Positions 1 through 64,000 of a stretch of 64,000 nt of DNA are shown here, in pieces (positions within the stretch are counted from its first letter, which is position 1; the number at the start of each line of letters is the position of its first letter). The stretch spans positions 96,001 through 160,000 of IMG/VR virus record IMGVR_UViG_3300032053_000004, one strand, 5' to 3'. The translations under genes and the position numbers were made by a program. The notes under the pieces were generated by a model, which worked only from the letters and a program-made list of their open reading frames with translations, was not told the origin of the DNA and ran no database searches. This DNA is from a virus (lineage: Duplodnaviria > Caudoviricetes).

Positions 1-1
1 A

Positions 2-799
2 TGCTTAAGAACTCTCCTATATAGTGATAAACTTCGTCAGTCTCAGACGAGTATAGCGAGTCGTGCTATGACGCCCAAACGTGTTGTTTGGGCGGATAAG
101 ATGAGCTCTACAGACGTTGATGACTTAAGAGACCAAGTAGACCAAGCCCTAATAGATCCTGATTTTAGCATCATAACGAACTTTGAAGTCCATTGGGACG
201 AGATAGGATCCAGAGACCGTCTTCTCGATCTCGGGACGGAGTATGAAATAAACAACAAACTTCTCATGATTGGGCTTAGAGTCACTGAACCTATGCTCAC
301 CGGGGAGTCTTCATATTCTGGAGAAAGAATTCATTTAGATGTTATGAACACTATGTATCTGCTATATCGTGAAACTATATGTGAATTTGTTGAGCAATAT
401 TTATTTGCCCCGGTGGCTGAAAAGAAGGGTTTCTTTGAAGAGGATGAATATGGAAATAGGAATCTTCTATATCCTAAATTACAATTTACTCGTTTAGCTC
501 TCCGCGACAATACTGAACTTCAGGATTTCATGTTTAATCTTTATCAAAAAGGGTCTTTACCTATTTCTTTTATTCTTGATCTCCTCAATATTGATTCTGA
601 TGAAGCTTCTGCTCAACTCAAGAAAGATATGTTTACCCCGAATGATTCTAAGTTTAATGATTTGATAACGAAAATTCTTGAATCGGTTGGTGAAGAAATA
701 GCTAAAGAAACTGATGTTAAAGAGAGACTTATCAAAAATATGGGACTAAAAACGGTAACTAAAAAAGGAGATCGGTTTGCTGAAAAGGAGGAGGGCTAG
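2..799 (+). CDS. Portal protein, C-terminal part (5' truncated by window)
   Basis: The frame is open from base 2 (CLRTLLYSDKLRQSQTSIASRAMTPKRVVWA...), so the track's Met at 68 is internal. It lies upstream of protease, scaffold and MCP, and the sequence is helical and portal-like. Call rests on context and recalled family resemblance. Confidence 0.6.
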   Translation, partial: CLRTLLYSDKLRQSQTSIASRAMTPKRVVWADKMSSTDVDDLRDQVDQALIDPDFSIITNFEVHWDEIGSRDRLLDLGTEYEINNKLLMIGLRVTEPMLTGESSYSGERIHLDVMNTMYLLYRETICEFVEQYLFAPVAEKKGFFEEDEYGNRNLLYPKLQFTRLALRDNTELQDFMFNLYQKGSLPISFILDLLNIDSDEASAQLKKDMFTPNDSKFNDLITKILESVGEEIAKETDVKERLIKNMGLKTVTKKGDRFAEKEEG

Positions 800-836
800 A
801 ATTAAGCTTGTTGTGAAATATTGATTATGTACCGGC

Positions 837-3473
837 ATGCGATTTTTACAATCCGATTCTTCATTGAGTCCGAGCGAAAAGGAAGAAAAAGAAGTCGAAA
901 GACTGATAGGACGGAAGCCTGCTCCAAGTAGAAAATCTGCCCCGAGAAAAGGTCCTAAATTTGATAATAGAAGAAAAAGGATGAAAACTGACGACTCAGA
1001 TACTAAATCTGGGGATAAAGATCTATCTATGAAAAATTCCTCTTTAGCCGATTTGGCCTTAAGAGTTTTCATTTCTACTACAATAGCTGCTGATGAACCT
1101 GATAAATTTGAAGACATTCTTAAATACCCTGGAAGGATTCATGATAATGAATCCTTTGAATATAAATATAAATATGTAGTAGACAAATTAGAAAAACTTG
1201 ACCCTGAAAAATTAAAATTATTTAAAAATACATACGATATACCATTTGGTAAATATATTAAAGAAAAGAAATGGGACATAATTGATTTTGAATTAGGTAA
1301 GGCTTTAAGTTATATTAAAAAAGAAGAAAAAAGCAAGAAAAGCCCGGAAGAAATCCTTGAAGAGAAAGTAGAAAATAAGAAAGATATAAGTAAGAAGAAA
1401 AAAGATCTATTTTTTAAATTTAAGAGAGTTTCTCCAAAACTCGCTGAAGAATTTGAAAATACCGAACTCAATGAAGAAAAATTAGATGAAATAAAGTCTG
1501 ACGCTTTAGATGGTAAGCTTCGTAATAAATTATCTAAAACAAATGATGTTGGAGAAATCCTATCATTAGTTGAGAGAAGATGGCCAGAGGGTTCTTCTCT
1601 TTCATTTGGTATTAAATATAATATTTTAAACGCTTTAAATGATCGTATTGAAGATATGGGGGATTCTATACCAACTTGGTTATACGCTTCTTTTTTCAAA
1701 ACTAGCCCGGATGTTGAAGAATTACATAATAAAATAATTGAAAATTCTGAACACGGGTCTGATTCCTTCAATAAAATTAGACCCGGAGATTTATTAATAT
1801 TTGCAACCATAGCATCCCTCTTCCAAAAATTAAGTAAAAATCCTAATGTTGATGCTAAAAATCTTTCCCTTAAAAAGGATATTGATGTTGTAAGAAAACA
1901 AATAGAGTCAGAATCAGAATTGATTTCTGATACCCAAGCTTTCATGAAAGCTTGGGATCAAGCTGCTGAACAATTTAAAACCCATGAAGGGAAAGAAGGA
2001 TGGAAATGGGATGATGGTCATGGTAAATTATTAAAAAGTGTTGAGAGTTTATTTAATCTTAAGAATGAAGAGAAAAAATCTGAAGTTGATCCCTTTCTGT
2101 TGATGGAAAACTTTAGAGATAAAATTACTAAAAAATATGGTAAACTACCTAAAGAAGCAGAAAATATGTATAACGGATTAATGAGAAAGAGTAAACAAGC
2201 TTCTAATAAAGCTTCTGTTTCAGGACCAATGTCTGTTAAGACGGCAACTTTCCATGGATTGGTTGAACAGGGCCATCCTTCTGGTCCAACTAATACTGGA
2301 TATAAATCTTATCATAAGAGATATTTCGGTAAACCTCAATATGAATCTATACTTAAATTTGCTAAGGAATTATTAGATGAGGATTGGTTTAAATATGGAT
2401 GGGATGATGGTTCTATTGATGCCCAGCAGAGGGCAGCTTTAGATATATCCATTCAGACCGGCGATGATAATTTATATCAGAGTAAGATAGACGCAGAAAC
2501 ATATGATATGTTATTGAACAGACTTGCTGGGTGGGGTCACGATTCATTTTCAGAAACTGTTTTCCCTGTGGAAAAAGGTTCCAGACGGAGCGCATCGATC
2601 ATGCAAAATCAGATCAAGAACATACTTCGCATAGCCAGTGATATACGTAATGATAATCCGAAGGCTGCCTTCGAGATCGTAAAGAATCTGCGTTCTTTAG
2701 TTGGAAGAACTGCTGAGGACCAGCAGCAAGGTCAGCAACAGGAGCAGCAAGGCCAGCAGCAAGAGCAGCAGGGTGGGAAGAATATAAAAGATAAAAAAGA
2801 TTCTGGGTTTAATAGGGAGGATGAAGAAATACTTGATGAAACAGAACAAAATGTTTTTAAAGGTGGAGAGCATAATCCTCAAAAGACCATAAACGATCTT
2901 AAGGAAGCTTTAGATAGTTTAGATATTGACGATTTTGTTTCGGCTTTTGAAGAATTAGGAAGTCTTGCTGATTTTTTGAAAAAAAATAAAGGTAAAAAAG
3001 AGGCTTCTGTTAATCACAAAATTGCTATAATGGAAGCCCTAGAAGGCTTAGAAGATATATCTGAAGATGAAATAGAGAAGGCCTTTAAGAACATGCAGAA
3101 GGTTCTTAAAGATGACATTGATGATCCGAAGGATATTGACTCGGAAGACATTGAAAAGTTGATAAAAGACATGATAGACCAACTCAGTAAAGATGTTAAA
3201 CCCTCTTCAAAAGAGGCTTCGGAAGCAACTGTTGGGGTTGGCGTTTTAATACGTCTAGCCCATAATAATCCAGGGATTCGTCGGGTTCTTCTTCCTGTCA
3301 TCTTGGCAGCGAAAAAGAAACCCAGTAAGAAAAAGAAGCCCGTTCCTCCAGCTTTCTTGAAAGGCAAGAAAGATAAGAAGGAAGAGGACAAGAATAAGCC
3401 GAAAACTTCTAAGAAGAAAAAGAAGAAGAAGGTTTCTTCGGTTATCCTTACGAAGGAAGACGGAAACTGGTGA
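837..3473 (+). CDS. Large charged putative head core/internal protein; probable in-frame internal start at 2601
   Basis: 878-aa ORF rich in K/E/D, with a Q-rich repeat and a poly-Lys C-terminus, lying between portal and protease. GGAG at 2587-2590 precedes an in-frame ATG at 2601. Confidence 0.5.
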   Translation: MRFLQSDSSLSPSEKEEKEVERLIGRKPAPSRKSAPRKGPKFDNRRKRMKTDDSDTKSGDKDLSMKNSSLADLALRVFISTTIAADEPDKFEDILKYPGRIHDNESFEYKYKYVVDKLEKLDPEKLKLFKNTYDIPFGKYIKEKKWDIIDFELGKALSYIKKEEKSKKSPEEILEEKVENKKDISKKKKDLFFKFKRVSPKLAEEFENTELNEEKLDEIKSDALDGKLRNKLSKTNDVGEILSLVERRWPEGSSLSFGIKYNILNALNDRIEDMGDSIPTWLYASFFKTSPDVEELHNKIIENSEHGSDSFNKIRPGDLLIFATIASLFQKLSKNPNVDAKNLSLKKDIDVVRKQIESESELISDTQAFMKAWDQAAEQFKTHEGKEGWKWDDGHGKLLKSVESLFNLKNEEKKSEVDPFLLMENFRDKITKKYGKLPKEAENMYNGLMRKSKQASNKASVSGPMSVKTATFHGLVEQGHPSGPTNTGYKSYHKRYFGKPQYESILKFAKELLDEDWFKYGWDDGSIDAQQRAALDISIQTGDDNLYQSKIDAETYDMLLNRLAGWGHDSFSETVFPVEKGSRRSASIMQNQIKNILRIASDIRNDNPKAAFEIVKNLRSLVGRTAEDQQQGQQQEQQGQQQEQQGGKNIKDKKDSGFNREDEEILDETEQNVFKGGEHNPQKTINDLKEALDSLDIDDFVSAFEELGSLADFLKKNKGKKEASVNHKIAIMEALEGLEDISEDEIEKAFKNMQKVLKDDIDDPKDIDSEDIEKLIKDMIDQLSKDVKPSSKEASEATVGVGVLIRLAHNNPGIRRVLLPVILAAKKKPSKKKKPVPPAFLKGKKDKKEEDKNKPKTSKKKKKKKVSSVILTKEDGNW

Positions 3474-3517
3474 TTGATGGGGCTTCTATGCTGAAGCCAA
3501 ATAGGACGGAGATTTCA

Positions 3518-4000
3518 ATGGACAAGACTACGGCCAACAAAATTTTAACTGCTCTCGATCGCACTGCTGACGAGATCCAGACCCTCATAAAATCCAAGAA
3601 GATTGATCCGAAGGTAGCCGCTCAGGTTATCAAGAATATCGATTCTTTTGCGGATAAGTTTGAGGTTACGGCTTTTGGTGCGAAGAATCTCGCATCTCGC
3701 AAGGCGAAGGTTATCCAGCAGGATAACGATGAGCCATACATGAAGGCTTTTGAAAACACTGTCGGTCCTCTTCAGACAGAGCCTGATGAGCCGTACATGA
3801 AGAAGATCGGTCCTTCTTTTAATTCGAAGGAAATTAACACTTATGACACGGACCGTTCATCTGTGGTAGAGAACCGGAATGAATATGATGTTCGTGATCT
3901 GAGCGAATGGACCGATAAGACCAAGAAGCAACCTTCTTGGGAGCACGGTTCGTCCGGGAAGAGCACGCGTCAGGGTTCGTCTAAAACTTGGGCCCCCTGA
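3518..4000 (+). CDS. Hypothetical head-module protein
   Basis: Track ORF 3470..4000. A better start is ATG 3518, preceded by GGACGGAG. Confidence 0.6.
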   Translation: MDKTTANKILTALDRTADEIQTLIKSKKIDPKVAAQVIKNIDSFADKFEVTAFGAKNLASRKAKVIQQDNDEPYMKAFENTVGPLQTEPDEPYMKKIGPSFNSKEINTYDTDRSSVVENRNEYDVRDLSEWTDKTKKQPSWEHGSSGKSTRQGSSKTWAP

Positions 4001-4024
4001 TCATCCCATCAAGGGAAGCAAAAT

Positions 4025-4732
4025 ATGTTCCGGAGAGCCTTTGTTGACGATCAACTTTTAGCCCGTGAATTTCACACGGGTGATTTTGTTCGTCATTCAG
4101 ATCTCCACGATCTACTTTTGTCTCCTTATGCTGGACGGGTTCTTTATTCAAACCCAGATACAGGCAAAGTTTCTGTCCAATGGCCATGGGGGGCCGAACA
4201 AGACTCTCCGTCCCAGCTTGTTCGGCTCAATATGGAATTATTGGAGTTCTTCCCTCCAATGCTAATTGATCAAAGTTACTCCTCCTGGGAAGGAGCGAGA
4301 AACATTGATGATAAACAGACTTTAAAAGAAGATGACAAGTGGCGTAAGTCTCTAGCTTCTCGAGTGGCTTCTCGTTTTGAGGAAGCTACTGGCCCTATTT
4401 GGCGTTCTGCCTGTAAAGCTTGGCGTCAAGGGAAGAACGAAATACAAGCTTTTACGAGTCTCCATTCTATTTTCGGAGATCAATTCGGGACCGACACGGT
4501 TCGTTTAACTGTCTCAAATTTATACGAACATAGTCGCAGGCTTTCCATATACTATAAGAATAATAAAAGAAAATATAAAGTAACTCAAAAAGAAAAAAAT
4601 TCAGGAGACTTGAAATGCCCTCGATGTAGGACTCCAGGCTCCATTAAGCCAAGAGTTTACCGTCAGGGAAAACGTGTTCTTCAGTGTAGAAACTGCGGAT
4701 TTTCCATACATCCCGGTGATCTTGTAAAATAG
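4025..4732 (+). CDS. Hypothetical protein with C-terminal Zn ribbon
   Basis: CPRC...CRNC at the C-terminus; SD-like AAGGGAAG upstream. Confidence 0.65.
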   Translation: MFRRAFVDDQLLAREFHTGDFVRHSDLHDLLLSPYAGRVLYSNPDTGKVSVQWPWGAEQDSPSQLVRLNMELLEFFPPMLIDQSYSSWEGARNIDDKQTLKEDDKWRKSLASRVASRFEEATGPIWRSACKAWRQGKNEIQAFTSLHSIFGDQFGTDTVRLTVSNLYEHSRRLSIYYKNNKRKYKVTQKEKNSGDLKCPRCRTPGSIKPRVYRQGKRVLQCRNCGFSIHPGDLVK

Positions 4733-4755
4733 AAGTTTTATGACACCGTTCAAGT

Positions 4756-5018
4756 GTGAAAATCTGGACAGTTTATTGTCATACTCATATTGAATCAGGC
4801 CGTAAATACATAGGGCTTACTTCTCAAACTATGGAGAAGCGTTGGAATCTGTCATTAGTAAAGAATTGTGGAAAAATCCGGAATTTAGGTCTAAAGGTTT
4901 AAATAGTCTTAAACTAGCTTTTAAAAAATCTCAAATATTAGAATCAAAAATATCTCAAAAGTGTGTAAAATATGTAATAAAATAAGAAAACTTAATAGAA
5001 CTTTGATTTGTGTTTAGT
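4756..5018 (+). pseudogene. Degenerate GIY-YIG homing endonuclease remnant
   Basis: GTG 4756 gives MKIWTVYCHTHIESGRKYIGLTSQTMEKRWN (GIY-YIG pattern), stopping at 4902. A second frame gives SKELWKNPEFRSKGLNSLK and a third gives CKICNKIR. Confidence 0.7.
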
Positions 5019-5020
5019 AT

Positions 5021-6007
5021 GTGAATCAGAATTTGCAAAATCTTCTTAAGATTTCGAATGAGATTGACCCTGTTCTCGGGGAATCTCTGAGAAAGAATCT
5101 TATTAATATAACTAAATTTAAGAAGATTTCTGTCGTAAACCCTGACGTTCAAAAATTTGAAGAGCGTCTTCAGACTCTCGTAAATTCTCTAAAATCAGTC
5201 AATAAAGATATCAAGAAGGCTCTTGATAATTTAGACGTTGAAGAAATTGATGAATGGTTTACTAAAGAACTTGATAAAATTAATGAATTAGATGAAGCGG
5301 CTGAAAGAATAGAAGTTTCTAAATTTAGCAGTATTGCTTCCCGTATAGCTGAAATAGAAGATACTGCCGGTATTAAAGACTGGGTTAAGAACAAGTTCAA
5401 GAAAAAGCCAAAAGCCGAACCAAAATCAGAAGAATCTGAATCTATGGCTCCGTCCTATCAAATGGATGAGAGTCGGATGGATGATTTTGTTGAAGGCAAA
5501 GATGATTGGGGCGATGCTTCTGCTTACATAGAAGCGGAATCCCGTGAAAAGAATGAGTTACTAGGTGAAATTGATAATTTCCTAAAAGAGTTTAAAGAGA
5601 CAGAAAAAGGTAAGCCTGTCAGGAAAAATCTTGAAAAACTTTTCGAAAAGTCCAAAGGCCTAATTAAGCGTGGAGAGAAGTTCGTAAAAGGTTTCCGTGA
5701 TCACCTAAAAGAACCCGGGGCTTGGCTCCCTCGTGATGAGGAGAAGTCCGATGCCAAGCCGAAAAATCTCAAGAAAACTGTTGAGCATTATTCTGATATG
5801 CTCCGGGAAAATCTCGGAGACGAAGATAAAACCATCCAGTCTTTAAGAGAATTCTTTAAAGCTGTCGGACCCATGATCAAAGAAGAAAAACAGGCTTCTA
5901 CTACTTCTTCCATCATAAAACAACTTTCTAGAAAAGCTTCTGAAGACCCTTCTTTGAGGAAGAAGCTCATACCCATAATCAATTTAGCCTTGAATTTCAA
6001 TTCTTAA
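5021..6007 (+). CDS. Putative internal head/core protein, resembling the 2601-3473 segment
   Basis: 328 aa, charged. Its N-terminal NLLKISNEI and C-terminal DPSLRKKLIPII resemble NILRIASDI and NPGIRRVLLPVI. Confidence 0.5.
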   Translation: MNQNLQNLLKISNEIDPVLGESLRKNLINITKFKKISVVNPDVQKFEERLQTLVNSLKSVNKDIKKALDNLDVEEIDEWFTKELDKINELDEAAERIEVSKFSSIASRIAEIEDTAGIKDWVKNKFKKKPKAEPKSEESESMAPSYQMDESRMDDFVEGKDDWGDASAYIEAESREKNELLGEIDNFLKEFKETEKGKPVRKNLEKLFEKSKGLIKRGEKFVKGFRDHLKEPGAWLPRDEEKSDAKPKNLKKTVEHYSDMLRENLGDEDKTIQSLREFFKAVGPMIKEEKQASTTSSIIKQLSRKASEDPSLRKKLIPIINLALNFNS

Positions 6008-6028
6008 TAGTATGGTTTTTCCAGGAAC

Positions 6029-7552
6029 ATGGCCTGGAAAAAGACCGCTAAAGCTATAGTTACTCATAATAATATTCAGTTTGATGAGTGGATGGATGAA
6101 CTCCGTCGTAATAACGAGGGGGCCGTACCTGAATCTCAAATAACTCGAGTAGCTAAAACAGTTTTACGTAAGGCTGACCCGAAGCAGTTTCTTTTAAGTC
6201 ATGCGACTATAGTCGCATCAGTTGATACTTTTACTCCGAAAAATGCTAAGACTGGGCGTCAAATGGCCCAGGGAATCCAAATTGATGTCAGATATCCGAA
6301 TTTCCGGATCAATAAAGAATGTCAAGAATTAATCAATAATAATGGAGATGCCTGGGATCGTTCTTTGCTTCTTTCTACGTATCGAACCTTCATAGGTGCT
6401 CAAAATTATTTAGAGCATATACAAGTTCCAGAGCTCTCAAAGGGATTTATTGTTGACGCTATTGCCCGTGATTTAGGTCATACTTGCTATATAGATATAT
6501 TAGTCGCTACTGATAGGAAACATCAAAAATTAGTTAATGATATTTTATCTGGGGATATTTCTGGTCTTTCAATGGGTTGTGTCTCTCTTTTTACTATTTG
6601 TACGAAATGTGGGAACGTAGCTGCTGACGACACTCAACTTTGTCCGTGTATTCAATATGAAGGAAAAGGAACCATTTTCAAAGATGAAAATGGGATGGAC
6701 AGTAAAATTGCTGAACTTGTCGGACATGTGAGTTCGCCAAATTCTAATCAATTTATTGAAGCTTCTTGGGTTCGTAACCCTGCCTTCCGTGGAGCTGTTC
6801 GTCGAAATATATTAAATCCCAACACGGATCAAATTGCGGCTAAACTTGATGTTGCTTCTCAAGTTTATGAAATACGTTCATCTCAACCATTACCTGACGG
6901 TTTGAAGAAAGCGGCTTCAGTTAGATTTGCAGAAGGGCAAGAAGATGATTCCGCCCAAGATGATTCCGCCCAAGATGATTCGGATTCTCAAGATCAATCT
7001 CAAGATCAGGGTGATGAATCATCAGACTCCGGGGCTGAATCTAAGATTGATGAACTTGTAAACAAAACTCAAGAGCTTTTGCTTGAGGGAATTGTTAAAT
7101 CCTTAACTGATAAACTCGGTCCAAAGCCGGAAGATGTCGGATTTGTACAAGCTCCTATTGATTTAACTAACGAAAACGACAATCTAGTCAGATCTTCAAT
7201 AGATTTTAATCGAAAGCTTCAGAAGGCTTTCCCGAAAAATGTTAAGTTGGTTAAATGGGCGACTCGAGCTTATAAAATTGTACATGAAGGTGGAGTAAAA
7301 TCCATTCGTGCAAACAAAATGAATCCACGTGATTTAGTCGCACTTTCTTGGATTGAAGACCGAATAAACAATAAAGTTTATAGTCCAATTTTATATAAAG
7401 CAGTCATGTCTGCCGGGCCGATCATCAAGTATCCAAGCCCAAAATCTTATTTGGCAGCTTGCAGAGTTAGGATTGGAAGAAACGTCTCTAATAAAGAGTC
7501 TAAGTTTCTTATTTGGAAGGGGAAAATTGCGTCTTTTGCAATTTCCAATTGA
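6029..7552 (+). CDS. Prohead (maturation) protease, HK97/herpes-type fold with Zn-ribbon insertion
   Basis: Motifs NNNGDAW, YLEH, GFIVDA, LSMGC, CTKC..C and EASWVRNPAF, followed by an acidic linker and C-terminal domain. Located just before scaffold and MCP. Confidence 0.75.
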   Translation: MAWKKTAKAIVTHNNIQFDEWMDELRRNNEGAVPESQITRVAKTVLRKADPKQFLLSHATIVASVDTFTPKNAKTGRQMAQGIQIDVRYPNFRINKECQELINNNGDAWDRSLLLSTYRTFIGAQNYLEHIQVPELSKGFIVDAIARDLGHTCYIDILVATDRKHQKLVNDILSGDISGLSMGCVSLFTICTKCGNVAADDTQLCPCIQYEGKGTIFKDENGMDSKIAELVGHVSSPNSNQFIEASWVRNPAFRGAVRRNILNPNTDQIAAKLDVASQVYEIRSSQPLPDGLKKAASVRFAEGQEDDSAQDDSAQDDSDSQDQSQDQGDESSDSGAESKIDELVNKTQELLLEGIVKSLTDKLGPKPEDVGFVQAPIDLTNENDNLVRSSIDFNRKLQKAFPKNVKLVKWATRAYKIVHEGGVKSIRANKMNPRDLVALSWIEDRINNKVYSPILYKAVMSAGPIIKYPSPKSYLAACRVRIGRNVSNKESKFLIWKGKIASFAISN

Positions 7553-7672
7553 TGGACTTTTCATGATGAAATTTGATAAGCAGCGGTTTCTGACAATTTC
7601 GAAATTATCAGGCAAAACCGTGAATAGTTTTAAGACATTGATAAACTCGGTCTCTCAGGAGGCGAACTGAAC

Positions 7673-8911
7673 ATGCGCCAGCGTTCAACTTGGATCCGAT
7701 CAGCAAATGCACTACCCACTGCCCCGAAAGGGAAAGGGCGTCGTGCGGATATCTACAATATGAACCAGGAGCATCCACAGCCGTCTCCTGTTGAATACGA
7801 GAACGGAAGTCCGGACTCATGGGCAGAATCTCTTGCTCCGTATTCTCATATTGAAAAAGAATACGAAGGCGGCCATGTTAAGCGTAATGAGCTTAACTTT
7901 GCTGAATTCCGCGATGATACGTGGGATCACAAAGATGCCGATAAGTGGAACGGCAAAGGCAAGTACGATAACCATCGTAGTGCTTCCGAGCGTAAGGCTC
8001 AGGCTTGTGAGAAATTGGCGCGTGGTCTTCTTAAGACTGCCAATCCTAAGCTGATTGAAGATCAGGCTCTTGATTTCATGTGCCTTCCTCCTAACGTTGT
8101 AACGGCGACGATCAAGCGGATTCAGGAGACTTCTCCTGCAGCGCTTGCCCCCGCGAATCGTTACAATCGTGCATTGGCTTGCACTAAGCTTTCAGCTAAG
8201 ATGCTCGGAGACGAAGCTCCGGAGAATCTCGTTGAGAAGCTTGCCACGTTGTTCATGAATATTGATGACCCGACTCTGAAGTCCATGGTTCGGGTTGTTG
8301 CCTCGGTTCGTTTTGCTGAGCAGGATGAACAAGAGGAGCAACAGGAGCAACAGGGCCAGCAGGAGCAGCAGGGCCAGGATGAAGAGCAGCAGCAGGAGCA
8401 ACAGGGCCAGCAGGAGCAACAGGGCCAGCAGGAGCAACAGGGCCAGGATGAAGAGCAAGAGGAACAGCAAGAACAGCAAGCGCAAAATGAAGAATGCGCT
8501 ACTGGTTTGACGTCTGAAGAGATGTCCATGCTGGACCAAATGCTCAACCCGGGAATGGGTCAAGAAGCTCCGGGAATGGGTCAAGAAGCTCCGGGAGCTG
8601 AAGTTTCTCCACCGGCCATGCCAGCGATGGCCAGCGATTTCTCCATCTCCTTTGACGGAGATGATGACGGCTCAGAAGGTCTCCCTCATATATCGTCACT
8701 TGACGTTTTGTTCAATGACGATCCTGAGGTCCAGGCTCAACGTGAAATCGTTGCCGCTTCTCAGGAGCAACGGGCTCGTGAGCAAGGTGGATACTCGATC
8801 AGTCGTACTGCCTCTGCTAAGGGCGCAAAAAAGCTTGGTCAAGTCACTAAGCCCAAGGCCTCGAGCATTGATACGGCGCTCGAGAATCTCTGGGAGCGCC
8901 CAGGCGCGTGA
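7673..8911 (+). CDS. Scaffold-like protein
   Basis: SD GGAGG upstream. Helical N-terminal half, Q/E low-complexity tract, and position between protease and capsid genes. Confidence 0.6.
   Translation: MRQRSTWIRSANALPTAPKGKGRRADIYNMNQEHPQPSPVEYENGSPDSWAESLAPYSHIEKEYEGGHVKRNELNFAEFRDDTWDHKDADKWNGKGKYDNHRSASERKAQACEKLARGLLKTANPKLIEDQALDFMCLPPNVVTATIKRIQETSPAALAPANRYNRALACTKLSAKMLGDEAPENLVEKLATLFMNIDDPTLKSMVRVVASVRFAEQDEQEEQQEQQGQQEQQGQDEEQQQEQQGQQEQQGQQEQQGQDEEQEEQQEQQAQNEECATGLTSEEMSMLDQMLNPGMGQEAPGMGQEAPGAEVSPPAMPAMASDFSISFDGDDDGSEGLPHISSLDVLFNDDPEVQAQREIVAASQEQRAREQGGYSISRTASAKGAKKLGQVTKPKASSIDTALENLWERPGA
8321..8490 (+). repeat. Coding tandem repeat (QQEQQG/QDEE)
   Basis: Repeated caggagcaacagggccag-type units within the scaffold gene. 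Confidence 0.85.
8549..8596 (+). repeat. 21-nt coding tandem repeat (PGMGQEA x2)
   Basis: ccgggaatgggtcaagaagct twice, then a partial copy. Confidence 0.9.
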
Positions 8912-9057
8912 AATTCTGGTCTGTCCTTCATGATCCGAAAGGAAGTGAAGGACAGACTGGCGAGATTGAATACTCAAACGTAGATAATTCTAACAGCGAC
9001 GGAGGTCTTAGCGGGATAACTGGAAGGTTCAGAAGAAATAATAGAATTCGCAACTAG
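8908..9057 (+). CDS. Possible 49-aa ORF below the track cutoff
   Basis: GTG overlaps the scaffold TGA (GTGA), with GGGAG upstream. Translation: MKFWSVLHDPKGSEGQTGEIEYSNVDNSNSDGGLSGITGRFRRNNRIRN. Confidence 0.3.
   Translation: MKFWSVLHDPKGSEGQTGEIEYSNVDNSNSDGGLSGITGRFRRNNRIRN
8916..8960 (+). other. RNA stem-loop upstream of capsid genes
   Basis: GTCTGTCCTTCA (8919-8930) pairs with TGAAGGACAGAC (8946-8957), with an inner TCC-GAAA-GGA tetraloop. No U-tract follows. Confidence 0.6.
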
Positions 9058-9129
9058 GTTGGACTGAATTCGTTGTTTTGGAAGAATTGAAAGTATGTTC
9101 TAGCTTGGACCGAAGGAGACTGGGTTAAA

Positions 9130-9798
9130 ATGGGAACGATTGGTGGACAGGCATCGGGCGATTTTCGCCTCTCAACAAGTGCCCTGCGTATTCTGTATTC
9201 GCTCATAAAGGACTCAATTGAAGTTCTTGCGACGGATGCGTTTACTCAGGCAAACCCGTCTGTGGTGATCACGCCTTCAGCTCGTTCGACGACGCTTCCT
9301 GCTAACGTAAAGCGGGGCGTTCTCGGTGGGTCGATTGCGTTTGTTCGCCCAGACATTGGCTCGAACACCGTTGGTGGTGCGGCCGTTACGGGTGGTGGTG
9401 CATTCTTTGCACGTACTCGCCCTCTCGGTCTGTTCATCAACGATTCTCTGGGTAATGCCTATGAGAATACACCAGGCGTGGCATCCGGTAAGGGTCCATT
9501 CCTTCGCGGTGGCTCGATTGGATTGAAGGTCTATGAGACCCAGGTCCAGACGACTGTCGGTGGCGGCGTTGTTGGTACGGCGTTAGTTTATAACGTCGGT
9601 GATATCCTTTACGCTAGCGTAAATGGATTTGCCACCAATCGCTGGCAGGACTCATACGAGACGCAATGGATTACCGTTGCGACAACTGGTTCTGGCGCGG
9701 CTGGCGCGGCCATTGAGCCGGACGTAACTCGTGTTGGTGTTGTCATTTCGCCCCCGGATGCTAACAGCACCGAAATTTTCATAGCTCTCTATCTCTAA
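9130..9798 (+). CDS. Putative head decoration/cement protein
   Basis: SD AAGGAG; small, G/T/V-rich beta-type protein immediately upstream of MCP; elevated GC codon usage like MCP. Confidence 0.6.
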   Translation: MGTIGGQASGDFRLSTSALRILYSLIKDSIEVLATDAFTQANPSVVITPSARSTTLPANVKRGVLGGSIAFVRPDIGSNTVGGAAVTGGGAFFARTRPLGLFINDSLGNAYENTPGVASGKGPFLRGGSIGLKVYETQVQTTVGGGVVGTALVYNVGDILYASVNGFATNRWQDSYETQWITVATTGSGAAGAAIEPDVTRVGVVISPPDANSTEIFIALYL

Positions 9799-9823
9799 TA
9801 GATAGAAGGAGAAAGCATACCAA

Positions 9824-10708
9824 ATGTTCGGCGTTCAAGCAGTTGATAACTCCGTTAAGGAGTCAGTCGTTGACAAATTCATTGGTAGCCCGTCAGGACG
9901 TAAGCGTCTTGCGGCTTCCATGGTCCAGCCGCTCCGTGAGCGGAGGGACTACTCGTCCGTTGGCCGTAAGACCTTTTTGGTTGAACAGCTTCCGGATGGC
10001 GCTCTCCCGATTTACGATAAGGACCCCGATGTGGTCGCTTACGTGATCGGTGAGGAAGGCGAGTCGATCACCGCCGTGGCTAAGCCACGCCGTGTGATTT
10101 TCCCGCTTTTCGAGATCGCGGCCCTCCCCAAGGCCCCACTTACGCAGGTTAAGGAGCGTCGCTACGACCTTCTCAAGCGTATGCAGGATCTTGGTAAGGC
10201 TCAGATCCAGGCCGCAGAAGACGATCGAGTTTTCTCGATTCTCGATGCGATCGCGGTTAACGGATTCGACTCGCTTCCGGGCGGGACGAACCCGGATATC
10301 CCGGTTGTGGCTCCGCTCTCGCCGGCCGTCCTCGCGGACGCGTACGCCGAGATCGAGCGTCACGATCTCCGGGTGGCCCGCGTTTACCTGAACGCTACGG
10401 ATTATGCTGATATCCGTAAGTTCGGTCGCGACGTCCTGGACATTGAGTCCCAGGCGTCCCTCTGGAAGACCGGTATGATGGCAACTGGGTGGAACGCCCA
10501 GTTCATCGTGTCGCGTCTCGTTCCCGCAGGTGTCGTGTATTGTTGCTGCGAGCCCGAGAACTTCGGTCGAATCCCGGTCCGTACGGAGCTTACGGTTCTC
10601 TCGGCGGACAATCCCGAAGACCGGACAATCGGATTCTCGATGTTTGAGAACCTTGGGATTGGAGCATTCAATCCCCGCGGTCTCGTTCGTCTGATCATCA
10701 CCCGCTGA
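9824..10708 (+). CDS. Major capsid protein (HK97 fold)
   Basis: Strong SD AAGGAG, 294 aa, strongly biased codons, last gene of the head module and followed by terminators. EEGE E-loop-like segment and RxxxxIxxxED spine-helix-like segment. Confidence 0.8.
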   Translation: MFGVQAVDNSVKESVVDKFIGSPSGRKRLAASMVQPLRERRDYSSVGRKTFLVEQLPDGALPIYDKDPDVVAYVIGEEGESITAVAKPRRVIFPLFEIAALPKAPLTQVKERRYDLLKRMQDLGKAQIQAAEDDRVFSILDAIAVNGFDSLPGGTNPDIPVVAPLSPAVLADAYAEIERHDLRVARVYLNATDYADIRKFGRDVLDIESQASLWKTGMMATGWNAQFIVSRLVPAGVVYCCCEPENFGRIPVRTELTVLSADNPEDRTIGFSMFENLGIGAFNPRGLVRLIITR

Positions 10709-10712
10709 AGAT

Positions 10713-10780
10713 GAGCCCGAAAGGGCTCTCTCAACTAAGCCCCGGCGGACTTTAGTTCACCGGGGCTTAGTTGTATTTTA
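10713..10780 (+). terminator. Hairpins and Rho-independent terminator after MCP
   Basis: GAGCCC-GAAA-GGGCTC, then a 14-bp stem CAACTAAGCCCCGG/CCGGGGCTTAGTTG (10732-10773) followed by TATTTT. Confidence 0.8.
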
Positions 10781-10811
10781 TATTAAATGGAATGTGATTA
10801 TATTATAAATA

Positions 10812-10841
10812 TAGATCCTGGTCCGACCGAACCAGGATCTA
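10812..10841. repeat. 11-bp inverted repeat
   Basis: TAGATCCTGGT-N8-ACCAGGATCTA. Confidence 0.6.
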
Positions 10842-11036
10842 ATGGAGAAAAGAGAAATTTTATCATAAATAGATGCACATTAAAGGCAGCTTTTTTCTTT
10901 ATCATGGAACAACAGTTAATCATGAGATGTCAACGACGACTCTAAAGAAGTAGTTATTTATATTAGAGGGAAAAAAGCCATACTTATTTCTGAAGAAGAG
11001 GCCAAAACTTTTGAAGTTCTCAGTGTATAGTGTAGT

Positions 11037-11348
11037 ATGAGATCGATTTTAATTGAAGATGGTGATATATTTATAATTCTTAAAAAACGGAAGGAATCTA
11101 TGGTTCCTACCATTAAAATTGAAAATGAGTCAGGACTCTTAGGGATGATCTCCAAGTTTTCTTTTGAGATTTCTGCAGATAAATTTGTTCCTAAGATTGA
11201 GGTTGATGTTTGTTCAGATCTCACAGAAGAAGCTTGGAAAAATCTGTCTGAGTCTTCTAAAGAAGTTATATTCAAGACGGTCGGTGCCTTCTTCAATTTT
11301 ACCGGGGTAAAGATTTTGTCTCCGAACTACAAAGAAGAAATTAAATGA
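11037..11348 (+). CDS. Hypothetical protein
   Basis: ORF with TATAGT 5 nt upstream of ATG; its stop overlaps the next start. Confidence 0.6.
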   Translation: MRSILIEDGDIFIILKKRKESMVPTIKIENESGLLGMISKFSFEISADKFVPKIEVDVCSDLTEEAWKNLSESSKEVIFKTVGAFFNFTGVKILSPNYKEEIK

Positions 11349-11899
11349 AATTAAAAAGTTTTTCCGGACTGACCCGTAGAAGTGCATATGAGAAATATGA
11401 GTCAGACCAAAGTTTAGCAACGGAAGAAATTCCCACTCCTGAAGATTTGTCTGAAGAACAAAAAGATATATATCGTCAAATATATGCATCGTCAAATAAT
11501 CGGAACTTAGGATTCACAGAATCCATGGCAGATGTTATTTCTCGAAGTCCTGAATTATATAAACAATTTCTGGAAAAACATCGACATTTTACCATTAATA
11601 CCATCGGGTGCTTATTAGCCAACAATCCGAATCTTCAATCTCTTTCCCATGATGTTTTGATACAAGTTCTCTCCCTCCCTGGGGATGAGATCAGTTCTAT
11701 TTCTCAAATTTCTCACTGTTTACAGAGTTCTAATTACAAATTAACCCGAGAAGATGTCCCGGAACTTTTAGACATTGCTCATACAACAGAAGTTATAGGT
11801 AAAGAAACCATCATAGATGATTTGGAAAATCCCCAAGCATCGCAAGCATCAAACCCTGGATATTCTTCTCAACCTTTCCCAATGCAACCTCTTCGTTAA
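11345..11899 (+). CDS. Hypothetical protein
   Basis: 184-aa ORF coupled to the upstream gene. Confidence 0.65.
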   Translation: MKLKSFSGLTRRSAYEKYESDQSLATEEIPTPEDLSEEQKDIYRQIYASSNNRNLGFTESMADVISRSPELYKQFLEKHRHFTINTIGCLLANNPNLQSLSHDVLIQVLSLPGDEISSISQISHCLQSSNYKLTREDVPELLDIAHTTEVIGKETIIDDLENPQASQASNPGYSSQPFPMQPLR

Positions 11900-11922
11900 C
11901 TCTTTCATGCTGTTTTAAATAT

Positions 11923-13092
11923 GTGAACTTTTTTGACATCGCTCGAAAAATATTTTCAGCCGATCCCGAGAAGAAAAAGGGGCCGGGACCGGCAGCCGCA
12001 AAAACTCTTCTTAAAGAATTAATATCAGATCATTTAGACAAATTGGAGGAAGAACATCTGAAATCATCGGATGTTGAACCTCGGACTATTTCTCAACTCG
12101 AGCTCAATTTTCTTCTTAAAAAAATTAGAACTTCTCCTTATTACAGCATACTTTTTAAAGGTGATGACGAAAGATCTCATAAATTTGTTCAGGAATTTTT
12201 ATATGATTTAAATAAAGAAGACTTAAGGAAATCAAGGAAAAATAAAGAAAACTCAAGGAAAAAGGATCAGTGGATCATGGATTATTCAAGAGATCCGATT
12301 AAGCGTGCAAACGTTGCTTCTCTCATAAAACAGATCGCTTTTAAAATATCAAGCGATAGAACTCTTTCGAATTCTGTTCGAGATGCTTTCGTTTTTGACG
12401 CTGCCCAGGTAGTACCCGGGGAGCTTTCTAATGGCTTGTATGACACAAATCCTGCAGGAAAAGGATTTGACGTTCATGGTAAAAAAGGATTCGTATCTTT
12501 TGCTATAAAAGCAGACTCTTTTTCATCAAACTATTTAATAGGAGGGATTCTATTTAAATTAGAATATGACTCTAGCTTATATAAATCAGAATCTGATGAC
12601 TCTGGAAAATATCCCACTGGGCTCAAACATTCAAAGGGTTTGCAGACTGTCACATTTAGTACAAAAGCTGGATACTATAATAAACTTTTAGAAGGTGGTT
12701 ATTCTTCTCCTAAAGATTTAGGTGGATATATAATTGATCTTGATGATCAAGAAAATATAATCGATTCAATTATTGTTGATCCAGCTAAGTTTAAAGCTGG
12801 TGTTAATGGAATAGTAAATGATGTTCTTTCAAATCCTCCTCCCAGCTCTCAGTCTACTAAATATAAAGGTGTTGTTTTAAAAAAACAACAACAACAAATA
12901 GCACCGACAACTAGTGCAAGAGCACTCTTGCAGTGGATTGTAGGTCAAAAACAAACTGAAGTATTTGGTAGTCAAATAAATAATCTTGCTCAAGCTTTAT
13001 CTGCAGGGTCTGGATCTTCATTTGCAACAGAACACCAAAAAGTAACTGACTATTTCAAAAATCGTAATTGGGTGATAAATCATAATAAATGA
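11923..13092 (+). CDS. Hypothetical protein, possibly virion-internal
   Basis: 389-aa ORF carrying IARKIF and IAFKIS motifs like other putative head proteins. Confidence 0.6.
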   Translation: MNFFDIARKIFSADPEKKKGPGPAAAKTLLKELISDHLDKLEEEHLKSSDVEPRTISQLELNFLLKKIRTSPYYSILFKGDDERSHKFVQEFLYDLNKEDLRKSRKNKENSRKKDQWIMDYSRDPIKRANVASLIKQIAFKISSDRTLSNSVRDAFVFDAAQVVPGELSNGLYDTNPAGKGFDVHGKKGFVSFAIKADSFSSNYLIGGILFKLEYDSSLYKSESDDSGKYPTGLKHSKGLQTVTFSTKAGYYNKLLEGGYSSPKDLGGYIIDLDDQENIIDSIIVDPAKFKAGVNGIVNDVLSNPPPSSQSTKYKGVVLKKQQQQIAPTTSARALLQWIVGQKQTEVFGSQINNLAQALSAGSGSSFATEHQKVTDYFKNRNWVINHNK

Positions 13093-13355
13093 AAAATTAT
13101 TATGCGAAAGATGAGGGTTTGAATTGGGAAATGTCTCAGGCTTTGGCTGAGACATTTCTTAACGGTGCTAAGAAACTTCAGAATGCTGCAAAGCAAGAAG
13201 ATTCTCAAAAATTTTTGAGGATACTTATTATAATTTTTCAAGATTCTATTGATTTGTTTGAGCAAATGGGACTTAGTGGTGCTTCTTCTTCTATGAAGAC
13301 AGTTTTGAATAAACTTAAATCGGACAAAAGGGAAATATTAACTAAAGCTAAATAA
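13089..13355 (+). CDS. Hypothetical helical protein
   Basis: ATGA overlap with the upstream stop. Confidence 0.6.
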   Translation: MKNYYAKDEGLNWEMSQALAETFLNGAKKLQNAAKQEDSQKFLRILIIIFQDSIDLFEQMGLSGASSSMKTVLNKLKSDKREILTKAK

Positions 13356-13369
13356 CTGTAATTTTTCGT

Positions 13370-13591
13370 ATGAAAAATGGAGATTATTTTCGTGTAATAA
13401 ACGAAAAATCTAAATATTTTAATTATTATGGAAAAATAATTCGTTCAGGCCCTCCGGGGCAAGCTAAATGTTTAGTTCAAAATAGAAATATGGATTTGAG
13501 TGACGATATAGGAGGTATGGTTAATTTTGATTTATCGGAACTTATCATAGCAAATGATGAAGTTGAAACTTATAAGCTCTTAAATAGTTAA
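13370..13591 (+). CDS. Small hypothetical protein (SH3/KOW-like pattern)
   Basis: GDYFRVI...YYGKII pattern. Confidence 0.5.
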   Translation: MKNGDYFRVINEKSKYFNYYGKIIRSGPPGQAKCLVQNRNMDLSDDIGGMVNFDLSELIIANDEVETYKLLNS

Positions 13592-13782
13592 TTAAGTTCT
13601 TCGGAGCCTTCAAATAATTCTTTTTCAGCTAAAAGCTCAACTTTATACCCATCAGCGGTGAATTCTGAAATTACCCAGTCCATTTTTGAAACATAATCAG
13701 GGATACTATCTATGTCTAGAATACGTTCTTGAATACGTTCTTTTCCTTCTTTCTTTATTCTGAGAGTTATTAAAATCTTCAC
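13588..13782 (-). CDS. Hypothetical protein
   Basis: GTG start with TAAAGT 5 nt upstream; converges on the plus-strand block. Confidence 0.55.
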   Translation of the reverse strand: MKILITLRIKKEGKERIQERILDIDSIPDYVSKMDWVISEFTADGYKVELLAEKELFEGSEELN

Positions 13783-13807
13783 CCGGTACTTTACTGTCTT
13801 TCGGTTT

Positions 13808-14152
13808 TTAAACCGAAAGAAGAGCCATCGTCGTTTCTTCGTCGGAGGCTCGTCGGAGCTTTTCTAAAATAACTTCTTCTGGACCATAAAAAAAGAATAC
13901 TTCTCGTCCAAATTTATGATAAAATATTTCTCGTCCTTCTGCCTTTTCTTGAAAATTCACGCCTCTTAAGAAAATATTGTAAGGGCTGCTCGTATCAGAT
14001 TCTTTTCTATATTTGTTGGCCCTGTCAGATAAAGTTGAGTCTGACAGTTTATATAATAATCTTTCCCCTATACTCTCGTCCGTAACATTTTTCCCAGCTA
14101 TGGAAGTTAGTCTTCGGAATTCTTTATCTATTGATTTCGACTGCTTTACCAT
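13808..14152 (-). CDS. Hypothetical protein
   Basis: 114-aa ORF with its own sigma70-like promoter. Confidence 0.65.
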   Translation of the reverse strand: MVKQSKSIDKEFRRLTSIAGKNVTDESIGERLLYKLSDSTLSDRANKYRKESDTSSPYNIFLRGVNFQEKAEGREIFYHKFGREVFFFYGPEEVILEKLRRASDEETTMALLSV

Positions 14153-14157
14153 ATACT

Positions 14158-14186
14158 AATATACAATTTTCGATCTCTCATTTACA
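14158..14186 (-). promoter_or_regulatory. Sigma70-like promoter, near-leaderless
   Basis: TGTAAA-N17-TATATT-N5-ATG on the minus strand. Confidence 0.55.
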
Positions 14187-14190
14187 AAGA

Positions 14191-14514
14191 CTAAGAGTCA
14201 ACGACTTCTTCGCATAAAGCTTCATTCATCATTTTCTCAATTTCTTCTTTTTCCATTCCCGATTTAATTGCTGCTTTCATTGCTTCATTAAGGGCAAATT
14301 TTGGATTAATAAAATTTCCGAAATTTGTATTTCCAATAGTTATATGTTGCCCTCCAGGCATTCCATTATATGGGATAGTTTGTTGACCCATCGGATCTAT
14401 TATCCAAGTTCCGTTCATATTCGGATATATAGCGGTATCCCCAATAGTAATCGTTGTTTGAGAAATATTTGTTGATGTTTGAGGAATATACAAGTTGTGA
14501 TCACCTAATGACAT
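14191..14514 (-). CDS. Hypothetical protein
   Basis: SD GGAGG 5 nt before ATG. Confidence 0.65.
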   Translation of the reverse strand: MSLGDHNLYIPQTSTNISQTTITIGDTAIYPNMNGTWIIDPMGQQTIPYNGMPGGQHITIGNTNFGNFINPKFALNEAMKAAIKSGMEKEEIEKMMNEALCEEVVDS

Positions 14515-14532
14515 GTTGGCCTCCGTAAAACT

Positions 14533-16461
14533 TTACTTTTCTTGAGCAAATCCTCCTAGTGGGGTGACTTGCTCTTCGTCATTTATCTCGTATGGGGATA
14601 TGTCTCTTGATGGAATGAAGTCATCATCTTCAGACCCTTTCCCATTTACTCCAGGTTTTCCATAAACAGGCTGCTCTTTTTTCCCCTTAATTAATTCTTC
14701 TTCGGTTATCCAGCCTCGATTTCCCATAACATCCATATTCATTCTTAAAAATAGCATTCTGTCTTGCGATAACTCAGATCCTTCCACAAATTTAACAGAT
14801 TTCGGGTTCGGGAGAATAGACGCTAAAAACATTGATTGGCTGAGACTTAGTTGATAAGGCTCTTTCTTAAAATAATAATAGGATGCTGGTCCTATTCCGT
14901 ATAAATTCGGACCATATTCGATTATGTTTAGATAGGTTTCTATAATTTGGTCTTTAGATAAAGACTGTTCAAGCCATTTGGCTAAAACAAGCTCTTGTAA
15001 TTTTCTCGCGATGTTTTTATTTCTATCTAGCCAAAGATTTTTGGCTAATTGCATTGTTATAGTGCTTCCTCCTCGTATAAATTTCCCGAACACTAAATTA
15101 TCTCTTAAAGAACCTTCTAAGGCTTGAAATATGATCCCGCCATGCTTTCGAAACCCCGGATCTTCGAATAATCGAACTCCTAATTCTACATATGGAGACA
15201 TTTCGGATATTGGAGTCCAGTCAGATGTCCCTGGACCTACAATAACTTCTTTCGGTTTCCCGTCTGAAGAGTATATCTTATGCTTAAATGTCTTTCTAAA
15301 TCTTTTCGTATCAAGTTCTTCTGGAACTTTTGTTATACTGCAGTCTATTTTTTGTTGAATCCAAGCGTCTGATTTGCTTAATCTTCCAAAATTCTTGTAA
15401 TCATATAATATTTTTATTTTTCCTTTTATTTTTCCATCAGATTCAATCCCTTTAATTTTTTCGTTCATTCCATCGGGAATTGAGTCTAGCAAATTTTGAC
15501 AAGGAGTTTCGGGTAAATCAATTTCGAAAAGAATTAAATATTTATCCTTGCTGAAAGATATCGGTGTTTTAATTTTCATGAATTCTAACATATTATCTGT
15601 GTGTAATATTGTTCCATCTAAACTTATATGCCCTGTTGTTTCTATTTTAAATTTTGGTATATCTATGGTCTCTTTGGATAAAACCCTATGGTTTATCTTG
15701 ATCGGACCAATTTCCGCATTTGTTTTGAATTCTATTTTTTCTCCTTCATCTAATTTTAAAAATATGTTAGAATCTATAGATGTACATTCTAAATCCACAA
15801 GTTTGGGAGGATTTTCTTTTGAACATTCTTTCAATAGTTTAAAAGAGATCCCAGACTCATTCGGATTTATTGATATTTTTGCTGGTCCATAAGAATTTAT
15901 GGAGAAAGATTCAATTTCTGTTTTGAATTTAGATACTTTTTCATAAATTCTAAAAAGTTTTTCTAAATTTCTCGGTTCTTCTGATTTTTCTTTTTTCTTA
16001 GTTTTTATTGATAACTCTTTGGAATTTATAGATTTTATTTGTTTTTGATTCAATTCTATTTTTGTATTTTTTGAATTTATAACGAAAGACTCATTCTCAA
16101 ATAAAATTCTTTCCATATCTATGAATATTTGTTCTCCAATTTTCTTTATATTCCGAACATTAGTTATGAATTTTCCTCTCTTATCAGTATAAATAACCTC
16201 TCCTGCTCCTGTCTCTATATTTTGACTTGTAAAATTAATCTTTAATAGTTTGAATTTAGCGTTATTTTTATTTTTATCAAATACTTGAACATCTGATATT
16301 TTCACTTCATGCAGAGACGGCCAAGCCCACCCCATCTTTACTTCTAAATCAAATTCTTGAGCTTTTGCTTTAATTTTTGTATGAGCAAAAGAATTAAACC
16401 AAATTAAAGCGATTGATATTATTATGAATAGGAATATTGAAAACTTGATCAGTTTTTTCAC
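14533..16461 (-). CDS. Membrane-anchored monofunctional peptidoglycan transglycosylase (GT51, MtgA-like) with large periplasmic N-terminal region
   Basis: GT51 motifs FEDPGFRKHGG, GGSTITMQLAKN, RKLQE, KDQIIETYLN and LSQSMFLASILPNP. N-terminal hydrophobic helix; no transpeptidase domain. Start is probably GTG 16461 (track: TTG 16488). Confidence 0.85.
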   Translation of the reverse strand: MKKLIKFSIFLFIIISIALIWFNSFAHTKIKAKAQEFDLEVKMGWAWPSLHEVKISDVQVFDKNKNNAKFKLLKINFTSQNIETGAGEVIYTDKRGKFITNVRNIKKIGEQIFIDMERILFENESFVINSKNTKIELNQKQIKSINSKELSIKTKKKEKSEEPRNLEKLFRIYEKVSKFKTEIESFSINSYGPAKISINPNESGISFKLLKECSKENPPKLVDLECTSIDSNIFLKLDEGEKIEFKTNAEIGPIKINHRVLSKETIDIPKFKIETTGHISLDGTILHTDNMLEFMKIKTPISFSKDKYLILFEIDLPETPCQNLLDSIPDGMNEKIKGIESDGKIKGKIKILYDYKNFGRLSKSDAWIQQKIDCSITKVPEELDTKRFRKTFKHKIYSSDGKPKEVIVGPGTSDWTPISEMSPYVELGVRLFEDPGFRKHGGIIFQALEGSLRDNLVFGKFIRGGSTITMQLAKNLWLDRNKNIARKLQELVLAKWLEQSLSKDQIIETYLNIIEYGPNLYGIGPASYYYFKKEPYQLSLSQSMFLASILPNPKSVKFVEGSELSQDRMLFLRMNMDVMGNRGWITEEELIKGKKEQPVYGKPGVNGKGSEDDDFIPSRDISPYEINDEEQVTPLGGFAQEK

Positions 16462-16474
16462 ATGAGAAAGTACA

Positions 16475-17026
16475 TCACGAAGCTGCAATTTTTGCTGCTA
16501 TGACCCGAATTTTTTCTTGAACTTCGTGGATTAAAGCAATTTTCTTTATAGAACCTGTTCTCCCCATATCGTTTATTATTTCTTTCGCAACTGATCCTAT
16601 CAGATCTGTTGTTATATACTTCTTTACGATTTTTTCAAGATATGGGTCATCTTCTTGTTCTGAAAAAGGTATTTCACTTGGTGGAACTGGTTTTGCTGCA
16701 AGTGCGTAATCGAGATCACCTTGCAGTTTTCTTACCATCAATTTTAAAGTAGAATCTTTTGGTCTAATAAAAATATCTTTAACTATTGAATTACTAATTT
16801 CGTCATCTAGTATTCTTTCCGCATCTTGACGAATTTTAACCGGGTCTTTTTGACTTTTTGCTGGCATACCTTGAGTTATATTTTGAAATATTAAATTGAC
16901 TAATGTTTCATTTAATGAATCTAAAGCGTCGTATATAGCTCCTTCTATTAATTTGGTTCCAAATTCTTTTTGAAGATAGTCTTGTAAATCGTGGCTGAGT
17001 GCAGCAATTCTTCCCATGAAAACCAC
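16475..17026 (-). CDS. Hypothetical protein
   Basis: 183-aa ORF ending in IAAKIAAS. Confidence 0.6.
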   Translation of the reverse strand: MVFMGRIAALSHDLQDYLQKEFGTKLIEGAIYDALDSLNETLVNLIFQNITQGMPAKSQKDPVKIRQDAERILDDEISNSIVKDIFIRPKDSTLKLMVRKLQGDLDYALAAKPVPPSEIPFSEQEDDPYLEKIVKKYITTDLIGSVAKEIINDMGRTGSIKKIALIHEVQEKIRVIAAKIAAS

Positions 17027-17040
17027 AATTTACAAGAATT

Positions 17041-17328
17041 TTATGCTTCAAGCATTTCTCTGGTCAGAAGAATTTCCTTTAGTGGAAACTCACTCTCCCA
17101 GTCTATACTTATCCTAGATCCATCCCAAATCATGGGGACTGAGATATCATCCGTAAGGAGACGCCCGGAGAACGATCTCAGGTATTCCATTGTCTCTATG
17201 AGATCGTCTGGACACTCTATAGATATTTCGTTTGAAGACGCGTCCGTTAGGAGAATATTATATATCCCATTGGAATGAGGTCCTTTCGGCTGCAGTCTAG
17301 TGATTTCGATTAATTTATAATTTTTCAT
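17041..17328 (-). CDS. Hypothetical protein
   Basis: 95-aa ORF with its own promoter. Confidence 0.6.
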   Translation of the reverse strand: MKNYKLIEITRLQPKGPHSNGIYNILLTDASSNEISIECPDDLIETMEYLRSFSGRLLTDDISVPMIWDGSRISIDWESEFPLKEILLTREMLEA

Positions 17329-17333
17329 AAAAT

Positions 17334-17362
17334 ATTTTACTCTTGAATAGATTTGATTTACA
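17334..17362 (-). promoter_or_regulatory. Sigma70-like promoter, near-leaderless
   Basis: TGTAAA-N17-TAAAAT-N5-ATG on the minus strand. Confidence 0.6.
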
Positions 17363-17389
17363 TGGACTTTTGATAATCTTTTGTATCTG

Positions 17390-17848
17390 ATGACACCCGA
17401 TCAAGTTGCCAAGGCTCTTCTCCAAATTGCTGATGGGATTGAGAAATCGAAGAAGCCTCAAGTTTCTTTGGTGGCTCAAGATATATCTAAAGTTATTTCT
17501 GAGATTAGCGCTTCCCCTATTCAGATAAGGAAAGCCGCTTGGAGGGTAAGTGGGCCCCCCGCTTCTTTCACTGTTCGTTCTTCTAAAAAATCTGCGGAAG
17601 AAACCTGTCGCAGAATAGCTGGCTTGATGATGCGTCTTGCAGAAGACGAGGAACTTGGTCCTTGGGATTTAGAAGAAGGCGAGCGAACTGAAGATAAATG
17701 GGAAGACGCTCGTAAAGAAACTTCAAACGAGGAAAAACTCGAGTCTAAGTTGAAATTTCTTAAGCGCCAAATAGATAAATTTATAAGTGCTATTAAGAGT
17801 GGTGAAGAACCTGAGGGAGAATCTGAAGTTTTTACTTCCGCTAAATAA
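17390..17848 (+). CDS. Divergent member of the MKPSQ-leader family
   Basis: MTPDQVAKALLQIADGIEKSKKPQVSLVAQDISKVISEIS aligns without gaps to the 40-aa leader. Confidence 0.7.
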   Translation: MTPDQVAKALLQIADGIEKSKKPQVSLVAQDISKVISEISASPIQIRKAAWRVSGPPASFTVRSSKKSAEETCRRIAGLMMRLAEDEELGPWDLEEGERTEDKWEDARKETSNEEKLESKLKFLKRQIDKFISAIKSGEEPEGESEVFTSAK

Positions 17849-17921
17849 TATTTTAAAGCTTTTATAACCGACGTTCCATCATTACAGTACAATTTATCAG
17901 GCCAATAAGGAGGTCTGATAG

Positions 17922-18968
17922 ATGGAAGCTATTATTTGGAAACGTGGTGATTATCAAAAGTTTTACGCCAATATGAAAGTGCGTATTGGCGCTAATACTC
18001 ATAATCTTGTTGCTATTGAAGCTGGAGACGAACTTGAATATGATGGGACTATGCTCCGCTATGCTGGAGCAGAGGTTCCCCAACCTTCACTTCGTGGGGC
18101 GGTGAAGGCTGGATGGCTTTCTTCCGCTTCCGATCAACAAGGCGTCCATATAGCTACTACTAACCCAAGTAGGAACATAGCTAAAGCTCAAACAGTTAAT
18201 ACTGATCTTTCCCGAGTCCAGCGTGGAGTTCCGAGGGTTATGGAGACGGATTCTCTTGATGAAGAGACTGTTCTTCGAGTTGATGATCGCGGGCGTGATA
18301 ATGGGACTAGGCACGGGGACCGGAAAATTTTGACATCCTCGGATCGTCGTTCTGTTAGGGGCATGGAAGTACAAAATAGTGCTGATGATTCTCAAGATGG
18401 GGCCCCTGTTGGTCGTATCAGATCAGCGGCAAAAGCTTCTTTTGATGTTTCAAAAGATACTGCGTATAGCAATACGATGAGGAAGTTGAATGAGCCTGAT
18501 GCAATAGGTAAGGCTAAAATAAATAAAATTACTAGAGAAGGTGTTGAAATAACTACTAATGTCGGGAGAGTCGACCGAACAATTACGGAAGATATCGGAG
18601 ATGAAGGGGTAACCGTTGCCTCAGTCCGTCATACCTCTAGAGCATCAAGCGAAGGTATTGATATAGAGGATACTAGTGGAACTCATCGGAAAGCCGATAA
18701 GAAATCTCAAAAAGTAGAATCGTATAGAAATGAAACAACGGATCTGGTAATAAATACGAAAATCCCTGCAAGGGTTAGAATTGCTAGACACATAGACCCC
18801 AGTTTCCCGGCCAGTTGGCCCTTTGAAGGGAAAATGGCGGAGAGACTTGAACGTGTGAAGAACTATGACTCACTTTCTCCTCTTTTCCTCGAGGCTCTTT
18901 ATGCGGCCGAAGGCGATAATTTTAGGAAAGTTCTCCATACTGAATATTCAAAACAATTTCCTAAGTAA
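17922..18968 (+). CDS. Hypothetical protein, probably highly expressed or structural
   Basis: Strong SD AAGGAGG; 348 aa with a charged, disordered middle. Confidence 0.6.
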   Translation: MEAIIWKRGDYQKFYANMKVRIGANTHNLVAIEAGDELEYDGTMLRYAGAEVPQPSLRGAVKAGWLSSASDQQGVHIATTNPSRNIAKAQTVNTDLSRVQRGVPRVMETDSLDEETVLRVDDRGRDNGTRHGDRKILTSSDRRSVRGMEVQNSADDSQDGAPVGRIRSAAKASFDVSKDTAYSNTMRKLNEPDAIGKAKINKITREGVEITTNVGRVDRTITEDIGDEGVTVASVRHTSRASSEGIDIEDTSGTHRKADKKSQKVESYRNETTDLVINTKIPARVRIARHIDPSFPASWPFEGKMAERLERVKNYDSLSPLFLEALYAAEGDNFRKVLHTEYSKQFPK

Positions 18969-18992
18969 ACCATTTATCGGCTCGTCTGAACG

Positions 18993-19355
18993 ATGAGCCA
19001 TAATAAAACTGCTGGCATAACGATATATATACAAGAGGAACTTTCCGACGCTCGTTTGCGTTGTGATGAACTCAAGTCTTATATTGTTAAAGCCATAAAT
19101 CTAATTCATTCTAGCGATAAGAAGGATCATATATATGCCGTAGCCGGAGATCTCGTTCATGCTGCTCCAGAAGCTTTGCTTAAACTGGAGAGAGCTCTCG
19201 AGGCTACGGCTATGGCTGTAAATAAAATGGATTATGAAGAGTTGCGCCAAATTCTTCGTCCCGAAAAAGTCGATGAACTTGAAAGAGTTTTAGATGATAT
19301 AAGAATAAATATACCCCGGAGAACTGGGGATAAAATGAAATTTAACGAGGATTGA
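18993..19355 (+). CDS. Hypothetical helical protein
   Basis: 120-aa ORF beginning MSHNKTAG. Confidence 0.65.
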   Translation: MSHNKTAGITIYIQEELSDARLRCDELKSYIVKAINLIHSSDKKDHIYAVAGDLVHAAPEALLKLERALEATAMAVNKMDYEELRQILRPEKVDELERVLDDIRINIPRRTGDKMKFNED

Positions 19356-20782
19356 ACTTAGTGTATGTTTGTGGTGTGAACGAGAAAGGATTGGATAACA
19401 AATCAAAGATTAGTATTAACTGTATATGTGGAAAATTGTTTCTTATTTCGTTTAAACAGTTAAAACACAATAAGAAAATTAATAGATCAAATATTTGTAG
19501 AAGTTGTTCAATCAAAAAACTCTGGGAAAACCCTGATTATAGAATTAGGGTTAATGATTCTCTTAAATCGCTTGATAAAACACTGTTAAAACAAAAAATA
19601 TCTAAAAAATCCAAGTTAATGTGGGAAAATTCTGAATACAGGGAAAATCAAAAAAATATCCATACGAGTTCCGACTATATTAAAGAGACTTCTGAACGAT
19701 CAAAAAAACTATGGGACAATGATGATTTCAGAACAAATCAACTAAAGATAAGAAACGATCCGATTTGGATTGAAAAACAATCCAAATCTATGAAGAAACT
19801 ATGGGAAAACTCTGACTATCAAAATAGAGTTTCTAGTTCTTTATCAAAAGTTTTCATTAAGGGTTACAAGTCATCACTGGAAATAGTTACGCATAATATA
19901 CTTGAGTCCATGCATGTTCGTTTTGAAGAGCAAAAACCTTTAGGCCCTTATATTTTTGATTTTTTCTTACCAGAACATGATACTTTCATAGAATGTCAAG
20001 GTGAATACTGGCACTCAATCAAAAAGGCTTCGTCTAAAGACGCTTCTAAGTTTTCTTACTTTGAAAAATCTCGTCCTAATTCTAAAATTTTATATTTGCA
20101 TGAACGAGATTTTTTAAATCCGAAGATTGTAGAGAAAAAAATAGAAGAAATACTGAAAATTAAAATTAAAGTTGATATCGTTGATTTTTCTTTTTCTGAA
20201 GTAATACTGAAGGAGTTGGACCCTAAGATAAAGAATAAATCACACAATTCCTTACCGAAAGAATTTTTAGACTCATTCCATTATGCTCAGTTCGGTAGGT
20301 CATCCAAGGTAATATATGGAGCTTTTTTGAAAGAGAAATTAATTTCTGTTTGTAAATTTTCTACTCCTATAAGAAAAGAAGTTGCAACTTCTTTAAATTA
20401 TTCTTACTCGGAAGTTTTAGAACTCGATCGTTTTTGCATACATCCGGAGTATCAAAAGAAAAACTTCGCCTCTTGGTTTATTTCGAAGTGTATGAAAATG
20501 GTTTTTGAGAAATACTTAAAGATCAATCATTTAGTATCATTCGCTGATTCGACCTATGGACACTCCGGGGTCATATATAAAGCCGCAAATTGGAAAGAAA
20601 TTGGAAATACTAAGCCAGATTATCATTACATAAATGATGGCGGTTGGATATTGCATAAAAAAACTCTTTATAATCATGCGGTTAAAATGGGGAAAAATGA
20701 AAAAGGGTACTCATCAGAGTATGGATATAAGAAAGTATATGGAAAGTTAAAAACAAAATTTATATTTTCTCGGTTTAATTGA
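19352..20782 (+). CDS. Free-standing homing-type endonuclease (Vsr/DUF559-like PD-(D/E)XK) fused to a Mom-like GNAT domain
   Basis: CICG...CRSC Zn motif, four KxLWxNxxY/F repeats, nuclease core SLE...FDFFLPEHDTFIECQGEYWH, then ELDRFC...KNFASWFIS...LVSFADSTYGHSGVIYKAANW. Confidence 0.7.
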   Translation: MNLVYVCGVNEKGLDNKSKISINCICGKLFLISFKQLKHNKKINRSNICRSCSIKKLWENPDYRIRVNDSLKSLDKTLLKQKISKKSKLMWENSEYRENQKNIHTSSDYIKETSERSKKLWDNDDFRTNQLKIRNDPIWIEKQSKSMKKLWENSDYQNRVSSSLSKVFIKGYKSSLEIVTHNILESMHVRFEEQKPLGPYIFDFFLPEHDTFIECQGEYWHSIKKASSKDASKFSYFEKSRPNSKILYLHERDFLNPKIVEKKIEEILKIKIKVDIVDFSFSEVILKELDPKIKNKSHNSLPKEFLDSFHYAQFGRSSKVIYGAFLKEKLISVCKFSTPIRKEVATSLNYSYSEVLELDRFCIHPEYQKKNFASWFISKCMKMVFEKYLKINHLVSFADSTYGHSGVIYKAANWKEIGNTKPDYHYINDGGWILHKKTLYNHAVKMGKNEKGYSSEYGYKKVYGKLKTKFIFSRFN

Positions 20783-20794
20783 GAATTTATTTAG

Positions 20795-21850
20795 ATGTCC
20801 AGTAATTCTCCTCGTGGTTTTATATTATCTGATGCGGCAATGTATGCGTTTGAGTGTCAAGAAGTATATCCTGATTTATTGAGTTTTGCTGTTGCAATTC
20901 CCGATCATTTAAAACAGTTATTTTTAGTCCCAGTTACGGTTGAACCGATGTCGATTGCATCGGTGGCTTCTCGTGTTGCATTTGATGATAGTGGGGCCGG
21001 ATATGAAACAGATTCGGCTGATTTGTTTGGGACCAAAACTTTTGTTGTTGAAAATGATCCGGAGCCAACCGTAACGGATTCCGACCCCGGATCTATGTTT
21101 GATATTGATGGATATTGGGGAAAGACCCATCAAGATGATGGGACGGACGAAAATTGGCAAGTCCCGTCAGACACAAGTTACATGTCTGACATTGATATCA
21201 CCAATTATTGGTCTTACCCTTATAGATCTGAAGAAAAACCTCGTCATTCTTCATTACGGCAAGTAGCATTCTTCAAATTGTCTCTTAAACCTGAGAGGCT
21301 AATTACTGAAGTCCCGAAGAAAATCAAAGAAAATGCGGAAGTTTGTTCTGTTAGTTTAGTATCATATGATAAGCGTGGTCGGATTTTTTCTTTTAAAGTT
21401 GATTGCGGGAATAAACCGAAAAATGTCCGAGCTTCTTTAACTAGTTTAAATGAAGTTGCTATGACTTGTTCTTGTCCGTTCTGGAGATGGAACGGACCCG
21501 AATTTAATGCTAAATCAAATAAATTTTTGCTAGGAAAACCTAACGGAAAGGCTTCTCCTCCGAATGTTCGTGATCCTGATCGGGAGTTTTGGCTCTGTAA
21601 GCATACTTTTGCTGTTTTAAAACGTTTAGACACTTTCGTCCAACAGATAGTTGATGAAAACTGGGGTTTGGACGATGATGATCTTCTTAGAGAAATAGAC
21701 GAAGAATGGGATAGATTAATTGCAGTTTCTGAAGAGACTTCAGAAGAACTAGAAGAAGAAAACCCAGAGATAGAAGTTAAAATTGAGGAGGAGGAACCAG
21801 AGGAGGAACCCGAGGTTGAGGAGGAACCTGAGGAGGAATTGAAAAAGTAA
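20795..21850 (+). CDS. SWIM Zn-finger protein with acidic tail
   Basis: CSC...CKH motif; C-terminal EEEP repeats. Confidence 0.7.
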   Translation: MSSNSPRGFILSDAAMYAFECQEVYPDLLSFAVAIPDHLKQLFLVPVTVEPMSIASVASRVAFDDSGAGYETDSADLFGTKTFVVENDPEPTVTDSDPGSMFDIDGYWGKTHQDDGTDENWQVPSDTSYMSDIDITNYWSYPYRSEEKPRHSSLRQVAFFKLSLKPERLITEVPKKIKENAEVCSVSLVSYDKRGRIFSFKVDCGNKPKNVRASLTSLNEVAMTCSCPFWRWNGPEFNAKSNKFLLGKPNGKASPPNVRDPDREFWLCKHTFAVLKRLDTFVQQIVDENWGLDDDDLLREIDEEWDRLIAVSEETSEELEEENPEIEVKIEEEEPEEEPEVEEEPEEELKK

Positions 21851-21869
21851 AGTATTCTAAGAGGTCATT

Positions 21870-22265
21870 GTGCAATACGATTACGCTTGTTCAAAATGCA
21901 AAAACGTCCAAGAAGAAAGTTGTTCTGTAAAGGATTTTAAGGATTTCCATCCTAAATGTAATAAATGTAAATCTTCATGTAATTATCAATTTAATCCATC
22001 TGGCATACAATTTGTTTTAAAAGATGGGCCGTCCGGATCTTGGCCATCTAAAGGTAATAGGATTAAAGGACAAATGAATAAAAAGAACGATCAAATGATC
22101 CGTCGCCAACGGGATCGTTATGGTGAGGGTCAAAAAGCTATACCAAATTTTGAAGGTAAAGAAACTGAGTCTTGGAGAGAGGCTAAAAATATAGCCATGA
22201 AGGAACGCGGGGCTCAATCCGCGGCCACTTACGATAAAATCATCAAAAAAGACAAGAGAGTTTGA
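21870..22265 (+). CDS. FmdB-family Zn-ribbon protein
   Basis: MQYDYACSKC...KCNKC. Confidence 0.7.
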   Translation: MQYDYACSKCKNVQEESCSVKDFKDFHPKCNKCKSSCNYQFNPSGIQFVLKDGPSGSWPSKGNRIKGQMNKKNDQMIRRQRDRYGEGQKAIPNFEGKETESWREAKNIAMKERGAQSAATYDKIIKKDKRV

Positions 22266-22290
22266 TTTTTAATATCCTGTTTTATCCGAG

Positions 22291-22932
22291 ATGGCTAGAA
22301 TTTTTAGTGTTTACAGGCGTAAAAATAAGTTAGTTGACTTGAATTGGCCTTATCGGCCGGGTGTTGCTAGCTATCGAATGAAATTTGCTGGTAATTTTGA
22401 CGGGGTATTTGCTTTATTTGAGACCGTTTCCTTAAATGGAAAACAATCTTTAACCGTCCTAAATAACGGTTATACTGATAATCAATTTCGTGGTAAAACG
22501 AGATTTTTATTTAATCCAGATGATTATACAGCTTCTGGGTTGGATGATACCAAACCAATGTATATAAAGTTAGCCCCGGTAGATTTTGCTGGAGTCATCG
22601 GGGCTGACGAGGCCATGCAGTTAATTCTTCCATACAGCCCGGAGCCGAATCGAGCTTTGGTTTTGAATGGAAATGCTCCTACTCCAGGCCCTCTTGAAAT
22701 TCAACTCCCAATGCTTGTCCATAATATGATATTTACAAATTTAGACCCTGCCAACGTACTTAACGTTTCTTTTGAACCGACCGGTCCTGTATATGAAATT
22801 GGACCTTTGGCTACTACTAGTTCCATATATCCTTCAATATATCCTAACGCTAGTCAATTATTCATATCTGGAGCAGGTGGGGTCGTACCCATTAACGTTC
22901 TAGCATCGATCAGAAATAACCCAACCACTTGA
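22291..22932 (+). CDS. Putative virion structural protein
   Basis: Beta-rich 213-aa ORF heading a run of structural-looking genes. Confidence 0.5.
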   Translation: MARIFSVYRRKNKLVDLNWPYRPGVASYRMKFAGNFDGVFALFETVSLNGKQSLTVLNNGYTDNQFRGKTRFLFNPDDYTASGLDDTKPMYIKLAPVDFAGVIGADEAMQLILPYSPEPNRALVLNGNAPTPGPLEIQLPMLVHNMIFTNLDPANVLNVSFEPTGPVYEIGPLATTSSIYPSIYPNASQLFISGAGGVVPINVLASIRNNPTT

Positions 22933-22969
22933 TTCGATTTTTATTACACAGTTACATCAGGAGATAGCG

Positions 22970-23521
22970 ATGTCGATCACCCTCTTTAGAGTCACGAATC
23001 AACAAACTTTAAACCGATCTATATTGATAGATAAGTGTGATGATGGTCAGTCTAACTCCCCTGGGTATGCTCAGAGGGCGAAGCAGAGGGTGTATATTCC
23101 TTATGTTAATCCCCTAAATACTGCCGTTAAAGGTTATACGGATTTCGTTCCTTCTGATCGAGTCCTTCTTTCAGCAAATAATGGAACTATTGCCGGTTTA
23201 ACTACTGCTGGTCGGGTTTCTTTGGCCGTATTTGCCTCTTCTTTGATTGCAACCCCAGTAATAACTGGAGACGCTCTCGCCGGCGCAAGTACAACTGTAA
23301 CCGGTACGACTTTCGTCTCTCTCGCTCCTGATATAACTTATATAACCCTGACTAATCTTGTTGCAGTATCTCAAACTATTCCTCAGACAAGCTTTACAGT
23401 TCTTAATGCAACTACGATTACTTTCCTTGATGCCACATCGACTATTGGCGTCCCCGCAGCCGGATGGACAGCTAAAGTGTTTGCTAATTCGAAGTTTAGC
23501 AATACTTTCACTCTTGTGTAG
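22970..23521 (+). CDS. Putative virion structural protein
   Basis: SD AGGAG; T/A/V-rich with an Ig-like C-terminus; N-terminal motif shared with the 47701 protein. Confidence 0.55.
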   Translation: MSITLFRVTNQQTLNRSILIDKCDDGQSNSPGYAQRAKQRVYIPYVNPLNTAVKGYTDFVPSDRVLLSANNGTIAGLTTAGRVSLAVFASSLIATPVITGDALAGASTTVTGTTFVSLAPDITYITLTNLVAVSQTIPQTSFTVLNATTITFLDATSTIGVPAAGWTAKVFANSKFSNTFTLV

Positions 23522-23582
23522 TCCTTTATAGGATCGTCTGGGTGCCTTTAGAATCTAACCCCAAGGTAATGAGGTAAGGAAA

Positions 23583-24395
23583 ATGCGCGTAGGATTTGTT
23601 CGATCAGACATTAGTCATCTTTACTTGAACGACATTGAAAATCGCTCTCAACGAGCTTTTTCGATGGAACCGGCTGGGCAAAGCCGTTATTTCCATCAGC
23701 CGACAAGTGCAGAGATCACTACGACTCTGAACACGTACGCTTTCCTATCTGTTCTTGCAACAGATGTGGCGGCAACTGTCGATACGTCAGTTAACAATAC
23801 GCTTCGAATTCGGAAGCTTGCCGCTGACGCATTTTCGATCATTGCTGTTCCTGCCGGCGTTGCTACGGCTAAGACGGATATCCGAGATTCTTTGAATCTC
23901 TCCTTCATAAATCTCGGGCTTCCATTTGTGGCTTCGATTACTGCACCGAATAAATTGCAGATAGATACGGCCGGTACGAATGCTGGTCCGACTGCTCGTA
24001 TGGAGATTGATTCCGTTGCTAACGGATCAACTCTTAACACGGCAGTCGGGTTCCCGGTTGGCGTTACGATCGTTTCTGGTATTTCGGCTGCCACTTTGAT
24101 CGCCACCGTTTACCCAACGTCAGTCACGATCAACGTGAGTACTGCCGCTATTACGGCCCTTTCAACGTTCGTGTTGCTTAGCGCGACGAAGCAAACGAAT
24201 TTGGTGAATGGAATTGCGAACACGATAGCTCCGCAGCTTGTGGAGTCTGGTCCTGTTCTTCTTTCGTTCGTTTACGGTGTGATTTCGAAACTTCGCTCGG
24301 CTACTTTCCAGCCTGGTGGAACTCGTTCTGGACTTCCAGCTGGAATCGCAGCTGCCGTGGTTCAGAATGATGGCGTGACAGTATATACTGTTTAG
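23583..24395 (+). CDS. Putative virion structural protein
   Basis: SD AAGGA; T/A-rich; biased codons. Confidence 0.55.
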   Translation: MRVGFVRSDISHLYLNDIENRSQRAFSMEPAGQSRYFHQPTSAEITTTLNTYAFLSVLATDVAATVDTSVNNTLRIRKLAADAFSIIAVPAGVATAKTDIRDSLNLSFINLGLPFVASITAPNKLQIDTAGTNAGPTARMEIDSVANGSTLNTAVGFPVGVTIVSGISAATLIATVYPTSVTINVSTAAITALSTFVLLSATKQTNLVNGIANTIAPQLVESGPVLLSFVYGVISKLRSATFQPGGTRSGLPAGIAAAVVQNDGVTVYTV

Positions 24396-24426
24396 TCCAA
24401 TATGGATTTGGTTCTGTATGAACCCA

Positions 24427-24456
24427 AGATGAACCCTCCATTTGGAGGGTTCATCT
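24427..24456 (+). terminator. 13-bp hairpin (terminator or processing site)
   Basis: AGATGAACCCTCC-ATTT-GGAGGGTTCATCT; weak U-tract. Confidence 0.55.
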
Positions 24457-24493
24457 GTATTAGACTTCTGTTTAGTATAGTCTTATAGATAAG

Positions 24494-24736
24494 ATGTCAG
24501 ACATACTAGACGAAGAACTTGAGACTCATGATATTTATTTATCAGCTTATTTGCTGATTTCCGGTTGTGTTTTAGTCAGACAACGTATGCAGGGTGCTCG
24601 TAAATATTTCATTTTTAAAAATCCGGCCGGCTCTATTAAAGATCTCCAAACGGCTTATTATTCAAATCAAACTTCTGTTAAACCACATCAATATGCGCAA
24701 CAGATAGTGGCTGTGAAGCAGATGTGCTTCAGCTAA
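24494..24736 (+). CDS. Small protein, DUF5659-like pattern
   Basis: THDIYLSAYLLISGCVL...KYFIF. Confidence 0.5.
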   Translation: MSDILDEELETHDIYLSAYLLISGCVLVRQRMQGARKYFIFKNPAGSIKDLQTAYYSNQTSVKPHQYAQQIVAVKQMCFS

Positions 24737-24740
24737 ACGT

Positions 24741-25454
24741 TTGTTCAGTATTTACCCTCTAAGATTAATTTTCTTAATAAGGTTTATGATGCACGGAGTA
24801 TCTATTTATGAATCGTATGACGGTCCGCCAATAGACGCGACCGAGTTCTGTCTTCATTCTGGGAATATAAACACTAGAAAAACAATTCTCGATAGTTTAT
24901 ATGGCCGATTTAAAAGTATCAGTGCTCATCTACCATCGTTTCTTCCTAGTTCTCAAATTGCTCAAGAAGTAGCTTTTGATGATGGAAGAATTGATTATTT
25001 TGTAGCTCATGTGACTAAGTATACCCCCTTCGCTGAATGGAAAAAGTACTTAGAACCAGGTAAGCGTATACTATTTGAAAATCATAATCAAGATTGGCAC
25101 CCGACAGATGCTGGTTGGTGTCGAGCTTCAGATTTTTCACCTATTGTAGACGCAGGTCATGAAATTTGTTTGGATTTAGGGCATATTTTATATAGTTGTT
25201 ATTCTCGTGGGAATATCGGAGAATCAGAACAAATATTTCAAGAATTTCTACAATTACCGATTGCTTCTGTTCATGTTCATACAATGGATTCTACTATGGA
25301 CCATAGTTTGACTGGTTATGACATAGGCCCTTGGGTTCGGGCTATTGAGACGAAATGGCCTAAAGCTATTTTATTGGTGGAAGTCATGGACCCAAAATAT
25401 TCGGTTGAAGATAAAATCCAAGCTTTATCGGCTTGGAGTACCATTTCTGGTTAG
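24741..25454 (+). CDS. Xylose-isomerase-like/AP-endonuclease-2 TIM barrel
   Basis: Metal-ligand pattern LFEN...CLDLGH...VHVH..D...DH...LVE. Start may be ATG 24786. Confidence 0.65.
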   Translation: MFSIYPLRLIFLIRFMMHGVSIYESYDGPPIDATEFCLHSGNINTRKTILDSLYGRFKSISAHLPSFLPSSQIAQEVAFDDGRIDYFVAHVTKYTPFAEWKKYLEPGKRILFENHNQDWHPTDAGWCRASDFSPIVDAGHEICLDLGHILYSCYSRGNIGESEQIFQEFLQLPIASVHVHTMDSTMDHSLTGYDIGPWVRAIETKWPKAILLVEVMDPKYSVEDKIQALSAWSTISG

Positions 25455-25476
25455 CTCTTTATCATCGTTTAAATGT

Positions 25477-25881
25477 ATGAGCCGTCTTTTACCAGCAGGC
25501 ACAGTCGTGTATGATATAACGGAAGTATTTTTTCCCGTTAATACTGTGAATCGGGTTTCCGGTTTAACCTATTCTTCAGTCATATCGACAAATTTTGTAA
25601 ATAATAACCCATTGAATTGGCCAATTGCTGACGGGACAGCAATTCAAAGCGGTCAGATTCTTTCTGGAAAAATTTATTTTAATGAAATTTCCGGAAATCC
25701 TGGTTTTTATTCCATTCGGTTCTTACCGGACCGAATGGGCTTTTGGAGGTTGGTACTGAATTTCGCTGCATATAGCACTGAATTTTCTGCAGACTATGAT
25801 ATAATCCCGGCTGGAGCCTTTACCCCAAGTGCTTCAACTGGTGGTTTAACTGCTTCTTTTCTCAACAATTCAACTTGCTAA
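25477..25881 (+). CDS. Putative structural Ig-like protein
   Basis: ATG 25477 in the frame of track ORF 25345..25881; GFYSIRF...GFWRLVL strands. Confidence 0.55.
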   Translation: MSRLLPAGTVVYDITEVFFPVNTVNRVSGLTYSSVISTNFVNNNPLNWPIADGTAIQSGQILSGKIYFNEISGNPGFYSIRFLPDRMGFWRLVLNFAAYSTEFSADYDIIPAGAFTPSASTGGLTASFLNNSTC

Positions 25882-25884
25882 AAA

Positions 25885-27153
25885 ATGGCAATTTTTCTTG
25901 TCGGATCAACTTTAACTCGTGGAGATTTACAGATCAAACTCCACAACGATCTTGGTTATCTCCAAGATGGGATAGACGTACGTTGGTCAATAACTACATT
26001 TAATGGAGAACCCGTATCAGGTTCAAAACTTCCCGCCATAAAACAAGATACGGGAACTTATTATGCTCCATGGCAGTCTAACGTTAAAAACGGAAACTAT
26101 ATAATTAAATGGGAATATCAAGAAAATCATTGTGAATCTGTAAAATGTGCAGAGCAAAATTTCTTTATTGTTGATCCTTCAAGCTATAATTGTAATCCTT
26201 GTCGTGTTTGTGATACTGGTTTCCCAGAAAAAGGCGGGTATGCTTTCTTAACCGGTTCTCTTTTAGGAAGGAACGATCTTCCTCTTTATTTGAAAAACAG
26301 TGCCGGTTTACCTGCTGATGCTTTCATGGTTTTTTGGACCATTTTGAATGCAGCAGGTCGTCCTATCAACCCACGAACGATTGCTGATCGTGCGACAATA
26401 GGGGAATATTTTGCAAGTTGGTTTGTTGCTGTTCAAAGTGGGGATTATAGGATAAAGTGGGATTGGCAAGAAACTTCTGATTCTCCTCAAACTTCATCTT
26501 GTATTGATTTTTCTGTCATAAATCCGCCGCTTCCATACGCAGTTATGATTTTAGTACCATGCAATGTTATTACTCCTGATTGCGCTCTTAATCCGATAGT
26601 TGTTCCTGGCGTTCTTGTTGCGTGTTGTGATCAGGTCCGTGTTTGTCCAACACCGATGGCTCCTTGTCCTTGTCCTTCTCCAATTTTTGCAACGATTCCT
26701 ATTCCTATGCCAGGTCCTTCAAATTGTTGTGATTTTGAGATCCCGAGAGTTGTTCATCTCGCTTCTCAAGCTTTACCATCGGGCGGTGGATACACGAATC
26801 AACCATCGTACATAATCCCTTCTGGTGTTAGAAAAATTTGTTTTTATATCAATTATACACGTGGTGTTGTTGGCGGTTTTGCAACTTATAGAATCATGTG
26901 GGGGAATGGAACAGAAGAAACTCAAGAAACTTTGATTGATACCTTCGTAGTTGGAGATGATCAAAATGCTTCTCAAGCCATGTTCTTACAAGATCTAGAA
27001 GGTCCTATACCTCAGTCTAACTCTTCAGTTAATTTTATGATTGAAGTCAGCGTTCCCGGAGGACCTAAGACAGTAAGAGTTTTAGCAGCTGAAAAAGGAA
27101 AACCGGGATCACCGGGAACTACTGCAATAACTTTAACAGCCTCTTCGGATTAA
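25885..27153 (+). CDS. Structural protein with two tandem Ig-like domains and a Cys/Pro linker; possible collar/fibre adaptor
   Basis: Internal duplication GTYYAPW..GNYIIKWEYQE / GEYFASW..GDYRIKWDWQE; directly upstream of the collagen gene. Confidence 0.55.
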   Translation: MAIFLVGSTLTRGDLQIKLHNDLGYLQDGIDVRWSITTFNGEPVSGSKLPAIKQDTGTYYAPWQSNVKNGNYIIKWEYQENHCESVKCAEQNFFIVDPSSYNCNPCRVCDTGFPEKGGYAFLTGSLLGRNDLPLYLKNSAGLPADAFMVFWTILNAAGRPINPRTIADRATIGEYFASWFVAVQSGDYRIKWDWQETSDSPQTSSCIDFSVINPPLPYAVMILVPCNVITPDCALNPIVVPGVLVACCDQVRVCPTPMAPCPCPSPIFATIPIPMPGPSNCCDFEIPRVVHLASQALPSGGGYTNQPSYIIPSGVRKICFYINYTRGVVGGFATYRIMWGNGTEETQETLIDTFVVGDDQNASQAMFLQDLEGPIPQSNSSVNFMIEVSVPGGPKTVRVLAAEKGKPGSPGTTAITLTASSD

Positions 27154-27156
27154 TTT

Positions 27157-30100
27157 TTGTCAGTAGACAACCCAAGAGGTGCAAGAGGCTTTATCGGACC
27201 GACAGGCCCGGCTGGATCGACAGGTCCAACGGGCGCTATTGGGCCTGTCGGTACTCAAGGCTCTCCGGGTGCTCCTGGTCCAACTGGTCCAACTGGTGCT
27301 ATTGGTCCTATTGGTACTCAAGGTGTTACTGGGCCTCAAGGATCTCCAGGCCCCACAGGCCCGATAGGTCCGACAGGTCCGACAGGTCCGCAGGGTTCAC
27401 CTGGTTCACCTGGTTCCACTGGATTGATTGGACCTCAGGGGTCTCCTGGTTCACCTGGTCCCACAGGGCCTCAAGGTTCTCCCGGTGTAACCGGTTTAAC
27501 CGGAGCAACGGGTCCTCAAGGTTCCCCTGGTTCCCCTGGTTCCCCTGGCCCCACAGGACCTCAGGGATCACCTGGATCACCTGGCCCCACTGGACCTCGA
27601 GGAACTCAAGGGTCACCTGGTCCAACAGGACCACAGGGGTCTCCTGGTTCCCCCGGCCCCACTGGTGTAACAGGGCCTCAGGGCTCTCCTGGTTCCCCCG
27701 GCCCCACTGGACCCCAGGGTTCTCCTGGCCCCACTGGACCTCAAGGATCGCCGGGTAGTCCTGGTCCAACTGGACCACAAGGTTCACCTGGTTCACCTGG
27801 TTCACCTGGATCACCTGGCCCAACTGGCCCACGTGGTTCTCCCGGTTCACCTGGTTCTCCCGGTTCACCTGGTTCTCCCGGCCCCACTGGACCCCAGGGT
27901 TCTCCTGGCCCCACAGGGCTTCAAGGAACCCAGGGTTCACCTGGTTCTCCTGGACCAACTGGACCAACTGGACCCCAGGGTTCTCCTGGCCCTACAGGCC
28001 CTCAGGGTTCTCCAGGTTCTCCTGGCCCAACTGGTCCTACTGGACCCCAGGGATCACCTGGCCCCACTGGACCCCAGGGTTCTCCTGGCCTGCGTGGGGT
28101 TACTGGAGCTACCGGTCCAACCGGAGCGCGTGGCCCCACTGGACCAACGGGGCCAGTTGGACCAACGGGGCCTCAGGGTTCTCCTGGTAGTCCCGGTCCT
28201 ACTGGTCTGCAAGGCCCGATAGGATCCCCTGGTCCAACCGGTCCTCAAGGTTCTCTTGGATCCCCAGGTCCCGCCGGTCTACAAGGGCCGGTTGGTTCAC
28301 CTGGATTAACTGGACCTCAAGGCCCTCAGGGTTCTCCTGGCCCAACAGGACCAACAGGACCAATTGGTCCTGTACCTTCTTTTTATCCTGCTCCTGTTAG
28401 TACAGCTGTCTTTTCTGGTTTTCAGGCTACACATTCAATATTCACTTCAATTCCTAGCTCTTATATATCTTTAAATTTAAATTCTGAAGCTGATATTATT
28501 TCTTTCTTAAATGTTGCTATTGATTCTTCTGGTGGATCGGTAAACAACACTCCAATAATAAGAATTGTTATCGATAACATACCTGGACCCGAATTTCAAT
28601 TATTCAACGCAAACGCTCAACCTGAAAATTCTTCGGCGGCTTATGTTCTTCGTCGTCCTGCTGGCGTTCACACTTTATGGGGAGAGTGGCGTCGCTCGGC
28701 TGGTAATCGAGTTATGGTTTTGGAGAATGGCTCTCTCGTAGCTTTCTCCAATCAAGGGGTTCAAGGAGCGACTGGCCCACAAGGGCCAACCGGTCCCGCA
28801 GGTGCAACCGGTTCCCAAGGATTAATAGGTTCTCAAGGATTCCAAGGTTCTCCTGGTCCTATTGGACCTCAAGGTGCAACAGGACTGGTCGGACCGACAG
28901 GACCGATTGGTTCTCCAGGCCCGACAGGTCCTCAAGGTGCAACTGGTTTAGCAGGTGAAACTGGTCCTATCGGTCCTCAAGGAACTCAAGGAACAACAGG
29001 AACTCAAGGAGCAACAGGTGTCCAAGGCGTAACTGGATCGACAGGTCCTCAAGGCTCGATTGGTTCCCAAGGATCACCCGGGCCACCTGGTCCAACTGGT
29101 GCCCAGGGTGCAACTGGTGCCCAGGGTGCAACTGGTGTCCAGGGTGCAACTGGATCGACAGGTCCTATCGGTCCACAAGGAACTCAGGGTTCTCCAGGGC
29201 CAACCGGTCCGCAAGGTTCTCCAGGATCAACTGGTGCTGCAGGGTCTACGGGTGTTACAGGACCGCAGGGAAACCCTGGCTCACCGGGTCCTACTGGTCC
29301 AACCGGTCCTCAGGGTTCTCCCGGTCCGACTGGACCTCAAGGATCACCAGGTTCAACCGGACCACAAGGTTCCCCTGGTTCTCCAGGATCGACTGGCGCA
29401 GCAGGTTCCACAGGTCCTCAGGGTTCCCCTGGCTCACCTGGCCCCACTGGACCTCAGGGTTCCCCTGGGTCTCCAGGTCCGACTGGTCCTGCTGGGTCCA
29501 CTGGTGTTACTGGGCCCCAAGGCTCACCGGGGTCTCCAGGACCAACAGGTCCTCAGGGTTCCCCTGGGTCTCCAGGTCCGACTGGTCCTGCTGGAGCCAC
29601 TGGAGCCACGGGTCCTCAGGGCTCTCCAGGTCCTACAGGCCCAGTGGGTCCGACTGGAGTAACTGGGGCCACAGGGCCACAGGGTTCACCTGGTTCTCCA
29701 GGGCCAACTGGCGCACCGGGTCAGACCGGGGTTACTGGACCTCAAGGTTCACCCGGTCCGACTGGTCCTCAGGGTTCACCCGGTAGTACAGGACCAACAG
29801 GTCCTCAGGGTTCCCCTGGCTCACCTGGCCCCACTGGACCTCAGGGTTCCCCTGGGTCTCCAGGTCCGATTGGTCCTCAAGGTTTCCCAGGCTCACCAGG
29901 TCCAACTGGCGCCGCTGGCCCCCAAGGAAGTCCAGGTTCTCCAGGGCCAACTGGCGCAGCTGGGCCTACCGGTGTTACAGGTGCGACTGGGCCTCAAGGT
30001 TCACCTGGGTCTCCTGGCCCCACAGGCCCTCAAGGCTCACCTGGCCCCACAGGCCAAGCTGGTGCTACTGGCGCTCAAGGAAGCTCCGGATCCCCAGGGC

Positions 30101-33100
30101 CTACAGGAGCAGCAGGTCCAACAGGTCCAACAGGTTCCATCGGTCCTCAAGGAACTCAAGGAACTCAAGGTTCACTTGGCTCCCCAGGCCCAACGGGACC
30201 TCAAGGCTCCCCTGGACCGACAGGTCCCCAAGGTCTCACGGGTGTAACTGGTCCACAAGGCTCACCAGGTCCAACTGGTGCAGCAGGTTTTACTGGGGTT
30301 ACTGGACCTCAGGGTTCACCTGGTCCCACCGGTCCGGCAGGGCCTACTGGCGTTACGGGGCCTCAAGGTTCTCCTGGTCCGACTGGCCCACAGGGTTCTC
30401 CAGGAAGTCCTGGACCCACGGGAGCAGCAGGTCCAACCGGAGTTATTGGAGCCACTGGGCCTCAAGGTAGTCCTGGACTTACGGGACCGCAGGGCTCACC
30501 CGGTCTTACAGGTCCTCAAGGAAGTCCAGGCTCCCCAGGTCCAACGGGTCCTGCTGGATCTACTGGAGTAACGGGAGCAGCTGGCCCCGCAGGTGTCACT
30601 GGTGCAACTGGTCCTCAGGGTAGTCCAGGAAGTCCTGGGGCTACTGGACCTCAAGGATCACCTGGATCGCCAGGACCTACTGGACCTCAAGGCTCCCCAG
30701 GCTTGCCTGGCCCGACTGGACCTCAAGGCTCACCAGGCAGTCCGGGATCGCCTGGCCCTACGGGGCCACAAGGTAGTCCTGGTCCAACAGGACCACAAGG
30801 CTCACTTGGTTCTCCGGGCCCAACAGGTCCCCAGGGATCTCCTGGTAGTCCAGGTGTAACTGGAGTGGCCGGGCCTATTGGTGCAACTGGAGCTACTGGT
30901 CCTCAAGGCTCCCCCGGTCCTACTGGTCCTCTTGGATCTCCAGGTCCCATTGGACCTCAAGGGTCTCCTGGATCACCTGGCCCCACTGGTGCTGCGGGTC
31001 CACAAGGGTCTCCTGGAAGTCCAGGCCCCACTGGAGCAGCTGGCCCCACAGGTGTCACTGGTGCGACTGGGCCTCAAGGCTCACCTGGGCCACAAGGACC
31101 TCAGGGAACTCAAGGTAGCCCTGGTCCCACTGGGCCTCAGGGCTCACCAGGCTCGCCTGGTCCCACTGGAGCTATTGGAGCTATTGGAGCCACTGGTCCT
31201 CAAGGCTCCCCCGGTCCTACTGGTCCTCAGGGATCACCTGGCCCCACAGGCCCCTTAGGTAGCCCAGGAACACAGGGATCCCCAGGCTCGCCTGGTCCTA
31301 CTGGTCCACAGGGCTCTCCAGGACCTACTGGTCCACAGGGAAGTCCAGGTAGCCCTGGACCAACGGGTGCTGCTGGACTTACTGGTGTTACAGGCGCTAC
31401 TGGTCCACAGGGCTCTCCAGGACCTACTGGTCCACAAGGTTCACTAGGTAGTCCTGGTCCAACCGGTCCTCAGGGTAGTCCGGGATCAGCGGGGCCTCAG
31501 GGTTCGCCAGGACCAACCGGACCTCAAGGAGCAACTGGACCGCAAGGTTCAACAGGGCCACAAGGATCTCTTGGATCCCCAGGACCAACTGGGCCTCAGG
31601 GATCACCAGGACCAACTGGTATAGCTGGCCCCACTGGTGTCACAGGAGCAACTGGACCTCAAGGGTCACCTGGGTCCCCAGGTCCGACTGGTCCTCAGGG
31701 ATCACCTGGTAGCCCTGGACCAACCGGTCCGCAAGGTTCCCTTGGATCCCCTGGACCAACGGGAGCTGCTGGAGCCACAGGTGTCACTGGAGCCACTGGA
31801 CCTCAGGGTTCTCCGGGTCCAACCGGACCTCAAGGTTCTCCAGGTTCACTTGGCCCCACTGGGCCTCAGGGTAGCCTGGGTCCCACAGGGCCACAAGGTA
31901 GCCCTGGTTCTCCAGGTCCAACTGGCCCTCAAGGATCACCAGGAAGTCCTGGTCCTACAGGAGCAGCTGGCCCTACTGGTGTTACCGGTGCCACAGGCCC
32001 TCAAGGTAGTCCAGGATCTCCCGGCCCAACCGGAGCAGCAGGACCAACGGGGGTAACTGGAGCCACTGGACCTCAAGGTAGTCCAGGACCTACAGGTCCT
32101 CAGGGATCGCCGGGAGGACCAGGACCAACCGGACCTCAGGGTAGTCCGGGCAGTCCGGGTCCAACCGGTGCAGCAGGGCCCACAGGCGTTACAGGGGCTA
32201 CGGGCCCTCAGGGAAGTCCCGGTCCAGTTGGATCTCCTGGTTCACCTGGTTCACCTGGTCCAACTGGTCCTCAGGGTTCTCCTGGTAGTCCAGGTCCTAC
32301 CGGACCTCAGGGTTTACCTGGATCTCCTGGTCCAACTGGCCCCCAGGGATCTCCTGGTTCTCCTGGCCCAACTGGCCCCCAGGGTTCTCAGGGTTCACCT
32401 GGTCCTACCGGACCACAAGGATCACCTGGTCCAACTGGTCCAACTGGTCCACAAGGTTCTCCTGGATCCCCCGGCCCCACTGGACCTCAAGGATCTCCTG
32501 GATCCCCCGGCCCCACTGGAATCGATGGTCCTACTGGCCCTCAAGGTTCTCCAGGTCCAACTGGACCACAAGGGTCCCCAGGGTCCCCAGGTAGTCCTGG
32601 ATCGCCCGGTCCTACTGGACCTCTAGGTTTTCCTGGGAGTCCTGGGAGTCCTGGGAGTCCTGGTCCTACTGGACCGTTGGGGTCTCCAGGATCACCTGGC
32701 CCCACTGGACCTTTAGGACCTTTAGGAACACAAGGTTCACCAGGTAGTCCAGGCCCTACCGGTCCTGAAGCAACTCCATCGTCTCAGATCATTGAGGCCA
32801 CTGGAACTATCACAACCACATCGACTACTGACACGCTTGCTACGTCAATGACTGTAACACCAACCTCTGGTACATATCTCGTATGGTTTACAGGATCAGT
32901 TGATAATAGTACTACTAACAGCTCGATTTTTACATCAATTTATTCGAATGGCGCACAGGTAGCTTCTTCCGAAAGAAACTTTCGACGTGGTGGTTCTCAA
33001 GGAAACGTAGCTTCTGCATTTGATTGTGCAGCAAGAGTCACAGTTAATGGTTCTCAAGCAATTGAAGGTCGTTGGAGAGTTGATGCTGGAACCGGTAGCA

Positions 33101-33138
33101 TGTATCAACGAAGTCTTATGATTCTCAAGGTAGCCTAA
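27157..33138 (+). CDS. Giant collagen-like fibre protein
   Basis: Gly-X-Y tracts at 27178-28374 (133 triplets) and 28756-32769 (446 triplets), each followed by a ~120-aa beta-rich globular domain. Dominant triplets GPT, GPQ and GSP. Confidence 0.9.
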
Positions 33139-33139
33139 T

Positions 33140-33976
33140 ATGCCTCTTAGTCAATATACATACACGATCGCGACTGATTTTCCAAACAATTTAGTCAACT
33201 CGGATCGACTCACTCTTGAAATTATAGCCACTGCGATAGTACCTGTCCTTGATCATATTGATACTGAGAATGGGTTTTGCGATATATTCTTCCAATCAGC
33301 TCTTTCTGTTGGAGAGCAAACTACGCTTGATGGTGTTGTCGCAGTACATTCTGGCGCTCAGTTTTCTGGTCAGGTTCTCTATGGACACACTGGTGCACCA
33401 ACATTTGCTGATGATTTCTCAGAAGAAAACACCACAGGGCAAATATGGGTTGATCAACCAGGCGGCAGAGCATTTGTTAATATTTCGCCAACGCCAATCG
33501 GATCAGCTATATGGTTGTCCATGGGGGGTGGTTCACCAGGCCCTACTGGTCCCATCGGTCCCCCCGGACCAACTGGACCTCAGGGACCAACAGGTACAAA
33601 TGGGCCTCAGGGCTCACCCGGGCCAACTGGACCTCAGGGACCAACTGGACCTCAGGGACCAACTGGACTAAATACGAGTGCTCATGAACAATTAAGACAA
33701 CTGATTCATTTTATTGATGATGGTCCCGGTTTTGGTTTTGCTTCCGGAGCTTATAGAGAAGTTTCTGGTGTTCCATTCCCAACAGCCATAACCTGGTATG
33801 AAAGTTCAAATAAGACTGCTAAAATAGTTGAAAAGTTAATTTCTCTTCCATTAATAGCCCCCACAGGCATAACATGGAATATGTATGGAGTTGGGGGAAC
33901 ACCGATAGTTCAAACAATTGGTGACAGAATTGTTTATACAGGGATTTTCGAAATTTCAAGGATTAGATCAATATGA
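33140..33976 (+). CDS. Short collagen-repeat structural protein
   Basis: Central GPT/GPQ tract of ~15 triplets flanked by globular domains. Confidence 0.75.
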
Positions 33977-33988
33977 CTTTATTAAACT

Positions 33989-35803
33989 TTGGTGATTACA
34001 ATGAGTGATACACCCGCTGTAATCATTTATAATTCAACTGGTACAGACGCGGCTGCGGTGAAGGCAGCGAGCACGGCGGCTGTTGCTGCCGATACAGCTC
34101 TGGTCGTTGCTATTAGTCCAAACTCCAACGATGTTGCTGTAGCCTATTACGATAATGGTCAAGGAGAGTCTGCAACTTGGGATAATACTACGAACCTCAG
34201 TGTTGATGTTGAGGCTATTCCACCCACTGTTGCTGGTAATGCCTGCACTGTCAGTATCTCACTGACACGTACCGGGACAATTACAGCAGGCGAGATTTCG
34301 TTTCAGGGTTCGGACGCAACTGGTGGTGTTTGGTTCCCGGTAAAAGCAACTCGTACCGAATCATTCACGACCGAGAACTCCATTCTGCTATCTGGCGTAG
34401 CAGACATTATGTGGAAGGTGAGTTGTGCCGGGTTCTTTGGCCTCCGGGCACAACTCACCACACAGATAACGGGTGCGGGCAGTGTGTTTATTACGACCCT
34501 ATGGGATACCTCCCCTGTAGGTGACACAAGATCCACTGTTGGTCAGAGTGATGAGACTAAGCTGAACGCCACGACCACTCTGAGGAGCGGACTCAAGGGC
34601 TCATCAGCAGCAGCTCTGGTGACTAGCTCTGCATCTGGGGCGAATCACCAGCCCCTCGATGTTGCGATCTACGACGCCACAGGCAATCAGATCACGAGCT
34701 TTGGCGGTGGAACCCAGTACACGGAGGATGTTGCTGCTCCAGCCGATCCTACTGGAACTTCCAAGGTACTGGTTCGTGCTGATACACCGGCAACGATCAC
34801 GGGAACTGATGGTGACTGGGTTTCTCAGAGAGGAACCAACTACGGTGCTGGGTATGTCCAGGTCGTTAACTCAACTGGGTCATTCGTAGACACGTTCGGT
34901 GGTGGTACGCAGTACGCGGACGGTGCTGCTCGTGGGACTGCTACCGGCACCTTGATGATGGTGGATGACGGCACGCTGGTTCAGTCGGCAAGTGGAGACT
35001 CTACAGGCAAGCTCAACGTCAATGCGATTCAGAGCACGGCTGCTGGTGCGGCGGCACCGTGGGCGACACGACTCAGTGATGGTGCCGCGTTCTACGATGC
35101 AGCCAAGACCGGGCAGCTCCCCGCTGCACTCGTAGGCGGTCGCCTAGACGAGAATGTCGGGGCCTGGCTCGGTTCTACGGCTCCCACGGTGGGGTCCAAG
35201 ACTTCAGCGAATTCTCTCCCGGTAGTTATCGCTTCTGATCAAGGTGCGGTTCCGGTCTCTGGAACTGTCACTGCCGGTCAGGGCACGGCTGCGGCTCTGG
35301 CAGGATACTGGCCGGTTCGTGTGACCGATGGCACCAACACGATGCCCACCCTGGACACGGTGGGTCGTCGTGGGTTCGTCACAATCACGGACGGCACGAA
35401 TTCGATGCCGACCGGTGATGCAATCGCCAGGGCGCTCTTCGTTCGTCAGACCGATGGGACGAACAACGCCACGATCAAGGCGGCTAGCGTCACAGCAGTA
35501 GCGGCAGACACCGGGATCGTAGTTGCACCCCGTGCGTCAGCAACCGGTACGCAGACAAGCGTTGCATCAAGCGCAACAAGCGCGCAGCTACTTGCGGCGA
35601 ATACAGCTCGCATGGGTGCGATCATCTTCAACGATTCGACGCAAGTATGCTTCGTGAAGTTCGGCACGACCGCATCAAGTACGAGCTTTGCTTATCGCCT
35701 CACGTCGAACTCGACGCTGGAGGTGCCCTATGGGTACACGGGTCGTATCGACGCGATCTGGGCATCTGCGAATGGTAACGCTCGAATCACCGAGATGACG
35801 TGA
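33989..35803 (+). CDS. Putative fibre/receptor-binding protein
   Basis: T/A/G-rich, with repeated GGGTQY and V.xTDGTN motifs; GC rises after ~34300. Confidence 0.6.
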   Translation: MVITMSDTPAVIIYNSTGTDAAAVKAASTAAVAADTALVVAISPNSNDVAVAYYDNGQGESATWDNTTNLSVDVEAIPPTVAGNACTVSISLTRTGTITAGEISFQGSDATGGVWFPVKATRTESFTTENSILLSGVADIMWKVSCAGFFGLRAQLTTQITGAGSVFITTLWDTSPVGDTRSTVGQSDETKLNATTTLRSGLKGSSAAALVTSSASGANHQPLDVAIYDATGNQITSFGGGTQYTEDVAAPADPTGTSKVLVRADTPATITGTDGDWVSQRGTNYGAGYVQVVNSTGSFVDTFGGGTQYADGAARGTATGTLMMVDDGTLVQSASGDSTGKLNVNAIQSTAAGAAAPWATRLSDGAAFYDAAKTGQLPAALVGGRLDENVGAWLGSTAPTVGSKTSANSLPVVIASDQGAVPVSGTVTAGQGTAAALAGYWPVRVTDGTNTMPTLDTVGRRGFVTITDGTNSMPTGDAIARALFVRQTDGTNNATIKAASVTAVAADTGIVVAPRASATGTQTSVASSATSAQLLAANTARMGAIIFNDSTQVCFVKFGTTASSTSFAYRLTSNSTLEVPYGYTGRIDAIWASANGNARITEMT

Positions 35804-36483
35804 TGCCCGTCTCAACTCCATCTCAGGCTATCATCAGCGAGACGTTCCTGGTCTCAGGCACGACCTTCACGACAGGTCCGACCACAACCCGAATCAAGGT
35901 CGAACAGGTCGGCGGTGGCGGTGGAGGTGGAGGTGGTGTCACTGGTGTGACGGCAACATCGGCGGCTCCCGGTGGTGGCGCTGGTGGCTACGCCATCAAG
36001 ATCTTCGATGTAACCCCCAACACGAACTACACCTACGCGATCGGTGCTGCCGGAACAGCGGCGACCGCCGGGAACAACGCTGGCGGAAATGGTGGCAACA
36101 CTACGTTTGCAGTGGGAGCCGTGACCGTTACTGCCAACGGTGGGACCGGCGGTGCTGGCGGCGGCGTCGCTGCCACAACTGTCCTGATCTTGGCCGGTGG
36201 TGCTGGTGCTACCGTTGGAACCAACGGTGACGTCAACGCTCCTGGTCAGGGCGGTGGGGCCTCGACTCGACTCTCGGCAACGATTGCAGCCAGCGGTAAC
36301 GGAGGAAGCGGACGGTTTGGGGCCGGGGCTCTAGGAACTGTTGCTCAGGGCGCAGGCACGGCCGGAACCGGTAACGGCTCGGGAGGCTCGGGTGGCCTTT
36401 CACTCAACGGCGGTGCCTCGGTTGCAGGTGGTGCCGGAACGGTGGGGGCGATCCTCGTGACCGAATACGAGGCCACGGCATGA
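35800..36483 (+). CDS. Glycine-rich fibre-associated protein
   Basis: VGGGGGGGGG...GGGAGGY polyglycine motifs; TGATG coupling. Confidence 0.7.
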   Translation: MMPVSTPSQAIISETFLVSGTTFTTGPTTTRIKVEQVGGGGGGGGGVTGVTATSAAPGGGAGGYAIKIFDVTPNTNYTYAIGAAGTAATAGNNAGGNGGNTTFAVGAVTVTANGGTGGAGGGVAATTVLILAGGAGATVGTNGDVNAPGQGGGASTRLSATIAASGNGGSGRFGAGALGTVAQGAGTAGTGNGSGGSGGLSLNGGASVAGGAGTVGAILVTEYEATA

Positions 36484-37160
36484 TCCAGCAGGCCAAGCTC
36501 GTTCTACTCAGCGAGACCTACCTGACGACGGGCACGACCCACACGGTCAGCAGCAATACGCACAGGATCTTCATCGAGCTGGTCGGCGGCGGTGGTGGTG
36601 GCGGTGGTGCCTCTGGAACTGGCTCTCAAGCCGGGGCGGGAGCCGGTGGTGGAGCCGGTGGATACGGCTGCAAGGTCTTCGACGTGGTGCCCAGCACCGG
36701 CTACACCTACGCGATTGGAGCGGCTGGAACGGCTGGAGCGGCAGCGGCCGGTACTGGAGGCAACGGAGGCGACACGACCTTCGCGGTGGGGGCCACGACC
36801 GTCACGGCCAAGGGAGGCACCGGAGGTGTCGGTATGGCGAACGGCACGACCTCGTTGATCACCAAGGGCGGGGCCGGGGGTGTCGTCGGCTCCAACGGTG
36901 ACGTGAACGCTTCAGGGGACAACGGCGGTGATGGGGTTCGGTTGTCTGGCTCGATTCGTCGGGCCGGTGAAGGTGGCAGCGGTCCTTTTGGTGCCGGGGG
37001 GCAGAACACGAACGTCAGTGGAAACGGTGGCGCAGGTTCGGCCGGAACTGGCAACGGCTCAGGCGGTTCCGGTGGCAGCAGCGGCAACGTCACGAATCGA
37101 GCCGGTGGTGTCGGCACGGTCGGCGCCATCCTTGTGCAAGAATACGGTTACGTCACGTAG
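36480..37160 (+). CDS. Glycine-rich fibre-associated protein, paralogue of 35800
   Basis: Colinear with the upstream gene (SETxL.xGTT...YTYAIGAAGTA...GAILVxEY). Confidence 0.7.
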   Translation: MIQQAKLVLLSETYLTTGTTHTVSSNTHRIFIELVGGGGGGGGASGTGSQAGAGAGGGAGGYGCKVFDVVPSTGYTYAIGAAGTAGAAAAGTGGNGGDTTFAVGATTVTAKGGTGGVGMANGTTSLITKGGAGGVVGSNGDVNASGDNGGDGVRLSGSIRRAGEGGSGPFGAGGQNTNVSGNGGAGSAGTGNGSGGSGGSSGNVTNRAGGVGTVGAILVQEYGYVT

Positions 37161-37168
37161 GAGAAGTC

Positions 37169-37546
37169 ATGCCTTTCATCATCACAGCCCCAGAGACCAA
37201 GACGATCACACAGAAGTACGTGATCACGAACCCAACCAACGACGACGTTGTAGAGGTGAGTGCCGTCCGGACCATCGACCGCGTGAACATCGAGCACATC
37301 ATCACCAGTATGCCGATCAACAACCCGACCGGCGTCTCCATGACAGTCAAGTGGAGTATCGGCTACATGGACGGAGTCGTATTCTTCCCGACCGAGCGGG
37401 GCAGTGCCGAGCTGGCCGGTGAAGCGTTGCTGACCAAGATGGTCGAGCCGGTGATTCCAGGGGCCACCCACTATGGTGATCACAAGGCTGCGCTATACGA
37501 GCTTCTCGTTGCATTGGGCCACATCCCGGCTGGATCAATCGTATGA
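37169..37546 (+). CDS. Hypothetical protein of the fibre module
   Basis: SD AGGAG; ATGA overlap with the patatin gene. Confidence 0.6.
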   Translation: MPFIITAPETKTITQKYVITNPTNDDVVEVSAVRTIDRVNIEHIITSMPINNPTGVSMTVKWSIGYMDGVVFFPTERGSAELAGEALLTKMVEPVIPGATHYGDHKAALYELLVALGHIPAGSIV

Positions 37547-38400
37547 GAGCGTTGGTTCTCAGCGGGGGCGGGAGCAAGGGCGCGTATCAGGTCGGCGCGC
37601 TGAAGCGGTGGGTGTTTGAGGAAGGAGCAGACTACGAGATTCTGACGGGTATTTCGGTAGGAGCCATCAACACCACCTACCTCAGCCAGTATCCTGTAGG
37701 ACAGGGCAAGCAAGGCTACCAAGCCCTCAAGGATCTGTGGGACACTGTGACTCCTCGCAAGGTTAAGAAGAACTGGTTCCCCTTCTGCCAACTCGAAGCT
37801 CTCTGGAAGCCCTCTGTGTACAACTCGGAGCCTCTCCAGAAGTGGGTTCGGGGTGGTCTTGACACCGAGAAGGTCTTGGCTTCCGGGAAACTCCTTCGGA
37901 TCGTAACGGTCTCGTGGGACACCGGGGAGGCCAGAGTTATCTCTCAGGATGACTCTCAGCTTGCCGATTGGGTCATCGCAAGTTCAGCTTTTCCTGTCAT
38001 GTTGAGCCCCATCCGTATAGACGGTCAGCTCTGGACGGACGGCGGCCTAAGAAGCGTCACTCCACTCGGGGAGGCCATCCGTGCTGGAGCAACCGAGATT
38101 GACGTGATCATGTGCTCGGACCCTTATGCCAAGAGTCCGTTTGCATCGAAAGGCAAGGGAGCTTTCCCCAGCCTCACCATGCGAGCCATCGACATAATGT
38201 CTGACGAGATCATGAGGGCGGACTTGAAAATCTGTGGTCTCAAGAACGACCTGGCCGAACTAGATTCCAAATACCGGAAAGTCCATATTCGTCGTCTTCT
38301 AAAACCCTCTGTTGATTTAGGGGACTCTTTGGATTTCGAACAAAAGAATATCATTAGAATGGAAAAAATCGGGTATGATGATGCATGTAATTTAATTTAA
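37543..38400 (+). CDS. Patatin-like phospholipase
   Basis: GGGSKG oxyanion loop, GISVG nucleophile elbow and DGG catalytic motif. Confidence 0.9.
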   Translation: MRALVLSGGGSKGAYQVGALKRWVFEEGADYEILTGISVGAINTTYLSQYPVGQGKQGYQALKDLWDTVTPRKVKKNWFPFCQLEALWKPSVYNSEPLQKWVRGGLDTEKVLASGKLLRIVTVSWDTGEARVISQDDSQLADWVIASSAFPVMLSPIRIDGQLWTDGGLRSVTPLGEAIRAGATEIDVIMCSDPYAKSPFASKGKGAFPSLTMRAIDIMSDEIMRADLKICGLKNDLAELDSKYRKVHIRRLLKPSVDLGDSLDFEQKNIIRMEKIGYDDACNLI

Positions 38401-38424
38401 TTTTTTTTTCTGTATAGTTTATTC

Positions 38425-40920
38425 GTGAAAGCCCCCATATCGGCCTGTCTTATAGTTAAAAATGAAATTGGACAAATCGAAAATTGTCTTAAGTCTATAC
38501 GTCCATATGTAGAAGAAATAGTAGTAGTAGATACTGGTTCCACTGATGGAACTCCGGAAATAGTTAAAAAATATGCTGATATATTTGAAGTTTTTACAGG
38601 ATGCAATGACTCAGAAGGACGGATTGAATCTTTTTCTTTAGCAAGACAAAGAAGTTTTGATTTAGCTACTAAACCTTGGCTTTTTTGGATAGATGGTGAT
38701 GATGAGGTTCAAGGGGCCGAATATTTACTTGAATTAACTACAAAATATGATAAACTGAGAAATGGATCACCTGTAATGGTGATCATACCATATGATTATT
38801 CATTTGATGAAAAAGGAAATGTCACATGTCTTCATTATAGAGAAAGATTAATCACTCCAAAAACTGCATGCCATTGGGTTAGTCCTATACATGAAATTTG
38901 TACACCAAATGGTCCTGGGACCGTCATGGTCCAGGATGAAAAAGTTCGCGTTGTACATAAACGACATCTTGTAAATAAACCATTTGAGCAAAATCGGAAT
39001 CTTCGTATCCTAAAATCTCATTATGAAAAGCATGGCGAATCTGATATTCGTCATCTATACTACCTTGGTCTCGAGTATGGAAACGTTGGTGATCTAGGAA
39101 ATGCTATAAAATTTCATAAACGGTATGTTGAACTTTCAGGCTGGGATGATGAGAGGTTCCTCGCTTGTTTGAAGGTATCTGAACATTATCAATCAATGGG
39201 TGATTATGATAGTTCTGTTGATTGGGCTTCAAAAGCTCTCATAGTTAGAGAGGGTTGGTGTGAAGCTTATTTCTCTTTAGGGAGAAGTTTTTATTTCATG
39301 GCCCAAAAGGGCGGAAAAGATTCATATAGAAATTGGGAAAGAAGTGTTCATTTCTTTTCATTAGGGCTTTCTTTACCACCGACCAAAACTATTCTTTTTG
39401 TTAATCCGACAGAAAGAAATTATGATGTTCATAGATATTATAATTTAGCTTTACATAATGTAGGTCAAACTGAAAAAGCTTTGGAAAGTGTAAATCAAGC
39501 ACTTCAAATGAGACCTGATGATGATGGTCTTATTGGAAATAAAAAAATTTATGAAAATGATTTAGCTCGCAAGACGATAGATAAAAATTTATCTATTCTT
39601 CATAATATGGGAGTATTGTCTACCGACCAAAATCAATTGATCATAGATGTTCTTTCAGGAAAATTAACTAAATTAACTAAATCGAATGTTGAAAATAAAC
39701 AAGAAATTAAATCGGAAATCACCTTAGAAATTAAAAAAGAGTCCACACTTGGAACCGAAGAAGTTATACGACCTCTTAATGACCTTAAATCAGTAATAAA
39801 TACGAAATACGAAATCGTGTTTTATGTCGGTCCAGGTCCCGAATCTTGGACCCCAAATACTGCTAATAAGATTGGGATTGGTGGGTCTGAAACTGCTGTA
39901 ATAGAAATGGGTCGAAGATTAGCTAAACTTGGTCATACTATTCGAGTTTATGGAGATTGTCCGAATTCTGAAGGTGTATATGATGGTGTTTCATATTTTG
40001 ATCACACAAAATATCAAAATCAATCATGTGATATACTAATAACATCAAGAAGGCCAAACGCTGTAGACGATACTAATAATGTTAAATCTAGAGTTACGTT
40101 TTGTTGGGTCCATGATGTTAGTTGTGGTGGGGCTCTTACTCATGCAAGGACTATTCGAACAGATAAGTTTTTGACTTTGAGTCAGTGGCATAAAAACAAC
40201 TTTTTAAGTTCTCATGTTTCTGTTCATCCCGACCAAGTTATTGTTACTAGAAATGGTATTGATTTGAATAAATTCAAAAAATCTGTTCAAAGAAATCCTC
40301 ATAAAGCTGTTTATAGCTCAAGTCCAGATCGTGGGATGGAAGTTGCGGTTCGTATTTGGCCGCGAGTACGGGAAAAAATACCTGACGCGGAACTTCATGT
40401 GTTTTATGGTTTTCAAACTTGGGAAGTCTCAGCTGTCAATGACCCGGGTCAAACTAATTTAATTAAACATTTGAAAAATGTTCTTAAGGAACATGAGGAA
40501 CACGGGGTTATTTTTCATGGGAGAGTTAACCAAGAGGAACTTGCGAATCACTTTTTATCGAGTGGTGTTTGGCCATATAGTACTTGGTTTACCGAGACAA
40601 GTTGTATAACCGCTATGGAAGCCCAAGCCGCTGGCCTTAGAATTGTCACTTCTCCTATTGCTGCTCTAAATGAAACCGTCGGGCCTCGAGGAGTCATGAT
40701 CCCTGGTGATTGGCTATCTCCTGATTATCAAAATAAATTTGTTGATGCTGTTGTAGAAGCGATGAATAAAACTGACGATTCTGATCGTGAAATTTTAAAG
40801 AAATATGCAGAAGAAAATTTTGGTTGGGACTCGTTAGCAAACGACTGGGAAAAGATGTTTGAATCAGTCATTGAAGAAGTCTCAACAAATATGATTCCTC
40901 CTTATAAGGGGTACTTGTGA
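38425..40920 (+). CDS. GT2-TPR-GT4 multidomain glycosyltransferase
   Basis: ISACLIVKNE..VVVDTGSTDGT..FWIDGDD (GT2), TPR-like helices (YYLGLEYGN, AYFSLG), then GGSE...SSPDRG...FTETSCITAMEAQAAG (GT-B). Confidence 0.85.
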   Translation: MKAPISACLIVKNEIGQIENCLKSIRPYVEEIVVVDTGSTDGTPEIVKKYADIFEVFTGCNDSEGRIESFSLARQRSFDLATKPWLFWIDGDDEVQGAEYLLELTTKYDKLRNGSPVMVIIPYDYSFDEKGNVTCLHYRERLITPKTACHWVSPIHEICTPNGPGTVMVQDEKVRVVHKRHLVNKPFEQNRNLRILKSHYEKHGESDIRHLYYLGLEYGNVGDLGNAIKFHKRYVELSGWDDERFLACLKVSEHYQSMGDYDSSVDWASKALIVREGWCEAYFSLGRSFYFMAQKGGKDSYRNWERSVHFFSLGLSLPPTKTILFVNPTERNYDVHRYYNLALHNVGQTEKALESVNQALQMRPDDDGLIGNKKIYENDLARKTIDKNLSILHNMGVLSTDQNQLIIDVLSGKLTKLTKSNVENKQEIKSEITLEIKKESTLGTEEVIRPLNDLKSVINTKYEIVFYVGPGPESWTPNTANKIGIGGSETAVIEMGRRLAKLGHTIRVYGDCPNSEGVYDGVSYFDHTKYQNQSCDILITSRRPNAVDDTNNVKSRVTFCWVHDVSCGGALTHARTIRTDKFLTLSQWHKNNFLSSHVSVHPDQVIVTRNGIDLNKFKKSVQRNPHKAVYSSSPDRGMEVAVRIWPRVREKIPDAELHVFYGFQTWEVSAVNDPGQTNLIKHLKNVLKEHEEHGVIFHGRVNQEELANHFLSSGVWPYSTWFTETSCITAMEAQAAGLRIVTSPIAALNETVGPRGVMIPGDWLSPDYQNKFVDAVVEAMNKTDDSDREILKKYAEENFGWDSLANDWEKMFESVIEEVSTNMIPPYKGYL

Positions 40921-41861
40921 GAGTCATTGTAACAGGTGGGGCTGGATTTATCGGTTCACATCTTTCTCTGAGTTTGTTAGAACTTGGACACGAAGTCATA
41001 TGCATTGATAACTTTTTTACATCTCGTAAAGAAACTATTTCTAATCTCACATCTTTCTCAAATTTTGAATTGATGAGACATGACGTTTGTGATCCATGGC
41101 ATATAGAAGCTGACCAAATATACCATTTAGCTTGTCCTGCGAGTCCAGTTCATTATCAAAAAAACCCGGTAAGAACTATTAAAACTGCTATGATCGGGAC
41201 TTTAAACGCTCTTGAATGCGCTCGCGATACTAATGCTCGCCTAGTTATCACATCGACTTCTGAAGTTTATGGGGATCCGATTATTCATCCTCAATCAGAA
41301 GACTATTTTGGAAATGTTAACCCAATTGGTGATAGAAGCTGTTATGATGAAGGGAAAAGAGTCGGAGAAAGTTTAGCTGTTTCTTGGTCAAAACAATACA
41401 AAACTGATGTTAGAATAGCTCGTCTTTTTAATACTTACGGGCCTCACATGGCGTTTAATGACGGTCGTTTAATCCCGAATTTTATCCTTCAAGCTATTGA
41501 AGGAAACCCTCTTACAGTTTATGGAGACGGATCTCAAACTAGAAGTTTTTGTTATGTATCGGACACAGTTCGTGGACTAATAAAATTAATGAACGTAGAC
41601 CAATCAGATAAAGTTCCTGTCATAAATATCGGGAACCCGGATGAAAGAACTATTCTTTCAGTTGCTAACGATATAATTAAATCAATAAACACTTCCCTGC
41701 GTACGGTTCATGAGCCTCTCCCGTCAGATGATCCTAAACAACGGTGTCCTGACATCACAAAAGCTAAACTTCTTCTTGATTGGGAACCTGTTGTTTCTTA
41801 TGAAGAAGGCATATCGAAAACTGTGAAGTGGTTTACTTCTGAATCTCGGAGTAGAAAATGA
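40917..41861 (+). CDS. UDP-glucuronate decarboxylase (UDP-xylose synthase, extended SDR)
   Basis: TGGAGFIG, YHLACPASPVHYQ.NP..TIKT, STSEVYG, RSCYDEGKR and QTRSFCYV. Confidence 0.9.
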   Translation: MRVIVTGGAGFIGSHLSLSLLELGHEVICIDNFFTSRKETISNLTSFSNFELMRHDVCDPWHIEADQIYHLACPASPVHYQKNPVRTIKTAMIGTLNALECARDTNARLVITSTSEVYGDPIIHPQSEDYFGNVNPIGDRSCYDEGKRVGESLAVSWSKQYKTDVRIARLFNTYGPHMAFNDGRLIPNFILQAIEGNPLTVYGDGSQTRSFCYVSDTVRGLIKLMNVDQSDKVPVINIGNPDERTILSVANDIIKSINTSLRTVHEPLPSDDPKQRCPDITKAKLLLDWEPVVSYEEGISKTVKWFTSESRSRK

Positions 41862-43135
41862 ATTGGGAATCTCGTAAAAATATCGGTCCTAATGGACCCT
41901 CAGAAACAGATTTTCCTGTTGCTGTAAATACCCCTCATTCTCAAGCTTGGGGCATACCTGAAGAATTTTTTATCGAAGAACTTCCTCTTCGAATGACTGA
42001 TAATCAATTACAATCCATGGTTCTTACCATTTGGAGAGAATTCATTCTTAATGATGAAGTTTTATCTGCAATTTCATTTCTTGAAAACGCACCATATAGA
42101 GTTCGCCATACTGAAGCAACCACTCGCGCCTTAAACATAACTAAAAAATCTATTGAGTGGATGTTTGATCATTCTAAAAGTCAAACTATAAATACTCCCC
42201 GTGATCCAAACGGGGTTCCATTCACAATAGAAGTTGGCAACATTCTTCCGGATCCTCTAACAGGACAACTTGAAGGAAGGTCTACTTGGATTACCAATAG
42301 ATTAACTCCTGGTTGCAGTCTTATAGATTTCGGTTGTATTGACGGATCTATGACAAACCGTTGGGGGATGTCAGGATTTAAAGTAACCGGTGTTGATCTG
42401 AGTATGAATTCAATATCTATAGCAAACAAGAAAGCTATTCAGTTTAATACTGGAGCTAAGCATATATGCTCTTATTTTAAGAACATTCCGAACCATATCA
42501 TACAAAATTCTTTTGATGTCGCTACCTGTAGTGATACATATGAACATCTTATCGACCCTATTGTTGATTTACTAGAACCGGCCAGAAAATGTCTTTCTGG
42601 CCATGGAAGAATGCTTTTAGTTACTCCTCATGGAGCCTGGTTTCGTGGTAAATTTCTTTCTTGGGCCCATCCTTGGTCTTGGTATAAGAGTGGTTCTTCC
42701 TGGTTAAAACCAGAACCAAGAGCTCATTTAGTAGCGCCAACTGTTTGGTCTGTTGCGGATCATTTTCGAAAATCTAAATGGTGGGTTAAATCCTCTGAGG
42801 TTGTTATACAGTCTTATGGGGACGTTCCTGGTCAAGGAAATGTGTGTGTGGAAGCTTTCGTTAACCCTCCACCTGTTTGGCCGGGTTTAGATATTGTAGT
42901 TTTGGGGTCTAATTTTGAATTGGCTGAATCTTTAGCTCTTCTCGGTAATAGAGTTCGCCATTTCGGACCTTGGGATGAAGAAAAGATATCGAATTTTGTT
43001 GATCATATATTTGACTCAAAACTATTTGATATCAAATGTGACGTTCTAATTTCTGATACGAACGTTGATTCTGTCGTTTCTAATAAAATTTATCCAAGCT
43101 CTGCTTCAGCTTCTGACGTTATCAATGGTGTCTAA
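41858..43135 (+). CDS. Class I SAM-dependent methyltransferase with a degenerate GT-like C-terminus
   Basis: LIDFGCIDG (motif I), TGVDLS, FDVATCSDTYEHL and GRMLLVTP. Confidence 0.8.
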   Translation: MNWESRKNIGPNGPSETDFPVAVNTPHSQAWGIPEEFFIEELPLRMTDNQLQSMVLTIWREFILNDEVLSAISFLENAPYRVRHTEATTRALNITKKSIEWMFDHSKSQTINTPRDPNGVPFTIEVGNILPDPLTGQLEGRSTWITNRLTPGCSLIDFGCIDGSMTNRWGMSGFKVTGVDLSMNSISIANKKAIQFNTGAKHICSYFKNIPNHIIQNSFDVATCSDTYEHLIDPIVDLLEPARKCLSGHGRMLLVTPHGAWFRGKFLSWAHPWSWYKSGSSWLKPEPRAHLVAPTVWSVADHFRKSKWWVKSSEVVIQSYGDVPGQGNVCVEAFVNPPPVWPGLDIVVLGSNFELAESLALLGNRVRHFGPWDEEKISNFVDHIFDSKLFDIKCDVLISDTNVDSVVSNKIYPSSASASDVINGV

Positions 43136-44283
43136 TGAGAATTGCTTTCTTAAATCATCCTATTGGGGTCAGAGACCCTGTTAATCCTGTTGATGTTTGG
43201 ACCTCTTCTAGAGGTTTAACAGGATCTGAGATTGCTTTTTTTAAATACGCAGAAGAACTAACCAAACTCGGTCATGACGTAAATTTATTTACCAAATTTA
43301 CTACTTCCGACCCGTTGGGTGGAAACGGACCTTATTGCATTCCTTATGATCAATGGGAAAGCATTTATTCTAAACAGAGTTGGGACGCAGCTTGTTGTTG
43401 GACGGTTGCGGACCCTCTTTCTTTAGTTGGTCCTGGAATATTTAGATTTTTGAATCATCAATGCAACGGATTTAGCGTCAGTCTTTCTGGTTGGGAAAAA
43501 TATGTTGATATAATAGCGCCTCTTTCTCATACTCACGCTAGAGCTTTATCTAAAGATACGTCATTTTCTAAGGATAAATGGAGAATTCTCTACAATGGCG
43601 TTGATTGTTCTAAATTTTATCCTGAAAATAAAGAGTCTGGAAAATTGATTTGGGCTTCCTCTTTAGATAGAGGACTTCATTGGTTATTAGAATCTTTTCC
43701 TTATATCAAAAGAAAAGCTCCTAACACGGAACTTCACGTCTTCTATGATTTCCATTCAATAGAACACGCGGCTGAGGTCTATTATCCTGGCGGGCAGCCG
43801 TATTTCACGAATGAACACTTTGAACTTGGGAACCGGGCTCGTTATATTTTGCGTGCTCTTCAAAAACTTGAAGGAAAAGGTGTTCATGTCCATAAATCAG
43901 TTAGTCGTTCCAGAATAGAACAAGAAATGAAAACTTCTTCTATCTTGGCCTATCCTTTAGATTCTATTTATTTTACTGAAACTTTCGGTGTCGTTGTTTT
44001 AGAAGCGTGTGCTTCAGGGACTATTCCCGTTCTATGTCTTGGCGATGCGTTCGGTGAGCTTTGGGGAGAAGTTGCTGAATCAGTTCCTCCCCCGTTTAAA
44101 GATCATAAAAATGAATATTTAGAAAAATTAATCAAATGTTTGACTGATGACGCATATAGGGACAATCTATCTAAAAAATGCGTTGATCATGCTAAGAAGT
44201 TTGAGTGGTCAGTTCTCGCTAAAGGATTGGAAAAGTGCCTCTTGACTAAGGGTCAAGAGGGCCTTCCTCTTGTTGATTGGTGA
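43135..44283 (+). CDS. Glycosyltransferase, GT4-like (GT-B)
   Basis: GLTGSE, SSLDRGL and ETFGVVVLEACASG. Confidence 0.85.
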   Translation: MRIAFLNHPIGVRDPVNPVDVWTSSRGLTGSEIAFFKYAEELTKLGHDVNLFTKFTTSDPLGGNGPYCIPYDQWESIYSKQSWDAACCWTVADPLSLVGPGIFRFLNHQCNGFSVSLSGWEKYVDIIAPLSHTHARALSKDTSFSKDKWRILYNGVDCSKFYPENKESGKLIWASSLDRGLHWLLESFPYIKRKAPNTELHVFYDFHSIEHAAEVYYPGGQPYFTNEHFELGNRARYILRALQKLEGKGVHVHKSVSRSRIEQEMKTSSILAYPLDSIYFTETFGVVVLEACASGTIPVLCLGDAFGELWGEVAESVPPPFKDHKNEYLEKLIKCLTDDAYRDNLSKKCVDHAKKFEWSVLAKGLEKCLLTKGQEGLPLVDW

Positions 44284-44287
44284 CATA

Positions 44288-45415
44288 ATGAATTTAAAAA
44301 TTGCTTTTATTTATGGAAACTGGTGTTTGGGGAATCGTCCCATTAATGTCAATGAATTATTTACATCTAAACGGGGTCTTACTGGCTCGGAACTTTCTTG
44401 TTTTATGTTTGCAAAAGAAATGGCTAAGAAAGGTCATAACACTTCATTATTCATAGGCGGCGGGTCAGGAGAATGGGAAGGAGTTAAAATTCGCGATATA
44501 TCGGAGATATCATCTATTGATCCAACTTGGGATGTCGCCTATTCTTGGAATGAACCAGATCTTCTTCGTCAAGTAAACGCTAATTTGCGGATGATGAATC
44601 AGCAACTTAATGATTTTGCTTATTGTCAACCTGGGTATGACGAATCTGTTGATGTTTATACAAGTCCTTCACAAACTCATATGGAGTTTCTTAAACCTCA
44701 AACACCGTCGCCCAATAAATGGGCAGTTATTCCTAACGGTTGTGATCCGAGTCAATACTCAGCCGGGAAAAAAGTTCCTGGAAGAGTTATTTATGCCTCC
44801 TCTCCTGACAGAGGACTTCATCTTTTGATGCAGGCTTGGCCTCGTATTAAGAAAAATGCTCCCCATGCTCATTTGAAAATATTTTATAACATGGATTACT
44901 GGTTGTCTGTTTTTGTTGGTCAAGAACACTCTATATACCCTGATTCAATGGAATATGGGTATAGAGCTAGGTATATAGATTTAGCTTTTAAAAGATTTGC
45001 TGATTTAGGCGTAGAAAGAGTTGGGTCAGTTAGTCGAGAAGAAATAGCTCAAGAAATGTCAGAAGCTGAAGTTCTGGCATACCCATGTGATACTGCCCGT
45101 TTTACAGAAGGATTTTCTGTAACAACGATGGAGGCTTGCGCTGCTGGAGCTGTTCCAGTCATTTCTTCCGTTGATGCTTTAGGTCAAATATATGGATCAT
45201 TTATACCAACTGTTGAAGCCCCGGTGAAGAATAGATTAAATGAATTTGCTGATATAATATCTCGTTCTCTTAATGATGAAAAATTCCGGAATAGTGTCAT
45301 ATTTAAAGCAAAAAGTCTTGCCCATAAACATAAATGGGAAAAACTTTCTTCTGATCTTGAGAGTTTGATTATGAATAAGTTAGAGTTAAAAAGATGTTCC
45401 CAGCCTCTCATTTAA
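44288..45415 (+). CDS. Glycosyltransferase, GT4-like (GT-B)
   Basis: GLTGSE, SSPDRGL and EGFSVTTMEACAAG; ATG 44288 preferred. Confidence 0.85.
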   Translation: MNLKIAFIYGNWCLGNRPINVNELFTSKRGLTGSELSCFMFAKEMAKKGHNTSLFIGGGSGEWEGVKIRDISEISSIDPTWDVAYSWNEPDLLRQVNANLRMMNQQLNDFAYCQPGYDESVDVYTSPSQTHMEFLKPQTPSPNKWAVIPNGCDPSQYSAGKKVPGRVIYASSPDRGLHLLMQAWPRIKKNAPHAHLKIFYNMDYWLSVFVGQEHSIYPDSMEYGYRARYIDLAFKRFADLGVERVGSVSREEIAQEMSEAEVLAYPCDTARFTEGFSVTTMEACAAGAVPVISSVDALGQIYGSFIPTVEAPVKNRLNEFADIISRSLNDEKFRNSVIFKAKSLAHKHKWEKLSSDLESLIMNKLELKRCSQPLI

Positions 45416-46932
45416 CCCGTCACGCCCGCTCTCAAATAGAAAAGATTCCGGTACTTCTTATAGTGCCGCCGTCTATTTTTTTACTTGATGAACGTGTATT
45501 CATATCTTTAGGAATTTTGAAAGTAGCCGCGAGTCTTGAAGCGGCCGGGCATTCTGTTGAAGTTTTAGATTTATCAGGGATTGATAATTTTGAAGAAGTT
45601 TCTGCGATTCAGGCTAAAAATTCTTCTTCAAACATAGCTTGTTTAACTATCACAACTCCTCAACTCCCTGCGGCCGTAAAAATAGTTAAGTCTATTCGCA
45701 ACGCTCGTCCTGACATGAAAATTGTGGCAGGTGGTCCACATGTTACTCTAGTTCATTCTGCAGTTAAACTTGAGAGAAAAGCCGGTCGAATCGGTCGAGC
45801 TCACCGAGCCTTAACGAAACTTGAAGAAATTTTCAATGTTCTTGTGAGTGGTGATGGTGAAAATTCTATTTTTCAAGCTATTAGTGAAAATGCTTCTAAA
45901 GTAATTGATGCTGATGACCCTAAAAACGGTCTGTTTATGACGAATGAAGTTTATGGATCTACTCCTTGGCCCGCTCGTCATTTGATTGATATAAAATCAT
46001 ATAAATACACAATTGAAGGTTTTCCAGCAACTAGTTTAATAGCTCAACTTGGGTGTCCGTTTGGTTGCACATTTTGCGGAGGAAGAAACAGTAATATGCT
46101 CCGGAGGATTCGTACGAGATCCACCGAAAGCATTGTTGGAGAAATTGAGCATCTTCATAAAAATTACGGCTATACTGGGTTTATGCTTTATGACGACGAA
46201 CTTAATGTATCAAAAACAATTATTGAGCTTATGAACTCTATTGCGGATTTACAAGAGAAACTTGGAGTTGAGTTTAGATTACGAGGTTTCATTAAGAGTC
46301 AGTTGTTTACTGACGAGCAGGCTCAAGCTATGCGAAGAGCTGGATTTCGGTGGCTTCTTTGCGGATTTGAAGCTGCTAATGATCGGATACTTGAAAATAT
46401 AAACAAACGAGCCGATTTAGCAGATAATAATCGAGTGATGGAGATCGCAGCTCGTCACGATCTTAAAGTAAAAGCTTTGATGAGTGTTGGTCACGCTGGA
46501 GAGTCAGAAAAATCCATAATGGACGTGCGAGATTGGCTGCTTCAAGTTCATCCCGCAGATTTTGATGTAACGACTATCACAACTTATCCAGGCACTCCGT
46601 ATTATGATGAAGCTTTAGAACATCCGGAGTTGCCTGATGTTTGGACATATACGGCCAAAAACGGAGATAAACTTCATAGTTATGATGTAGATTATACTGC
46701 TGTTGCTGATTATTATAAAGGAGACCCGAGTGGCGGATACCATTCATATGTATTTACAGATTATTTATCTGGAGACGAAATAGTAAAACTTCGAGATCAA
46801 GTTGAAAACGAAGTTCGAGAAAAACTGAATATTCCATTTAATCCTGGGGCTCCAGGGGTTAAATATGAACATTCAATGGGTCAAGGACCTCTTCCATCAA
46901 ATATTCTTAGACAATCTAAAATTAATAAATAA
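45394..46932 (+). CDS. Cobalamin-binding radical SAM protein (class B methyltransferase-like)
   Basis: N-terminal B12-binding Rossmann motifs (LGILKVAASLE, IVAGGPH) and the CxxxCxxC motif CPFGCTFC. Confidence 0.85.
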   Translation: MFPASHLTRHARSQIEKIPVLLIVPPSIFLLDERVFISLGILKVAASLEAAGHSVEVLDLSGIDNFEEVSAIQAKNSSSNIACLTITTPQLPAAVKIVKSIRNARPDMKIVAGGPHVTLVHSAVKLERKAGRIGRAHRALTKLEEIFNVLVSGDGENSIFQAISENASKVIDADDPKNGLFMTNEVYGSTPWPARHLIDIKSYKYTIEGFPATSLIAQLGCPFGCTFCGGRNSNMLRRIRTRSTESIVGEIEHLHKNYGYTGFMLYDDELNVSKTIIELMNSIADLQEKLGVEFRLRGFIKSQLFTDEQAQAMRRAGFRWLLCGFEAANDRILENINKRADLADNNRVMEIAARHDLKVKALMSVGHAGESEKSIMDVRDWLLQVHPADFDVTTITTYPGTPYYDEALEHPELPDVWTYTAKNGDKLHSYDVDYTAVADYYKGDPSGGYHSYVFTDYLSGDEIVKLRDQVENEVREKLNIPFNPGAPGVKYEHSMGQGPLPSNILRQSKINK

Positions 46933-47572
46933 TGCCTGACTCCATATTCGGGAGTACTAGCTTAAGCCAGTCCGGGTGCTCTGTACTACGGGTCGCATGA
47001 TCCCGTCTTGGAGATCCGAGACGCTTCAGGACCACTCCATGAACAAATCCGGACCGAGTGCCGGTGACCGACCTATGTTCGACGGCTGATTTCTTGATGA
47101 TTTCGAATCGTTCCTTGTTCATCGGGAACTGATCGACGACCGAGATATCTTCCGTACCAGGTCCGATGACACGGGAAAGTATTTCCCTTCGTTTTTCGAT
47201 CGGGAGACGACCTAGACTAACTTCCCCGTCTCGAATGACGTCCCAAAGGGAAATGAGGCACTGGACGCCCTTATTGTGTCTCCAGCTCCCTCTCTTTGTC
47301 GGAGTCCAGATTTCCCCGTCCAGAACAGTTCCCTTCTTAAGGTTCAAAGCCTGAAGCTGGGAAACCAGATTATCCGGAATTTCAATCGGCTTCTTTTCTC
47401 GGGTCCAGAGTTTAACTGAACCATTAGCGATAATAATTACTCGGAAACCGTCTAATTTCGGCTCGAGGAGATATTTAGAATTGTCGATTTTGTCAAAGAT
47501 AGATTCATCGACTCGAACGGGTTTAAAGGGGTAAACCCAAAAACCTTCAGAATCAATTCCTGTCATTTGCAT
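46922..47572 (-). CDS. ATP-dependent ligase-family nucleotidyltransferase domain, no OB domain
   Basis: EPKLDGFR (motif I), VLDGEI (III), LWDV (IIIa), HGVVLKR (IV) and WLKL (V). Start is probably ATG 47572, because the longer track ORF overlaps the divergent gene. Confidence 0.75.
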   Translation of the reverse strand: MQMTGIDSEGFWVYPFKPVRVDESIFDKIDNSKYLLEPKLDGFRVIIIANGSVKLWTREKKPIEIPDNLVSQLQALNLKKGTVLDGEIWTPTKRGSWRHNKGVQCLISLWDVIRDGEVSLGRLPIEKRREILSRVIGPGTEDISVVDQFPMNKERFEIIKKSAVEHRSVTGTRSGFVHGVVLKRLGSPRRDHATRSTEHPDWLKLVLPNMESGIIY

Positions 47573-47577
47573 AAATA

Positions 47578-47606
47578 TTGATATGAAGTCGGGTTTCAGA
47601 TTTACG
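47578..47606 (-). promoter_or_regulatory. Putative promoter of the ligase-like gene
   Basis: CGTAAA-N17-TATCAA-N5-ATG, the same geometry as the 14158 and 17334 promoters but with a weaker -10. Confidence 0.4.
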
Positions 47607-47700
47607 TTCTTAATGTTCAAGAGATTTAGGTAAACAAATTTCCACCCCAAACCCTTCTCCAAGACCTGTCCTTTTAATCCGTCTGACCCACACGGGTCTG

Positions 47701-48915
47701 ATGGCGAATGGTCGCCCAAATACAAACAACGTTTTGATTAATGATCTTGATGTAGGTTACGAGAATCAGCTTCGAAAAGTCCATTGCTATGTTCCGGTCG
47801 GTGGGTATATTGATATTCCAGGTTCGAGTCGATCGCTTCTTTCTTTCGATCAAGGAACGATTCGTAAATTTCATGACGCGGGCGTCATTGTCGCTCAAAT
47901 GTTTTTTACTCCAGAGCAATTCACCACTCTGGTTCGACCAAGTGCAGCCCAATATCCGTCTGGAGGCATGATTTGGAACGAAACAGAGCACGCTCCGAAT
48001 TGGGCAGACGGGGTGACCTGGATTTCGTTCGCTTCAGGCGGACCCCCGGCTCCTCATGCTACTTCTCACCAGACAGGCGGAATAGATCCTTTAACTGTTG
48101 TCGGAACAACAGCAACGAACAATTCGGCTACGACCGGGCTTACTGTTAACTTAGGCAATGCCGTTCCCTCAGTCACAGATCCTGGGCACATTCACGCCCT
48201 GACAGATCCGGGACACACCCACACAGCCGTTGCCACGACTGCCACGAATAATGCGCTCACTCTCACTGGGTGGTACTCCCTGAACACCACCGAGGTTGAT
48301 GGCACAAGCCAAGGGACCCTTGCACAGAATGCCGCCTCCGCTGCTCCGACTGCACAACCCGGTGTGCCACGTTGCATGGATGTCTCCTTCCCCGCTGGGT
48401 GGACAGGCGGAACGGTCACGGTTAACGGGACTGGTCGTGGGGGTGCCGTTATTTCAGAGACTTTCACCAAACCCGGTGGCGGGGGTACGGCAGTAGGGGT
48501 TAAGCCATTCTTCTCACTCACCAACTTCGTAAACAGCTTAGTCGTAGGAGCTGGGTTCTCAGCTACAATCGGACTAGGCAATGGTTTTGGTATCCCCGTA
48601 GAGGGTGTTACAGCGTTCCTCAAGGTCAGCGTAGATGGGGTCAACGATAGTTTTGCTCTTGCGGACACCGTGAATGGGACTTTTGATGCCGTTAGTCCTC
48701 ATCATGGTAACCATGGAGTAGATGTCTGGTACACCTACTCCCTGACTGTTGGGCAGGCGTCGCATACCCACACCATCAACTCGGCCACGACCGGAGCTTC
48801 CGCTACAAGTCACACGACTGGTATCAGCGTGTCGGACACAGGGCATACCCATGTGGTCACGGATCCAGCGCATAGTCATAGCCAGAACAACCACGCCCAT
48901 AACTTGAGTGGTTAA
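47701..48915 (+). CDS. Fibre protein with HxH needle motifs
   Basis: GHIH, GHTH, SHTH, GHTH, AHSH and NHAH motifs flanking a central knob-like domain. Confidence 0.6.
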   Translation: MANGRPNTNNVLINDLDVGYENQLRKVHCYVPVGGYIDIPGSSRSLLSFDQGTIRKFHDAGVIVAQMFFTPEQFTTLVRPSAAQYPSGGMIWNETEHAPNWADGVTWISFASGGPPAPHATSHQTGGIDPLTVVGTTATNNSATTGLTVNLGNAVPSVTDPGHIHALTDPGHTHTAVATTATNNALTLTGWYSLNTTEVDGTSQGTLAQNAASAAPTAQPGVPRCMDVSFPAGWTGGTVTVNGTGRGGAVISETFTKPGGGGTAVGVKPFFSLTNFVNSLVVGAGFSATIGLGNGFGIPVEGVTAFLKVSVDGVNDSFALADTVNGTFDAVSPHHGNHGVDVWYTYSLTVGQASHTHTINSATTGASATSHTTGISVSDTGHTHVVTDPAHSHSQNNHAHNLSG

Positions 48916-48941
48916 TATGTTTTTAATTATTTGAAATAATT

Positions 48942-49796
48942 ATGAATATTTTTTCTTTAGCATCCATAGCCATACGAATTGCCGGTTTTGAACATCAGGC
49001 ATATATAAAGAAAACTCCTGGGAAGGGATATTGTGTTAAATCTCCAAAAAATCCTGATTGGTCAGGAGGATGCTATCCTACTAAAGGTGAAGCTCAAAAA
49101 CGTCTTCAACAAGTTGAAATGTTTAAATCTCTGAAAGGTAAGAAGAAGAAAGCTTCTCAAAATAGAATAATTGAAAAACAACAAAATTTAATTTCTGATT
49201 CAGAAATGAATAATATAAATTCTGATCTTGGGAACGCTAAAAATCCAGGTGACACTTTAAAAATTCTTGATAAACATAATTTAGAAATTTCAAAAACTAG
49301 TATGAAACGTTGGTATAGGCCAAATATTAGTTATCAGTTGAAATATAAAGATATAAAACATCCTATACGAAACGCCGAATTTTATGTGGATTCTTCTGAA
49401 GGAAGTGGAGGAGGAATATTTTCTGAACTTAGAAAAACCAGTGTCATCCGTCCTTTAAAGGCAAACGAAGCTCGCGATTTAGATATACTTTTTCTTTCGT
49501 GGGATTTGATCGTTAAAAATCCAGGGTCTATAATACTTGATGTTTCAGATATTTCTAAAAATCCTGACGTAAGCCCGATTGATTTAGATATGTATCTAAA
49601 AACTAAAAGTAATAAATTCATAGATATCCCTAGTGCCATTTCTTTTATTGTTAACACTGGAAAACCTGGAGATTTAATCCGATTAAATGAAGGAAAACAA
49701 CAAAAGAAATATGATTTTAAATCTTTTCGAAATGAATCAGAAAGTTTAAAGCATGGAGACTGGTTTCCAGATCCACAAGCATCTTTTGAATTTTGA
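48942..49796 (+). CDS. Hypothetical protein, possibly virion-internal
   Basis: Begins MNIFSLASIAIRIAG; contains a CYPTKGEAQKRLQQVEMFK helix motif. Confidence 0.55.
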   Translation: MNIFSLASIAIRIAGFEHQAYIKKTPGKGYCVKSPKNPDWSGGCYPTKGEAQKRLQQVEMFKSLKGKKKKASQNRIIEKQQNLISDSEMNNINSDLGNAKNPGDTLKILDKHNLEISKTSMKRWYRPNISYQLKYKDIKHPIRNAEFYVDSSEGSGGGIFSELRKTSVIRPLKANEARDLDILFLSWDLIVKNPGSIILDVSDISKNPDVSPIDLDMYLKTKSNKFIDIPSAISFIVNTGKPGDLIRLNEGKQQKKYDFKSFRNESESLKHGDWFPDPQASFEF

Positions 49797-49837
49797 TTAA
49801 CACCATGTGATGCAAGTTTATTAAGTAATATGTTTAA

Positions 49838-50737
49838 ATGGCATCAGTTTTATTTAGAAGATATCAAGAGCTAGGAAGAAATGGTCTTGATTTATTTCTA
49901 AAAACGCGCGATGGTTCGCCTAAGAACGCGGCCGAGATTTCTTATAGTATATATGATTTTACTACTTCAACTGAAGTGCTCCTTCAGCCTGCAAACAGGA
50001 CTCCAATAAATCCTTCGATTGGCGAATACTACGCGAGTTTCATTGTTCCTTCCGATGCTAATTTAGGACGTTATCGTATAAGGTGGTTTTTCCGCGAATT
50101 TATAAATTCTCCTCAAGTTCAAATTGTTCAAGAATTCAATATAGTTGATACTGCCACACAAATGTCAAATTTGCCAAGCGCAACTCCTATAGAAGTAGAT
50201 TTGATCCGTGGGTTAAGAATCATGCTCCGGGACAATAATCCTGGGCGAAATTATCATTTTTCTCCTCCGACTGGAGAAGAAAGCATAAATCAGTTCAATC
50301 GGGTTTTTGGATTTCTTTGGGAAGACGCTGAACTCCTCGAGTTTTTAACTATATCTAATGATTCTGTAAATATGTATCCACCTCAAACATTTTATCAAAC
50401 TCTAGATCAATTGATGACTCAACATCGGAATTGGAGAACGCTTCTTTTAACTGGAGCTATGGTACACGCTATTCAAGCTATTGCCTTAAATTGGGTCGCA
50501 GATGAATTTGATTATTCGATAGGCGGAGTGTCTCTTTCTATTGAAAGATCATCGAAATATCAATCAATGGCTAGTGACGCAAATGAACGATTTAAAGAAT
50601 TCGTCGTAGCCGCGAAAAGTACTGTTTTGATAATGCGTGGGTTAAAACAGTCAAAGTTTGGTATCGGCATACGGAGCAGCTTTGGACCTTCAGTTGGTAG
50701 GGGTGCCCTAACTCCGCGCAGATTTATTGGTTTTTAA
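49838..50737 (+). CDS. Putative head-tail adaptor (neck) protein
   Basis: N-terminal Ig-like domain plus a helical domain ending FDYSIGGVSLSIERSSKYQ, typical of connector proteins. Confidence 0.55.
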   Translation: MASVLFRRYQELGRNGLDLFLKTRDGSPKNAAEISYSIYDFTTSTEVLLQPANRTPINPSIGEYYASFIVPSDANLGRYRIRWFFREFINSPQVQIVQEFNIVDTATQMSNLPSATPIEVDLIRGLRIMLRDNNPGRNYHFSPPTGEESINQFNRVFGFLWEDAELLEFLTISNDSVNMYPPQTFYQTLDQLMTQHRNWRTLLLTGAMVHAIQAIALNWVADEFDYSIGGVSLSIERSSKYQSMASDANERFKEFVVAAKSTVLIMRGLKQSKFGIGIRSSFGPSVGRGALTPRRFIGF

Positions 50738-50785
50738 GCCTCTCGAGGCTTCAAATTAAAACAGTGAAGCCTCGAGAGGCTTTTT
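50736..50785 (+). terminator. Rho-independent terminator with an 18-bp stem
   Basis: AAGCCTCTCGAGGCTTCA/TGAAGCCTCGAGAGGCTT followed by T-tract; each arm is itself near-palindromic. Confidence 0.75.
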
Positions 50786-50873
50786 CGTTGAATTGTTTAG
50801 TTGAATTACTCCTGCTAAAACGAAGTTTGTCTATAAGCTGCGTGATTAAATTTTTTTTTGATTTTAATTTAAT

Positions 50874-51299
50874 ATGAAGCCTTCTCAAGTCGCCATAGCT
50901 CTACGTCGTATCGCTGCCGGAATTCAGGCTTCAAAAAATCCTGACAAGAATCTAGTTGCTCGAGATCTAAAGAAAATTATATCTAAAATAGCAGGCATGA
51001 ATAATATGGATGGGATTAAGTGTTTAAAAGTTAATATTAGAGAACATAAACCGTTAACACGAGACACCCCTTACCCAGTTATCGATGGAGTTTTTCAATT
51101 TAGTACTCCAAACGGGCATATTATAGATTTTGATGGAAGATTTGATCCTAATGACGTTCGATTTGTTCTTCTTAAAGATGGGGAAGATGTTTCAGATCAA
51201 ATTGAGCCAGATGCATATAATATGGGTCCTGTTGATGAAAATTTAGAGGGTTTCGATCTTGAAGAAATTCTTGAGCATTGTATGAATTCTCAAGTTTAG
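50874..51299 (+). CDS. MKPSQ-leader cassette 1 (acidic cargo)
   Basis: 40-aa conserved leader plus 101-aa unique domain. Confidence 0.85.
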   Translation: MKPSQVAIALRRIAAGIQASKNPDKNLVARDLKKIISKIAGMNNMDGIKCLKVNIREHKPLTRDTPYPVIDGVFQFSTPNGHIIDFDGRFDPNDVRFVLLKDGEDVSDQIEPDAYNMGPVDENLEGFDLEEILEHCMNSQV

Positions 51300-51338
51300 A
51301 TTTTTTTTTTGATTTTTTTTTTTGATTTTTAATTTAAT

Positions 51339-51803
51339 ATGAAGCCTTCTCAAGTCGCCATAGCTCTACGTCGTATCGCTGTCGGAATTCAGGCTTCAAA
51401 GAAGCCTGACCGAAGGCTTGTAGTTCGAGATCTAAAGAAGATCATAGCTAAAGTGGCTCTTCTTGGCCTTCTCAAACCTTATTTGTTATTTACATCCCAC
51501 GCTGGAAGTGCAATATGGGAAATTTATGGACCAATTAATATCAACGATTTTAAGAACGCTGTGAAAAATTATAATTCAGATGATTCATCTACAGAACGTG
51601 GTTCAGACGGAACAGCATATTTTTTTGAAAATTCTGAGGATTTAATGAATAGATGGTCTGAAACTGGATTTGATTCAGTCGAATCCATTGATGACGCGTT
51701 AAATTCAGTTGAAAATCACGGTGACATGAGTTCTGACGAATCTATGAGAATGTTAACTGGTGAAATTGATGGTCTTACTGGAGTCGATTCTGAAGGCAAC
51801 TAG
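51339..51803 (+). CDS. MKPSQ-leader cassette 2 (acidic cargo)
   Basis: 40-aa conserved leader plus 114-aa unique domain. Confidence 0.85.
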   Translation: MKPSQVAIALRRIAVGIQASKKPDRRLVVRDLKKIIAKVALLGLLKPYLLFTSHAGSAIWEIYGPININDFKNAVKNYNSDDSSTERGSDGTAYFFENSEDLMNRWSETGFDSVESIDDALNSVENHGDMSSDESMRMLTGEIDGLTGVDSEGN

Positions 51804-51832
51804 TATATAGATAAAGTTTTTTTTAAATTGGC

Positions 51833-51952
51833 GTGAAGCCTTCTCAAGTTTCTATGACTTGGGAAGTTAATTGCTCCCCCCGAAGTTTTATGGAGGACCC
51901 CGTAAAGTTACATATGATGAGATTGAAAGAAAGTATAGTCTTTAATGGATAA
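51833..51952 (+). pseudogene. Remnant MKPSQ cassette
   Basis: GTGAAGCCTTCTCAAGT behind a T8 tract matches the leader's first codons; similarity is lost after codon 6. Confidence 0.5.
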
Positions 51953-52454
51953 TCTAGATTCTGAAGCTTTAGCTGAACGTTATATAAATAGAATGTATAT
52001 AGACCACCCGGCTGTTCGCTGGTGGGCACATCCTCGAATTTTAGTTGGTGGATCGATTAACAATTCTGATGATTTTGAAAATATGCAAAATAAATTCGGG
52101 GTTACATCAGTAATCTCCGTAGAATCCGAGCATTCGGATTCAGGCAAAGTTCCTGAAGCAATTTTATGTCATCTTCCAACACCAGATGATGGATCCGCAC
52201 CGTCTGTCCAGCATTGGAAGACACTGATAGATTTCGCCCAAGTCGCACTGAAAGACCCTTCTTCTAAGGTCTATGTCCATTGCCAGATGGGCGGTAGCCG
52301 TTCTCCGGCTGCAGCTTATGCTATCTTGCGGACTGTATTTAATTTCAGCCCGGAAGATGCCCTATCCAGTATCCAGCGTTTTAAAACTGAATATGGTGGG
52401 CATTGGTACCACCAAAATTATATTGGATCTGTTGAGACAGCTCTCACTTCTTGA
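51945..52454 (+). CDS. Dual-specificity protein phosphatase
   Basis: YVHCQMGGSRS (HCxxGxxRS), TPDDG acid loop and ILVGG. Confidence 0.85.
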   Translation: MDNLDSEALAERYINRMYIDHPAVRWWAHPRILVGGSINNSDDFENMQNKFGVTSVISVESEHSDSGKVPEAILCHLPTPDDGSAPSVQHWKTLIDFAQVALKDPSSKVYVHCQMGGSRSPAAAYAILRTVFNFSPEDALSSIQRFKTEYGGHWYHQNYIGSVETALTS

Positions 52455-53040
52455 TAGTATATAACCCCTTTTTCGGACTACTGAACAATCTCTTATGATT
52501 GTAGAAAGCAGAAGAAAGCATCTTCTTCCAGTCCTTAGCGGAAGATTTAAACCCTGAAGCTTTAAGCTCCTTTATAATTTCTTCTGCATTCATAGGATTT
52601 ACAGATTTGCTTAAAATCTTATGGATAAGGGTTTGAATCGGGGTTGAATTGATAATTCGACCGTTCGATAATTTTTTAAATGAATGCGCCGCGGCCCATG
52701 CCTGCTCGTAGATGGGGTTATCTGAAGATTTCTCTTCTTGCGGCGCAGTTTTCTTAGCAATTTTCTTAGTAATTTTCTTAGTAATTTTCTTAGCAGTTTT
52801 CTTAGCAGTTTTCGGTTTTTTCGATTCTTCTTGCTTTGTTCCGGACAAAGCAAGAATTTCTTCGGTTATTTTATTGAGTTCGGACTCCATAGACTGTCGC
52901 TTGGAAGATAGACTATGGAGTTTTAAATGTTTAGAATTTATTATCTCCTGGAGTTGTTGGATTGACATACTATCGATCTTGGATTTCTTCATTTCGAGTT
53001 TCTCCTGTTTGGGTTTCTCTGCTTTTGGCAGATTTACCAT
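52444..53040 (-). CDS. Putative DNA-binding protein: coiled coil, H1-like AKKT repeats and winged helix
   Basis: KTAKKTAKKITKKITKKIAKKTA, then a C-terminal IHKIL...MNAEEI...GLYTI wHTH pattern. Confidence 0.6.
   Translation of the reverse strand: MVNLPKAEKPKQEKLEMKKSKIDSMSIQQLQEIINSKHLKLHSLSSKRQSMESELNKITEEILALSGTKQEESKKPKTAKKTAKKITKKITKKIAKKTAPQEEKSSDNPIYEQAWAAAHSFKKLSNGRIINSTPIQTLIHKILSKSVNPMNAEEIIKELKASGFKSSAKDWKKMLSSAFYNHKRLFSSPKKGLYTIKK
52749..52808. repeat. 12-nt coding tandem repeat x5
   Basis: ttttcttag(c/t)a(a/g) units. Confidence 0.9.
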
Positions 53041-53084
53041 TTTACAATTGAAATAATAGGATTTTTTTTTTCTTTTAAGTTAAT

Positions 53085-53486
53085 ATGAAGCCTTCACAAG
53101 TTGCCATAGCCCTTCGTCGTATTGCTTCCGGAATTCAGGCTTCAAAGAATCCTGATAAGAGGCTCGTCGCGAGGGATTTAAAGAAAATTATTGCTGAAAT
53201 AGCAGGAATGGATATGGATGAACTTCCATTCAAAGGTGACTCGGAATTTGAAGAAGTGATGATTGGAATCATGTTTGATCAAGAAATTGGACTTGATAAC
53301 GCTATTAATAAAGCAAAAGAACTAATTGAAAGAGATGGGTTTAAAACTGGGAAATTTATGATCGACCATCATCGCCCTGGGACAATTGTTGGAAATATGG
53401 AAATTTCTCCCGGGTTTTATGATAAATTCTCTGATGGTTGGGAGTCAGAGGATGAAGGTGTAATTGTTACCCTGGAAGCTCCTTGA
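53085..53486 (+). CDS. MKPSQ-leader cassette 3 (acidic cargo)
   Basis: 40-aa conserved leader plus 93-aa unique domain. Confidence 0.85.
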   Translation: MKPSQVAIALRRIASGIQASKNPDKRLVARDLKKIIAEIAGMDMDELPFKGDSEFEEVMIGIMFDQEIGLDNAINKAKELIERDGFKTGKFMIDHHRPGTIVGNMEISPGFYDKFSDGWESEDEGVIVTLEAP

Positions 53487-53537
53487 TCATAATATTGTGT
53501 TTGGTTAAATCGTTCATTAAAAATAAACATTGAACCT

Positions 53538-53969
53538 ATGGATATGAATAATATTGCCATTCGGGTAGCTTCCATGAATCTGGAAGCGGCGAAGAAGAAA
53601 AAGAAAAAACCGAAGAAGACCGGTTTAAAATCTAAAAAACCAGCTCGGGTCTCCCAACCTAGAATTTTGGAGTCTATTACGGCTCCTGAGACTGAATATT
53701 CGTGCCGGGCTGAAATATCTTTCAGTGTTGATTTTGAAGGAAATGTATCTAAAGACAAACTTACTCGGGCGCTTAAACGGGAAATAATGGCGTCCCTCGG
53801 TTCAGCCGTAACTTCCGTCTCAAGAAGTTTTCAGATTTCAGCTTCAAATGTTCTAGTGAAGCCGATTGCTTTTGAAATTGCTACTAGTGACCAATTCATG
53901 GTCGAAGATATGGACGAGCTTGGTGAAGCCGGGTCAGAAATTGATGACCCTAATTACGAAGATACATAA
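53538..53969 (+). CDS. Hypothetical protein, possibly virion-internal
   Basis: NNIAIRVAS motif, poly-Lys patch and acidic tail. Confidence 0.6.
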   Translation: MDMNNIAIRVASMNLEAAKKKKKKPKKTGLKSKKPARVSQPRILESITAPETEYSCRAEISFSVDFEGNVSKDKLTRALKREIMASLGSAVTSVSRSFQISASNVLVKPIAFEIATSDQFMVEDMDELGEAGSEIDDPNYEDT

Positions 53970-53993
53970 ATTTTTTTTTAGATCATAACTAAT

Positions 53994-54431
53994 ATGAAGC
54001 CTTCACAAGTTGCTATAGCTCTTCGTCGTATTGCATCAGCTATTCAGGCTTCAAAAAATCCTGATAAGAATCTAGTTGCGAGGGATTTAAAGAAAATTAT
54101 ATCTAAAATAGCAGAAGGGCCTATTGATTGGGCTGACATCGAAAATACACTATTTAACGCTCTTAATAATTCAGATTCCGTTGAATCTGAAGTCTTTGAT
54201 GAAATAAGTGGATTAGATAATCTTAATCAACAGTATGGTCTTGTATTTTCACAAGTAATAGATCTTGATCAAAATATTGGTATTCAGGTTTCTTACGAAG
54301 GAGATTTTGATTTGGTTTGGTTCGGACCGATTTCTTCTTTTGATAAAACGGCAAAAGCAAAAGCAGCATCAGACGCTATTTTATCTGCTCAGAATTTCAG
54401 CTCGTTCCTCGAAGAAGATTTACTTCAATAA
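53994..54431 (+). CDS. MKPSQ-leader cassette 4 (acidic cargo)
   Basis: 40-aa conserved leader plus 105-aa unique domain. Confidence 0.85.
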   Translation: MKPSQVAIALRRIASAIQASKNPDKNLVARDLKKIISKIAEGPIDWADIENTLFNALNNSDSVESEVFDEISGLDNLNQQYGLVFSQVIDLDQNIGIQVSYEGDFDLVWFGPISSFDKTAKAKAASDAILSAQNFSSFLEEDLLQ

Positions 54432-54437
54432 ATTCGC

Positions 54438-54773
54438 TTGGTAATGTTTGGGATGGACCAAGCTCCCAACGTTGTCAAAATTCAGCTCAAGCCTGAGACT
54501 CTAGACCAAATCGCCCGTTTGGATAGCGCAATTGCGCAACATTCGGTTGAACACAGCCAGATAGTTCTTCGAGCCCAGACACTGCTCATGGAGCTCGATG
54601 GTTTTTATGAGGCTAAAAAATCTACGGTTTTAGCGGCAACCAAAGAATCTGGACTCAATCCAGACATGGTTGTCCAAATGAAAATAAATCAGGATGGGTC
54701 AGCCCTTGTTCAGGTAAAGGCTCCTCAACATTCGGTTGAAGAACCGACTCCTCCGGCCCCAACCATACAATAA
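54438..54773 (+). CDS. Hypothetical coiled-coil protein
   Basis: 111-aa ORF; exact start uncertain. Confidence 0.55.
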   Translation: MVMFGMDQAPNVVKIQLKPETLDQIARLDSAIAQHSVEHSQIVLRAQTLLMELDGFYEAKKSTVLAATKESGLNPDMVVQMKINQDGSALVQVKAPQHSVEEPTPPAPTIQ

Positions 54774-54799
54774 GTTGTTGATTCCCATCCTGTTATAGG

Positions 54800-56125
54800 A
54801 TGCCCGCACCTCCTGATCGATACCCTGAAATTCTAGAACAAATTTATCCGGCTATCCCGTTAGCGCCGTTGAACGTTCTAGCCTCTACGGGTTTCGAAAA
54901 AGGAGTCGTAGATATCCGCTGGACGAATCCGGCAGAAATTGCGGCTAATACCACATTTAATATTTTAGGGGTCAATGTTTATCGGAGTTTTGACTCGGCC
55001 TTTGGTCCATATTTTCGTTTAACCCAAGTTCCTATCGGGTCTACATTTTATAGAGATAGATCTGACATACGGATGGCGGTTCAAGAAAACGTATCCGATT
55101 CTTTCATTTTAAGAGGACCAACTTCAGACCCTAGTTCTCGATATGTATTTAGGACTATTCAACGTCCTATCCATTTAGACCAATTTCCGGGATTGTCTGA
55201 CTGGACGAATTTAAATGTCCAGGTCACTATTAATGGAAAAAAGTCATTTGTTGAAAAAATTGATTCAACCTTAGGGGAGGTTTCTTTAGGTATCTATCCA
55301 TCTTTTGATGTTGGTAATAAAGAACAAATTCAACCAGTTTTACCTACGAATCCAAGCGATGTTGTTCTCGCTACCTACAAATACGTAAAATCATTTGTTC
55401 CAACAGATTTAGCCCAAAGGATATTCTATCGTTTAACCACTGTCGCATATGATCCTGAATGCAATCAACTCATAGAAACTCCTCTTGATCGAGCTTCGCA
55501 AACGAACAATCAAGAAGTTGAGAAGCTCGATTGGATTTGGAAAGAAGCAGTGCGTCGTAATCGTTGGATTCTCCAAATGGGAGGAGAACGAGTCAAATTA
55601 TTTATTAGAAGAGTCGTAGGACCGAATTGTGGTTGTAACTCTTCCATATACAAACAACCTTCTTCTGATTGTGTTGTTTGTTATGGAACGGGGATTATTG
55701 GTGGATATTCTGGTCCTTATGATATAGTAATAGCTCCGGACGACGCGGACAAATCCATAAAACAAGCAAATCGTGGAAGAAATTTAGATCACTCGTACGA
55801 GACTTGGACTAGTCCGAGTCCTCTTCTTTCTCAAAGGGATTTTGTAGTTAAACTGAATGGCGATCGTTATGGGATAGGTCCTGTTCGAATGCCGACAAAT
55901 CGGGGTATGCAACTCCAACAATTTTTCACTATTTCTCACTTAGATGAACAAGATATTAGATATAAAATTCCAGTTCTTGATACGACAGTTCTTGTTTTTC
56001 CACAAACTCGTTATACTATTCCTGGAAAAGGTAACGCAACTCCGATGGTCACGGAGTCTCAACGGATCCCGGATGAACATGAGATTCGAGGGGCCACCGT
56101 TACATTCCAAAATACTCAGTACTAG
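54800..56125 (+). CDS. Putative neck/head-closure protein with Zn ribbon
   Basis: Fn3-like N-terminus, then GGERVKLFIRR, CGC...CVVCYGTG and RDFVV; lies between the adaptor and tail genes. Confidence 0.5.
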   Translation: MPAPPDRYPEILEQIYPAIPLAPLNVLASTGFEKGVVDIRWTNPAEIAANTTFNILGVNVYRSFDSAFGPYFRLTQVPIGSTFYRDRSDIRMAVQENVSDSFILRGPTSDPSSRYVFRTIQRPIHLDQFPGLSDWTNLNVQVTINGKKSFVEKIDSTLGEVSLGIYPSFDVGNKEQIQPVLPTNPSDVVLATYKYVKSFVPTDLAQRIFYRLTTVAYDPECNQLIETPLDRASQTNNQEVEKLDWIWKEAVRRNRWILQMGGERVKLFIRRVVGPNCGCNSSIYKQPSSDCVVCYGTGIIGGYSGPYDIVIAPDDADKSIKQANRGRNLDHSYETWTSPSPLLSQRDFVVKLNGDRYGIGPVRMPTNRGMQLQQFFTISHLDEQDIRYKIPVLDTTVLVFPQTRYTIPGKGNATPMVTESQRIPDEHEIRGATVTFQNTQY

Positions 56126-56178
56126 TTCCTTTATTTAAATCGGAAAATTATCCTATCTCATGAGCGTCGTTAAGGGCG

Positions 56179-56841
56179 ATGAGTATGCAAAAGAAAAAAA
56201 ACGTAAATTATGCGACTCAATTAAATACGGTAGTCGATAGAATACTAGATAATATAGTAGATAATATAGCTAAAGATGGACTTGTTCTTTTAAAGAAAGT
56301 ATTAGATTCATCCGGTTTTGCGGATTCTGAGTATCTTAAAGATTATGAAGTATATGCTCATGTAACCGGACACTCCATAACTTTTGAAATTCTTCTCGAC
56401 ACATCAGCTATAGACGAAATTGAACAAGAAAAATCAGAAGAAGCAAAAGAAAAAGCTGAAAAAATAAAAGAAAAAAAGATTGAAAGAGCCTCTAGGTCTT
56501 ACGGGATTGTAAAAACCGGGCCAGCCAGAGTTCTTGGAGTTCGAGACGCTCGTTCTCCAGCTATAGACGCGCGGACGGATAATAGAAAGAATTCGAAAGA
56601 CCGATTAGTTGAACATGAGATAGCTTTAGTAGCTCCTCGTGGTCTTTCCGTAAAAAGGAATGGTAAAGTTTCTCTTAAATTAAAAAGAACAGCGAGAGAA
56701 ACTGATACTGAATTCATTTATCCTAAACGAGACCCTGAAGGAATAATAAAAGAGTTTCTTGATAAGTTAAGTGATATAACTAAGAAGAATTTTCTTCCAG
56801 AACTTGAAAAAGCGATATCTAAATATGCTTCTCAAAATTAA
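56179..56841 (+). CDS. Hypothetical neck/tail-region protein
   Basis: 220-aa ORF in the neck cluster. Confidence 0.5.
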   Translation: MSMQKKKNVNYATQLNTVVDRILDNIVDNIAKDGLVLLKKVLDSSGFADSEYLKDYEVYAHVTGHSITFEILLDTSAIDEIEQEKSEEAKEKAEKIKEKKIERASRSYGIVKTGPARVLGVRDARSPAIDARTDNRKNSKDRLVEHEIALVAPRGLSVKRNGKVSLKLKRTARETDTEFIYPKRDPEGIIKEFLDKLSDITKKNFLPELEKAISKYASQN

Positions 56842-57385
56842 ATTGATAAATCAGATATCTTCAGATATAATTATTGAGGATATAGGAGTTAAATTGAGTG
56901 GGAAAGGTGATTCCCGTATAGTAGATTTTGACATTGCCTCAAAGTCTAAAGATTTGGTTCGTATGGCTGGAATAGTTAGACAAGAGCAAATTCCTGTGCT
57001 TAAAATTTGGCCATTCACATCCACCCCGGATATTCCGGTTCCAAAATCTATAATTCCCCCTCAAAAGCCGAACCCCGTCAAAATCATAATTCACGATGAT
57101 CAATCAAAAGCCATTTCAGAACTTTCTTCAAAAATGGATATGATTCTTCAAATGCTTTCGGAAAAATCTAATACTCCGACAACTATCGTAAATCAAATAA
57201 TGCCTTCATCTGGACAGATTGCTCAGTCTCCGATGAAAAAATCGGATGATCCGGTATTCATACCTAGTAAGATAGTCCCGGATGGAGTTGAATCAAATAT
57301 GAATATTAAATCTAATGAAATTCAGAAAGAAGATATTGAAGATGTGAGTAGAAAACTTGGTTCTTTGTTAAGATCTAAGAAGTAA
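56825..57385 (+). CDS. Hypothetical protein upstream of the actin-like gene
   Basis: ATG 56825 preferred; Pro-rich linker and short C-terminal helix. Confidence 0.55.
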   Translation: MLLKIKLINQISSDIIIEDIGVKLSGKGDSRIVDFDIASKSKDLVRMAGIVRQEQIPVLKIWPFTSTPDIPVPKSIIPPQKPNPVKIIIHDDQSKAISELSSKMDMILQMLSEKSNTPTTIVNQIMPSSGQIAQSPMKKSDDPVFIPSKIVPDGVESNMNIKSNEIQKEDIEDVSRKLGSLLRSKK

Positions 57386-57397
57386 TGTTATACTGGA

Positions 57398-58426
57398 ATG
57401 GCTAGGAAAGAAACACATATGGAAAAGTCTGAAATCGTTCCAGGTTGCTCTATAGACGTTGGCACCATGAACTTGGTGGCCGCTCGTCGATCTGGGAAAA
57501 AAGTATCCACTAATCGAATTCGAAATGCTTTTATAGATTTAGAACCTGATAAGAAGAGAATGCTTAAGTTGAGTAACACGAGTTTCGTAGAACTCGGGGA
57601 TCGTCTTTTAGTCTTGGGCGACGAAGCTTTAGAAACCGCTAATTTGTTTAATCGTGAAGCTCGCCGCCCAATGTCTGGAGGATTGATGGCTTCAGGAGAA
57701 CTTGATTCTCAACAAATTATCAGTTTGATGATGAAAAAAATATTAGGAGATCCTACAGTCCCTAATGAAAAATGTGCTTATTCAGTCCCTGCCCCGGCTG
57801 TTGATGTTAATGATTCTGATATCACATATCATAAAGCAGTTTTAAAGAAAATTTTGACTGAGCTTGGATACGATGCCATAGATGTTAATGAAGCTTTAGC
57901 CATCATATTTTCAGAGTGTGGTAATGAAAATTTTTCTGGCCTTGGGATAAGCTATGGTTCTGGTATGACTAATGTTTGTCTTGCCTATAACGCCATGAGT
58001 GCCATGGAGTTCTCTTTAGGGAGAGGCGGGGATTACATAGATCGTGGAGCCGCTAAAGCTGTTGGCACTACAGCTGCTCGAATTTGTTCTATTAAAGAAG
58101 GTAAGTCTAAATCTGTAGACATAACTAAACCTGAAACTCGGGAAGAAGAAGCTATAGCTTTGTTCGTTCAAACTCTCATAGATTATACTATAGATAATAT
58201 CATTACTCATTTTCATAATGTAAAAAGTGAGCTTTTCATACCGAAACCAGTTCCTATAATAGTTTCCGGCGGGACTTCATTGGCTAATGGATTTTTGGAG
58301 AAATTTAAGGAACGATTTAAACTTCATTCAGGAAAGTTCCCGTTTCAAGTTTCAGATATAAGGGCTGCTGCTGACCCTATGACAGCTGTGTCTACCGGAC
58401 TGTTATTATTGAGTCAGATGGATTGA
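57398..58426 (+). CDS. Actin-fold ATPase (MreB/FtsA/ParM-like)
   Basis: Phosphate-1 IDVGTMN, connect-1 NEALA, phosphate-2 ISYGSGMT, GGDYID, and adenosine motif IVSGGTS. Confidence 0.85.
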   Translation: MARKETHMEKSEIVPGCSIDVGTMNLVAARRSGKKVSTNRIRNAFIDLEPDKKRMLKLSNTSFVELGDRLLVLGDEALETANLFNREARRPMSGGLMASGELDSQQIISLMMKKILGDPTVPNEKCAYSVPAPAVDVNDSDITYHKAVLKKILTELGYDAIDVNEALAIIFSECGNENFSGLGISYGSGMTNVCLAYNAMSAMEFSLGRGGDYIDRGAAKAVGTTAARICSIKEGKSKSVDITKPETREEEAIALFVQTLIDYTIDNIITHFHNVKSELFIPKPVPIIVSGGTSLANGFLEKFKERFKLHSGKFPFQVSDIRAAADPMTAVSTGLLLLSQMD

Positions 58427-58456
58427 TTGATACCTGTTTAATGCGGAATACTTAAT

Positions 58457-58738
58457 ATGGATAATTATTTTCGTGGCGTTCCTGTTGGAAAGATAATCAC
58501 GACTGTTGAAGACGTTATATCTCATAACGCTTCTGTTGGTATACTTTCTCCCTCAGGTCAACCGACTAATCAAGTCGATCCTCCTTCGCTCCCTTTAGCC
58601 CCAGAGCCTCCCCAAAATACTGGGGGTTCTCAGGAAGAAATTCCTGCTGTGGAAGCTTCTGAACCTGTGGAAGCTTCTGAACCTGTGGAAGCTTCTGAAT
58701 CTGATGCATCAGATTCTCCAAAGCGTCGTCGTCGATAA
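58457..58738 (+). CDS. Hypothetical low-complexity protein
   Basis: Contains VEASEP x3. Confidence 0.6.
   Translation: MDNYFRGVPVGKIITTVEDVISHNASVGILSPSGQPTNQVDPPSLPLAPEPPQNTGGSQEEIPAVEASEPVEASEPVEASESDASDSPKRRRR
58647..58700. repeat. 18-nt coding tandem repeat x3
   Basis: ctgtggaagcttctgaac units. Confidence 0.9.
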
Positions 58739-58750
58739 CGAAGGCGTGAT

Positions 58751-59962
58751 GTGCAATATTCTTGGCTCAGTTCACCTATTAAGAAGAAGCTCATACATGA
58801 GCTTCGTTCAATATTAGAGAGTCACCCCAGATACCGGGGTGACGCTCAAAACGTTCAAAATAAATTCGCCTTTACCGAAAGGCCTCAACGTGGGATTATA
58901 CTAAATAATACTTCTGCAGATCGAGTTAGACTATCTGCAGATAACTATATCGGTTGTCTTTCTTCATTTTGTATGCTTGCTTATTACACGGATTTTCCTG
59001 GGACTACTATTGAGTGGGTTCGGGAAAATTCGGATTTGCTTTATAAGATTTCCCCAAAAAGGAACATTTTTCCTAGTCATCCTGGCGTATATAATATATC
59101 AATAACTGAAGTTCCGGATGAAGCTCATAATATTCCTGGGAAATTTGTTATAACTCCTCTTTTGACCATTACTAATGAACCACTGATTGTTTTTTCTAGT
59201 TCAGGTGATTTTGATGCCCAGCTTTCTCATGAAAATATCTATCCAGGGTCCGTTAGGCTTTGGTTAGATCAAAGAATAGCTCTTCTAGAAGGTGTAGACT
59301 TTATTGTTGAAAATACGACCGGATATGTAACGTTTTTAAAACCAACTCCTACTGGGTATTCAGTTTCTGCTGATTATCGATTCATAATCCCGGATCAAGG
59401 TCCACTTGATTTTAAATCAGAAGAATTTGATGCTACTTCAATTCCTGGAGTCGTTATAGCATTTGGTGATCGGGCTCAAAAAGGAGACCGGTTATCTATT
59501 GTTGTGACTGACGAAAGAGTTGATACTGCCTCAATTTATGGCGGGAAATTTGAAATCAATACTGAACTTATAGTTTTTACTCGGGACGCTGAAGACCGAG
59601 AAAAAATGAGCGATTATGTGATAATTAAAATGCTTGAGCGCCAAAATGATCTCGGATTTTTAGGCATAGAACTTCTCGATATTTCCCCAGGGGGTGAGAG
59701 CGAAGAAGTTTACAATGAAGCCACTGACGATTATTTTTATGATAGCACAATCTCGCTTTCTCTTCGGGTAGACTGGGAGTCATACATTCCTCTCCCGATC
59801 GAAGTCGAAGCTATCCGTATGACATCTAAATCAGCAGAACAAGAAACTGGTTATTTGGATGGAACATTCCCATACGATTTATTGAAAATCGGTTCTCCTG
59901 TGGAAGTTGCAGGGGTGAATACTATTATCGGTCGGAATATCGGATATGAGCGAACTCGTTAG
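58751..59962 (+). CDS. Putative tail terminator/completion protein
   Basis: 403 aa, upstream of the sheath; inserted small beta domain (LLEGVDFIVENTTGYVTF). Confidence 0.45.
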   Translation: MQYSWLSSPIKKKLIHELRSILESHPRYRGDAQNVQNKFAFTERPQRGIILNNTSADRVRLSADNYIGCLSSFCMLAYYTDFPGTTIEWVRENSDLLYKISPKRNIFPSHPGVYNISITEVPDEAHNIPGKFVITPLLTITNEPLIVFSSSGDFDAQLSHENIYPGSVRLWLDQRIALLEGVDFIVENTTGYVTFLKPTPTGYSVSADYRFIIPDQGPLDFKSEEFDATSIPGVVIAFGDRAQKGDRLSIVVTDERVDTASIYGGKFEINTELIVFTRDAEDREKMSDYVIIKMLERQNDLGFLGIELLDISPGGESEEVYNEATDDYFYDSTISLSLRVDWESYIPLPIEVEAIRMTSKSAEQETGYLDGTFPYDLLKIGSPVEVAGVNTIIGRNIGYERTR

Positions 59963-60013
59963 AAATTTTGTGACATAGTTCGATTCCATTAGATCTCTTT
60001 AGTATAGTTTATC

Positions 60014-60427
60014 GTGCCTGTATTTGAATACACATGCAAAAATTGCGATGTTGGTTTCGAAGAAATTTTAGTTAATTCAGAAGATATTAAAAATTTTTTC
60101 GAAAAGCATAAATGTCCTGTTTGCAATAAATGGGCGAAAAGACAACCAGTTTCCGCAGTGAATTTTACTTTTAAGTCCTCTACACCTGGAAACTCAGGGT
60201 CTCATGATTTGGATTATCCGACCTTAGATAAGGCTGTCGGAAGATCTTCTGAGAAAAAATGGGGAAAAATTAATGATAGAAAAGCTGCCCGAGACAAAGT
60301 AAGAAAAGAATCTGGTACCAATTCTATAACTCAAATCGGTAATAAAATGATGCCGACTTCTCCTGAAAAATTGGCAGTACGTCAAAAAGCTTTCGAAACT
60401 TTAAGAGAAGTTTCGAAAAAGTCTTAG
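60014..60427 (+). CDS. FmdB-family Zn-ribbon protein
   Basis: MPVFEYTCKNC...KCPVC. Confidence 0.75.
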   Translation: MPVFEYTCKNCDVGFEEILVNSEDIKNFFEKHKCPVCNKWAKRQPVSAVNFTFKSSTPGNSGSHDLDYPTLDKAVGRSSEKKWGKINDRKAARDKVRKESGTNSITQIGNKMMPTSPEKLAVRQKAFETLREVSKKS

Positions 60428-60464
60428 ATATTAATAAATCAGCCTAGTCTCATTGTTGAGGCTT

Positions 60465-60515
60465 CTATGATTTGAGTTTCTTGAGCCCTTCCGGTCTCAA
60501 GAAACTCATACATAG
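60465..60515 (+). other. Long stem-loop upstream of the tail sheath gene
   Basis: TGAGTTTCTTGAG (60473-60485) pairs with CTCAAGAAACTCA (60496-60508), with an outer CTATG/CATAG helix. Confidence 0.6.
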
Positions 60516-60586
60516 ATTTGTTTTGCGGATTTTTTAGTACATAGACCAAGACGTAGACCTTCTAGATTAGGAAGGGAATCAGGAAA

Positions 60587-63500
60587 ATGGGAATCGGACC
60601 TTTCACCACATACGCACCTCCTGGAGTTTACACGAGCACCTTAGTTGAACCGGCCGTCGGTCAACTTTTAGGTGGTCTTCGTATACCTGTACTAATTGGC
60701 ACAGGCCAAGAATCTATGTCTCAGGACAATTATGAAATTGTCCGTGGGTCTAGCAGCGTATCCGATACTCCGATCTTCGGAGAAGACGTCGCTGCCCGCT
60801 GGGTTGTTAGTGGTACTAACACCAACCCGGTCCTTGGTAACCAAACCGGGGATCTTTTCAAGTTCCGAGTTCGGAACTATCCGATCGTAGATGGGACTGG
60901 CATCGGGCGGACTGCCTTTGACGCTAACCGCGTTGCAGTTTCTGTCAATGGCCAACCTGTATCTGTTTCTGGTGTTGATGGCACTAACGGCATCGTCTCT
61001 CTTTTAATTGCTCCTGAGCCTACTGATATTGTTACAGTTAATTATTATTTCCACCGTAAAGATACCAGAATCACCGATGACGTCTCGATTCAGGTGACGC
61101 TCGGATCTGCCGTTCTGATTGTTCCGAGAGTAGAGACATATGTCATAGTTACTGGTGTTAACGACACATTAATCGTTAATGTCAATGATTCGGCCAGTTC
61201 TTCGACGATCGTTTTCCCGGCGGCTACATATACCGCTGCTTCAGCGGCTAATGCTATTAATATAGCGGCCATTCCGGGTCTCACAGCCTCGGTCCATGTT
61301 GATAATCAGGCCTTGAATCACGTTCAGCTCGTTGCTCAAGGAAACGTTCTGATTGGTTCAGGAAACGCCAACGGAACCTTCGGACTCAATCCGGGCGCAT
61401 ATACGAATAGAAATCGTAGTTTCCGAGTATTCAACGGTCCGATCGTTGACGGGTCTGATGGTGGCATTACGACCACTGATCCTTCGAAGGTCGTGGTTAT
61501 GGTTAATGGCACTCAGGTTCTCGCTTCGGCGGTGGACGGTGCCAATCGTTTAGTGACTCTTTCGTCTGCTCCTTTTAATGCAGCGATAGTTACTATTCAA
61601 TACTACTTCAACACATACCAAGATACTTTCGATTATCTCCCGAATTCAAATATCGTTTCGACCGGGAATGTCGGCATATCCCCTGGCCGTCGGGACTATC
61701 TGAACGGCCCCGATTTCATCGTCATAAACCAAGGCGATCAGTCCATAATTCAGTGGGGTACCGCCTTCCAGGTTCAGCCGGGAACGAGAACCGGAACCAC
61801 GTTTTTCGATGGAACCCAAGTTCTTGGGTTACTTGTCGATGATCGCATATTTGCGATAGAGTGTGCTCGATTTACTAATCCGACTACAAATTCGATCGAG
61901 ACGAATGTTTGGACGCTTCCGCTCCAGCCTACGACCGGAAATGGGCGTGATACGCCTCTTTCAACTTCTGTATTCAATGCCATAACGAATGGCAGAATTG
62001 ATCTTCCAACCGATCAGCCTGAACTGGTTACTGCTTATGTTGGAAAAACGGTCCGCGACGCTCTCGGGCGTCCTCCGGTCACCGTTCTTGCGGTTGATTC
62101 TGTGACCAATAATATAACTCTTAAAGATCCGGTTCCAGCGGATTATAGAGTTTACGCAACATTCTGGTACAATCGTATTCAGGATGACACTTATACCCTG
62201 ACGGTCATCAACGCTGGTTCTACTGGTGTTGGTACGTATAACGTCGCATCCCAAGCTCAGGGTCGTAATCTTCTGAGTATGAGATTCGGAACGAAGACGG
62301 CTCTTCCCCAATCGGTTAATTTCCCGAGTGGTTCAGAACTCAATCCCGACGCGATTCAATTCGGTGGGAACCCGGTTTCTGAAACTGCGACTATTACTTT
62401 CACGTTGCAACCGGCGACTCACGCTTCGTTCACCAATGCGAACGCGGAGCCGTACGATCTGTTTGCCCCAGGGTCGAACATTTTCGGGAGCGTCATTATT
62501 GACGGTGTTCCGATCAGCGTGAACATGTCTACGGCTTATCCGGCAACTCTCGCCGGTCAGCCGGTGTTTACTCCGGCAACTCTCGTTTTCGCGGCGACGG
62601 ATCGTCTCGTTCTTGAAGTTGATGGTGTTTCGCTCAGCCCAATCGATGTGAGCGCTCTCACTACGCTCTCGGCTGTTGCGAACTCGGTCAATGAACAGAC
62701 TGTTATCGATCTCGCAAATGAGCTGAAGGCGGATTATAACTCTCATATTGCATCTACGACATATCATCTTGCAGCGGACGTCGCTAACCCGGTTACATCT
62801 CCTGATGCAACCTCACTTGCATCTGCTATTACTCTCATAAACGAGATGCAGGGTGACTACAACGCCCACAGAGTCAGCGTAGTTTTCCATCCAAACGCTG
62901 ATATAATTAACGTATCGGCGGCGGCTGCAGCTGTCGATCTTCCGACTGCCGTCACACTCGCTAATGAACTGAAGACCGTATTTAACTCTCATCGCGTTCA
63001 GTTCAATACAACGAACGGAAACGTTCATGTTATTGATGATACAGTGAACGTTGTTTCCACTCCCAATTCTGGTGGAGTGGCAACAGTTATCACTTACGGA
63101 ACCGAACAGGTTCTGGGTCTTCAGAGCACGAAGACTCCAGCAGCAGCACCTTCTGGATTGAATGATCTTTCTAGAACCAAGGTTTTGATCCCGGTTCTTT
63201 CGGGCCAAACTGACGCGGCGTCTAAAATCGGCCTCCAGTCCAATTTGGAAGCCACTGGGTCTTACAACTCGATCAATCAGCCTGGATTCCAAGTTAGTGG
63301 AAACGCCGGACCATTCAATATTTCAGCATCGGTTACTGATCAGTTTAGGTTCAATATTGACGGAACTGATTTTACTTCAATTCTTCCGTCAGGATCAACG
63401 ACTTCAACTACAGCAGTCGCCAACGCCATCAACGGAACCATAGCTTCAGCGGCCGACATAGCAACCGCTACAGCTACGCTCGTTACTCTTGCAAACGATA

Positions 63501-64000
63501 TCAAGACTCAGTTTAACCTTCACATACCGTCTGTTGTTTTCCACACGATTGCTGACGTCGTTAATACCATAACGTCTCCTGCTGCAACAGATCTCACGAC
63601 GTCCATAACGCTTTTGAATGAAGCAAGACTGCGCCATAACGCTCATCGGGTTACTGGCGCTTTCCATCCAGCTCCGGATACGATAAACGCTGTTCTTGCG
63701 TCTAACGCAACGAATCTTGGAACAGCGATTACTCTCGCCAATGAGATTAAGGCTGAGTTTAATCGTCATCGGCTTCAGACTATCGGTGCTGTCAATGTTC
63801 ACGTGGCTGATGACGCCGTAAACGTTGTTGCGGCAGTGGATGTGCTTTTTGCAAATCCTGCGGCCTTCGCAGGAACGTTGACCGGTCAGTATGCAGGTAA
63901 GCTCCTCCTCCGTTCCTTCGTCAATACTGTTCAGTCGGTTGTGACTACTCAGGACGGAACGGCAAACTCAGTTCTTGGATTCTCGAGTTTTGTAGACGCT
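60587..64000 (+). CDS. Tail sheath protein, very large, 3' truncated (absent from ORF track)
   Basis: SD AGGA, then ATG 60587: MGIGPFTTYAPPGVYTSTLVEP...RIPVLIGTG (YxxPGVY sheath start). The frame is open in the segments I translated and at base 64000, implying >1130 aa. Confidence 0.75.
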   Translation, partial: MGIGPFTTYAPPGVYTSTLVEPAVGQLLGGLRIPVLIGTGQESMSQDNYEIVRGSSSVSDTPIFGEDVAARWVVSGTNTNPVLGNQTGDLFKFRVRNYPIVDGTGIGRTAFDANRVAVSVNGQPVSVSGVDGTNGIVSLLIAPEPTDIVTVNYYFHRKDTRITDDVSIQVTLGSAVLIVPRVETYVIVTGVNDTLIVNVNDSASSSTIVFPAATYTAASAANAINIAAIPGLTASVHVDNQALNHVQLVAQGNVLIGSGNANGTFGLNPGAYTNRNRSFRVFNGPIVDGSDGGITTTDPSKVVVMVNGTQVLASAVDGANRLVTLSSAPFNAAIVTIQYYFNTYQDTFDYLPNSNIVSTGNVGISPGRRDYLNGPDFIVINQGDQSIIQWGTAFQVQPGTRTGTTFFDGTQVLGLLVDDRIFAIECARFTNPTTNSIETNVWTLPLQPTTGNGRDTPLSTSVFNAITNGRIDLPTDQPELVTAYVGKTVRDALGRPPVTVLAVDSVTNNITLKDPVPADYRVYATFWYNRIQDDTYTLTVINAGSTGVGTYNVASQAQGRNLLSMRFGTKTALPQSVNFPSGSELNPDAIQFGGNPVSETATITFTLQPATHASFTNANAEPYDLFAPGSNIFGSVIIDGVPISVNMSTAYPATLAGQPVFTPATLVFAATDRLVLEVDGVSLSPIDVSALTTLSAVANSVNEQTVIDLANELKADYNSHIASTTYHLAADVANPVTSPDATSLASAITLINEMQGDYNAHRVSVVFHPNADIINVSAAAAAVDLPTAVTLANELKTVFNSHRVQFNTTNGNVHVIDDTVNVVSTPNSGGVATVITYGTEQVLGLQSTKTPAAAPSGLNDLSRTKVLIPVLSGQTDAASKIGLQSNLEATGSYNSINQPGFQVSGNAGPFNISASVTDQFRFNIDGTDFTSILPSGSTTSTTAVANAINGTIASAADIATATATLVTLANDIKTQFNLHIPSVVFHTIADVVNTITSPAATDLTTSITLLNEARLRHNAHRVTGAFHPAPDTINAVLASNATNLGTAITLANEIKAEFNRHRLQTIGAVNVHVADDAVNVVAAVDVLFANPAAFAGTLTGQYAGKLLLRSFVNTVQSVVTTQDGTANSVLGFSSFVDA

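Follow-up and report, generated by a model that had tools for sequence, protein, structure and literature searches.

The 1,993-aa protein encoded at 27157-33138 (+ strand) probably assembles as a homotrimer into a collagen-like fibre of an uncultured huge phage (about 400 kb) from sediment: a jointed, O-glycosylated, virion-borne structure with lectin-like tips. It is an unusually large variant among known fibres and is not new in kind; its new points are a near absence of charge and a knob placed within the chain. Throughout, "the window" is the whole 64,000-nt stretch of DNA that was analysed.

Gene layout and collagen register

A scripted register check of the reading frame, which is open for 5,982 nt, returned exactly two maximal Gly-X-Y runs, CL1 and CL2, and behind each lies a beta-rich domain some 125 aa long. 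Both are uninterrupted (Gly-X-Y)n repeats of the Pfam PF01391 type. Gly recurs at every third residue throughout their 579 triplets without a slip, and the sole irregularity is a GGP (Gly also in X) at triplet 374 of CL2. The gene and its neighbours are laid out as follows.

25885..27153, + strand: upstream partner gene (422 aa), candidate anchor or adaptor of the fibre, from synteny
27157..27177, + strand: N-terminal peptide M-S-V-D-N-P-R including the TTG start, with the first collagen-tract Gly directly after it
27178..28374, + strand: collagen tract CL1, 133 unbroken Gly-X-Y triplets, aa 8-406, from the register check
28375..28755, + strand: M domain, aa 407-533, in-chain TNF/C1q-like jelly roll and predicted trimer, from AlphaFold2
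28756..32769, + strand: collagen tract CL2, 446 unbroken Gly-X-Y triplets, aa 534-1871, from the register check
32770..33138, + strand: C domain, aa 1872-1993, and stop codon; predicted terminal TNF/C1q-like knob and candidate receptor-binding tip, from AlphaFold2
33140..33976, + strand: second, short collagen-like fibre (278 aa, 16 triplets), from synteny with a relative's 781-aa second fibre
35800..37160, + strand: two paralogous Gly-rich-domain proteins, like tail-fibre tip/assembly modules, from Pfam Gly_rich_2
38425..40920, + strand: GT2-TPR-GT4 glycosyltransferase, candidate O-glycosylating enzyme of the fibre, from Pfam

The initial annotation had described 4014 nt (28756-32769) of unbroken Gly-X-Y, that is 446 triplets, and a further tract of 133; the register check reproduces these figures exactly. 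Its statement that the longer tract exceeds the type I collagen helix (338 triplets) is arithmetically sound. The length is nonetheless unexceptional and sets no record: collagen-like chains from prokaryotes are reported to reach about 2,000 triplets (PMC11923368), and the collagen fibre of one relative has 754. If helical, CL1 and CL2 would measure about 114 and 383 nm. Across the 202-kb contig, in any frame, the only runs of at least eight Gly-X-Y triplets are CL1, CL2 and the 16-triplet tract of the next gene. The TTG at 27157 is fixed as the start by comparison with relatives, whose collagen proteins also open with the motif, (V/I)-x-N-P-R-G, 0-4 nt downstream of the preceding gene's stop codon; this spacing points to translational coupling.

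The codons of the tracts are synonymously scrambled, as had been claimed. Wherever a 12-residue peptide recurs, its DNA copies are 76.0% identical; synonymous codons picked at random from the gene's own usage would give 75.2%. Scrambling is plausible as a guard against recombinational collapse, but simple age of the repeats would look alike. The collagen gene is native, because its GC3 (0.26-0.28) is similar to that of neighbouring genes. Among 17 population variants, all four in Gly codons and all three in the M domain are synonymous, and six amino-acid changes lie at X/Y positions. The open frame, its exact register and its conservation at the population level are direct observations.

It is extremely unlikely that the long tract is an assembly artefact, whether a repeat expanded by the assembler or several collagen genes fused where they share k-mers. 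The gene contains 84 repeated 31-mers, at which the Logan assemblies break up into tiles; none of the independent contigs covers it from end to end, so that the tile order is known from the original assembly alone, and the Logan assemblies have many low-support "joints" to other collagen sequences. Against this, Logan contigs from four independent sediment samples tile the gene with 0-5 mismatches and 0 indels, as unique sequences with collinear overlaps, and tile depth equals flank depth in each sample (e.g., 72.7-80.2 versus 75.7 in X3). Further, the longest exact DNA repeat in the gene is only 73 nt, the frame has no interruption, and a still longer syntenic gene is present in a relative that has direct terminal repeats. 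As far as short reads allow, the tiling, the depth and the 73-nt repeat thus speak against the repeat inflation that the initial annotation had named as one possible refutation.

Tract composition and the candidate glycosylation locus

The triplets of CL2 include GSP (125), GPT (87), GPQ (83), GAT (28) and GVT (19), and its Y positions hold Thr (153), Pro (133) and Gln (102). These counts agree with the earlier description of the triplets as unusual, with many GSP and with Thr in Y in GPT, GAT and GVT. Charge is almost absent: CL1 has five Arg and 0 acidic residues, and the 446 triplets of CL2 include three charged residues in all (one Asp and two Glu, with 0 Lys and 0 Arg). One Pro is present in 73% of CL2 triplets.

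The GT2-TPR-GT4 gene lies 5.3 kb downstream of the collagen gene in the window and is adjoined by sugar-supply genes, in a cassette that includes sugar-nucleotide and methyltransferase genes. Orthologues (about 45-62% identity) are found a few kb downstream of the fibre in relatives G002 and G003 and about 0.4 kb downstream in L008. A glycosyltransferase is therefore encoded downstream of the fibre in all four loci with downstream sequence (the window, G002, G003 and L008). The gene arrangement is that of BclA/BclA3-type systems, with a glycosyltransferase gene beside the collagen gene, and it strengthens the analogy, drawn at the outset from Thr in Y, with the glycosylated BclA of Bacillus.

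The two knobs and the conserved locus

Both beta-rich domains are predicted to have a TNF/C1q-like fold. The AlphaFold2 model of the C domain (pLDDT 95) matches PLTL (Z 15.6), ExsFA (13.4), F-BclA (12.6) and BclA-C (11.9); on the last of these, the C-domain of BclA (1wck), 112 residues align with an rmsd of 2.5 A. The M-domain model (pLDDT 88) is closest to PLTL (Z 14.5) and BC2L-C-Nt (Foldseek E 5e-8), and superposes on 1wck with Z 10.7 and an rmsd of 2.6 A over 110 residues. The initial annotation had called both domains BclA-C-like caps. The likeness in fold stands, but TNF-like lectins fit both domains better, and neither matches Pfam BclA_C (PF18573) at E <= 0.01. None of 41 C-domain relatives matches PF18573 within that domain at E <= 0.1; the matches in proteins P0033 and P0037 fall in other parts of their chains and below the cut-off. 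Further, neither domain matched any Pfam or PHROG family, Bc2l-C_N (PF21592) included, with which they have the fold alone in common, and searches of cultured-phage records returned nothing for either; no cultured relative came to light.

The two domains differ in where they occur. In 128 matched proteins, the C domain always stands at the extreme C-terminus. Most of these proteins are without collagen, and some bear Mtd_N, a depolymerase domain or DUF2793. The C domain is thus a widespread, strictly C-terminal module of phage receptor-binding-type proteins. Members of the small M-domain family (26 representative clusters) adjoin collagen tracts, mostly lie between two of them, and number at most three per protein. 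M is an in-chain node and not a cap proper.

In prediction, the M domain forms a TNF/C1q-like homotrimer. Three copies scored an ipSAE of 0.94 (best of three controls, 0.00), and the runs agreed in at least 78% of contacts, with a partner pLDDT of at least 88. When the score was calibrated, 20 of 30 proteins with structures solved as pairs passed the mark, as did 1 of 23 with single-chain structures, counts that are only rough for this trimer, which was modelled from a custom alignment and in three copies; its score may reflect likeness to solved TNF-like trimers. In the predicted trimer, residue 48 of one copy contacts residues 14, 128 and 130 of its neighbour, and residue 78 contacts residues 18 and 126, which makes the first and last M strands antiparallel neighbours. 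The three C-terminal exits (131-136) are in mutual contact. The chain is thus predicted, from a domain cut from its collagen flanks, to enter and leave the trimer on the same face. Because entry and exit share a face, the fibre is probably jointed at the M knob, with arms of 114 and 383 nm, rather than one straight 500-nm rod.

The upstream 422-aa protein comprises two repeated beta domains, a Cys/Pro-rich linker and a C-terminal beta-sandwich. It had no sequence match in Pfam, PHROG or the PDB, and its C-terminal part (Atlas model) resembles CBM-type sandwiches (TM 0.55-0.67). In three other huge-phage contigs the gene is syntenic and 46-51% identical over its whole length, and a collagen gene comes directly after it each time. 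On the other side, the C-terminal domain of the 278-aa second fibre has 50% identity to the tail of a protein with three M domains. The Gly-rich pair at 35800..37160 matches PHROG 863 "tail fiber assembly" (E 1e-28 to 1e-29) and is part of the fibre cluster, with a foreign codon composition (GC3 0.59-0.70 versus 0.22-0.32 in neighbours). A patatin-like lipase and a peptidoglycan polymerase are also encoded in this neighbourhood.

Proposed working of the fibre, alternative readings and known systems

We propose that each TNF-like domain would trimerise first and so set the register of the three chains, and that the trimer would then nucleate C-to-N zippering of the preceding collagen tract, as in BclA, C1q and collagens VIII/X. 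Zipper folding in this direction is described for collagen-like chains (PMC11923368), and the domain logic and glycosylation of BclA are likewise documented (PMC10470788). If each trimer zippers the tract before it, the protein would consist of two stacked units of rod and trimer cap. The rods would owe their stability to the single Pro found in about three of four triplets and to O-glycans on Thr (Y) and Ser (X) supplied by the GT2-TPR-GT4 enzyme and the neighbouring sugar-supply genes. The short N-terminal NPRG peptide may dock the fibre onto the upstream gene's product on the virion, and same-face entry and exit at the middle trimer would give the two arms their joint. The C-terminal knob, and possibly the middle one, could bind a host-surface glycan in the manner of TNF-like lectins, and the fibre would serve to catch host cells, or their sheaths or capsules, at long range and with low affinity.

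A further idea, that this clade of huge-phage fibres is a natural glyco-collagen, stable without hydroxyproline or Lys-Glu/Asp clamps and with in-chain, same-face TNF-like trimers as its registration nodes and elbows, is possible but less likely than not. If true, a helix longer than that of type I collagen would be kept folded by phage-encoded Thr/Ser O-glycosylation and one Pro per triplet, and jointed fibres could be built from swappable units of rod and knob; two supposed rules would be broken at once.

The head maturation protease gene (6029-7552) ends about 19.6 kb upstream of the fibre gene, and the Baseplate_J gene lies about 70 kb downstream, a poor fit to a classical baseplate tail fibre. 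It is quite possible, though short of probable, that the fibre is instead a head or neck (whisker-type) fibre, anchored on the capsid or collar by the upstream Ig-like protein and serving long-range host capture or particle spacing rather than the triggering of infection. The repeated beta domains and C-terminal sandwich of the upstream protein, a layout that we take to be Hoc-like, are consistent with this. However, neighbouring genes match PHROGs of tail-fibre tip and assembly proteins, the C domain also occurs on proteins that carry the tail-fibre adaptor Mtd_N or a depolymerase module, and gene order is a weak guide in huge phages. It is very unlikely that the protein stays out of the virion and is instead set free by lysis, or exposed on the surface of the infected cell, so as to coat or bridge host cells like an exosporium nap or matrix. 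Its likeness to the spore-surface proteins BclA and ExsFA and the nearby lipase and polymerase genes would suit such a role, but the 8-residue N-terminus shows no signal peptide and the protein is without a membrane anchor; within the morphogenesis region, its gene is tightly coupled to a conserved neighbour that looks structural, and the C domain is common to phage receptor-binding-type proteins.

We infer a collagen triple helix from the register and the trimerising caps. The tracts could instead be extended, heavily glycosylated mucin-like or polyproline-II spacers, joined only at the two trimeric knobs, and it is true that no hydroxylase was found within the 202-kb contig and that neither tract has any KGE/KGD salt-bridge triplet. 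Model peptides give no more than marginal support to a collagen helix that lacks both hydroxyproline and salt bridges: unglycosylated (Gly-Pro-Thr)10 is a random coil and folds only if glycosylated (PMC11923368). We consider such spacers unlikely all the same. Strict Gly spacing is demanded only by triple-helix packing, yet it persists through every triplet, and the population spares the Gly codons from replacement while X/Y positions accept it. A trimerising domain ends each tract, and the Pro content of the tracts (24-27%) equals that of animal fibrillar collagens.

The proposed virion fibre has several known counterparts. Like BclA, which forms the exosporium nap in Bacillus anthracis/cereus, and F-BclA/L-BclA of endospore appendage tip fibrils (PDB 1wck, 9h38; PMC10470788), it combines a short N-terminal peptide for anchoring with a Thr-rich Gly-X-Y rod that ends in a TNF/C1q-like trimer (fold Z 11.9-12.6). 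In BclA, the number of triplets sets fibre length, the rod is glycosylated and the C-terminal trimer promotes trimerisation (PMC10470788). Unlike BclA, the fibre is phage-encoded, has 579 triplets rather than tens, carries a second, in-chain TNF-like trimer, and begins with a peptide unrelated to the BclA NTD. The best structural matches of both knobs are the TNF-like lectins, namely the N-terminal domain of BC2L-C (Burkholderia cenocepacia, 2wq4) and PLTL (Photorhabdus laumondii, 9ib6), with Z 15.6 for C and 14.5 for M and Foldseek E values of 3e-6 and 5e-8. These are trimeric jelly rolls without a collagen stalk that bind sugars at subunit interfaces; the likeness is in fold alone, with no detectable sequence relationship.

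In complement C1q and the NC1 of collagens VIII/X (fold Z 10-11), too, a C-terminal trimeric C1q-type jelly roll registers collagen chains. Those proteins are animal, have hydroxyproline and charged triplets, and carry the C1q domain only at the chain end, whereas the phage fibre has a jelly roll inside the chain with collagen on both sides. C. difficile SgtA, whose gene is adjacent to that of BclA3, O-glycosylates BclA3 (PMC7157674). That Clostridioides difficile pair resembles the phage locus in layout, with a Thr-rich collagen-like protein encoded beside a glycosyltransferase; it is a spore system, whereas the phage cassette also has sugar-nucleotide and methyltransferase genes. Finally, prophage collagen-like tail fibres (EPclA, E. 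coli O157:H7, PMC3368898; PHROG "collagen like minor tail") are likewise phage-encoded, trimeric collagen-like segments of fibre proteins. Rods of the EPclA type are short and about 22% charged (PMC11923368), whereas CL2 runs to 446 triplets with three charged residues.

A long, regular and nearly uncharged collagen rod

The open reading frame at 27157-33138 (+) runs for 1,993 codons. Its collagen content had been placed correctly by the initial annotation: a scripted check returned exactly the same triplet counts and coordinates, with two maximal Gly-X-Y runs, and no more, in the ORF.

27178-28374 (+), CL1, the first collagen tract, a maximal Gly-X-Y run of 133 triplets (scripted check)
28756-32769 (+), CL2, the second and long collagen tract, a maximal Gly-X-Y run of 446 triplets (scripted check)

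Elsewhere on the contig, in all frames, the only run of at least 8 triplets is one of 16 in the next gene. The main triplets of CL2 are GSP (125), GPT (87) and GPQ (83), accompanied by blocks of GAT, GVT and GAA; a weak periodicity of four triplets is present, and 73% of the triplets contain one Pro. The tract is almost devoid of charge. Its 446 triplets hold three charged residues (one Asp, two Glu, no Lys, no Arg), which leaves it without any KGE or KGD triplet; CL1 lacks acidic residues and contains five Arg. The collagen helix rises 0.286 nm per residue, and thus CL1 and CL2, if helical, would be about 114 and 383 nm long, respectively. Length by itself is no record here, as prokaryotic collagen-like chains reach about 2,000 triplets (PMC11923368).

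A repetitive gene of this size raises the question of whether it was inflated during assembly, and several observations bear on this. The tracts have a GC content of 63%, but their GC3 (0.26-0.28) is that of the neighboring genes (0.22-0.32); the high GC is thus due to Gly and Pro codons, and the collagen gene is native to this AT-rich genome. The synonymous codon scrambling proposed earlier is complete to the level of chance: identical 12-residue peptides are encoded by DNA that is 76.0% identical, against 75.2% expected for random synonymous codons. Because, in addition, the longest exact DNA repeat in the gene is 73 nt, nothing remains for an assembler to inflate. The stretch was found in 24 sediment metagenome runs (24 studies listed); no RNA data set was among the listed sources. 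In four samples besides the likely source the gene is tiled collinearly by Logan contigs, each tile having 0-5 mismatches and none an indel. Tile depth equals flank depth in each sample (in X3, one of the sediment samples, 72.7-80.2 versus 75.7 upstream), and tile breaks and uncovered stretches coincide with repeated 31-mers. No length variant of the gene was present among proteins of 1,096-3,488 aa, nor any indel in the four samples. The inflated repeat that the initial annotation had named as its refutation is therefore not supported by the short reads, but no single contig among the independent Logan contigs listed spans the whole gene, and the order of the tiles comes from the original assembly. 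Seventeen sites vary among samples. Four lie in Gly codons and three in the M domain, the knob between CL1 and CL2, and all seven changes are synonymous; six sites carry replacements, each at an X or Y position. This pattern is that expected of a selected triple-helix register.

The sole long exact repeat of the gene lies at 29410-29482 and 29797-29869. The two copies are in frame, 387 nt or 43 triplets apart, and recombination across them would remove 43 triplets and leave the register intact.

Two knobs of one fold

Neither the M domain (aa 407-533) nor the terminal C domain (aa 1872-1993) has a sequence match in Pfam, PHROGs or the PDB. The C-domain family aligns well, and its model (pLDDT 95) is that of a TNF/C1q-like jelly roll.

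Fold matches of the C-domain model
PLTL lectin: Z 15.6
ExsFA: Z 13.4
F-BclA: Z 12.6
BclA C-domain (1wck): Z 11.9
BC2L-C-Nt: Foldseek E 3e-6

In all 128 database proteins with this domain, it ends 0-13 residues from the C-terminus (at most 5 in all but two). Most of these proteins lack collagen, and some bear an Mtd_N adaptor, a depolymerase sandwich, DUF2793 fiber repeats or beta-helices. This constant placement behind varied partners marks the C domain as a portable fiber tip. In a 209-kb contig (NCBI GCA_012974985.1; L004:10001-10972), a 323-aa protein carries a C-type knob on repeats of about 40 residues that are not collagen, and a patatin-like gene follows two genes later, as in the window.

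The M-domain model (pLDDT 88) has the same fold as the C domain, matching PLTL (Z 14.5), BC2L-C-Nt (E 5e-8) and BclA-C (Z 10.7). The description of both caps as BclA-C-like thus stands for the fold, which superposes in each case (Z 11.9 for C, 10.7 for M), but not for the sequence: the knobs are not members of the BclA_C or Bc2l-C_N families. BLASTP and hhalign detected no significant sequence relation between M and C. A recent tandem duplication is hence ruled out, the fold alone being common to the two. Twenty-six representative clusters make up the M-domain family; M mostly sits with a collagen tract on either side, and one protein can hold as many as three copies. Three such knobs are strung on collagen links of 5-22 triplets in P0125 (629 aa, locus L009) and P0126 (1,476 aa, locus L008).

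A trimer is predicted for M: three copies scored 0.94, where the best control scored 0.00, with at least 78% of contacts in agreement and a pLDDT of 88 or more. Of the proteins used to calibrate the score, 20 of 30 solved as pairs passed the mark, as did one of 23 solved as single chains; for M, run with a custom alignment and in three copies, these counts hold only roughly. Solved structures of TNF-like trimers exist, and the pass may reflect likeness to those. In the predicted trimer, the contacts of residue 48 are with 14, 128 and 130 of the neighboring copy, and those of residue 78 with 18 and 126; this places the first and last strands side by side and antiparallel. The C-terminal exits of the three copies are also predicted to touch one another. 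The chain would so enter and leave on one face of the knob, as in canonical C1q/TNF domains. Since two coaxial rods cannot share one face, we infer from these predicted contacts of the excised domain an elbow or hairpin at M, rather than a straight 500-nm rod. We found no prior description of an in-chain TNF-like trimer within a collagen chain.

Relatives and genomic setting

The upstream partner, a 422-aa gene at 25885-27153 (+), has homologs of 46-51% identity in three other huge-phage contigs. Each is followed directly by a collagen gene whose product begins with (V/I)-x-N-P-R-G and then enters Gly-X-Y at once. In the window, the two genes share a frame across a TAA plus one codon, which could suggest a readthrough fusion; in the three relatives, however, the frames differ and the start is conserved, so the start codon of the fiber is the TTG at 27157 and a fusion is improbable.

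The relative with direct terminal repeats (IMGVR_UViG_3300028920_000001, 427 kb; L002:11242-18459) encodes a fiber of 2,405 aa, longer in total than that of the window. Its tracts of 361, 115 and 278 triplets are interrupted by one and three residues, GDQ triplets (Asp in X) are many and Lys and Arg almost absent, and its C-terminal domain aligns into the C-domain family. The middle domain is a different one in a further relative, whose fiber has 848 aa; in L003 it falls in neither the M nor the C family. Rod length and internal knobs therefore vary, whereas all three relatives keep the N-terminal peptide. Their rods, too, are rich in Thr and Gln at Y, with hardly any Lys or Arg. At L003:13600-14100, the fiber lacks a terminal knob and ends 16 residues past its last collagen tract; just beyond the stop, in the same frame, lies a beta-rich ORF of about 110 aa, and the tip is either separately encoded or the gene is broken.

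The upstream protein had no match in Pfam, PHROG or PDB profile searches, and Atlas searches gave only weak sandwich-fold leads. Its residues 215-285 (window 26530-26740) form a Cys/Pro-rich linker that separates two repeated beta domains from a C-terminal sandwich; across all four homologs, its CC pair is invariant and several Cys are conserved. The protein is a putative fiber anchor, and the linker may be a disulfide or metal knot. In a search for cultured relatives, megablast with the upstream 10 kb had no match among 50,697 phage records, and tblastn with the C domain found none in cultured-phage records; tblastn with the upstream partner returned one weak partial match, in an unannotated uncultured phage.

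The window belongs to a 202-kb IMG/VR virus contig, which represents an estimated 47% or so of a huge sediment-phage genome. From the fiber it is about 19.6 kb upstream to the end of a head protease gene and about 70 kb downstream to Baseplate_J; no match was obtained to the Pfam families of NCLDV capsids or phage sheaths. Downstream of the fiber come, in order, the short second collagen fiber (33140-33976, +), a 604-aa Ala/Thr-rich protein, two Gly-rich "tail fiber assembly"-like genes, a patatin-like lipase, and GT2-TPR-GT4 with further sugar genes. Orthologs of GT2-TPR-GT4, about 45-62% identical, lie 3' of a collagen fiber in three of the three other loci with downstream sequence. A protein with three M domains terminates in the tail of the short fiber (50% identity); modules are shuffled between the two fiber genes. 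The four genes at 33989-38400 (the Ala/Thr-rich protein, the two Gly_rich_2/PHROG 863 paralogs and the lipase) have a GC3 of 0.54-0.70, against 0.22-0.32 for all neighbors, the collagen gene included. They look like a recently imported block within the fiber cluster.

Proposed working of the fiber

By analogy with BclA, C1q and collagens VIII and X, each TNF-like domain would trimerize and fix the register, and the collagen tract ahead of it would then zip from C to N, a logic of zipping and trimerizing caps already described (PMC10470788, PMC11923368). The protein would thus comprise two units of rod and trimer in series, with its N-terminal peptide docked on the upstream gene product and the terminal knob, perhaps the elbow knob too, binding host glycans. 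Such a fiber would resemble the BclA and C1q types in working and, as modeled, in fold.

Interchain salt bridges have been proposed as a general folding code of long collagens, viral ones included (PMC11923368). The M-domain family is a direct candidate counter-example on which to test this, because its collagen has one KGE/KGD in 1,186 triplets (charged residues, 1.9%). No prolyl hydroxylase (PF13640), FKBP or cyclophilin was detected in the 202-kb fragment, which, at about 47% of the genome, is not proof of genome-wide absence. With no hydroxylase seen in this half and salt bridges impossible, rod stability would come from Pro and glycosylated Thr/Ser; (Gly-Pro-Thr)10 folded only if glycosylated (PMC11923368).

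As a kind, the fiber is not new: collagen-like fibers with C1q/TNF-like caps have been described in spores, animals and prophages. The novelty lies in four features found together, namely a rod of perfect regularity, almost no charge, a TNF-like node within the chain and a linked candidate glycosylation cassette. As the fiber arrives with its own candidate cassette, the old question of whether Thr glycosylation can substitute for hydroxyproline could be addressed in E. coli using two or three genes. An in-chain trimer would explain segment-wise registration of very long rods and offer a design element for recombinant collagens. A reach of half a micrometer suggests that the hosts have thick sheaths or capsules, or are sparse in the sediment.

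Within the GT2-TPR-GT4 product (38425-40920), the TPR part at aa 327-380 weakly matches, at a sub-threshold E of 0.0019, the peptide-substrate-binding TPR domain of prolyl 4-hydroxylase, and may be a holder of the Pro-rich collagen chain. At locus L008, a second collagen gene is present, and the GT2-TPR-GT4 ortholog lies about 0.4 kb 3' of P0126.

Follow-up and report, generated by a model that had tools for sequence, protein, structure and literature searches.

In Clostridioides difficile, SgtA adds beta-O-GlcNAc to Thr of the GPT repeats in the neighbouring collagen-like protein BclA3; the sugar is O-linked to Thr (Ser is also accepted) in the cytoplasm, and further enzymes extend the glycan (PMC7157674). 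GmaR is a GT-TPR flagellin glycosyltransferase (PMC9638930). Mycobacteriophages (Che8 and relatives) are reported to modify virion proteins with glycosyltransferases of their own (Freeman et al. 2023, as cited in PMC11256854 and PMC12582341).

The locus described here combines a collagen-like fibre gene with a set of glycosylation enzymes. It lies in a window of 64,000 nucleotides, the whole stretch of DNA that was analysed, from a huge uncultured sediment phage whose 202-kb record is about 47% complete. On balance, the cassette probably encodes a trimeric collagen-like virion fibre together with cytoplasmic enzymes that O-glycosylate that fibre. The features are as follows.

25885..27153, plus strand: p422, conserved left neighbour of the cassette, with homologues upstream of collagen in relatives
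27157..33138, plus strand: giant collagen-like fibre protein, 1993 aa (Pfam Collagen, 6e-261)
33140..33976, plus strand: small collagen-containing protein, 278 aa (Pfam Collagen, 3.4e-07 at residues 131-177)
33989..38400, plus strand: five-gene block between the collagens and the cluster (Pfam Gly_rich_2 and Patatin; PHROG 863, tail fibre)
38425..40920, plus strand: GT2(GT-A)-TPR-linker-GT4(GT-B) bifunctional glycosyltransferase, 831 aa (Pfam, profile matches, AF2, Foldseek)
40917..41861, plus strand: UDP-glucuronate decarboxylase (UDP-xylose synthase), 314 aa, extended SDR, matching human UXS1
41858..43135, plus strand: class I SAM methyltransferase, 425 aa (Pfam Methyltransf_23/11/12/25 at residues 150-275)
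43135..44283, plus strand: GT4 glycosyltransferase, paralogue a, 382 aa (Pfam Glycos_transf_1, 4e-10)
44270..45415, plus strand: GT4 glycosyltransferase, paralogue b, 381 aa, probable start ATG 44288 (Pfam Glycos_transf_1, 5e-10)
45394..46932, plus strand: B12-binding radical SAM enzyme, 512 aa, class B type (Pfam B12-binding 5.9e-13, Radical_SAM 5.1e-22)

Layout of the enzyme cluster

The six overlapping or abutting genes described for 38425-46932 by a first-pass annotation, made from the letters alone, are all present as co-directional reading frames, and Pfam matches on the six proteins bear out each of its domain assignments. Overlaps at the junctions are 4, 4, 1, 14 and 22 nt; that of 14 nt, between GT4a and GT4b, is probably not real, since GT4b likelier begins at ATG 44288. 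The cluster had been placed downstream of the collagen fibre. It does lie downstream on the same strand, but not directly, being 5.3 kb from the giant collagen gene, with the small collagen-like gene and the five-gene block in between.

The six proteins are soluble, with no membrane-type hydrophobic segment in 19-residue Kyte-Doolittle windows; the highest mean, 1.93, lies inside the conserved GT-B core. A Pfam search of the same six found no flippase, bactoprenol-linked transferase, polymerase or initiating phosphoglycosyl transferase. These results bear on whether the enzymes instead modify a glycan of the host envelope (LPS, capsule or S-layer glycan) or produce a free methylated oligosaccharide, for example against superinfection, leaving the virion unmodified. 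Polysaccharide loci typically contain GT2 and GT4 enzymes, UXS and methyltransferases, and PHROGs classes the cluster's enzyme families under morons and auxiliary genes. However, besides the missing membrane and initiating functions, the genes sit inside the structural module and are gained and lost along with the fibre gene, the nearest matches of the lead domain are protein and peptide glycosyltransferases, and the fusion is nearly missing from cellular genomes, its family being almost only viral (142 IMG/VR contigs versus 13 MAG contigs among 185,579 species genomes). A host glycan as the target is thus very unlikely.

A fused glycosyltransferase and its GT4 relatives

In the fusion encoded at 38425-40920, Pfam places Glycos_transf_2 at residues 6-142 (2.4e-15), TPR at about 327-380 and Glyco_transf_4/Glycos_transf_1 at 485-797. 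The AF2 model (pLDDT 86) comprises a GT-A domain (3-178), helical repeats (191-410), a disordered linker (415-459) and a GT-B domain (463-821), the helical-repeat domain coming directly after the GT-A domain as in GmaR/SunS-type enzymes. The GT2 domain matches GmaR at 1.8e-15 over residues 5-197, the whole domain length, and SunS at 2.6e-08. Using Foldseek, the GT2-TPR half aligns with SunS/ThuS at TM 0.53-0.67 by target (3.6 A over 305 columns, 15-18% identity); matches of the fusion model also include OGT/SPY and PimA/MshA. Invariant across 22 homologues are D36-D41, D90xD92D93, H156E157 and E724-x7-E732, of which VVDTGSTD (D36-D41) corresponds to the nucleotide-binding D-x-G-S-x-D and DGDDE (D90, D92, D93) to the DxD metal site. 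Homology to GmaR and the SunS/ThuS fold support the earlier reading of the GT2-TPR half as protein-directed, and it is predicted, from sequence and model, to be a protein/peptide glycosyltransferase of the GmaR/SunS type. It is proposed that the fusion is the priming plus first extension enzyme.

All three GT-B domains of the cluster match Pfam Glycos_transf_1/Glyco_trans_1_4 and carry the shared motifs noticed in the first pass, G(I/L)(G/T)GSE, SS(P/L)DRG and FTE(T/G)x6EA, the last being the GT4 E-x7-E motif. The stand-alone enzymes a and b are 35% identical (4e-74), and each shares 25-27% identity with the fusion's C-terminal domain (~1e-25). The motifs had been taken to imply duplication within this phage. 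Each of the three domains, however, falls together with orthologues from other phage contigs (paralogue a has clade support of 100/100 and orthologues in 7 other loci), so the paralogy is older than this phage. Of 33 close loci, 32 have a stand-alone GT4, GT4b being the most widely conserved cluster gene after the fusion. By Foldseek the fusion's GT-B domain resembles PimA, MshA and GlgM (TM by target 0.62-0.71). The GT-B domains also resemble methylmannose-polysaccharide mannosyltransferase; the likenesses to PimA, MshA and this mannosyltransferase count in favour of a host glycan.

Some phage DNA glucosyltransferases are GT-B enzymes too, and a Mom-like domain at 19352-20782 is a candidate DNA-modification gene; the cluster might on these grounds glycosylate phage DNA, giving a sugar-bearing hypermodified base as in T4 glucosyl-hydroxymethylcytosine. 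Against this, the 202-kb record (~47% complete) has no match to PF00303, the family of a thymidylate-synthase-type hydroxymethylase, while the same search was positive in 10 of 14 control genomes. In addition, the cluster lies in the structural region rather than the nucleotide-metabolism region, its lead enzyme is GmaR/SunS-like with a TPR domain, and no DNA modification by xylose or methylated sugars is known. DNA as the acceptor is extremely improbable.

Sugar-nucleotide and SAM-dependent enzymes

The call of a UDP-glucuronate decarboxylase making UDP-xylose holds well, with a match to human UXS1 (4gll, 2b69) of 1.1e-114 and 386 bits versus 125 bits for the next family, although no NCBIfam model scores above its cut-off. 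Alignment to human UXS1 is full-length, with catalytic and cofactor motifs kept (GGAGFIGS, STSEVYG and YDEGK align). Unlike human UXS1, the phage enzyme has no membrane anchor, nor is its partner UDP-glucose dehydrogenase encoded in the sequenced part. The cluster had been called self-contained, which it is not in this respect: a search of the 202-kb record found no UDP-glucose 6-dehydrogenase, leaving the host or the unsequenced half as the source of UDP-GlcA.

The class I methyltransferase is proposed to be a sugar O-methylase. In relatives a homologue of it sits within the fusion enzyme, in the linker between TPR and GT-B, and the resulting GT2-TPR-MT-GT4 proteins are 1100-1200 aa long. The radical SAM enzyme, with homologues in 11 related clusters, fits the class B (cobalamin-dependent) methylase layout of an N-terminal B12-binding domain and a CxxxCxxC core (CPFGCTFC at residue 221). 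None of the characterised subfamilies among NCBIfam equivalogs passes (best hits BchE, 104 bits, cut-off 481, and HpnJ, 94 bits, cut-off 578), and the nearest solved structures, 9ccb and AprD4 (6fd2), match at only 1e-11 to 3e-10.

The collagen-like fibre and the genes between

The giant protein has two collagen runs separated by a non-collagen domain at about 405-532 and contains 579 G-X-Y triplets, with Thr at Y in 195 and Ser at X in 197; GSP (168), GPT (119) and GPQ (103) are counted among them. Its C-terminus (1866-1993) is modelled as a TNF-like, lectin-type head (AF2 pLDDT 91), for which sugar binding is a candidate property. The best folds are the TNF-like trimeric lectins, the BC2L-C N-terminal domain and PLTL (PDB 2wq4, 9ib7; TM 0.82 by Foldseek; 2.1-2.3 A over ~130 columns), at only 12-16% identity, and further matches are BxpB/ExsFA, 4-1BBL and C1q. 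The Bacillus BclA fibre also ends in a TNF/C1q-type head; BclA itself is absent among the first 50 Foldseek matches, and Pfam BclA_C was not detected in a sequence search of the giant collagen.

The five genes at 33989-38400 encode a 604-aa S/T-rich protein, two Gly_rich_2 tail-fibre-like proteins, a 125-aa protein and a patatin-like phospholipase. Their GC3 is 0.54-0.75 versus 0.22-0.28 for the flanking genes, the latter range being shared by the collagen pair and all six enzyme genes. Being S/T-rich or of structural type, these five could also be acceptors. In relatives such as L003, small collagen proteins are encoded directly before the fusion. To the left, p422, a paralogue of 49838-50737 and possibly a fibre anchor, has homologues 40-53% identical just upstream of collagen in three relatives (L002, G006, G011).

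Distribution of cluster and collagen among relatives

In loci of at least 44% identity, the huge-phage clade, a collagen reading frame lies upstream of the fusion on the same strand within 10 kb in 23 of 28, often only 40-100 bp off; it lies downstream in just one of 33 close loci. In three of the exceptions, the same record contains collagen reading frames of 2063-3965 aa 12-20 kb away, and two short relatives (records of 38.9 and 44.9 kb) show the cluster and no collagen. Relatives differ in their accessory sugar genes but keep the fusion and one GT4, a pattern expected for an exposed glycan.

The proposed link between collagen and cluster was also checked by co-occurrence in near-complete genomes with a 74-94% identical capsid protein, a small set (3 versus 3) of related genomes. 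G006, G011 and G014 carry a giant collagen as well as the GT2-TPR enzyme, and G012, G013 and G018 lack the two of them. The complete relative G012 has an empty site: the whole block corresponding to 27157-46932 is missing, and p422, of which only the N-terminal 232 aa are left, adjoins the ligase and p299. The conserved synteny, the shared pattern of presence and absence and the empty site thus agree with the link, and 27157-46932 is one optional cassette of ~20 kb. Joint presence in one cassette establishes linkage rather than a relation of enzyme to substrate, which is putative.

Homologues of the fusion do occur in relatives lacking collagen, an outcome that the first-pass annotation had held to speak against the link, but these are distant relatives (below about 40% identity, small phages); within the huge-phage clade the link is kept. 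Fusion homologues at 26-37% identity belong to small phages without collagen and lie behind the major head protein gene; the distance is 1-2 genes in the complete podovirus MW202524 (42.6 kb) and in 6 of the 8 distant loci that were tested. The enzyme family as a whole is thus not tied to collagen: the reading as virion glycosylation stands and the collagen link is limited to the huge-phage clade.

The distant loci favour another acceptor, namely other virion proteins such as the major capsid protein, a decoration protein, or the 604-aa S/T-rich or Gly_rich_2 fibre proteins, the collagen being a mere cassette neighbour. Glycosylation of capsid proteins by mycobacteriophages has been reported (Freeman 2023, cited in PMC11256854), and in the window the patatin and Gly-rich genes, not the collagen, are immediately upstream. 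On the other hand, the 604-aa and Gly-rich genes are missing from nearly all cluster-keeping relatives and differ in codon composition, the capsid gene is kept at 74-94% identity in genomes without the cluster, and in the huge-phage clade it is the collagen that is the conserved upstream partner, lost along with the cluster. Modification of these other proteins in place of the collagen is accordingly considered rather unlikely, if clearly less so than that of host glycan or DNA. An optional block that pairs a T/S-rich collagen with enzymes led by a relative of protein glycosyltransferases suggests, with moderate confidence, that the phage would sugar-coat its own fibre.

Proposed glycosylation of the fibre

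Late in infection, the inverting GmaR/SunS-like GT2 domain would attach the first sugar to hydroxyls of Thr/Ser in the G-X-Y repeats, with the TPR domain placed to hold the polypeptide. The linker-tethered GT4 domain and the two stand-alone retaining GT4 paralogues may then lengthen the glycan, one putative donor being the UDP-xylose that the phage UXS would form from UDP-glucuronate of the host. The class I methyltransferase would O-methylate a sugar and the B12 radical-SAM enzyme would add a further modification, probably C-methylation, after which the fibre would trimerise and enter the virion. Here we infer the acceptor protein, the first sugar attached and those beyond the UXS product, the order of transferases and steps, the roles of the two methylase-type enzymes and the position of the fibre on the virion.

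Comparison with known systems

The lead enzyme resembles GmaR, the Listeria monocytogenes flagellin O-GlcNAc transferase (PDB 22ao): homology spans the entire GT-A domain, the TPR follows directly, and GmaR acts in the cytoplasm on Ser/Thr of a filament-forming protein. GmaR has, however, a C-terminal anti-repressor domain where the phage enzyme carries GT4, and acceptor and sugar are putative for the latter. The glycocin S-glycosyltransferases SunS and ThuS (PDB 7msn, 7msp, 7msk) share GT-A plus helical repeats, are peptide-directed and are the best structural matches to the N-terminal half, but modify Cys of small peptides and lack a second catalytic domain.

With SgtA/BclA3 of the exosporium the locus shares linkage of a glycosyltransferase gene to a GPT-rich collagen, SgtA being likened by description, not sequence. 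The window has the BclA3-type traits of a G-X-Thr-rich collagen (195/579), a TNF/C1q-like head at the fibre's end and collagen-transferase linkage. The phage system differs in being viral, in its 1993-aa collagen, in a priming domain fused via TPRs to GT4, and in adding a UDP-xylose synthase, two more GT4s, a methyltransferase and a B12 radical-SAM enzyme. Mycobacteriophages are likewise tailed phages with virion-modifying glycosyltransferases, the enzymes again likened by description; the citing papers name capsid and tail proteins, rather than collagen fibres, as the reported acceptors.

Chlorovirus PBCV-1 (A064R and the capsid glycans) offers virus-encoded, host-independent glycosylation of a virion protein, with multidomain enzymes joining two glycosyltransferase activities and a methyltransferase, and with xylose and methylated sugars in the glycan (PMC7019647). 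It is, in contrast, a eukaryotic virus with N-linked glycans on its capsid protein and unrelated domain families, and the resemblance is one of design, not descent. A literature search found no paper describing this phage collagen and glycosylation cassette. Glycosylation of virions and of collagen being already known, the pairing of a phage collagen with its enzymes in one cassette is a variant thereof, with predicted substrate and sugars.

The glycosylation cluster

The cluster consists of six genes on one strand, overlapping at their junctions by 4, 4, 1, 14 and 22 nt.

Genes of the glycosylation cluster
38425-40920 (+): fusion of GT2 (residues 6-142), TPR and GT4 (residues 485-797) domains
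40917-41861 (+): extended SDR, UDP-xylose synthase (386 bits against human UXS1)
41858-43135 (+): protein with a class I methyltransferase core
43135-44283 (+): GT4a
44270-45415 (+): GT4b
45394-46932 (+): B12-binding domain and radical-SAM core (CPFGCTFC at residue 221)

All six ORFs were confirmed where the first-pass annotation had placed them, and each of its domain assignments was upheld with Pfam. The start of GT4b is probably the ATG at 44288. Identification of the SDR as the UDP-xylose-forming enzyme held, with STSEVYG and YDEGK aligned to human UXS1 and the next family at 125 bits. The GT-B motifs said to be shared by three domains are genuine in all three, the last being the GT4 E-x7-E motif. 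GT4a and GT4b are 35% identical, and each is 25-27% identical to the C-terminal domain of the fusion. The duplication within the phage that had been deduced from these motifs was wrong in the narrow sense: in a tree built from 72 GT-B domains, each of the three copies groups with orthologues from other contigs, and 100/100 support was obtained both for a clade of the fusion domain and for one of GT4a; a recent GT4 duplication within the phage was rejected on this tree. Likewise, 'self-contained' was too strong a description of the cluster, as UDP-glucose dehydrogenase was not found in the 202 kb of the source record.

Membrane-like segments are absent from all six proteins, and the chemistry would therefore be cytoplasmic and not lipid-linked. 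Synthesis of a host glycan or a free glycan by the cluster is unlikely, given the absence of membrane machinery and the position of the genes within the structural module.

The lead fusion enzyme

The GT2 domain of the fusion can be aligned from end to end with its glycosyltransferase counterpart in Listeria GmaR (1.8e-15) and, less strongly, with SunS and ThuS. In GmaR, which attaches GlcNAc to flagellin, the glycosyltransferase domain is followed by TPRs (PMC9638930), as in the phage fusion. An AlphaFold model with 22 homologues as input (pLDDT 86) predicts a GT-A domain at residues 3-178, helical repeats at 191-410, a disordered linker at 415-459 and a GT-B domain at 463-821. In Foldseek searches the N-terminal half matches SunS and ThuS (TM by target 0.53-0.67) and the GT-B domain matches PimA, MshA and GlgM; the fusion also matches the TPR-plus-GT-B protein glycosyltransferases OGT and SPINDLY, as a composite match of low TM. 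In homologues down to 48% identity, both domains keep their catalytic signatures unchanged. With a lead enzyme of the protein-directed type, no hydroxymethylase found in the 202-kb record and the cluster in the wrong genomic module, glycosylation of phage DNA is an unlikely function. In Pfam searches the TPR region of 8 of 22 members weakly hit the prolyl-4-hydroxylase peptide-binding domain (best 5e-5), and that of 4 of 22 hit leprecan TPRs; these sub-threshold hits were taken as generic TPR similarity.

More than 1400 homologues of the fusion were found; those in IMG/VR were gathered by alignment-based search, a single-protein locus search having returned none. The best 120, found on contigs as long as 445 kb, are 47-77% identical from end to end. 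Among them, several are 1100-1200 aa long and have the order GT2-TPR-MT-GT4, a homologue of the separate methyltransferase of the window being inserted in the linker, which ties the methyltransferase to the same pathway. Eight of the 120 (P0029, P0039, P0075, P0081, P0084, P0085, P0095 and P0099; 1160-1265 aa) carry inteins/LAGLIDADG domains (PF14528, PF13403, PF14890); an intein within a glycosyltransferase gene is unusual.

The family is almost exclusively viral, with 142 IMG/VR contigs versus 13 MAG contigs among 185,579 species genomes. Its abundance and near-restriction to viruses may make it a general metagenomic marker of virion glycosylation. No match emerged when the cluster was compared with GenBank phages by Megablast, and tblastn against cultured phages gave only distant fusion homologues, none above 32% identity; as judged from these comparisons, no phage isolate carries the collagen/glycosylation system. 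Accessory genes vary among relatives: of the non-redundant loci, 10 have UXS-type genes, 11 have radical-SAM genes and 17 have methyltransferases; in other relatives genes for C-methyltransferase, cupin and oxidoreductase proteins take their place. The constant part is only the fusion and a GT4.

The phage and its clade

The window spans positions 96001-160000 of the 202-kb IMG/VR source record, for which CheckV gives a completeness of 47%. Genes outside the cluster that are referred to below are as follows.

Other features of the window
6029-7552: prohead protease
9824-10708: HK97-type capsid gene
25885-27153: left flanking gene (422-aa protein, p422)
27157-33138: giant collagen-like fibre protein
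33140-33976: small collagen gene (p278)
33989-38400: five genes, for a 604-aa S/T-rich protein, two Gly_rich_2 proteins, a 125-aa protein and a patatin-like phospholipase
49838-50737: right flanking gene (p299)

Capsid proteins 74-94% identical to that of the window are encoded on more than 525 IMG/VR contigs, which reach 619 kb, and near-identical DNA is present in 24 sediment metagenome runs; the phage therefore belongs to a large clade of uncultured huge phages. No RNA run is listed among the sequencing runs with near-identical DNA. In a 476-aa protein (19352-20782) an N-terminal part resembling HNH/homing endonucleases is joined to a Mom-family domain (Pfam Mom, 2.5e-23, residues 303-450); a second relative adjoins p299 in G012, a genome sharing the capsid gene.

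Linkage of collagen and cluster

Two relatives chosen by identity have the gene order 422-aa protein, giant G-X-T collagen, small protein, GT fusion and sugar genes. A synteny survey was extended to 80 IMG/VR loci. At fusion identities of at least 44%, a same-strand collagen ORF lies no more than 10 kb upstream of the fusion in 23 of 28 loci, often 40-100 bp away; a downstream collagen was seen in only one of 33. For three exceptions, collagen reading frames encoding 2063-3965 aa lie 12-20 kb away.

The five genes that separate collagen and cluster in the window have a GC3 of 0.54-0.75 versus 0.22-0.28 for the collagens and six enzyme genes, and, the patatin gene apart, hardly any relative has them. 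Direct adjacency of collagen and GT genes, as in other loci, is therefore probably the earlier arrangement. The high GC3 of the block could reflect recent import or expression-linked codon use; the capsid gene also has a GC3 of 0.66. The patatin-like phospholipase gene (37543-38400), whose product weakly matches a CBASS lipase family, recurs beside or inside the glycosylation cluster in 10 related loci, and a homologue is located elsewhere in G012, upstream of the counterpart of window gene 22970-23521.

Near-complete genomes of the capsid clade were searched for collagen at E = 1e-5, a stricter E <= 3e-11 having matched nothing anywhere. Both the fusion and collagens longer than 1800 aa are present in G006 and G011, and in G014 a GT2-TPR gene lies beside collagens of 1901 and 451 aa. 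The GT2-TPR enzyme is absent from G012, G013 and G018, as is collagen save for one 58-residue stretch in G012. The G012 capsid is 90% identical to that of the window, as close as those of the positive genomes, and the G014 capsid falls in a 75% group along with negative genomes; the pattern of presence and absence therefore needs at least two joint events. In G014 (IMG/VR 3300028840_002431), at 412254-412862 and both contig ends, the GT2-TPR gene encodes 532 aa without a GT4 domain and its neighbouring collagens run across the ends of the linear record, a possible unfused form of the system.

The complete genome G012 has an empty site. To its left lie homologues of window genes 22970, 23583 and 25345 and of the N-terminal half of p422; rightward are three small ORFs, the homologue of a ligase gene (46922-47725) and that of p299. 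The distance from p422 to p299 is 3 kb in G012 versus 21-24 kb in G006, G011 and the window, and thus 27157-46932 is one cassette. Its right border, on the minus strand, is the ligase gene (ATP-dependent ligase/capping-enzyme-type nucleotidyltransferase), which runs towards the radical-SAM gene, overlaps it by 11 nt and is kept in six related loci and G012. The flanking genes p422 and p299 are paralogues (2e-08). Because p422 is reduced to its N-terminal 232 aa in cassette-free G012, its C-terminal half may belong functionally to the fibre, e.g. as an anchor.

Relatives with the enzyme and without collagen, named in the first-pass annotation as evidence against its proposal, were found at long range, as homologues of 26-37% identity in small phages. 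In six of eight loci tested, and in the complete podovirus MW202524, these follow the major head protein gene at a distance of one or two genes. Such a position supports virion-protein glycosylation as the role of the family and indicates a change of acceptor between lineages. Capsid proteins beside these homologues have no Ser/Thr-rich tails. That virion proteins other than collagen are the acceptors in the present phage is considered the less probable alternative.

The collagen fibre

The collagen, of 1993 aa, contains 579 triplets (GSP 168, GPT 119, GPQ 103), with Thr at Y in 195 and Ser at X in 197. Sequence searches of its head against the PDB returned nothing useful. In an AlphaFold-type model with seven homologues, the last 128 residues are predicted to form a TNF-type jelly roll (pLDDT 91), best matched in Foldseek by the trimeric lectins BC2L-C-Nt and PLTL (TM about 0.8) and then by BxpB/ExsFA, 4-1BBL and C1q. 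Such a predicted head suggests that the collagen does form a trimeric fibre, the tip of which may bind glycans. A 128-residue non-collagen domain interrupts the repeats at about residues 405-532; it has a SIFTSI motif in common with the C-terminal head and otherwise no significant similarity to it. Matches to p278 in other loci are collagen-repeat matches and do not reflect a common globular domain.

The fibre may sit on either head or tail: the Gly_rich_2 genes 3' of the collagen resemble tail-fibre parts, but in the locus of one relative (L003) no more than about 8 kb, occupied in part by collagen genes, separates the GT fusion from the capsid gene upstream of it.

Interpretation and known systems

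The feature is real, and its mechanism, which we infer in its entirety, is well motivated. The boldest reading, held tentatively and with slightly less than even confidence, is that a large clade of huge environmental phages would carry virion fibres of giant hydroxyproline-free collagen, with dense xylose/methyl-sugar O-glycans on the Thr and Ser of G-X-Y triplets added by a virus-specific assembly-line enzyme, GT2-TPR-(methyltransferase)-GT4, and a TNF-like lectin tip binding host glycans, the whole kit being mobile as one 20-kb cassette. The target of the B12 radical-SAM enzyme may even be the collagen polypeptide and not a sugar.

If the system works as proposed, a dedicated portable kit would give huge phages sugar-coated collagen fibres. 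The coat could stabilise a triple helix free of proline hydroxylation, shield a very long exposed fibre from proteases, or alter how well virions adhere to sediments, particles and hosts.

Spores and giant viruses are known to bear glycosylated collagen-like fibres; in the literature we found no description of them in tailed phages. The present system, if real in this form, would join such fibres with glycosylated tailed-phage virions. Virion glycosylation is known in mycobacteriophages (Freeman 2023 as cited in PMC11256854), and according to papers citing that study a few mycobacteriophages are the only tailed phages with experimentally known glycosylated virions. Chloroviruses have multidomain GT-plus-methyltransferase enzymes and xylose-containing virion glycans (PMC7019647). 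The closest known system is SgtA with BclA3, in which beta-O-GlcNAc is placed on Thr of GPT repeats by the product of a neighbouring gene (PMC7157674); the phage system resembles it in working and gene linkage and is a candidate member of that kind.

Follow-up and report, generated by a model that had tools for sequence, protein, structure and literature searches.

Four genes of an uncultured huge phage from sediment begin with nearly the same 40 amino acids and then continue into sequences unrelated to one another. What does such a shared unit do for proteins that otherwise differ? The initial annotation saw it as a leader analogous to the capsid-targeting sequence of phage T4, which would load effectors into the head for injection. 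Our analysis gives roughly even chances to a different explanation, in which the 40 aa form an autonomous docking module of two helices and recruit variable accessory proteins to a single conserved partner. The window analyzed comprises 64,000 nucleotides and belongs to a 202-kb record representing about 47% of the phage genome.

Organization of the Locus

The common N-terminus is found in four plus-strand ORFs (50874-51299, 51339-51803, 53085-53486 and 53994-54431). It is nearly identical among them, as initially described, with 31 of 40 positions invariant and 79-90% identity to the first copy. The features of the array, preceded by a fifth module gene in the window, are:

17390-17848, + strand: module gene, more divergent (55% identity in the module) and without a T-run
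50844-50873, + strand: upstream element of cassette 1, with a T9 run and, after it, an A/T-rich stretch that ends in TTAAT right before the ATG
50874-50993, + strand: module copy 1, 40 codons (profile E 8.5e-31)
50994-51299, + strand: payload 1, 101 aa, pI 4.3, probably rich in beta structure; its homologues P0004 and P0116 also carry the tag
51300-51338, + strand: upstream element of cassette 2, with two T-runs
51339-51458, + strand: module copy 2 (profile E 1.1e-28)
51459-51803, + strand: payload 2, 114 aa, pI 4.1; natural variant P0005 has an internal deletion
51945-52454, + strand: dual-specificity phosphatase-like gene without module (PF00782, E 9.1e-9)
52444-53040, - strand: gene for a repeat protein rich in Lys, whose HARE-HTH match is weak and below the Pfam cut-off
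53041-53084, + strand: upstream element of cassette 3, with a T10 run
53085-53204, + strand: module copy 3 (profile E 7.8e-31)
53205-53486, + strand: payload 3, 93 aa, pI 4.2; its opening GMDMDELPFKG segment also precedes the payload-1 homologue in P0004
53538-53969, + strand: gene starting with a different short N-terminal motif, MDMNNIAIRVAS
53970-53993, + strand: upstream element of cassette 4, with a T9 run
53994-54113, + strand: module copy 4 (profile E 2.9e-30), modelled by AlphaFold2 with helices at residues 3-19 and 25-40
54114-54431, + strand: payload 4, 105 aa, pI 4.1, with a modelled fold of helix, helix, three strands and helix

The description of the locus as a cassette array holds for these four neighbouring genes but not for the module as a whole. 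A leader profile search found 11 copies in the 202-kb record, scattered over 130 kb and including the 17390-17848 gene and the C-terminus of a 331-aa protein. With E-values of 1e-28 to 1e-31, matches within the phage's own genome are far beyond chance. The proposed position among neck genes could not be confirmed. The array is flanked by a weak tail-fibre-like match at 47701, a weak 'virion structural protein' match at 54800 and several unknowns, the phosphatase-like gene lies inside it, and an actin-like gene is found downstream. PDB sequence searches with the neighbours at 54800, 49838 and 57398 gave no match.

Among the four array leaders dN/dS was 0.03-0.34 and dS 0.3-1.9 (Nei-Gojobori). 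When array leaders were compared with dispersed copies, synonymous sites were near saturation and the peptide was kept. Judged from these substitution patterns, the leader peptide is under purifying selection, in agreement with the initial reading.

The conserved unit, beyond what was initially described, extends 24-44 nt upstream of the module and carries a run of 9 to 11 T. Runs of seven or more T within 50 nt upstream were found in 6 of 241 genes, five of which are leader genes. This upstream element is almost private to leader genes and is common to this genome's closest copies. Sister strain L053 has, at codons 21-38 of the 50874 leader, the sequence of the neighbouring 51339 leader instead. 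In the metagenomic variant P0004, a junction segment of the 53085 type precedes a payload of the 50874 type. Recombination of the leader DNA, suggested initially, is thereby borne out: the L053 allele shows that adjacent leaders exchange sequence by gene conversion, and the high similarity of the array leaders comes partly from this process and not from selection alone. Contigs of four sediment runs covered the locus in fragments, and the sole joint was a 36-nt repeat deletion at 52770-52807, carried by one population contig within the 52444-53040 gene. Since the loose contig ends at leaders are cross-mapped paralogues or orthologues, they are uninformative on cargo swaps.

Payloads of the Module Genes

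The payloads of the four array genes (101, 114, 93 and 105 aa) are unrelated, as had been claimed, with no alignment, no BLAST link and an hhalign probability below 0.5% among them. None of the four proteins matched a Pfam family at E<=0.1. Payloads are domains of 70-126 aa, and in ten copies of this genome they are acidic (pI 4.1-5.9), in contrast to a module pI of 10-12 in nine of the ten.

Payload 4 could be followed into other phages, where all four homologues found are also tagged; a word-limited search for untagged homologues with payload 4 only returned tagged proteins alone. Among payload-4 orthologues the module is 63-80% identical and the payload 29-42%, and by this comparison the module evolves slower than its payloads. 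Foldseek with the 53994 model gave no significant match in the PDB, VIA-align wide or ESM Atlas. Weak likenesses of this payload to dsRBD, Acb4 and type III secretion chaperone folds (Z<=6.3) are within the range of common arrangements.

A B12-binding radical-SAM gene located 4 kb upstream of the array (45394-46932) brings up the idea of a RiPP-like recognition leader, bound by this or another enzyme that would modify the proteins. We find this idea hardly credible. A linkage to the radical-SAM enzyme was rejected because no homologue is present in G002, a relative with 5 module genes. Moreover, the enzyme is not near module genes in relatives G001 and G003, its gene is the last of a glycosyltransferase operon in this genome, and folded payload domains are not short core peptides.

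Module Family and Structure

The leader profile matched 897 metagenomic protein clusters at E<=1e-3. Among 159 inspected members, the module was confined to the N-terminus in 133 (84%); 10 had it at both termini, 7 internally and 6 both N-terminally and internally, while in 3 it was C-terminal or otherwise placed. There are also tandem-only proteins, in which two modules are joined by an Ala/Pro linker with no payload, and IMG/VR loci include module-only ORFs and C-terminal copies. The 169 module proteins fall into 118 payload clusters, and LRV/HEAT were the only Pfam matches among 131 members scanned (E<=0.001). By sequence comparison, then, the module is fused to more than 100 unrelated small payloads, mostly at their N-terminus, but also C-terminally, internally and in tandem. 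Within one genome it is nearly unchanged across all paralogues.

Profile searches of relatives, proposed initially, showed that copy number varies from 0 to 11 per genome or record. Complete relatives of 393-436 kb have 3-5 copies, a 308-kb record has 10, and this roughly half genome has 11, whereas LR745208, a more distant relative sharing a 40%-identical protease, has none. In a related phage, the orthologue of the 53994 gene sits among RNA-repair and RuvB genes. Tandem-only genes sit among small accessory ORFs, outside the scaffold position between portal and capsid genes, and one of them adjoins an HU-like gene.

A match of the leader to a known standalone domain, which would have spoken against the initial proposal if unrelated to packaging, was not found in Pfam, PHROGs or PDB sequences (nothing below E 0.2 in a profile search of the latter). 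The same was true of tblastn with the full protein and with the module against 50,697 phage records, and a single-pattern scan of 185,579 prokaryote genomes revealed no relative. An ESM Atlas feature search with the module gave no usable match. The module belongs to an undescribed family, confined, as far as searched, to one lineage of uncultured huge phages. This family comprises about 900 clusters and has an entry in neither Pfam nor PHROGs, which makes it a tangible new domain that awaits a definition. The phage genome analyzed here has two other terminal tags, an N-terminal K-I-A-S-R-I-A helix in 13 proteins and a C-terminal acidic ...E-V-L-E-S in about 30 proteins.

The module consensus is roughly P-S-Q-V-A-x-x-L-R-R-I-A-x-x-I-x-x-S-K-N-P-D-x-x-L-V-A-R-D-L-K-K-I-I. 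AlphaFold2 predicted a helix-turn-helix hairpin with helices at 3-19 and 25-40 (pLDDT 76-85), and, for a tandem protein, two such hairpins joined by a disordered linker. A two-helix hairpin is a generic shape, and fold and sequence searches tied it to no known docking domain. Two other ideas were discarded: a J-domain (NPDKN resembling HPDKN), as Pro alone is conserved in the turn, and a ribbon-helix-helix, as the model is already helical at residue 3 and cannot accommodate a strand.

Helix 1 has a broad, Ala/Gly-rich hydrophobic face at a/d/e/g positions and resembles CC-Type2, designed coiled-coil sequences with an enlarged helix-packing interface. Such a face, and the existence of two-module proteins with a flexible linker, would also be expected if hairpins paired into a four-helix bundle, dimerizing payloads or mixing paralogues with no separate receptor. 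The pTM of 0.56 in the tandem model, reached despite a 19-residue disordered linker, suggests some packing of the two hairpins in the model. However, Foldseek with this model returned poor four-helix-bundle matches alone, at rmsd 11-15 A. A pure homodimerizer would be under no pressure for sameness across 11 paralogues and across phages; divergence would rather be expected against cross-pairing. We therefore consider self-association as the sole function unlikely.

The basic pI of the module in nine of this genome's ten copies, next to acidic payloads, would be compatible with a tether that binds DNA or RNA like SAP/HeH-type helix-loop-helix motifs and holds payloads on the phage genome or host nucleoid. 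Its occurrence at either end and in tandem, like many DNA-binding motifs, and the HU-like gene beside one tandem-only gene point in the same direction. Nonetheless, SAP, HeH, Rho_N and HhH gave no Pfam match even at E 0.1, and it is hydrophobic, small or helix-capping positions that are invariant, the basic residues being no more than moderately conserved. The module turn also lacks the conserved Gly that is typical of SAP/HeH-type motifs. Nucleic-acid tethering thus appears improbable.

The placement of the module and its junction bear directly on the initial proposal, in which the leader would bind the prohead core and be clipped near residue 41 by the head protease, so that payloads are injected as anti-defence effectors. 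Several observations are in its favour. The module is N-terminal in most members, the array has a tail-fibre-like gene on one side and a weakly virion-like gene on the other, and the varied, fast-evolving payloads recall the polymorphic internal-protein loci of T-even phages (PMC3012670). A head maturation protease candidate is also present in the window:

6029-7552, + strand: candidate head maturation protease, with 59-61% identity to its counterparts in G001 and G003, both complete relatives

On the other hand, an alignment of 25 sequences has no conserved position after residue 36, and residues at the junction vary freely; I/L-x-E lies near it in only about every second copy of this genome and is missing from most relatives. 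About 16% of inspected members have the module C-terminal, internal, duplicated or payload-free, arrangements that make no sense for a clip-off N-terminal signal. The predicted fold is a hairpin four times the length of the T4 sequence, PF03420 (Peptidase_S77) had no match in the 202-kb record, which is partial, and contexts in related phages, such as that of the 53994 orthologue, are non-structural. The specific analogy with the T4 address tag is therefore not sustained by these data. We regard a T4-type targeting leader as quite unlikely, and so is cleavage of the module in the T4 manner.

Discussion

Docking of variable proteins to a shared partner is the reading that we favour, at about even odds. 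Because all paralogues keep the same module surface, we infer that they bind one conserved partner, and the module would therefore be an address or docking tag gathering fast-changing accessory proteins. Docking may take place by formation of a helix bundle with that partner, as the broad hydrophobic face of helix 1, rich in Ala and Gly, suggests.

The leading single candidate for the partner is, tentatively, the procapsid interior, by analogy with the coat-binding domain of P22 scaffolding protein. Docking there would co-package payloads for ejection with the DNA. The strongly acidic payloads, the copies scattered across the genome, the tandem-only genes outside the scaffold position and the payload-4 orthologue among RNA-repair and RuvB genes count against a capsid destination. 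A phage assembly outside the virion or a hub in the host has about the same likelihood of being the partner.

A broader and more doubtful possibility is a hub-and-spoke addressing system, in which the hairpin would form a helix bundle with one conserved hub and thereby plug dozens of interchangeable effector domains into it, with cassettes exchanging payloads by recombination of module DNA. Either the procapsid interior or a host machine could serve as this hub, and the K-I-A-S-R-I-A and ...E-V-L-E-S tags may be further channels or even docking partners.

If the module is indeed a docking tag, it would reveal how huge phages organize or deliver their small accessory proteins, a large set that changes fast and is mostly of unknown function. 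It would also be a portable 40-aa handle that works at either end of a protein. With such a handle one could look for the hub, catalogue the cargo carried by many uncultured phages on the basis of sequence alone and perhaps load foreign proteins.

Comparison with Known Systems

The capsid-targeting sequence of T4 is about 10 aa long, strictly N-terminal, and removed by the gp21 protease, which cuts behind a conserved Glu motif. In IPI, IPII, IPIII and Alt, this conserved N-terminal peptide directs the protein into the scaffolding core (PMC3012670). Both systems have one conserved peptide on otherwise unrelated, polymorphic small phage proteins. In contrast to the T4 sequence, the module is 40 aa long, has C-terminal, internal or double placement in 26 of 159 inspected members, and lacks a conserved cut site (L/I-x-E) and sequence similarity to it.

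The C-terminal helix-turn-helix of P22 scaffolding protein binds coat and loads foreign cargo into capsids (10.1101/2022.12.13.520362, PMC9962691). On its own, this domain can dock a fusion partner inside the capsid, and the modelled module resembles it as a short basic helix-turn-helix on a flexible segment, carrying other parts. The two have no detectable sequence relation, and P22 has one scaffold gene in its head module, whereas the module is spread over 3-11 dispersed genes with unrelated payloads.

MuF polymorphic toxins of temperate phages combine a conserved N-terminal domain with variable C-terminal domains and have been proposed to travel in the capsid (PMC5576092). They share with the module proteins a conserved phage domain with highly variable fused domains. 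The conserved part is a large head-morphogenesis domain in MuF and a 40-aa module lacking a Pfam match here, and Phage_Mu_F had no match in the four proteins (E<=0.1) or in 131 relatives (E<=0.001). The payloads, unlike MuF toxins, are small, acidic and devoid of toxin signatures, with no paired immunity genes evident.

Dockerin-cohesin, F-box-Skp1 and RIIa/AKAP helices likewise rely on a module of about 40 aa, more conserved than its load, and on a common hub. This likeness is functional only, as the module has no sequence or fold match to them. A Pfam scan at E<=0.1 listed neither PF02197 nor PF05186 (RIIa/DPY-30 type), and the generic hairpin shape is compatible either way.

Finally, other putative N-terminal tags of uncultured huge phages, such as MNRYDIALGKKP and MNWYK, would also place one peptide on many unrelated proteins. 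Those candidate tags are strictly N-terminal and 8-17 residues long, whereas the module described here is a 40-aa domain independent of position.

A shared module in the array genes and across the genome

Four neighbouring genes of the window encode proteins with a common 40-residue N-terminus:

50874-51299, plus strand, module gene 1
51339-51803, plus strand, module gene 2
53085-53486, plus strand, module gene 3
53994-54431, plus strand, module gene 4

Thirty-one of the 40 leader positions are invariant among the four proteins, which bears out the near-identical start described in the initial annotation. No alignment is possible beyond residue 40. The payloads that follow (101, 114, 93 and 105 residues for genes 1 to 4) have a pI of 4.1-4.3, against 11-12 for the modules. 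They had been called mutually unrelated, and BLAST indeed gave no link among them, as did profile-profile comparison (probabilities below 0.5%, with shallow profiles). A common fold may nevertheless underlie them, given these shallow profiles and a folded model for payload 4 only (helix, helix, three strands, helix; AlphaFold2).

A profile built from the four leaders recovered its own source copies at E 1e-28 to 1e-31 and seven others at E 1e-8 to 1e-25, giving 11 copies in this half genome (C1, whole-record coordinates):

C1 37416, 39302, 68905, 85010, 113390 (window 17390) and 161765, together with the four array genes: ten N-terminal copies
C-terminus of a 331-residue protein, after a long acidic linker: eleventh copy

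The leader is thus not confined to the array: seven copies lie elsewhere, one of them C-terminal. Profile-profile comparison found a single related payload pair among the genome's copies, 39302 and 161765. Directly downstream of the fifth module gene of the window lies a 348-residue gene of no assigned function (17922-18968). Its homologue on another phage contig (L058 4000-4761, 41% identical) is near a tandem-module gene, and this linkage to module genes may be conserved.

Synonymous differences exceed non-synonymous ones in five of the six pairs of array leaders (dN/dS 0.03-0.34, dS 0.3-1.9). Between array leaders and dispersed copies synonymous sites are near saturation, with 55-78% of residues retained. 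The earlier argument that the peptide is under selection therefore holds.

The source record, of which the window covers bases 96001-160000, is 202,143 bp long and about 47% complete (CheckV); among its relatives are complete genomes of 393-436 kb that have terminal repeats, and DNA of the phage is present in many sediment metagenomes. Complete relatives carry 3-5 module copies and a 308-kb record carries 10. None was found in the huge phage LR745208, despite a 40%-identical protease.

The module family and its predicted shape

The 40-position profile was searched against 1.84 billion representative proteins, yielding 897 clusters at E<=1e-3 and 302 at E<=1e-10. The module is N-terminal only in 133 of 159 fetched members, at both ends in 10, internal in 7, N-terminal plus internal in 6 and otherwise arranged in 3. 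C-terminal copies exist, as do module-only ORFs of 41-47 residues, and six proteins of 88-103 residues are made up of two modules and an Ala/Pro-rich linker between them, with no payload. By BLAST, the payloads of 169 members fell into 118 clusters, of which 90 hold a single protein. When 131 members were scanned against Pfam, LRV/HEAT repeats alone were named, in two or three members. The make-up of the family is solid.

The four window proteins had no match in Pfam or PHROGs, and a profile search of PDB sequences gave nothing below E 0.2. No relatives were found among GenBank phages or in a one-pattern scan of prokaryote genomes. As far as searched, the module represents an undescribed family of about 900 clusters.

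In AlphaFold2 models the module forms helices at residues 3-19 and 25-40, with an S-K-N-P-D turn between them (block pLDDT 76-85), and for a tandem protein the prediction shows this hairpin twice, the linker being disordered (pTM 0.56). Invariant positions comprise hydrophobic stripes (L10, I13, I17, L27, V28), small residues (A14, A29), helix caps (P3, Q5, S20, P23) and D31. Helix 1 follows the pattern Ile-Ala-x-x-Leu-x-x-Ile-Ala, as in designed coiled coils with an enlarged interface, and one of its faces would be left free for packing by another helix.

Upstream element and exchange between copies

The conserved block of the array genes begins 5' of the ATG, where a T9-11 run, together with A/T-rich sequence whose last bases are TTAAT, takes up the 24-44-nt gaps before the four genes. 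Only 6 of the 241 called genes carry a T7+ run in the 50 nt before their start, five of them leader genes; the copy at C1 68905 is likewise preceded by a T7+ run, and many orthologues in other phages by shorter T-runs. The element is nearly private to leader genes, which thus seem to make up a regulatory class of their own. The 30 nt upstream of C1 85010 and 146874 are almost identical despite a 57% difference at synonymous sites, and the element is therefore either under selection or recently converted.

In a sister strain with the same gene order (L053), leader codons 21-38 of gene 1 match the adjacent gene 2 leader exactly, and the window strain differs from it there at 13 nt; the tract arose by gene conversion. 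P0004, from another sample, is a payload-1 homologue with a 9-residue insert after the module, 7 residues of which match the start of payload 3, and P0005 is a gene 2 variant with an internal deletion. Conversion and mosaic junctions therefore lend support to the idea that leader DNA provides the homology for exchange, but a complete cargo swap was not observed.

Gene context

The following matches surround or interrupt the array:

Upstream: glycosyltransferase and radical-SAM operon, a tail-fibre-like ORF (PHROG, E 1.9e-5) and two ORFs of no assigned function
Inside: dual-specificity phosphatase (E 9e-9)
Inside: opposite-strand protein with a weak HARE-HTH match (E 0.0011, below Pfam's cut-off)
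Inside: 143-residue protein with a different N-terminal motif
Downstream: weak "virion structural protein" match, actin-like protein (Pfam Volactin, E 9e-72) and weak DUF2460 matches

These flanks do not confirm the earlier placement of the array among neck genes. In a related phage the gene 4 orthologue has phosphatase-, macro-, LigT- and RuvB-like neighbours, as judged by eye, and tandem-only genes lie among small ORFs of no assigned function, adjoining HU-like, cytidylyltransferase-like or RuvB genes. In genome G004 (C1 215500-222500) three adjacent ORFs of 331-401 residues start with divergent modules, continue as long, charged, low-complexity bodies and adjoin what appears, by eye only, to be the C-terminal part of a tail-sheath ORF. 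Across the array, related-phage, tandem-only and G004 contexts, module genes show no consistent link to head genes.

Several other features of these regions were recorded. The 342-residue protein at window 57398-58426 matches Volactin (PF25216, an archaeal actin-like family) over its full length and has relatives in the huge phages LR745208 and LR756511 (50% and 30% identical); the phage thus appears to encode an actin-like protein of its own, in a region that is in part structural. One sediment-run contig has a 36-nt in-frame deletion (52770-52807) in the Lys-rich KKIT/KKIA repeat of minus-strand gene 52444-53040. Window 27157-38400, which includes a 1993-residue ORF, has 50-63% GC compared with about 38% for the genome, and 3' of it is a glycosyltransferase, methyltransferase and B12-radical-SAM operon (38425-46932). 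In the related phage G002 (C1 299465-302212) the head protease candidate homologue consists of three matching pieces within one 925-residue ORF, which suggests an intein-like insertion.

Other tags and motifs of the genome

Thirteen proteins of this genome begin with another short motif, M-x(2-6)-[KRS]-[IV]-A-[SI]-R-[IV]-A, which is 17 times commoner within the first 20 residues than at other positions; two of the 13 are kinase-like (PHROG 3297). About 30 of 241 proteins share a C-terminal tag in which T-x-E-[VIL]-[VIL]-[DE]-[SAG] follows an acidic stretch. Of 159 module proteins only 3 end in this tag, which therefore marks a separate protein set.

Window 48942-49796 and 53538-53969; C1 33907, 34627, 35302, 71225, 86758 and 168068: short-motif carriers
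L017 3460-3822, minus strand: short-motif carrier in a related phage
C1 2-51 kb, outside the window; window 13370-13591, 14191-14514 and 17041-17328: C-terminal-tag genes

At C1 1-32 kb a GC-rich promoter-like motif (AAGCCGCAA, 12-17 nt, GCGTATCGGG, GGAGG) stands 5' of about 14 genes, the rest of the genome being AT-rich. The hexamer GTATCG is 7-fold enriched upstream of genes.

Proposed function and comparison with known systems

The module is kept far better than the payloads, both across one genome's paralogues and across phages' orthologues; in payload-4 relatives it is 63-80% identical and the payload 29-42%. It occurs at either protein end, attached by flexible linkers, and in tandem. 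Most simply, it can be read as a self-contained docking domain that would bind a single conserved partner. Self-association and nucleic-acid binding by the module are rivals to docking. Recognition by an enzyme is largely excluded, because the radical-SAM enzyme and the module do not co-occur.

The leader had been proposed, by analogy with T4 internal proteins, to be a capsid-loading tag that would be clipped near residue 41. Such a clip-off signal is unlikely: there is no conserved junction motif, many copies are not N-terminal, and no Peptidase_S77 was found in the incomplete genome, which has a different protease candidate at 6029-7552. The proteins may even so be destined for the capsid, by analogy with the helix-turn-helix of P22 scaffolding protein, which attaches fusion partners to the inside of the coat and has been engineered for cargo loading (PMC9962691). 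This destination is favoured neither by the gene context nor by the charge of the payloads.

T4 internal proteins (PMC3012670) and MuF polymorphic toxins (PMC5576092) likewise combine one conserved tag with many payloads, and in this the module proteins resemble both, as well as P22 cargo loading. However, the module lacks what defines the T4 capsid-targeting sequence and what defines MuF, and it has no sequence relative of known function; by these comparisons it would belong to none of the three systems. What is distinctive here is a 40-residue domain, folded according to its predicted structure, that is position-independent, repeatable and spread over about 900 clusters.
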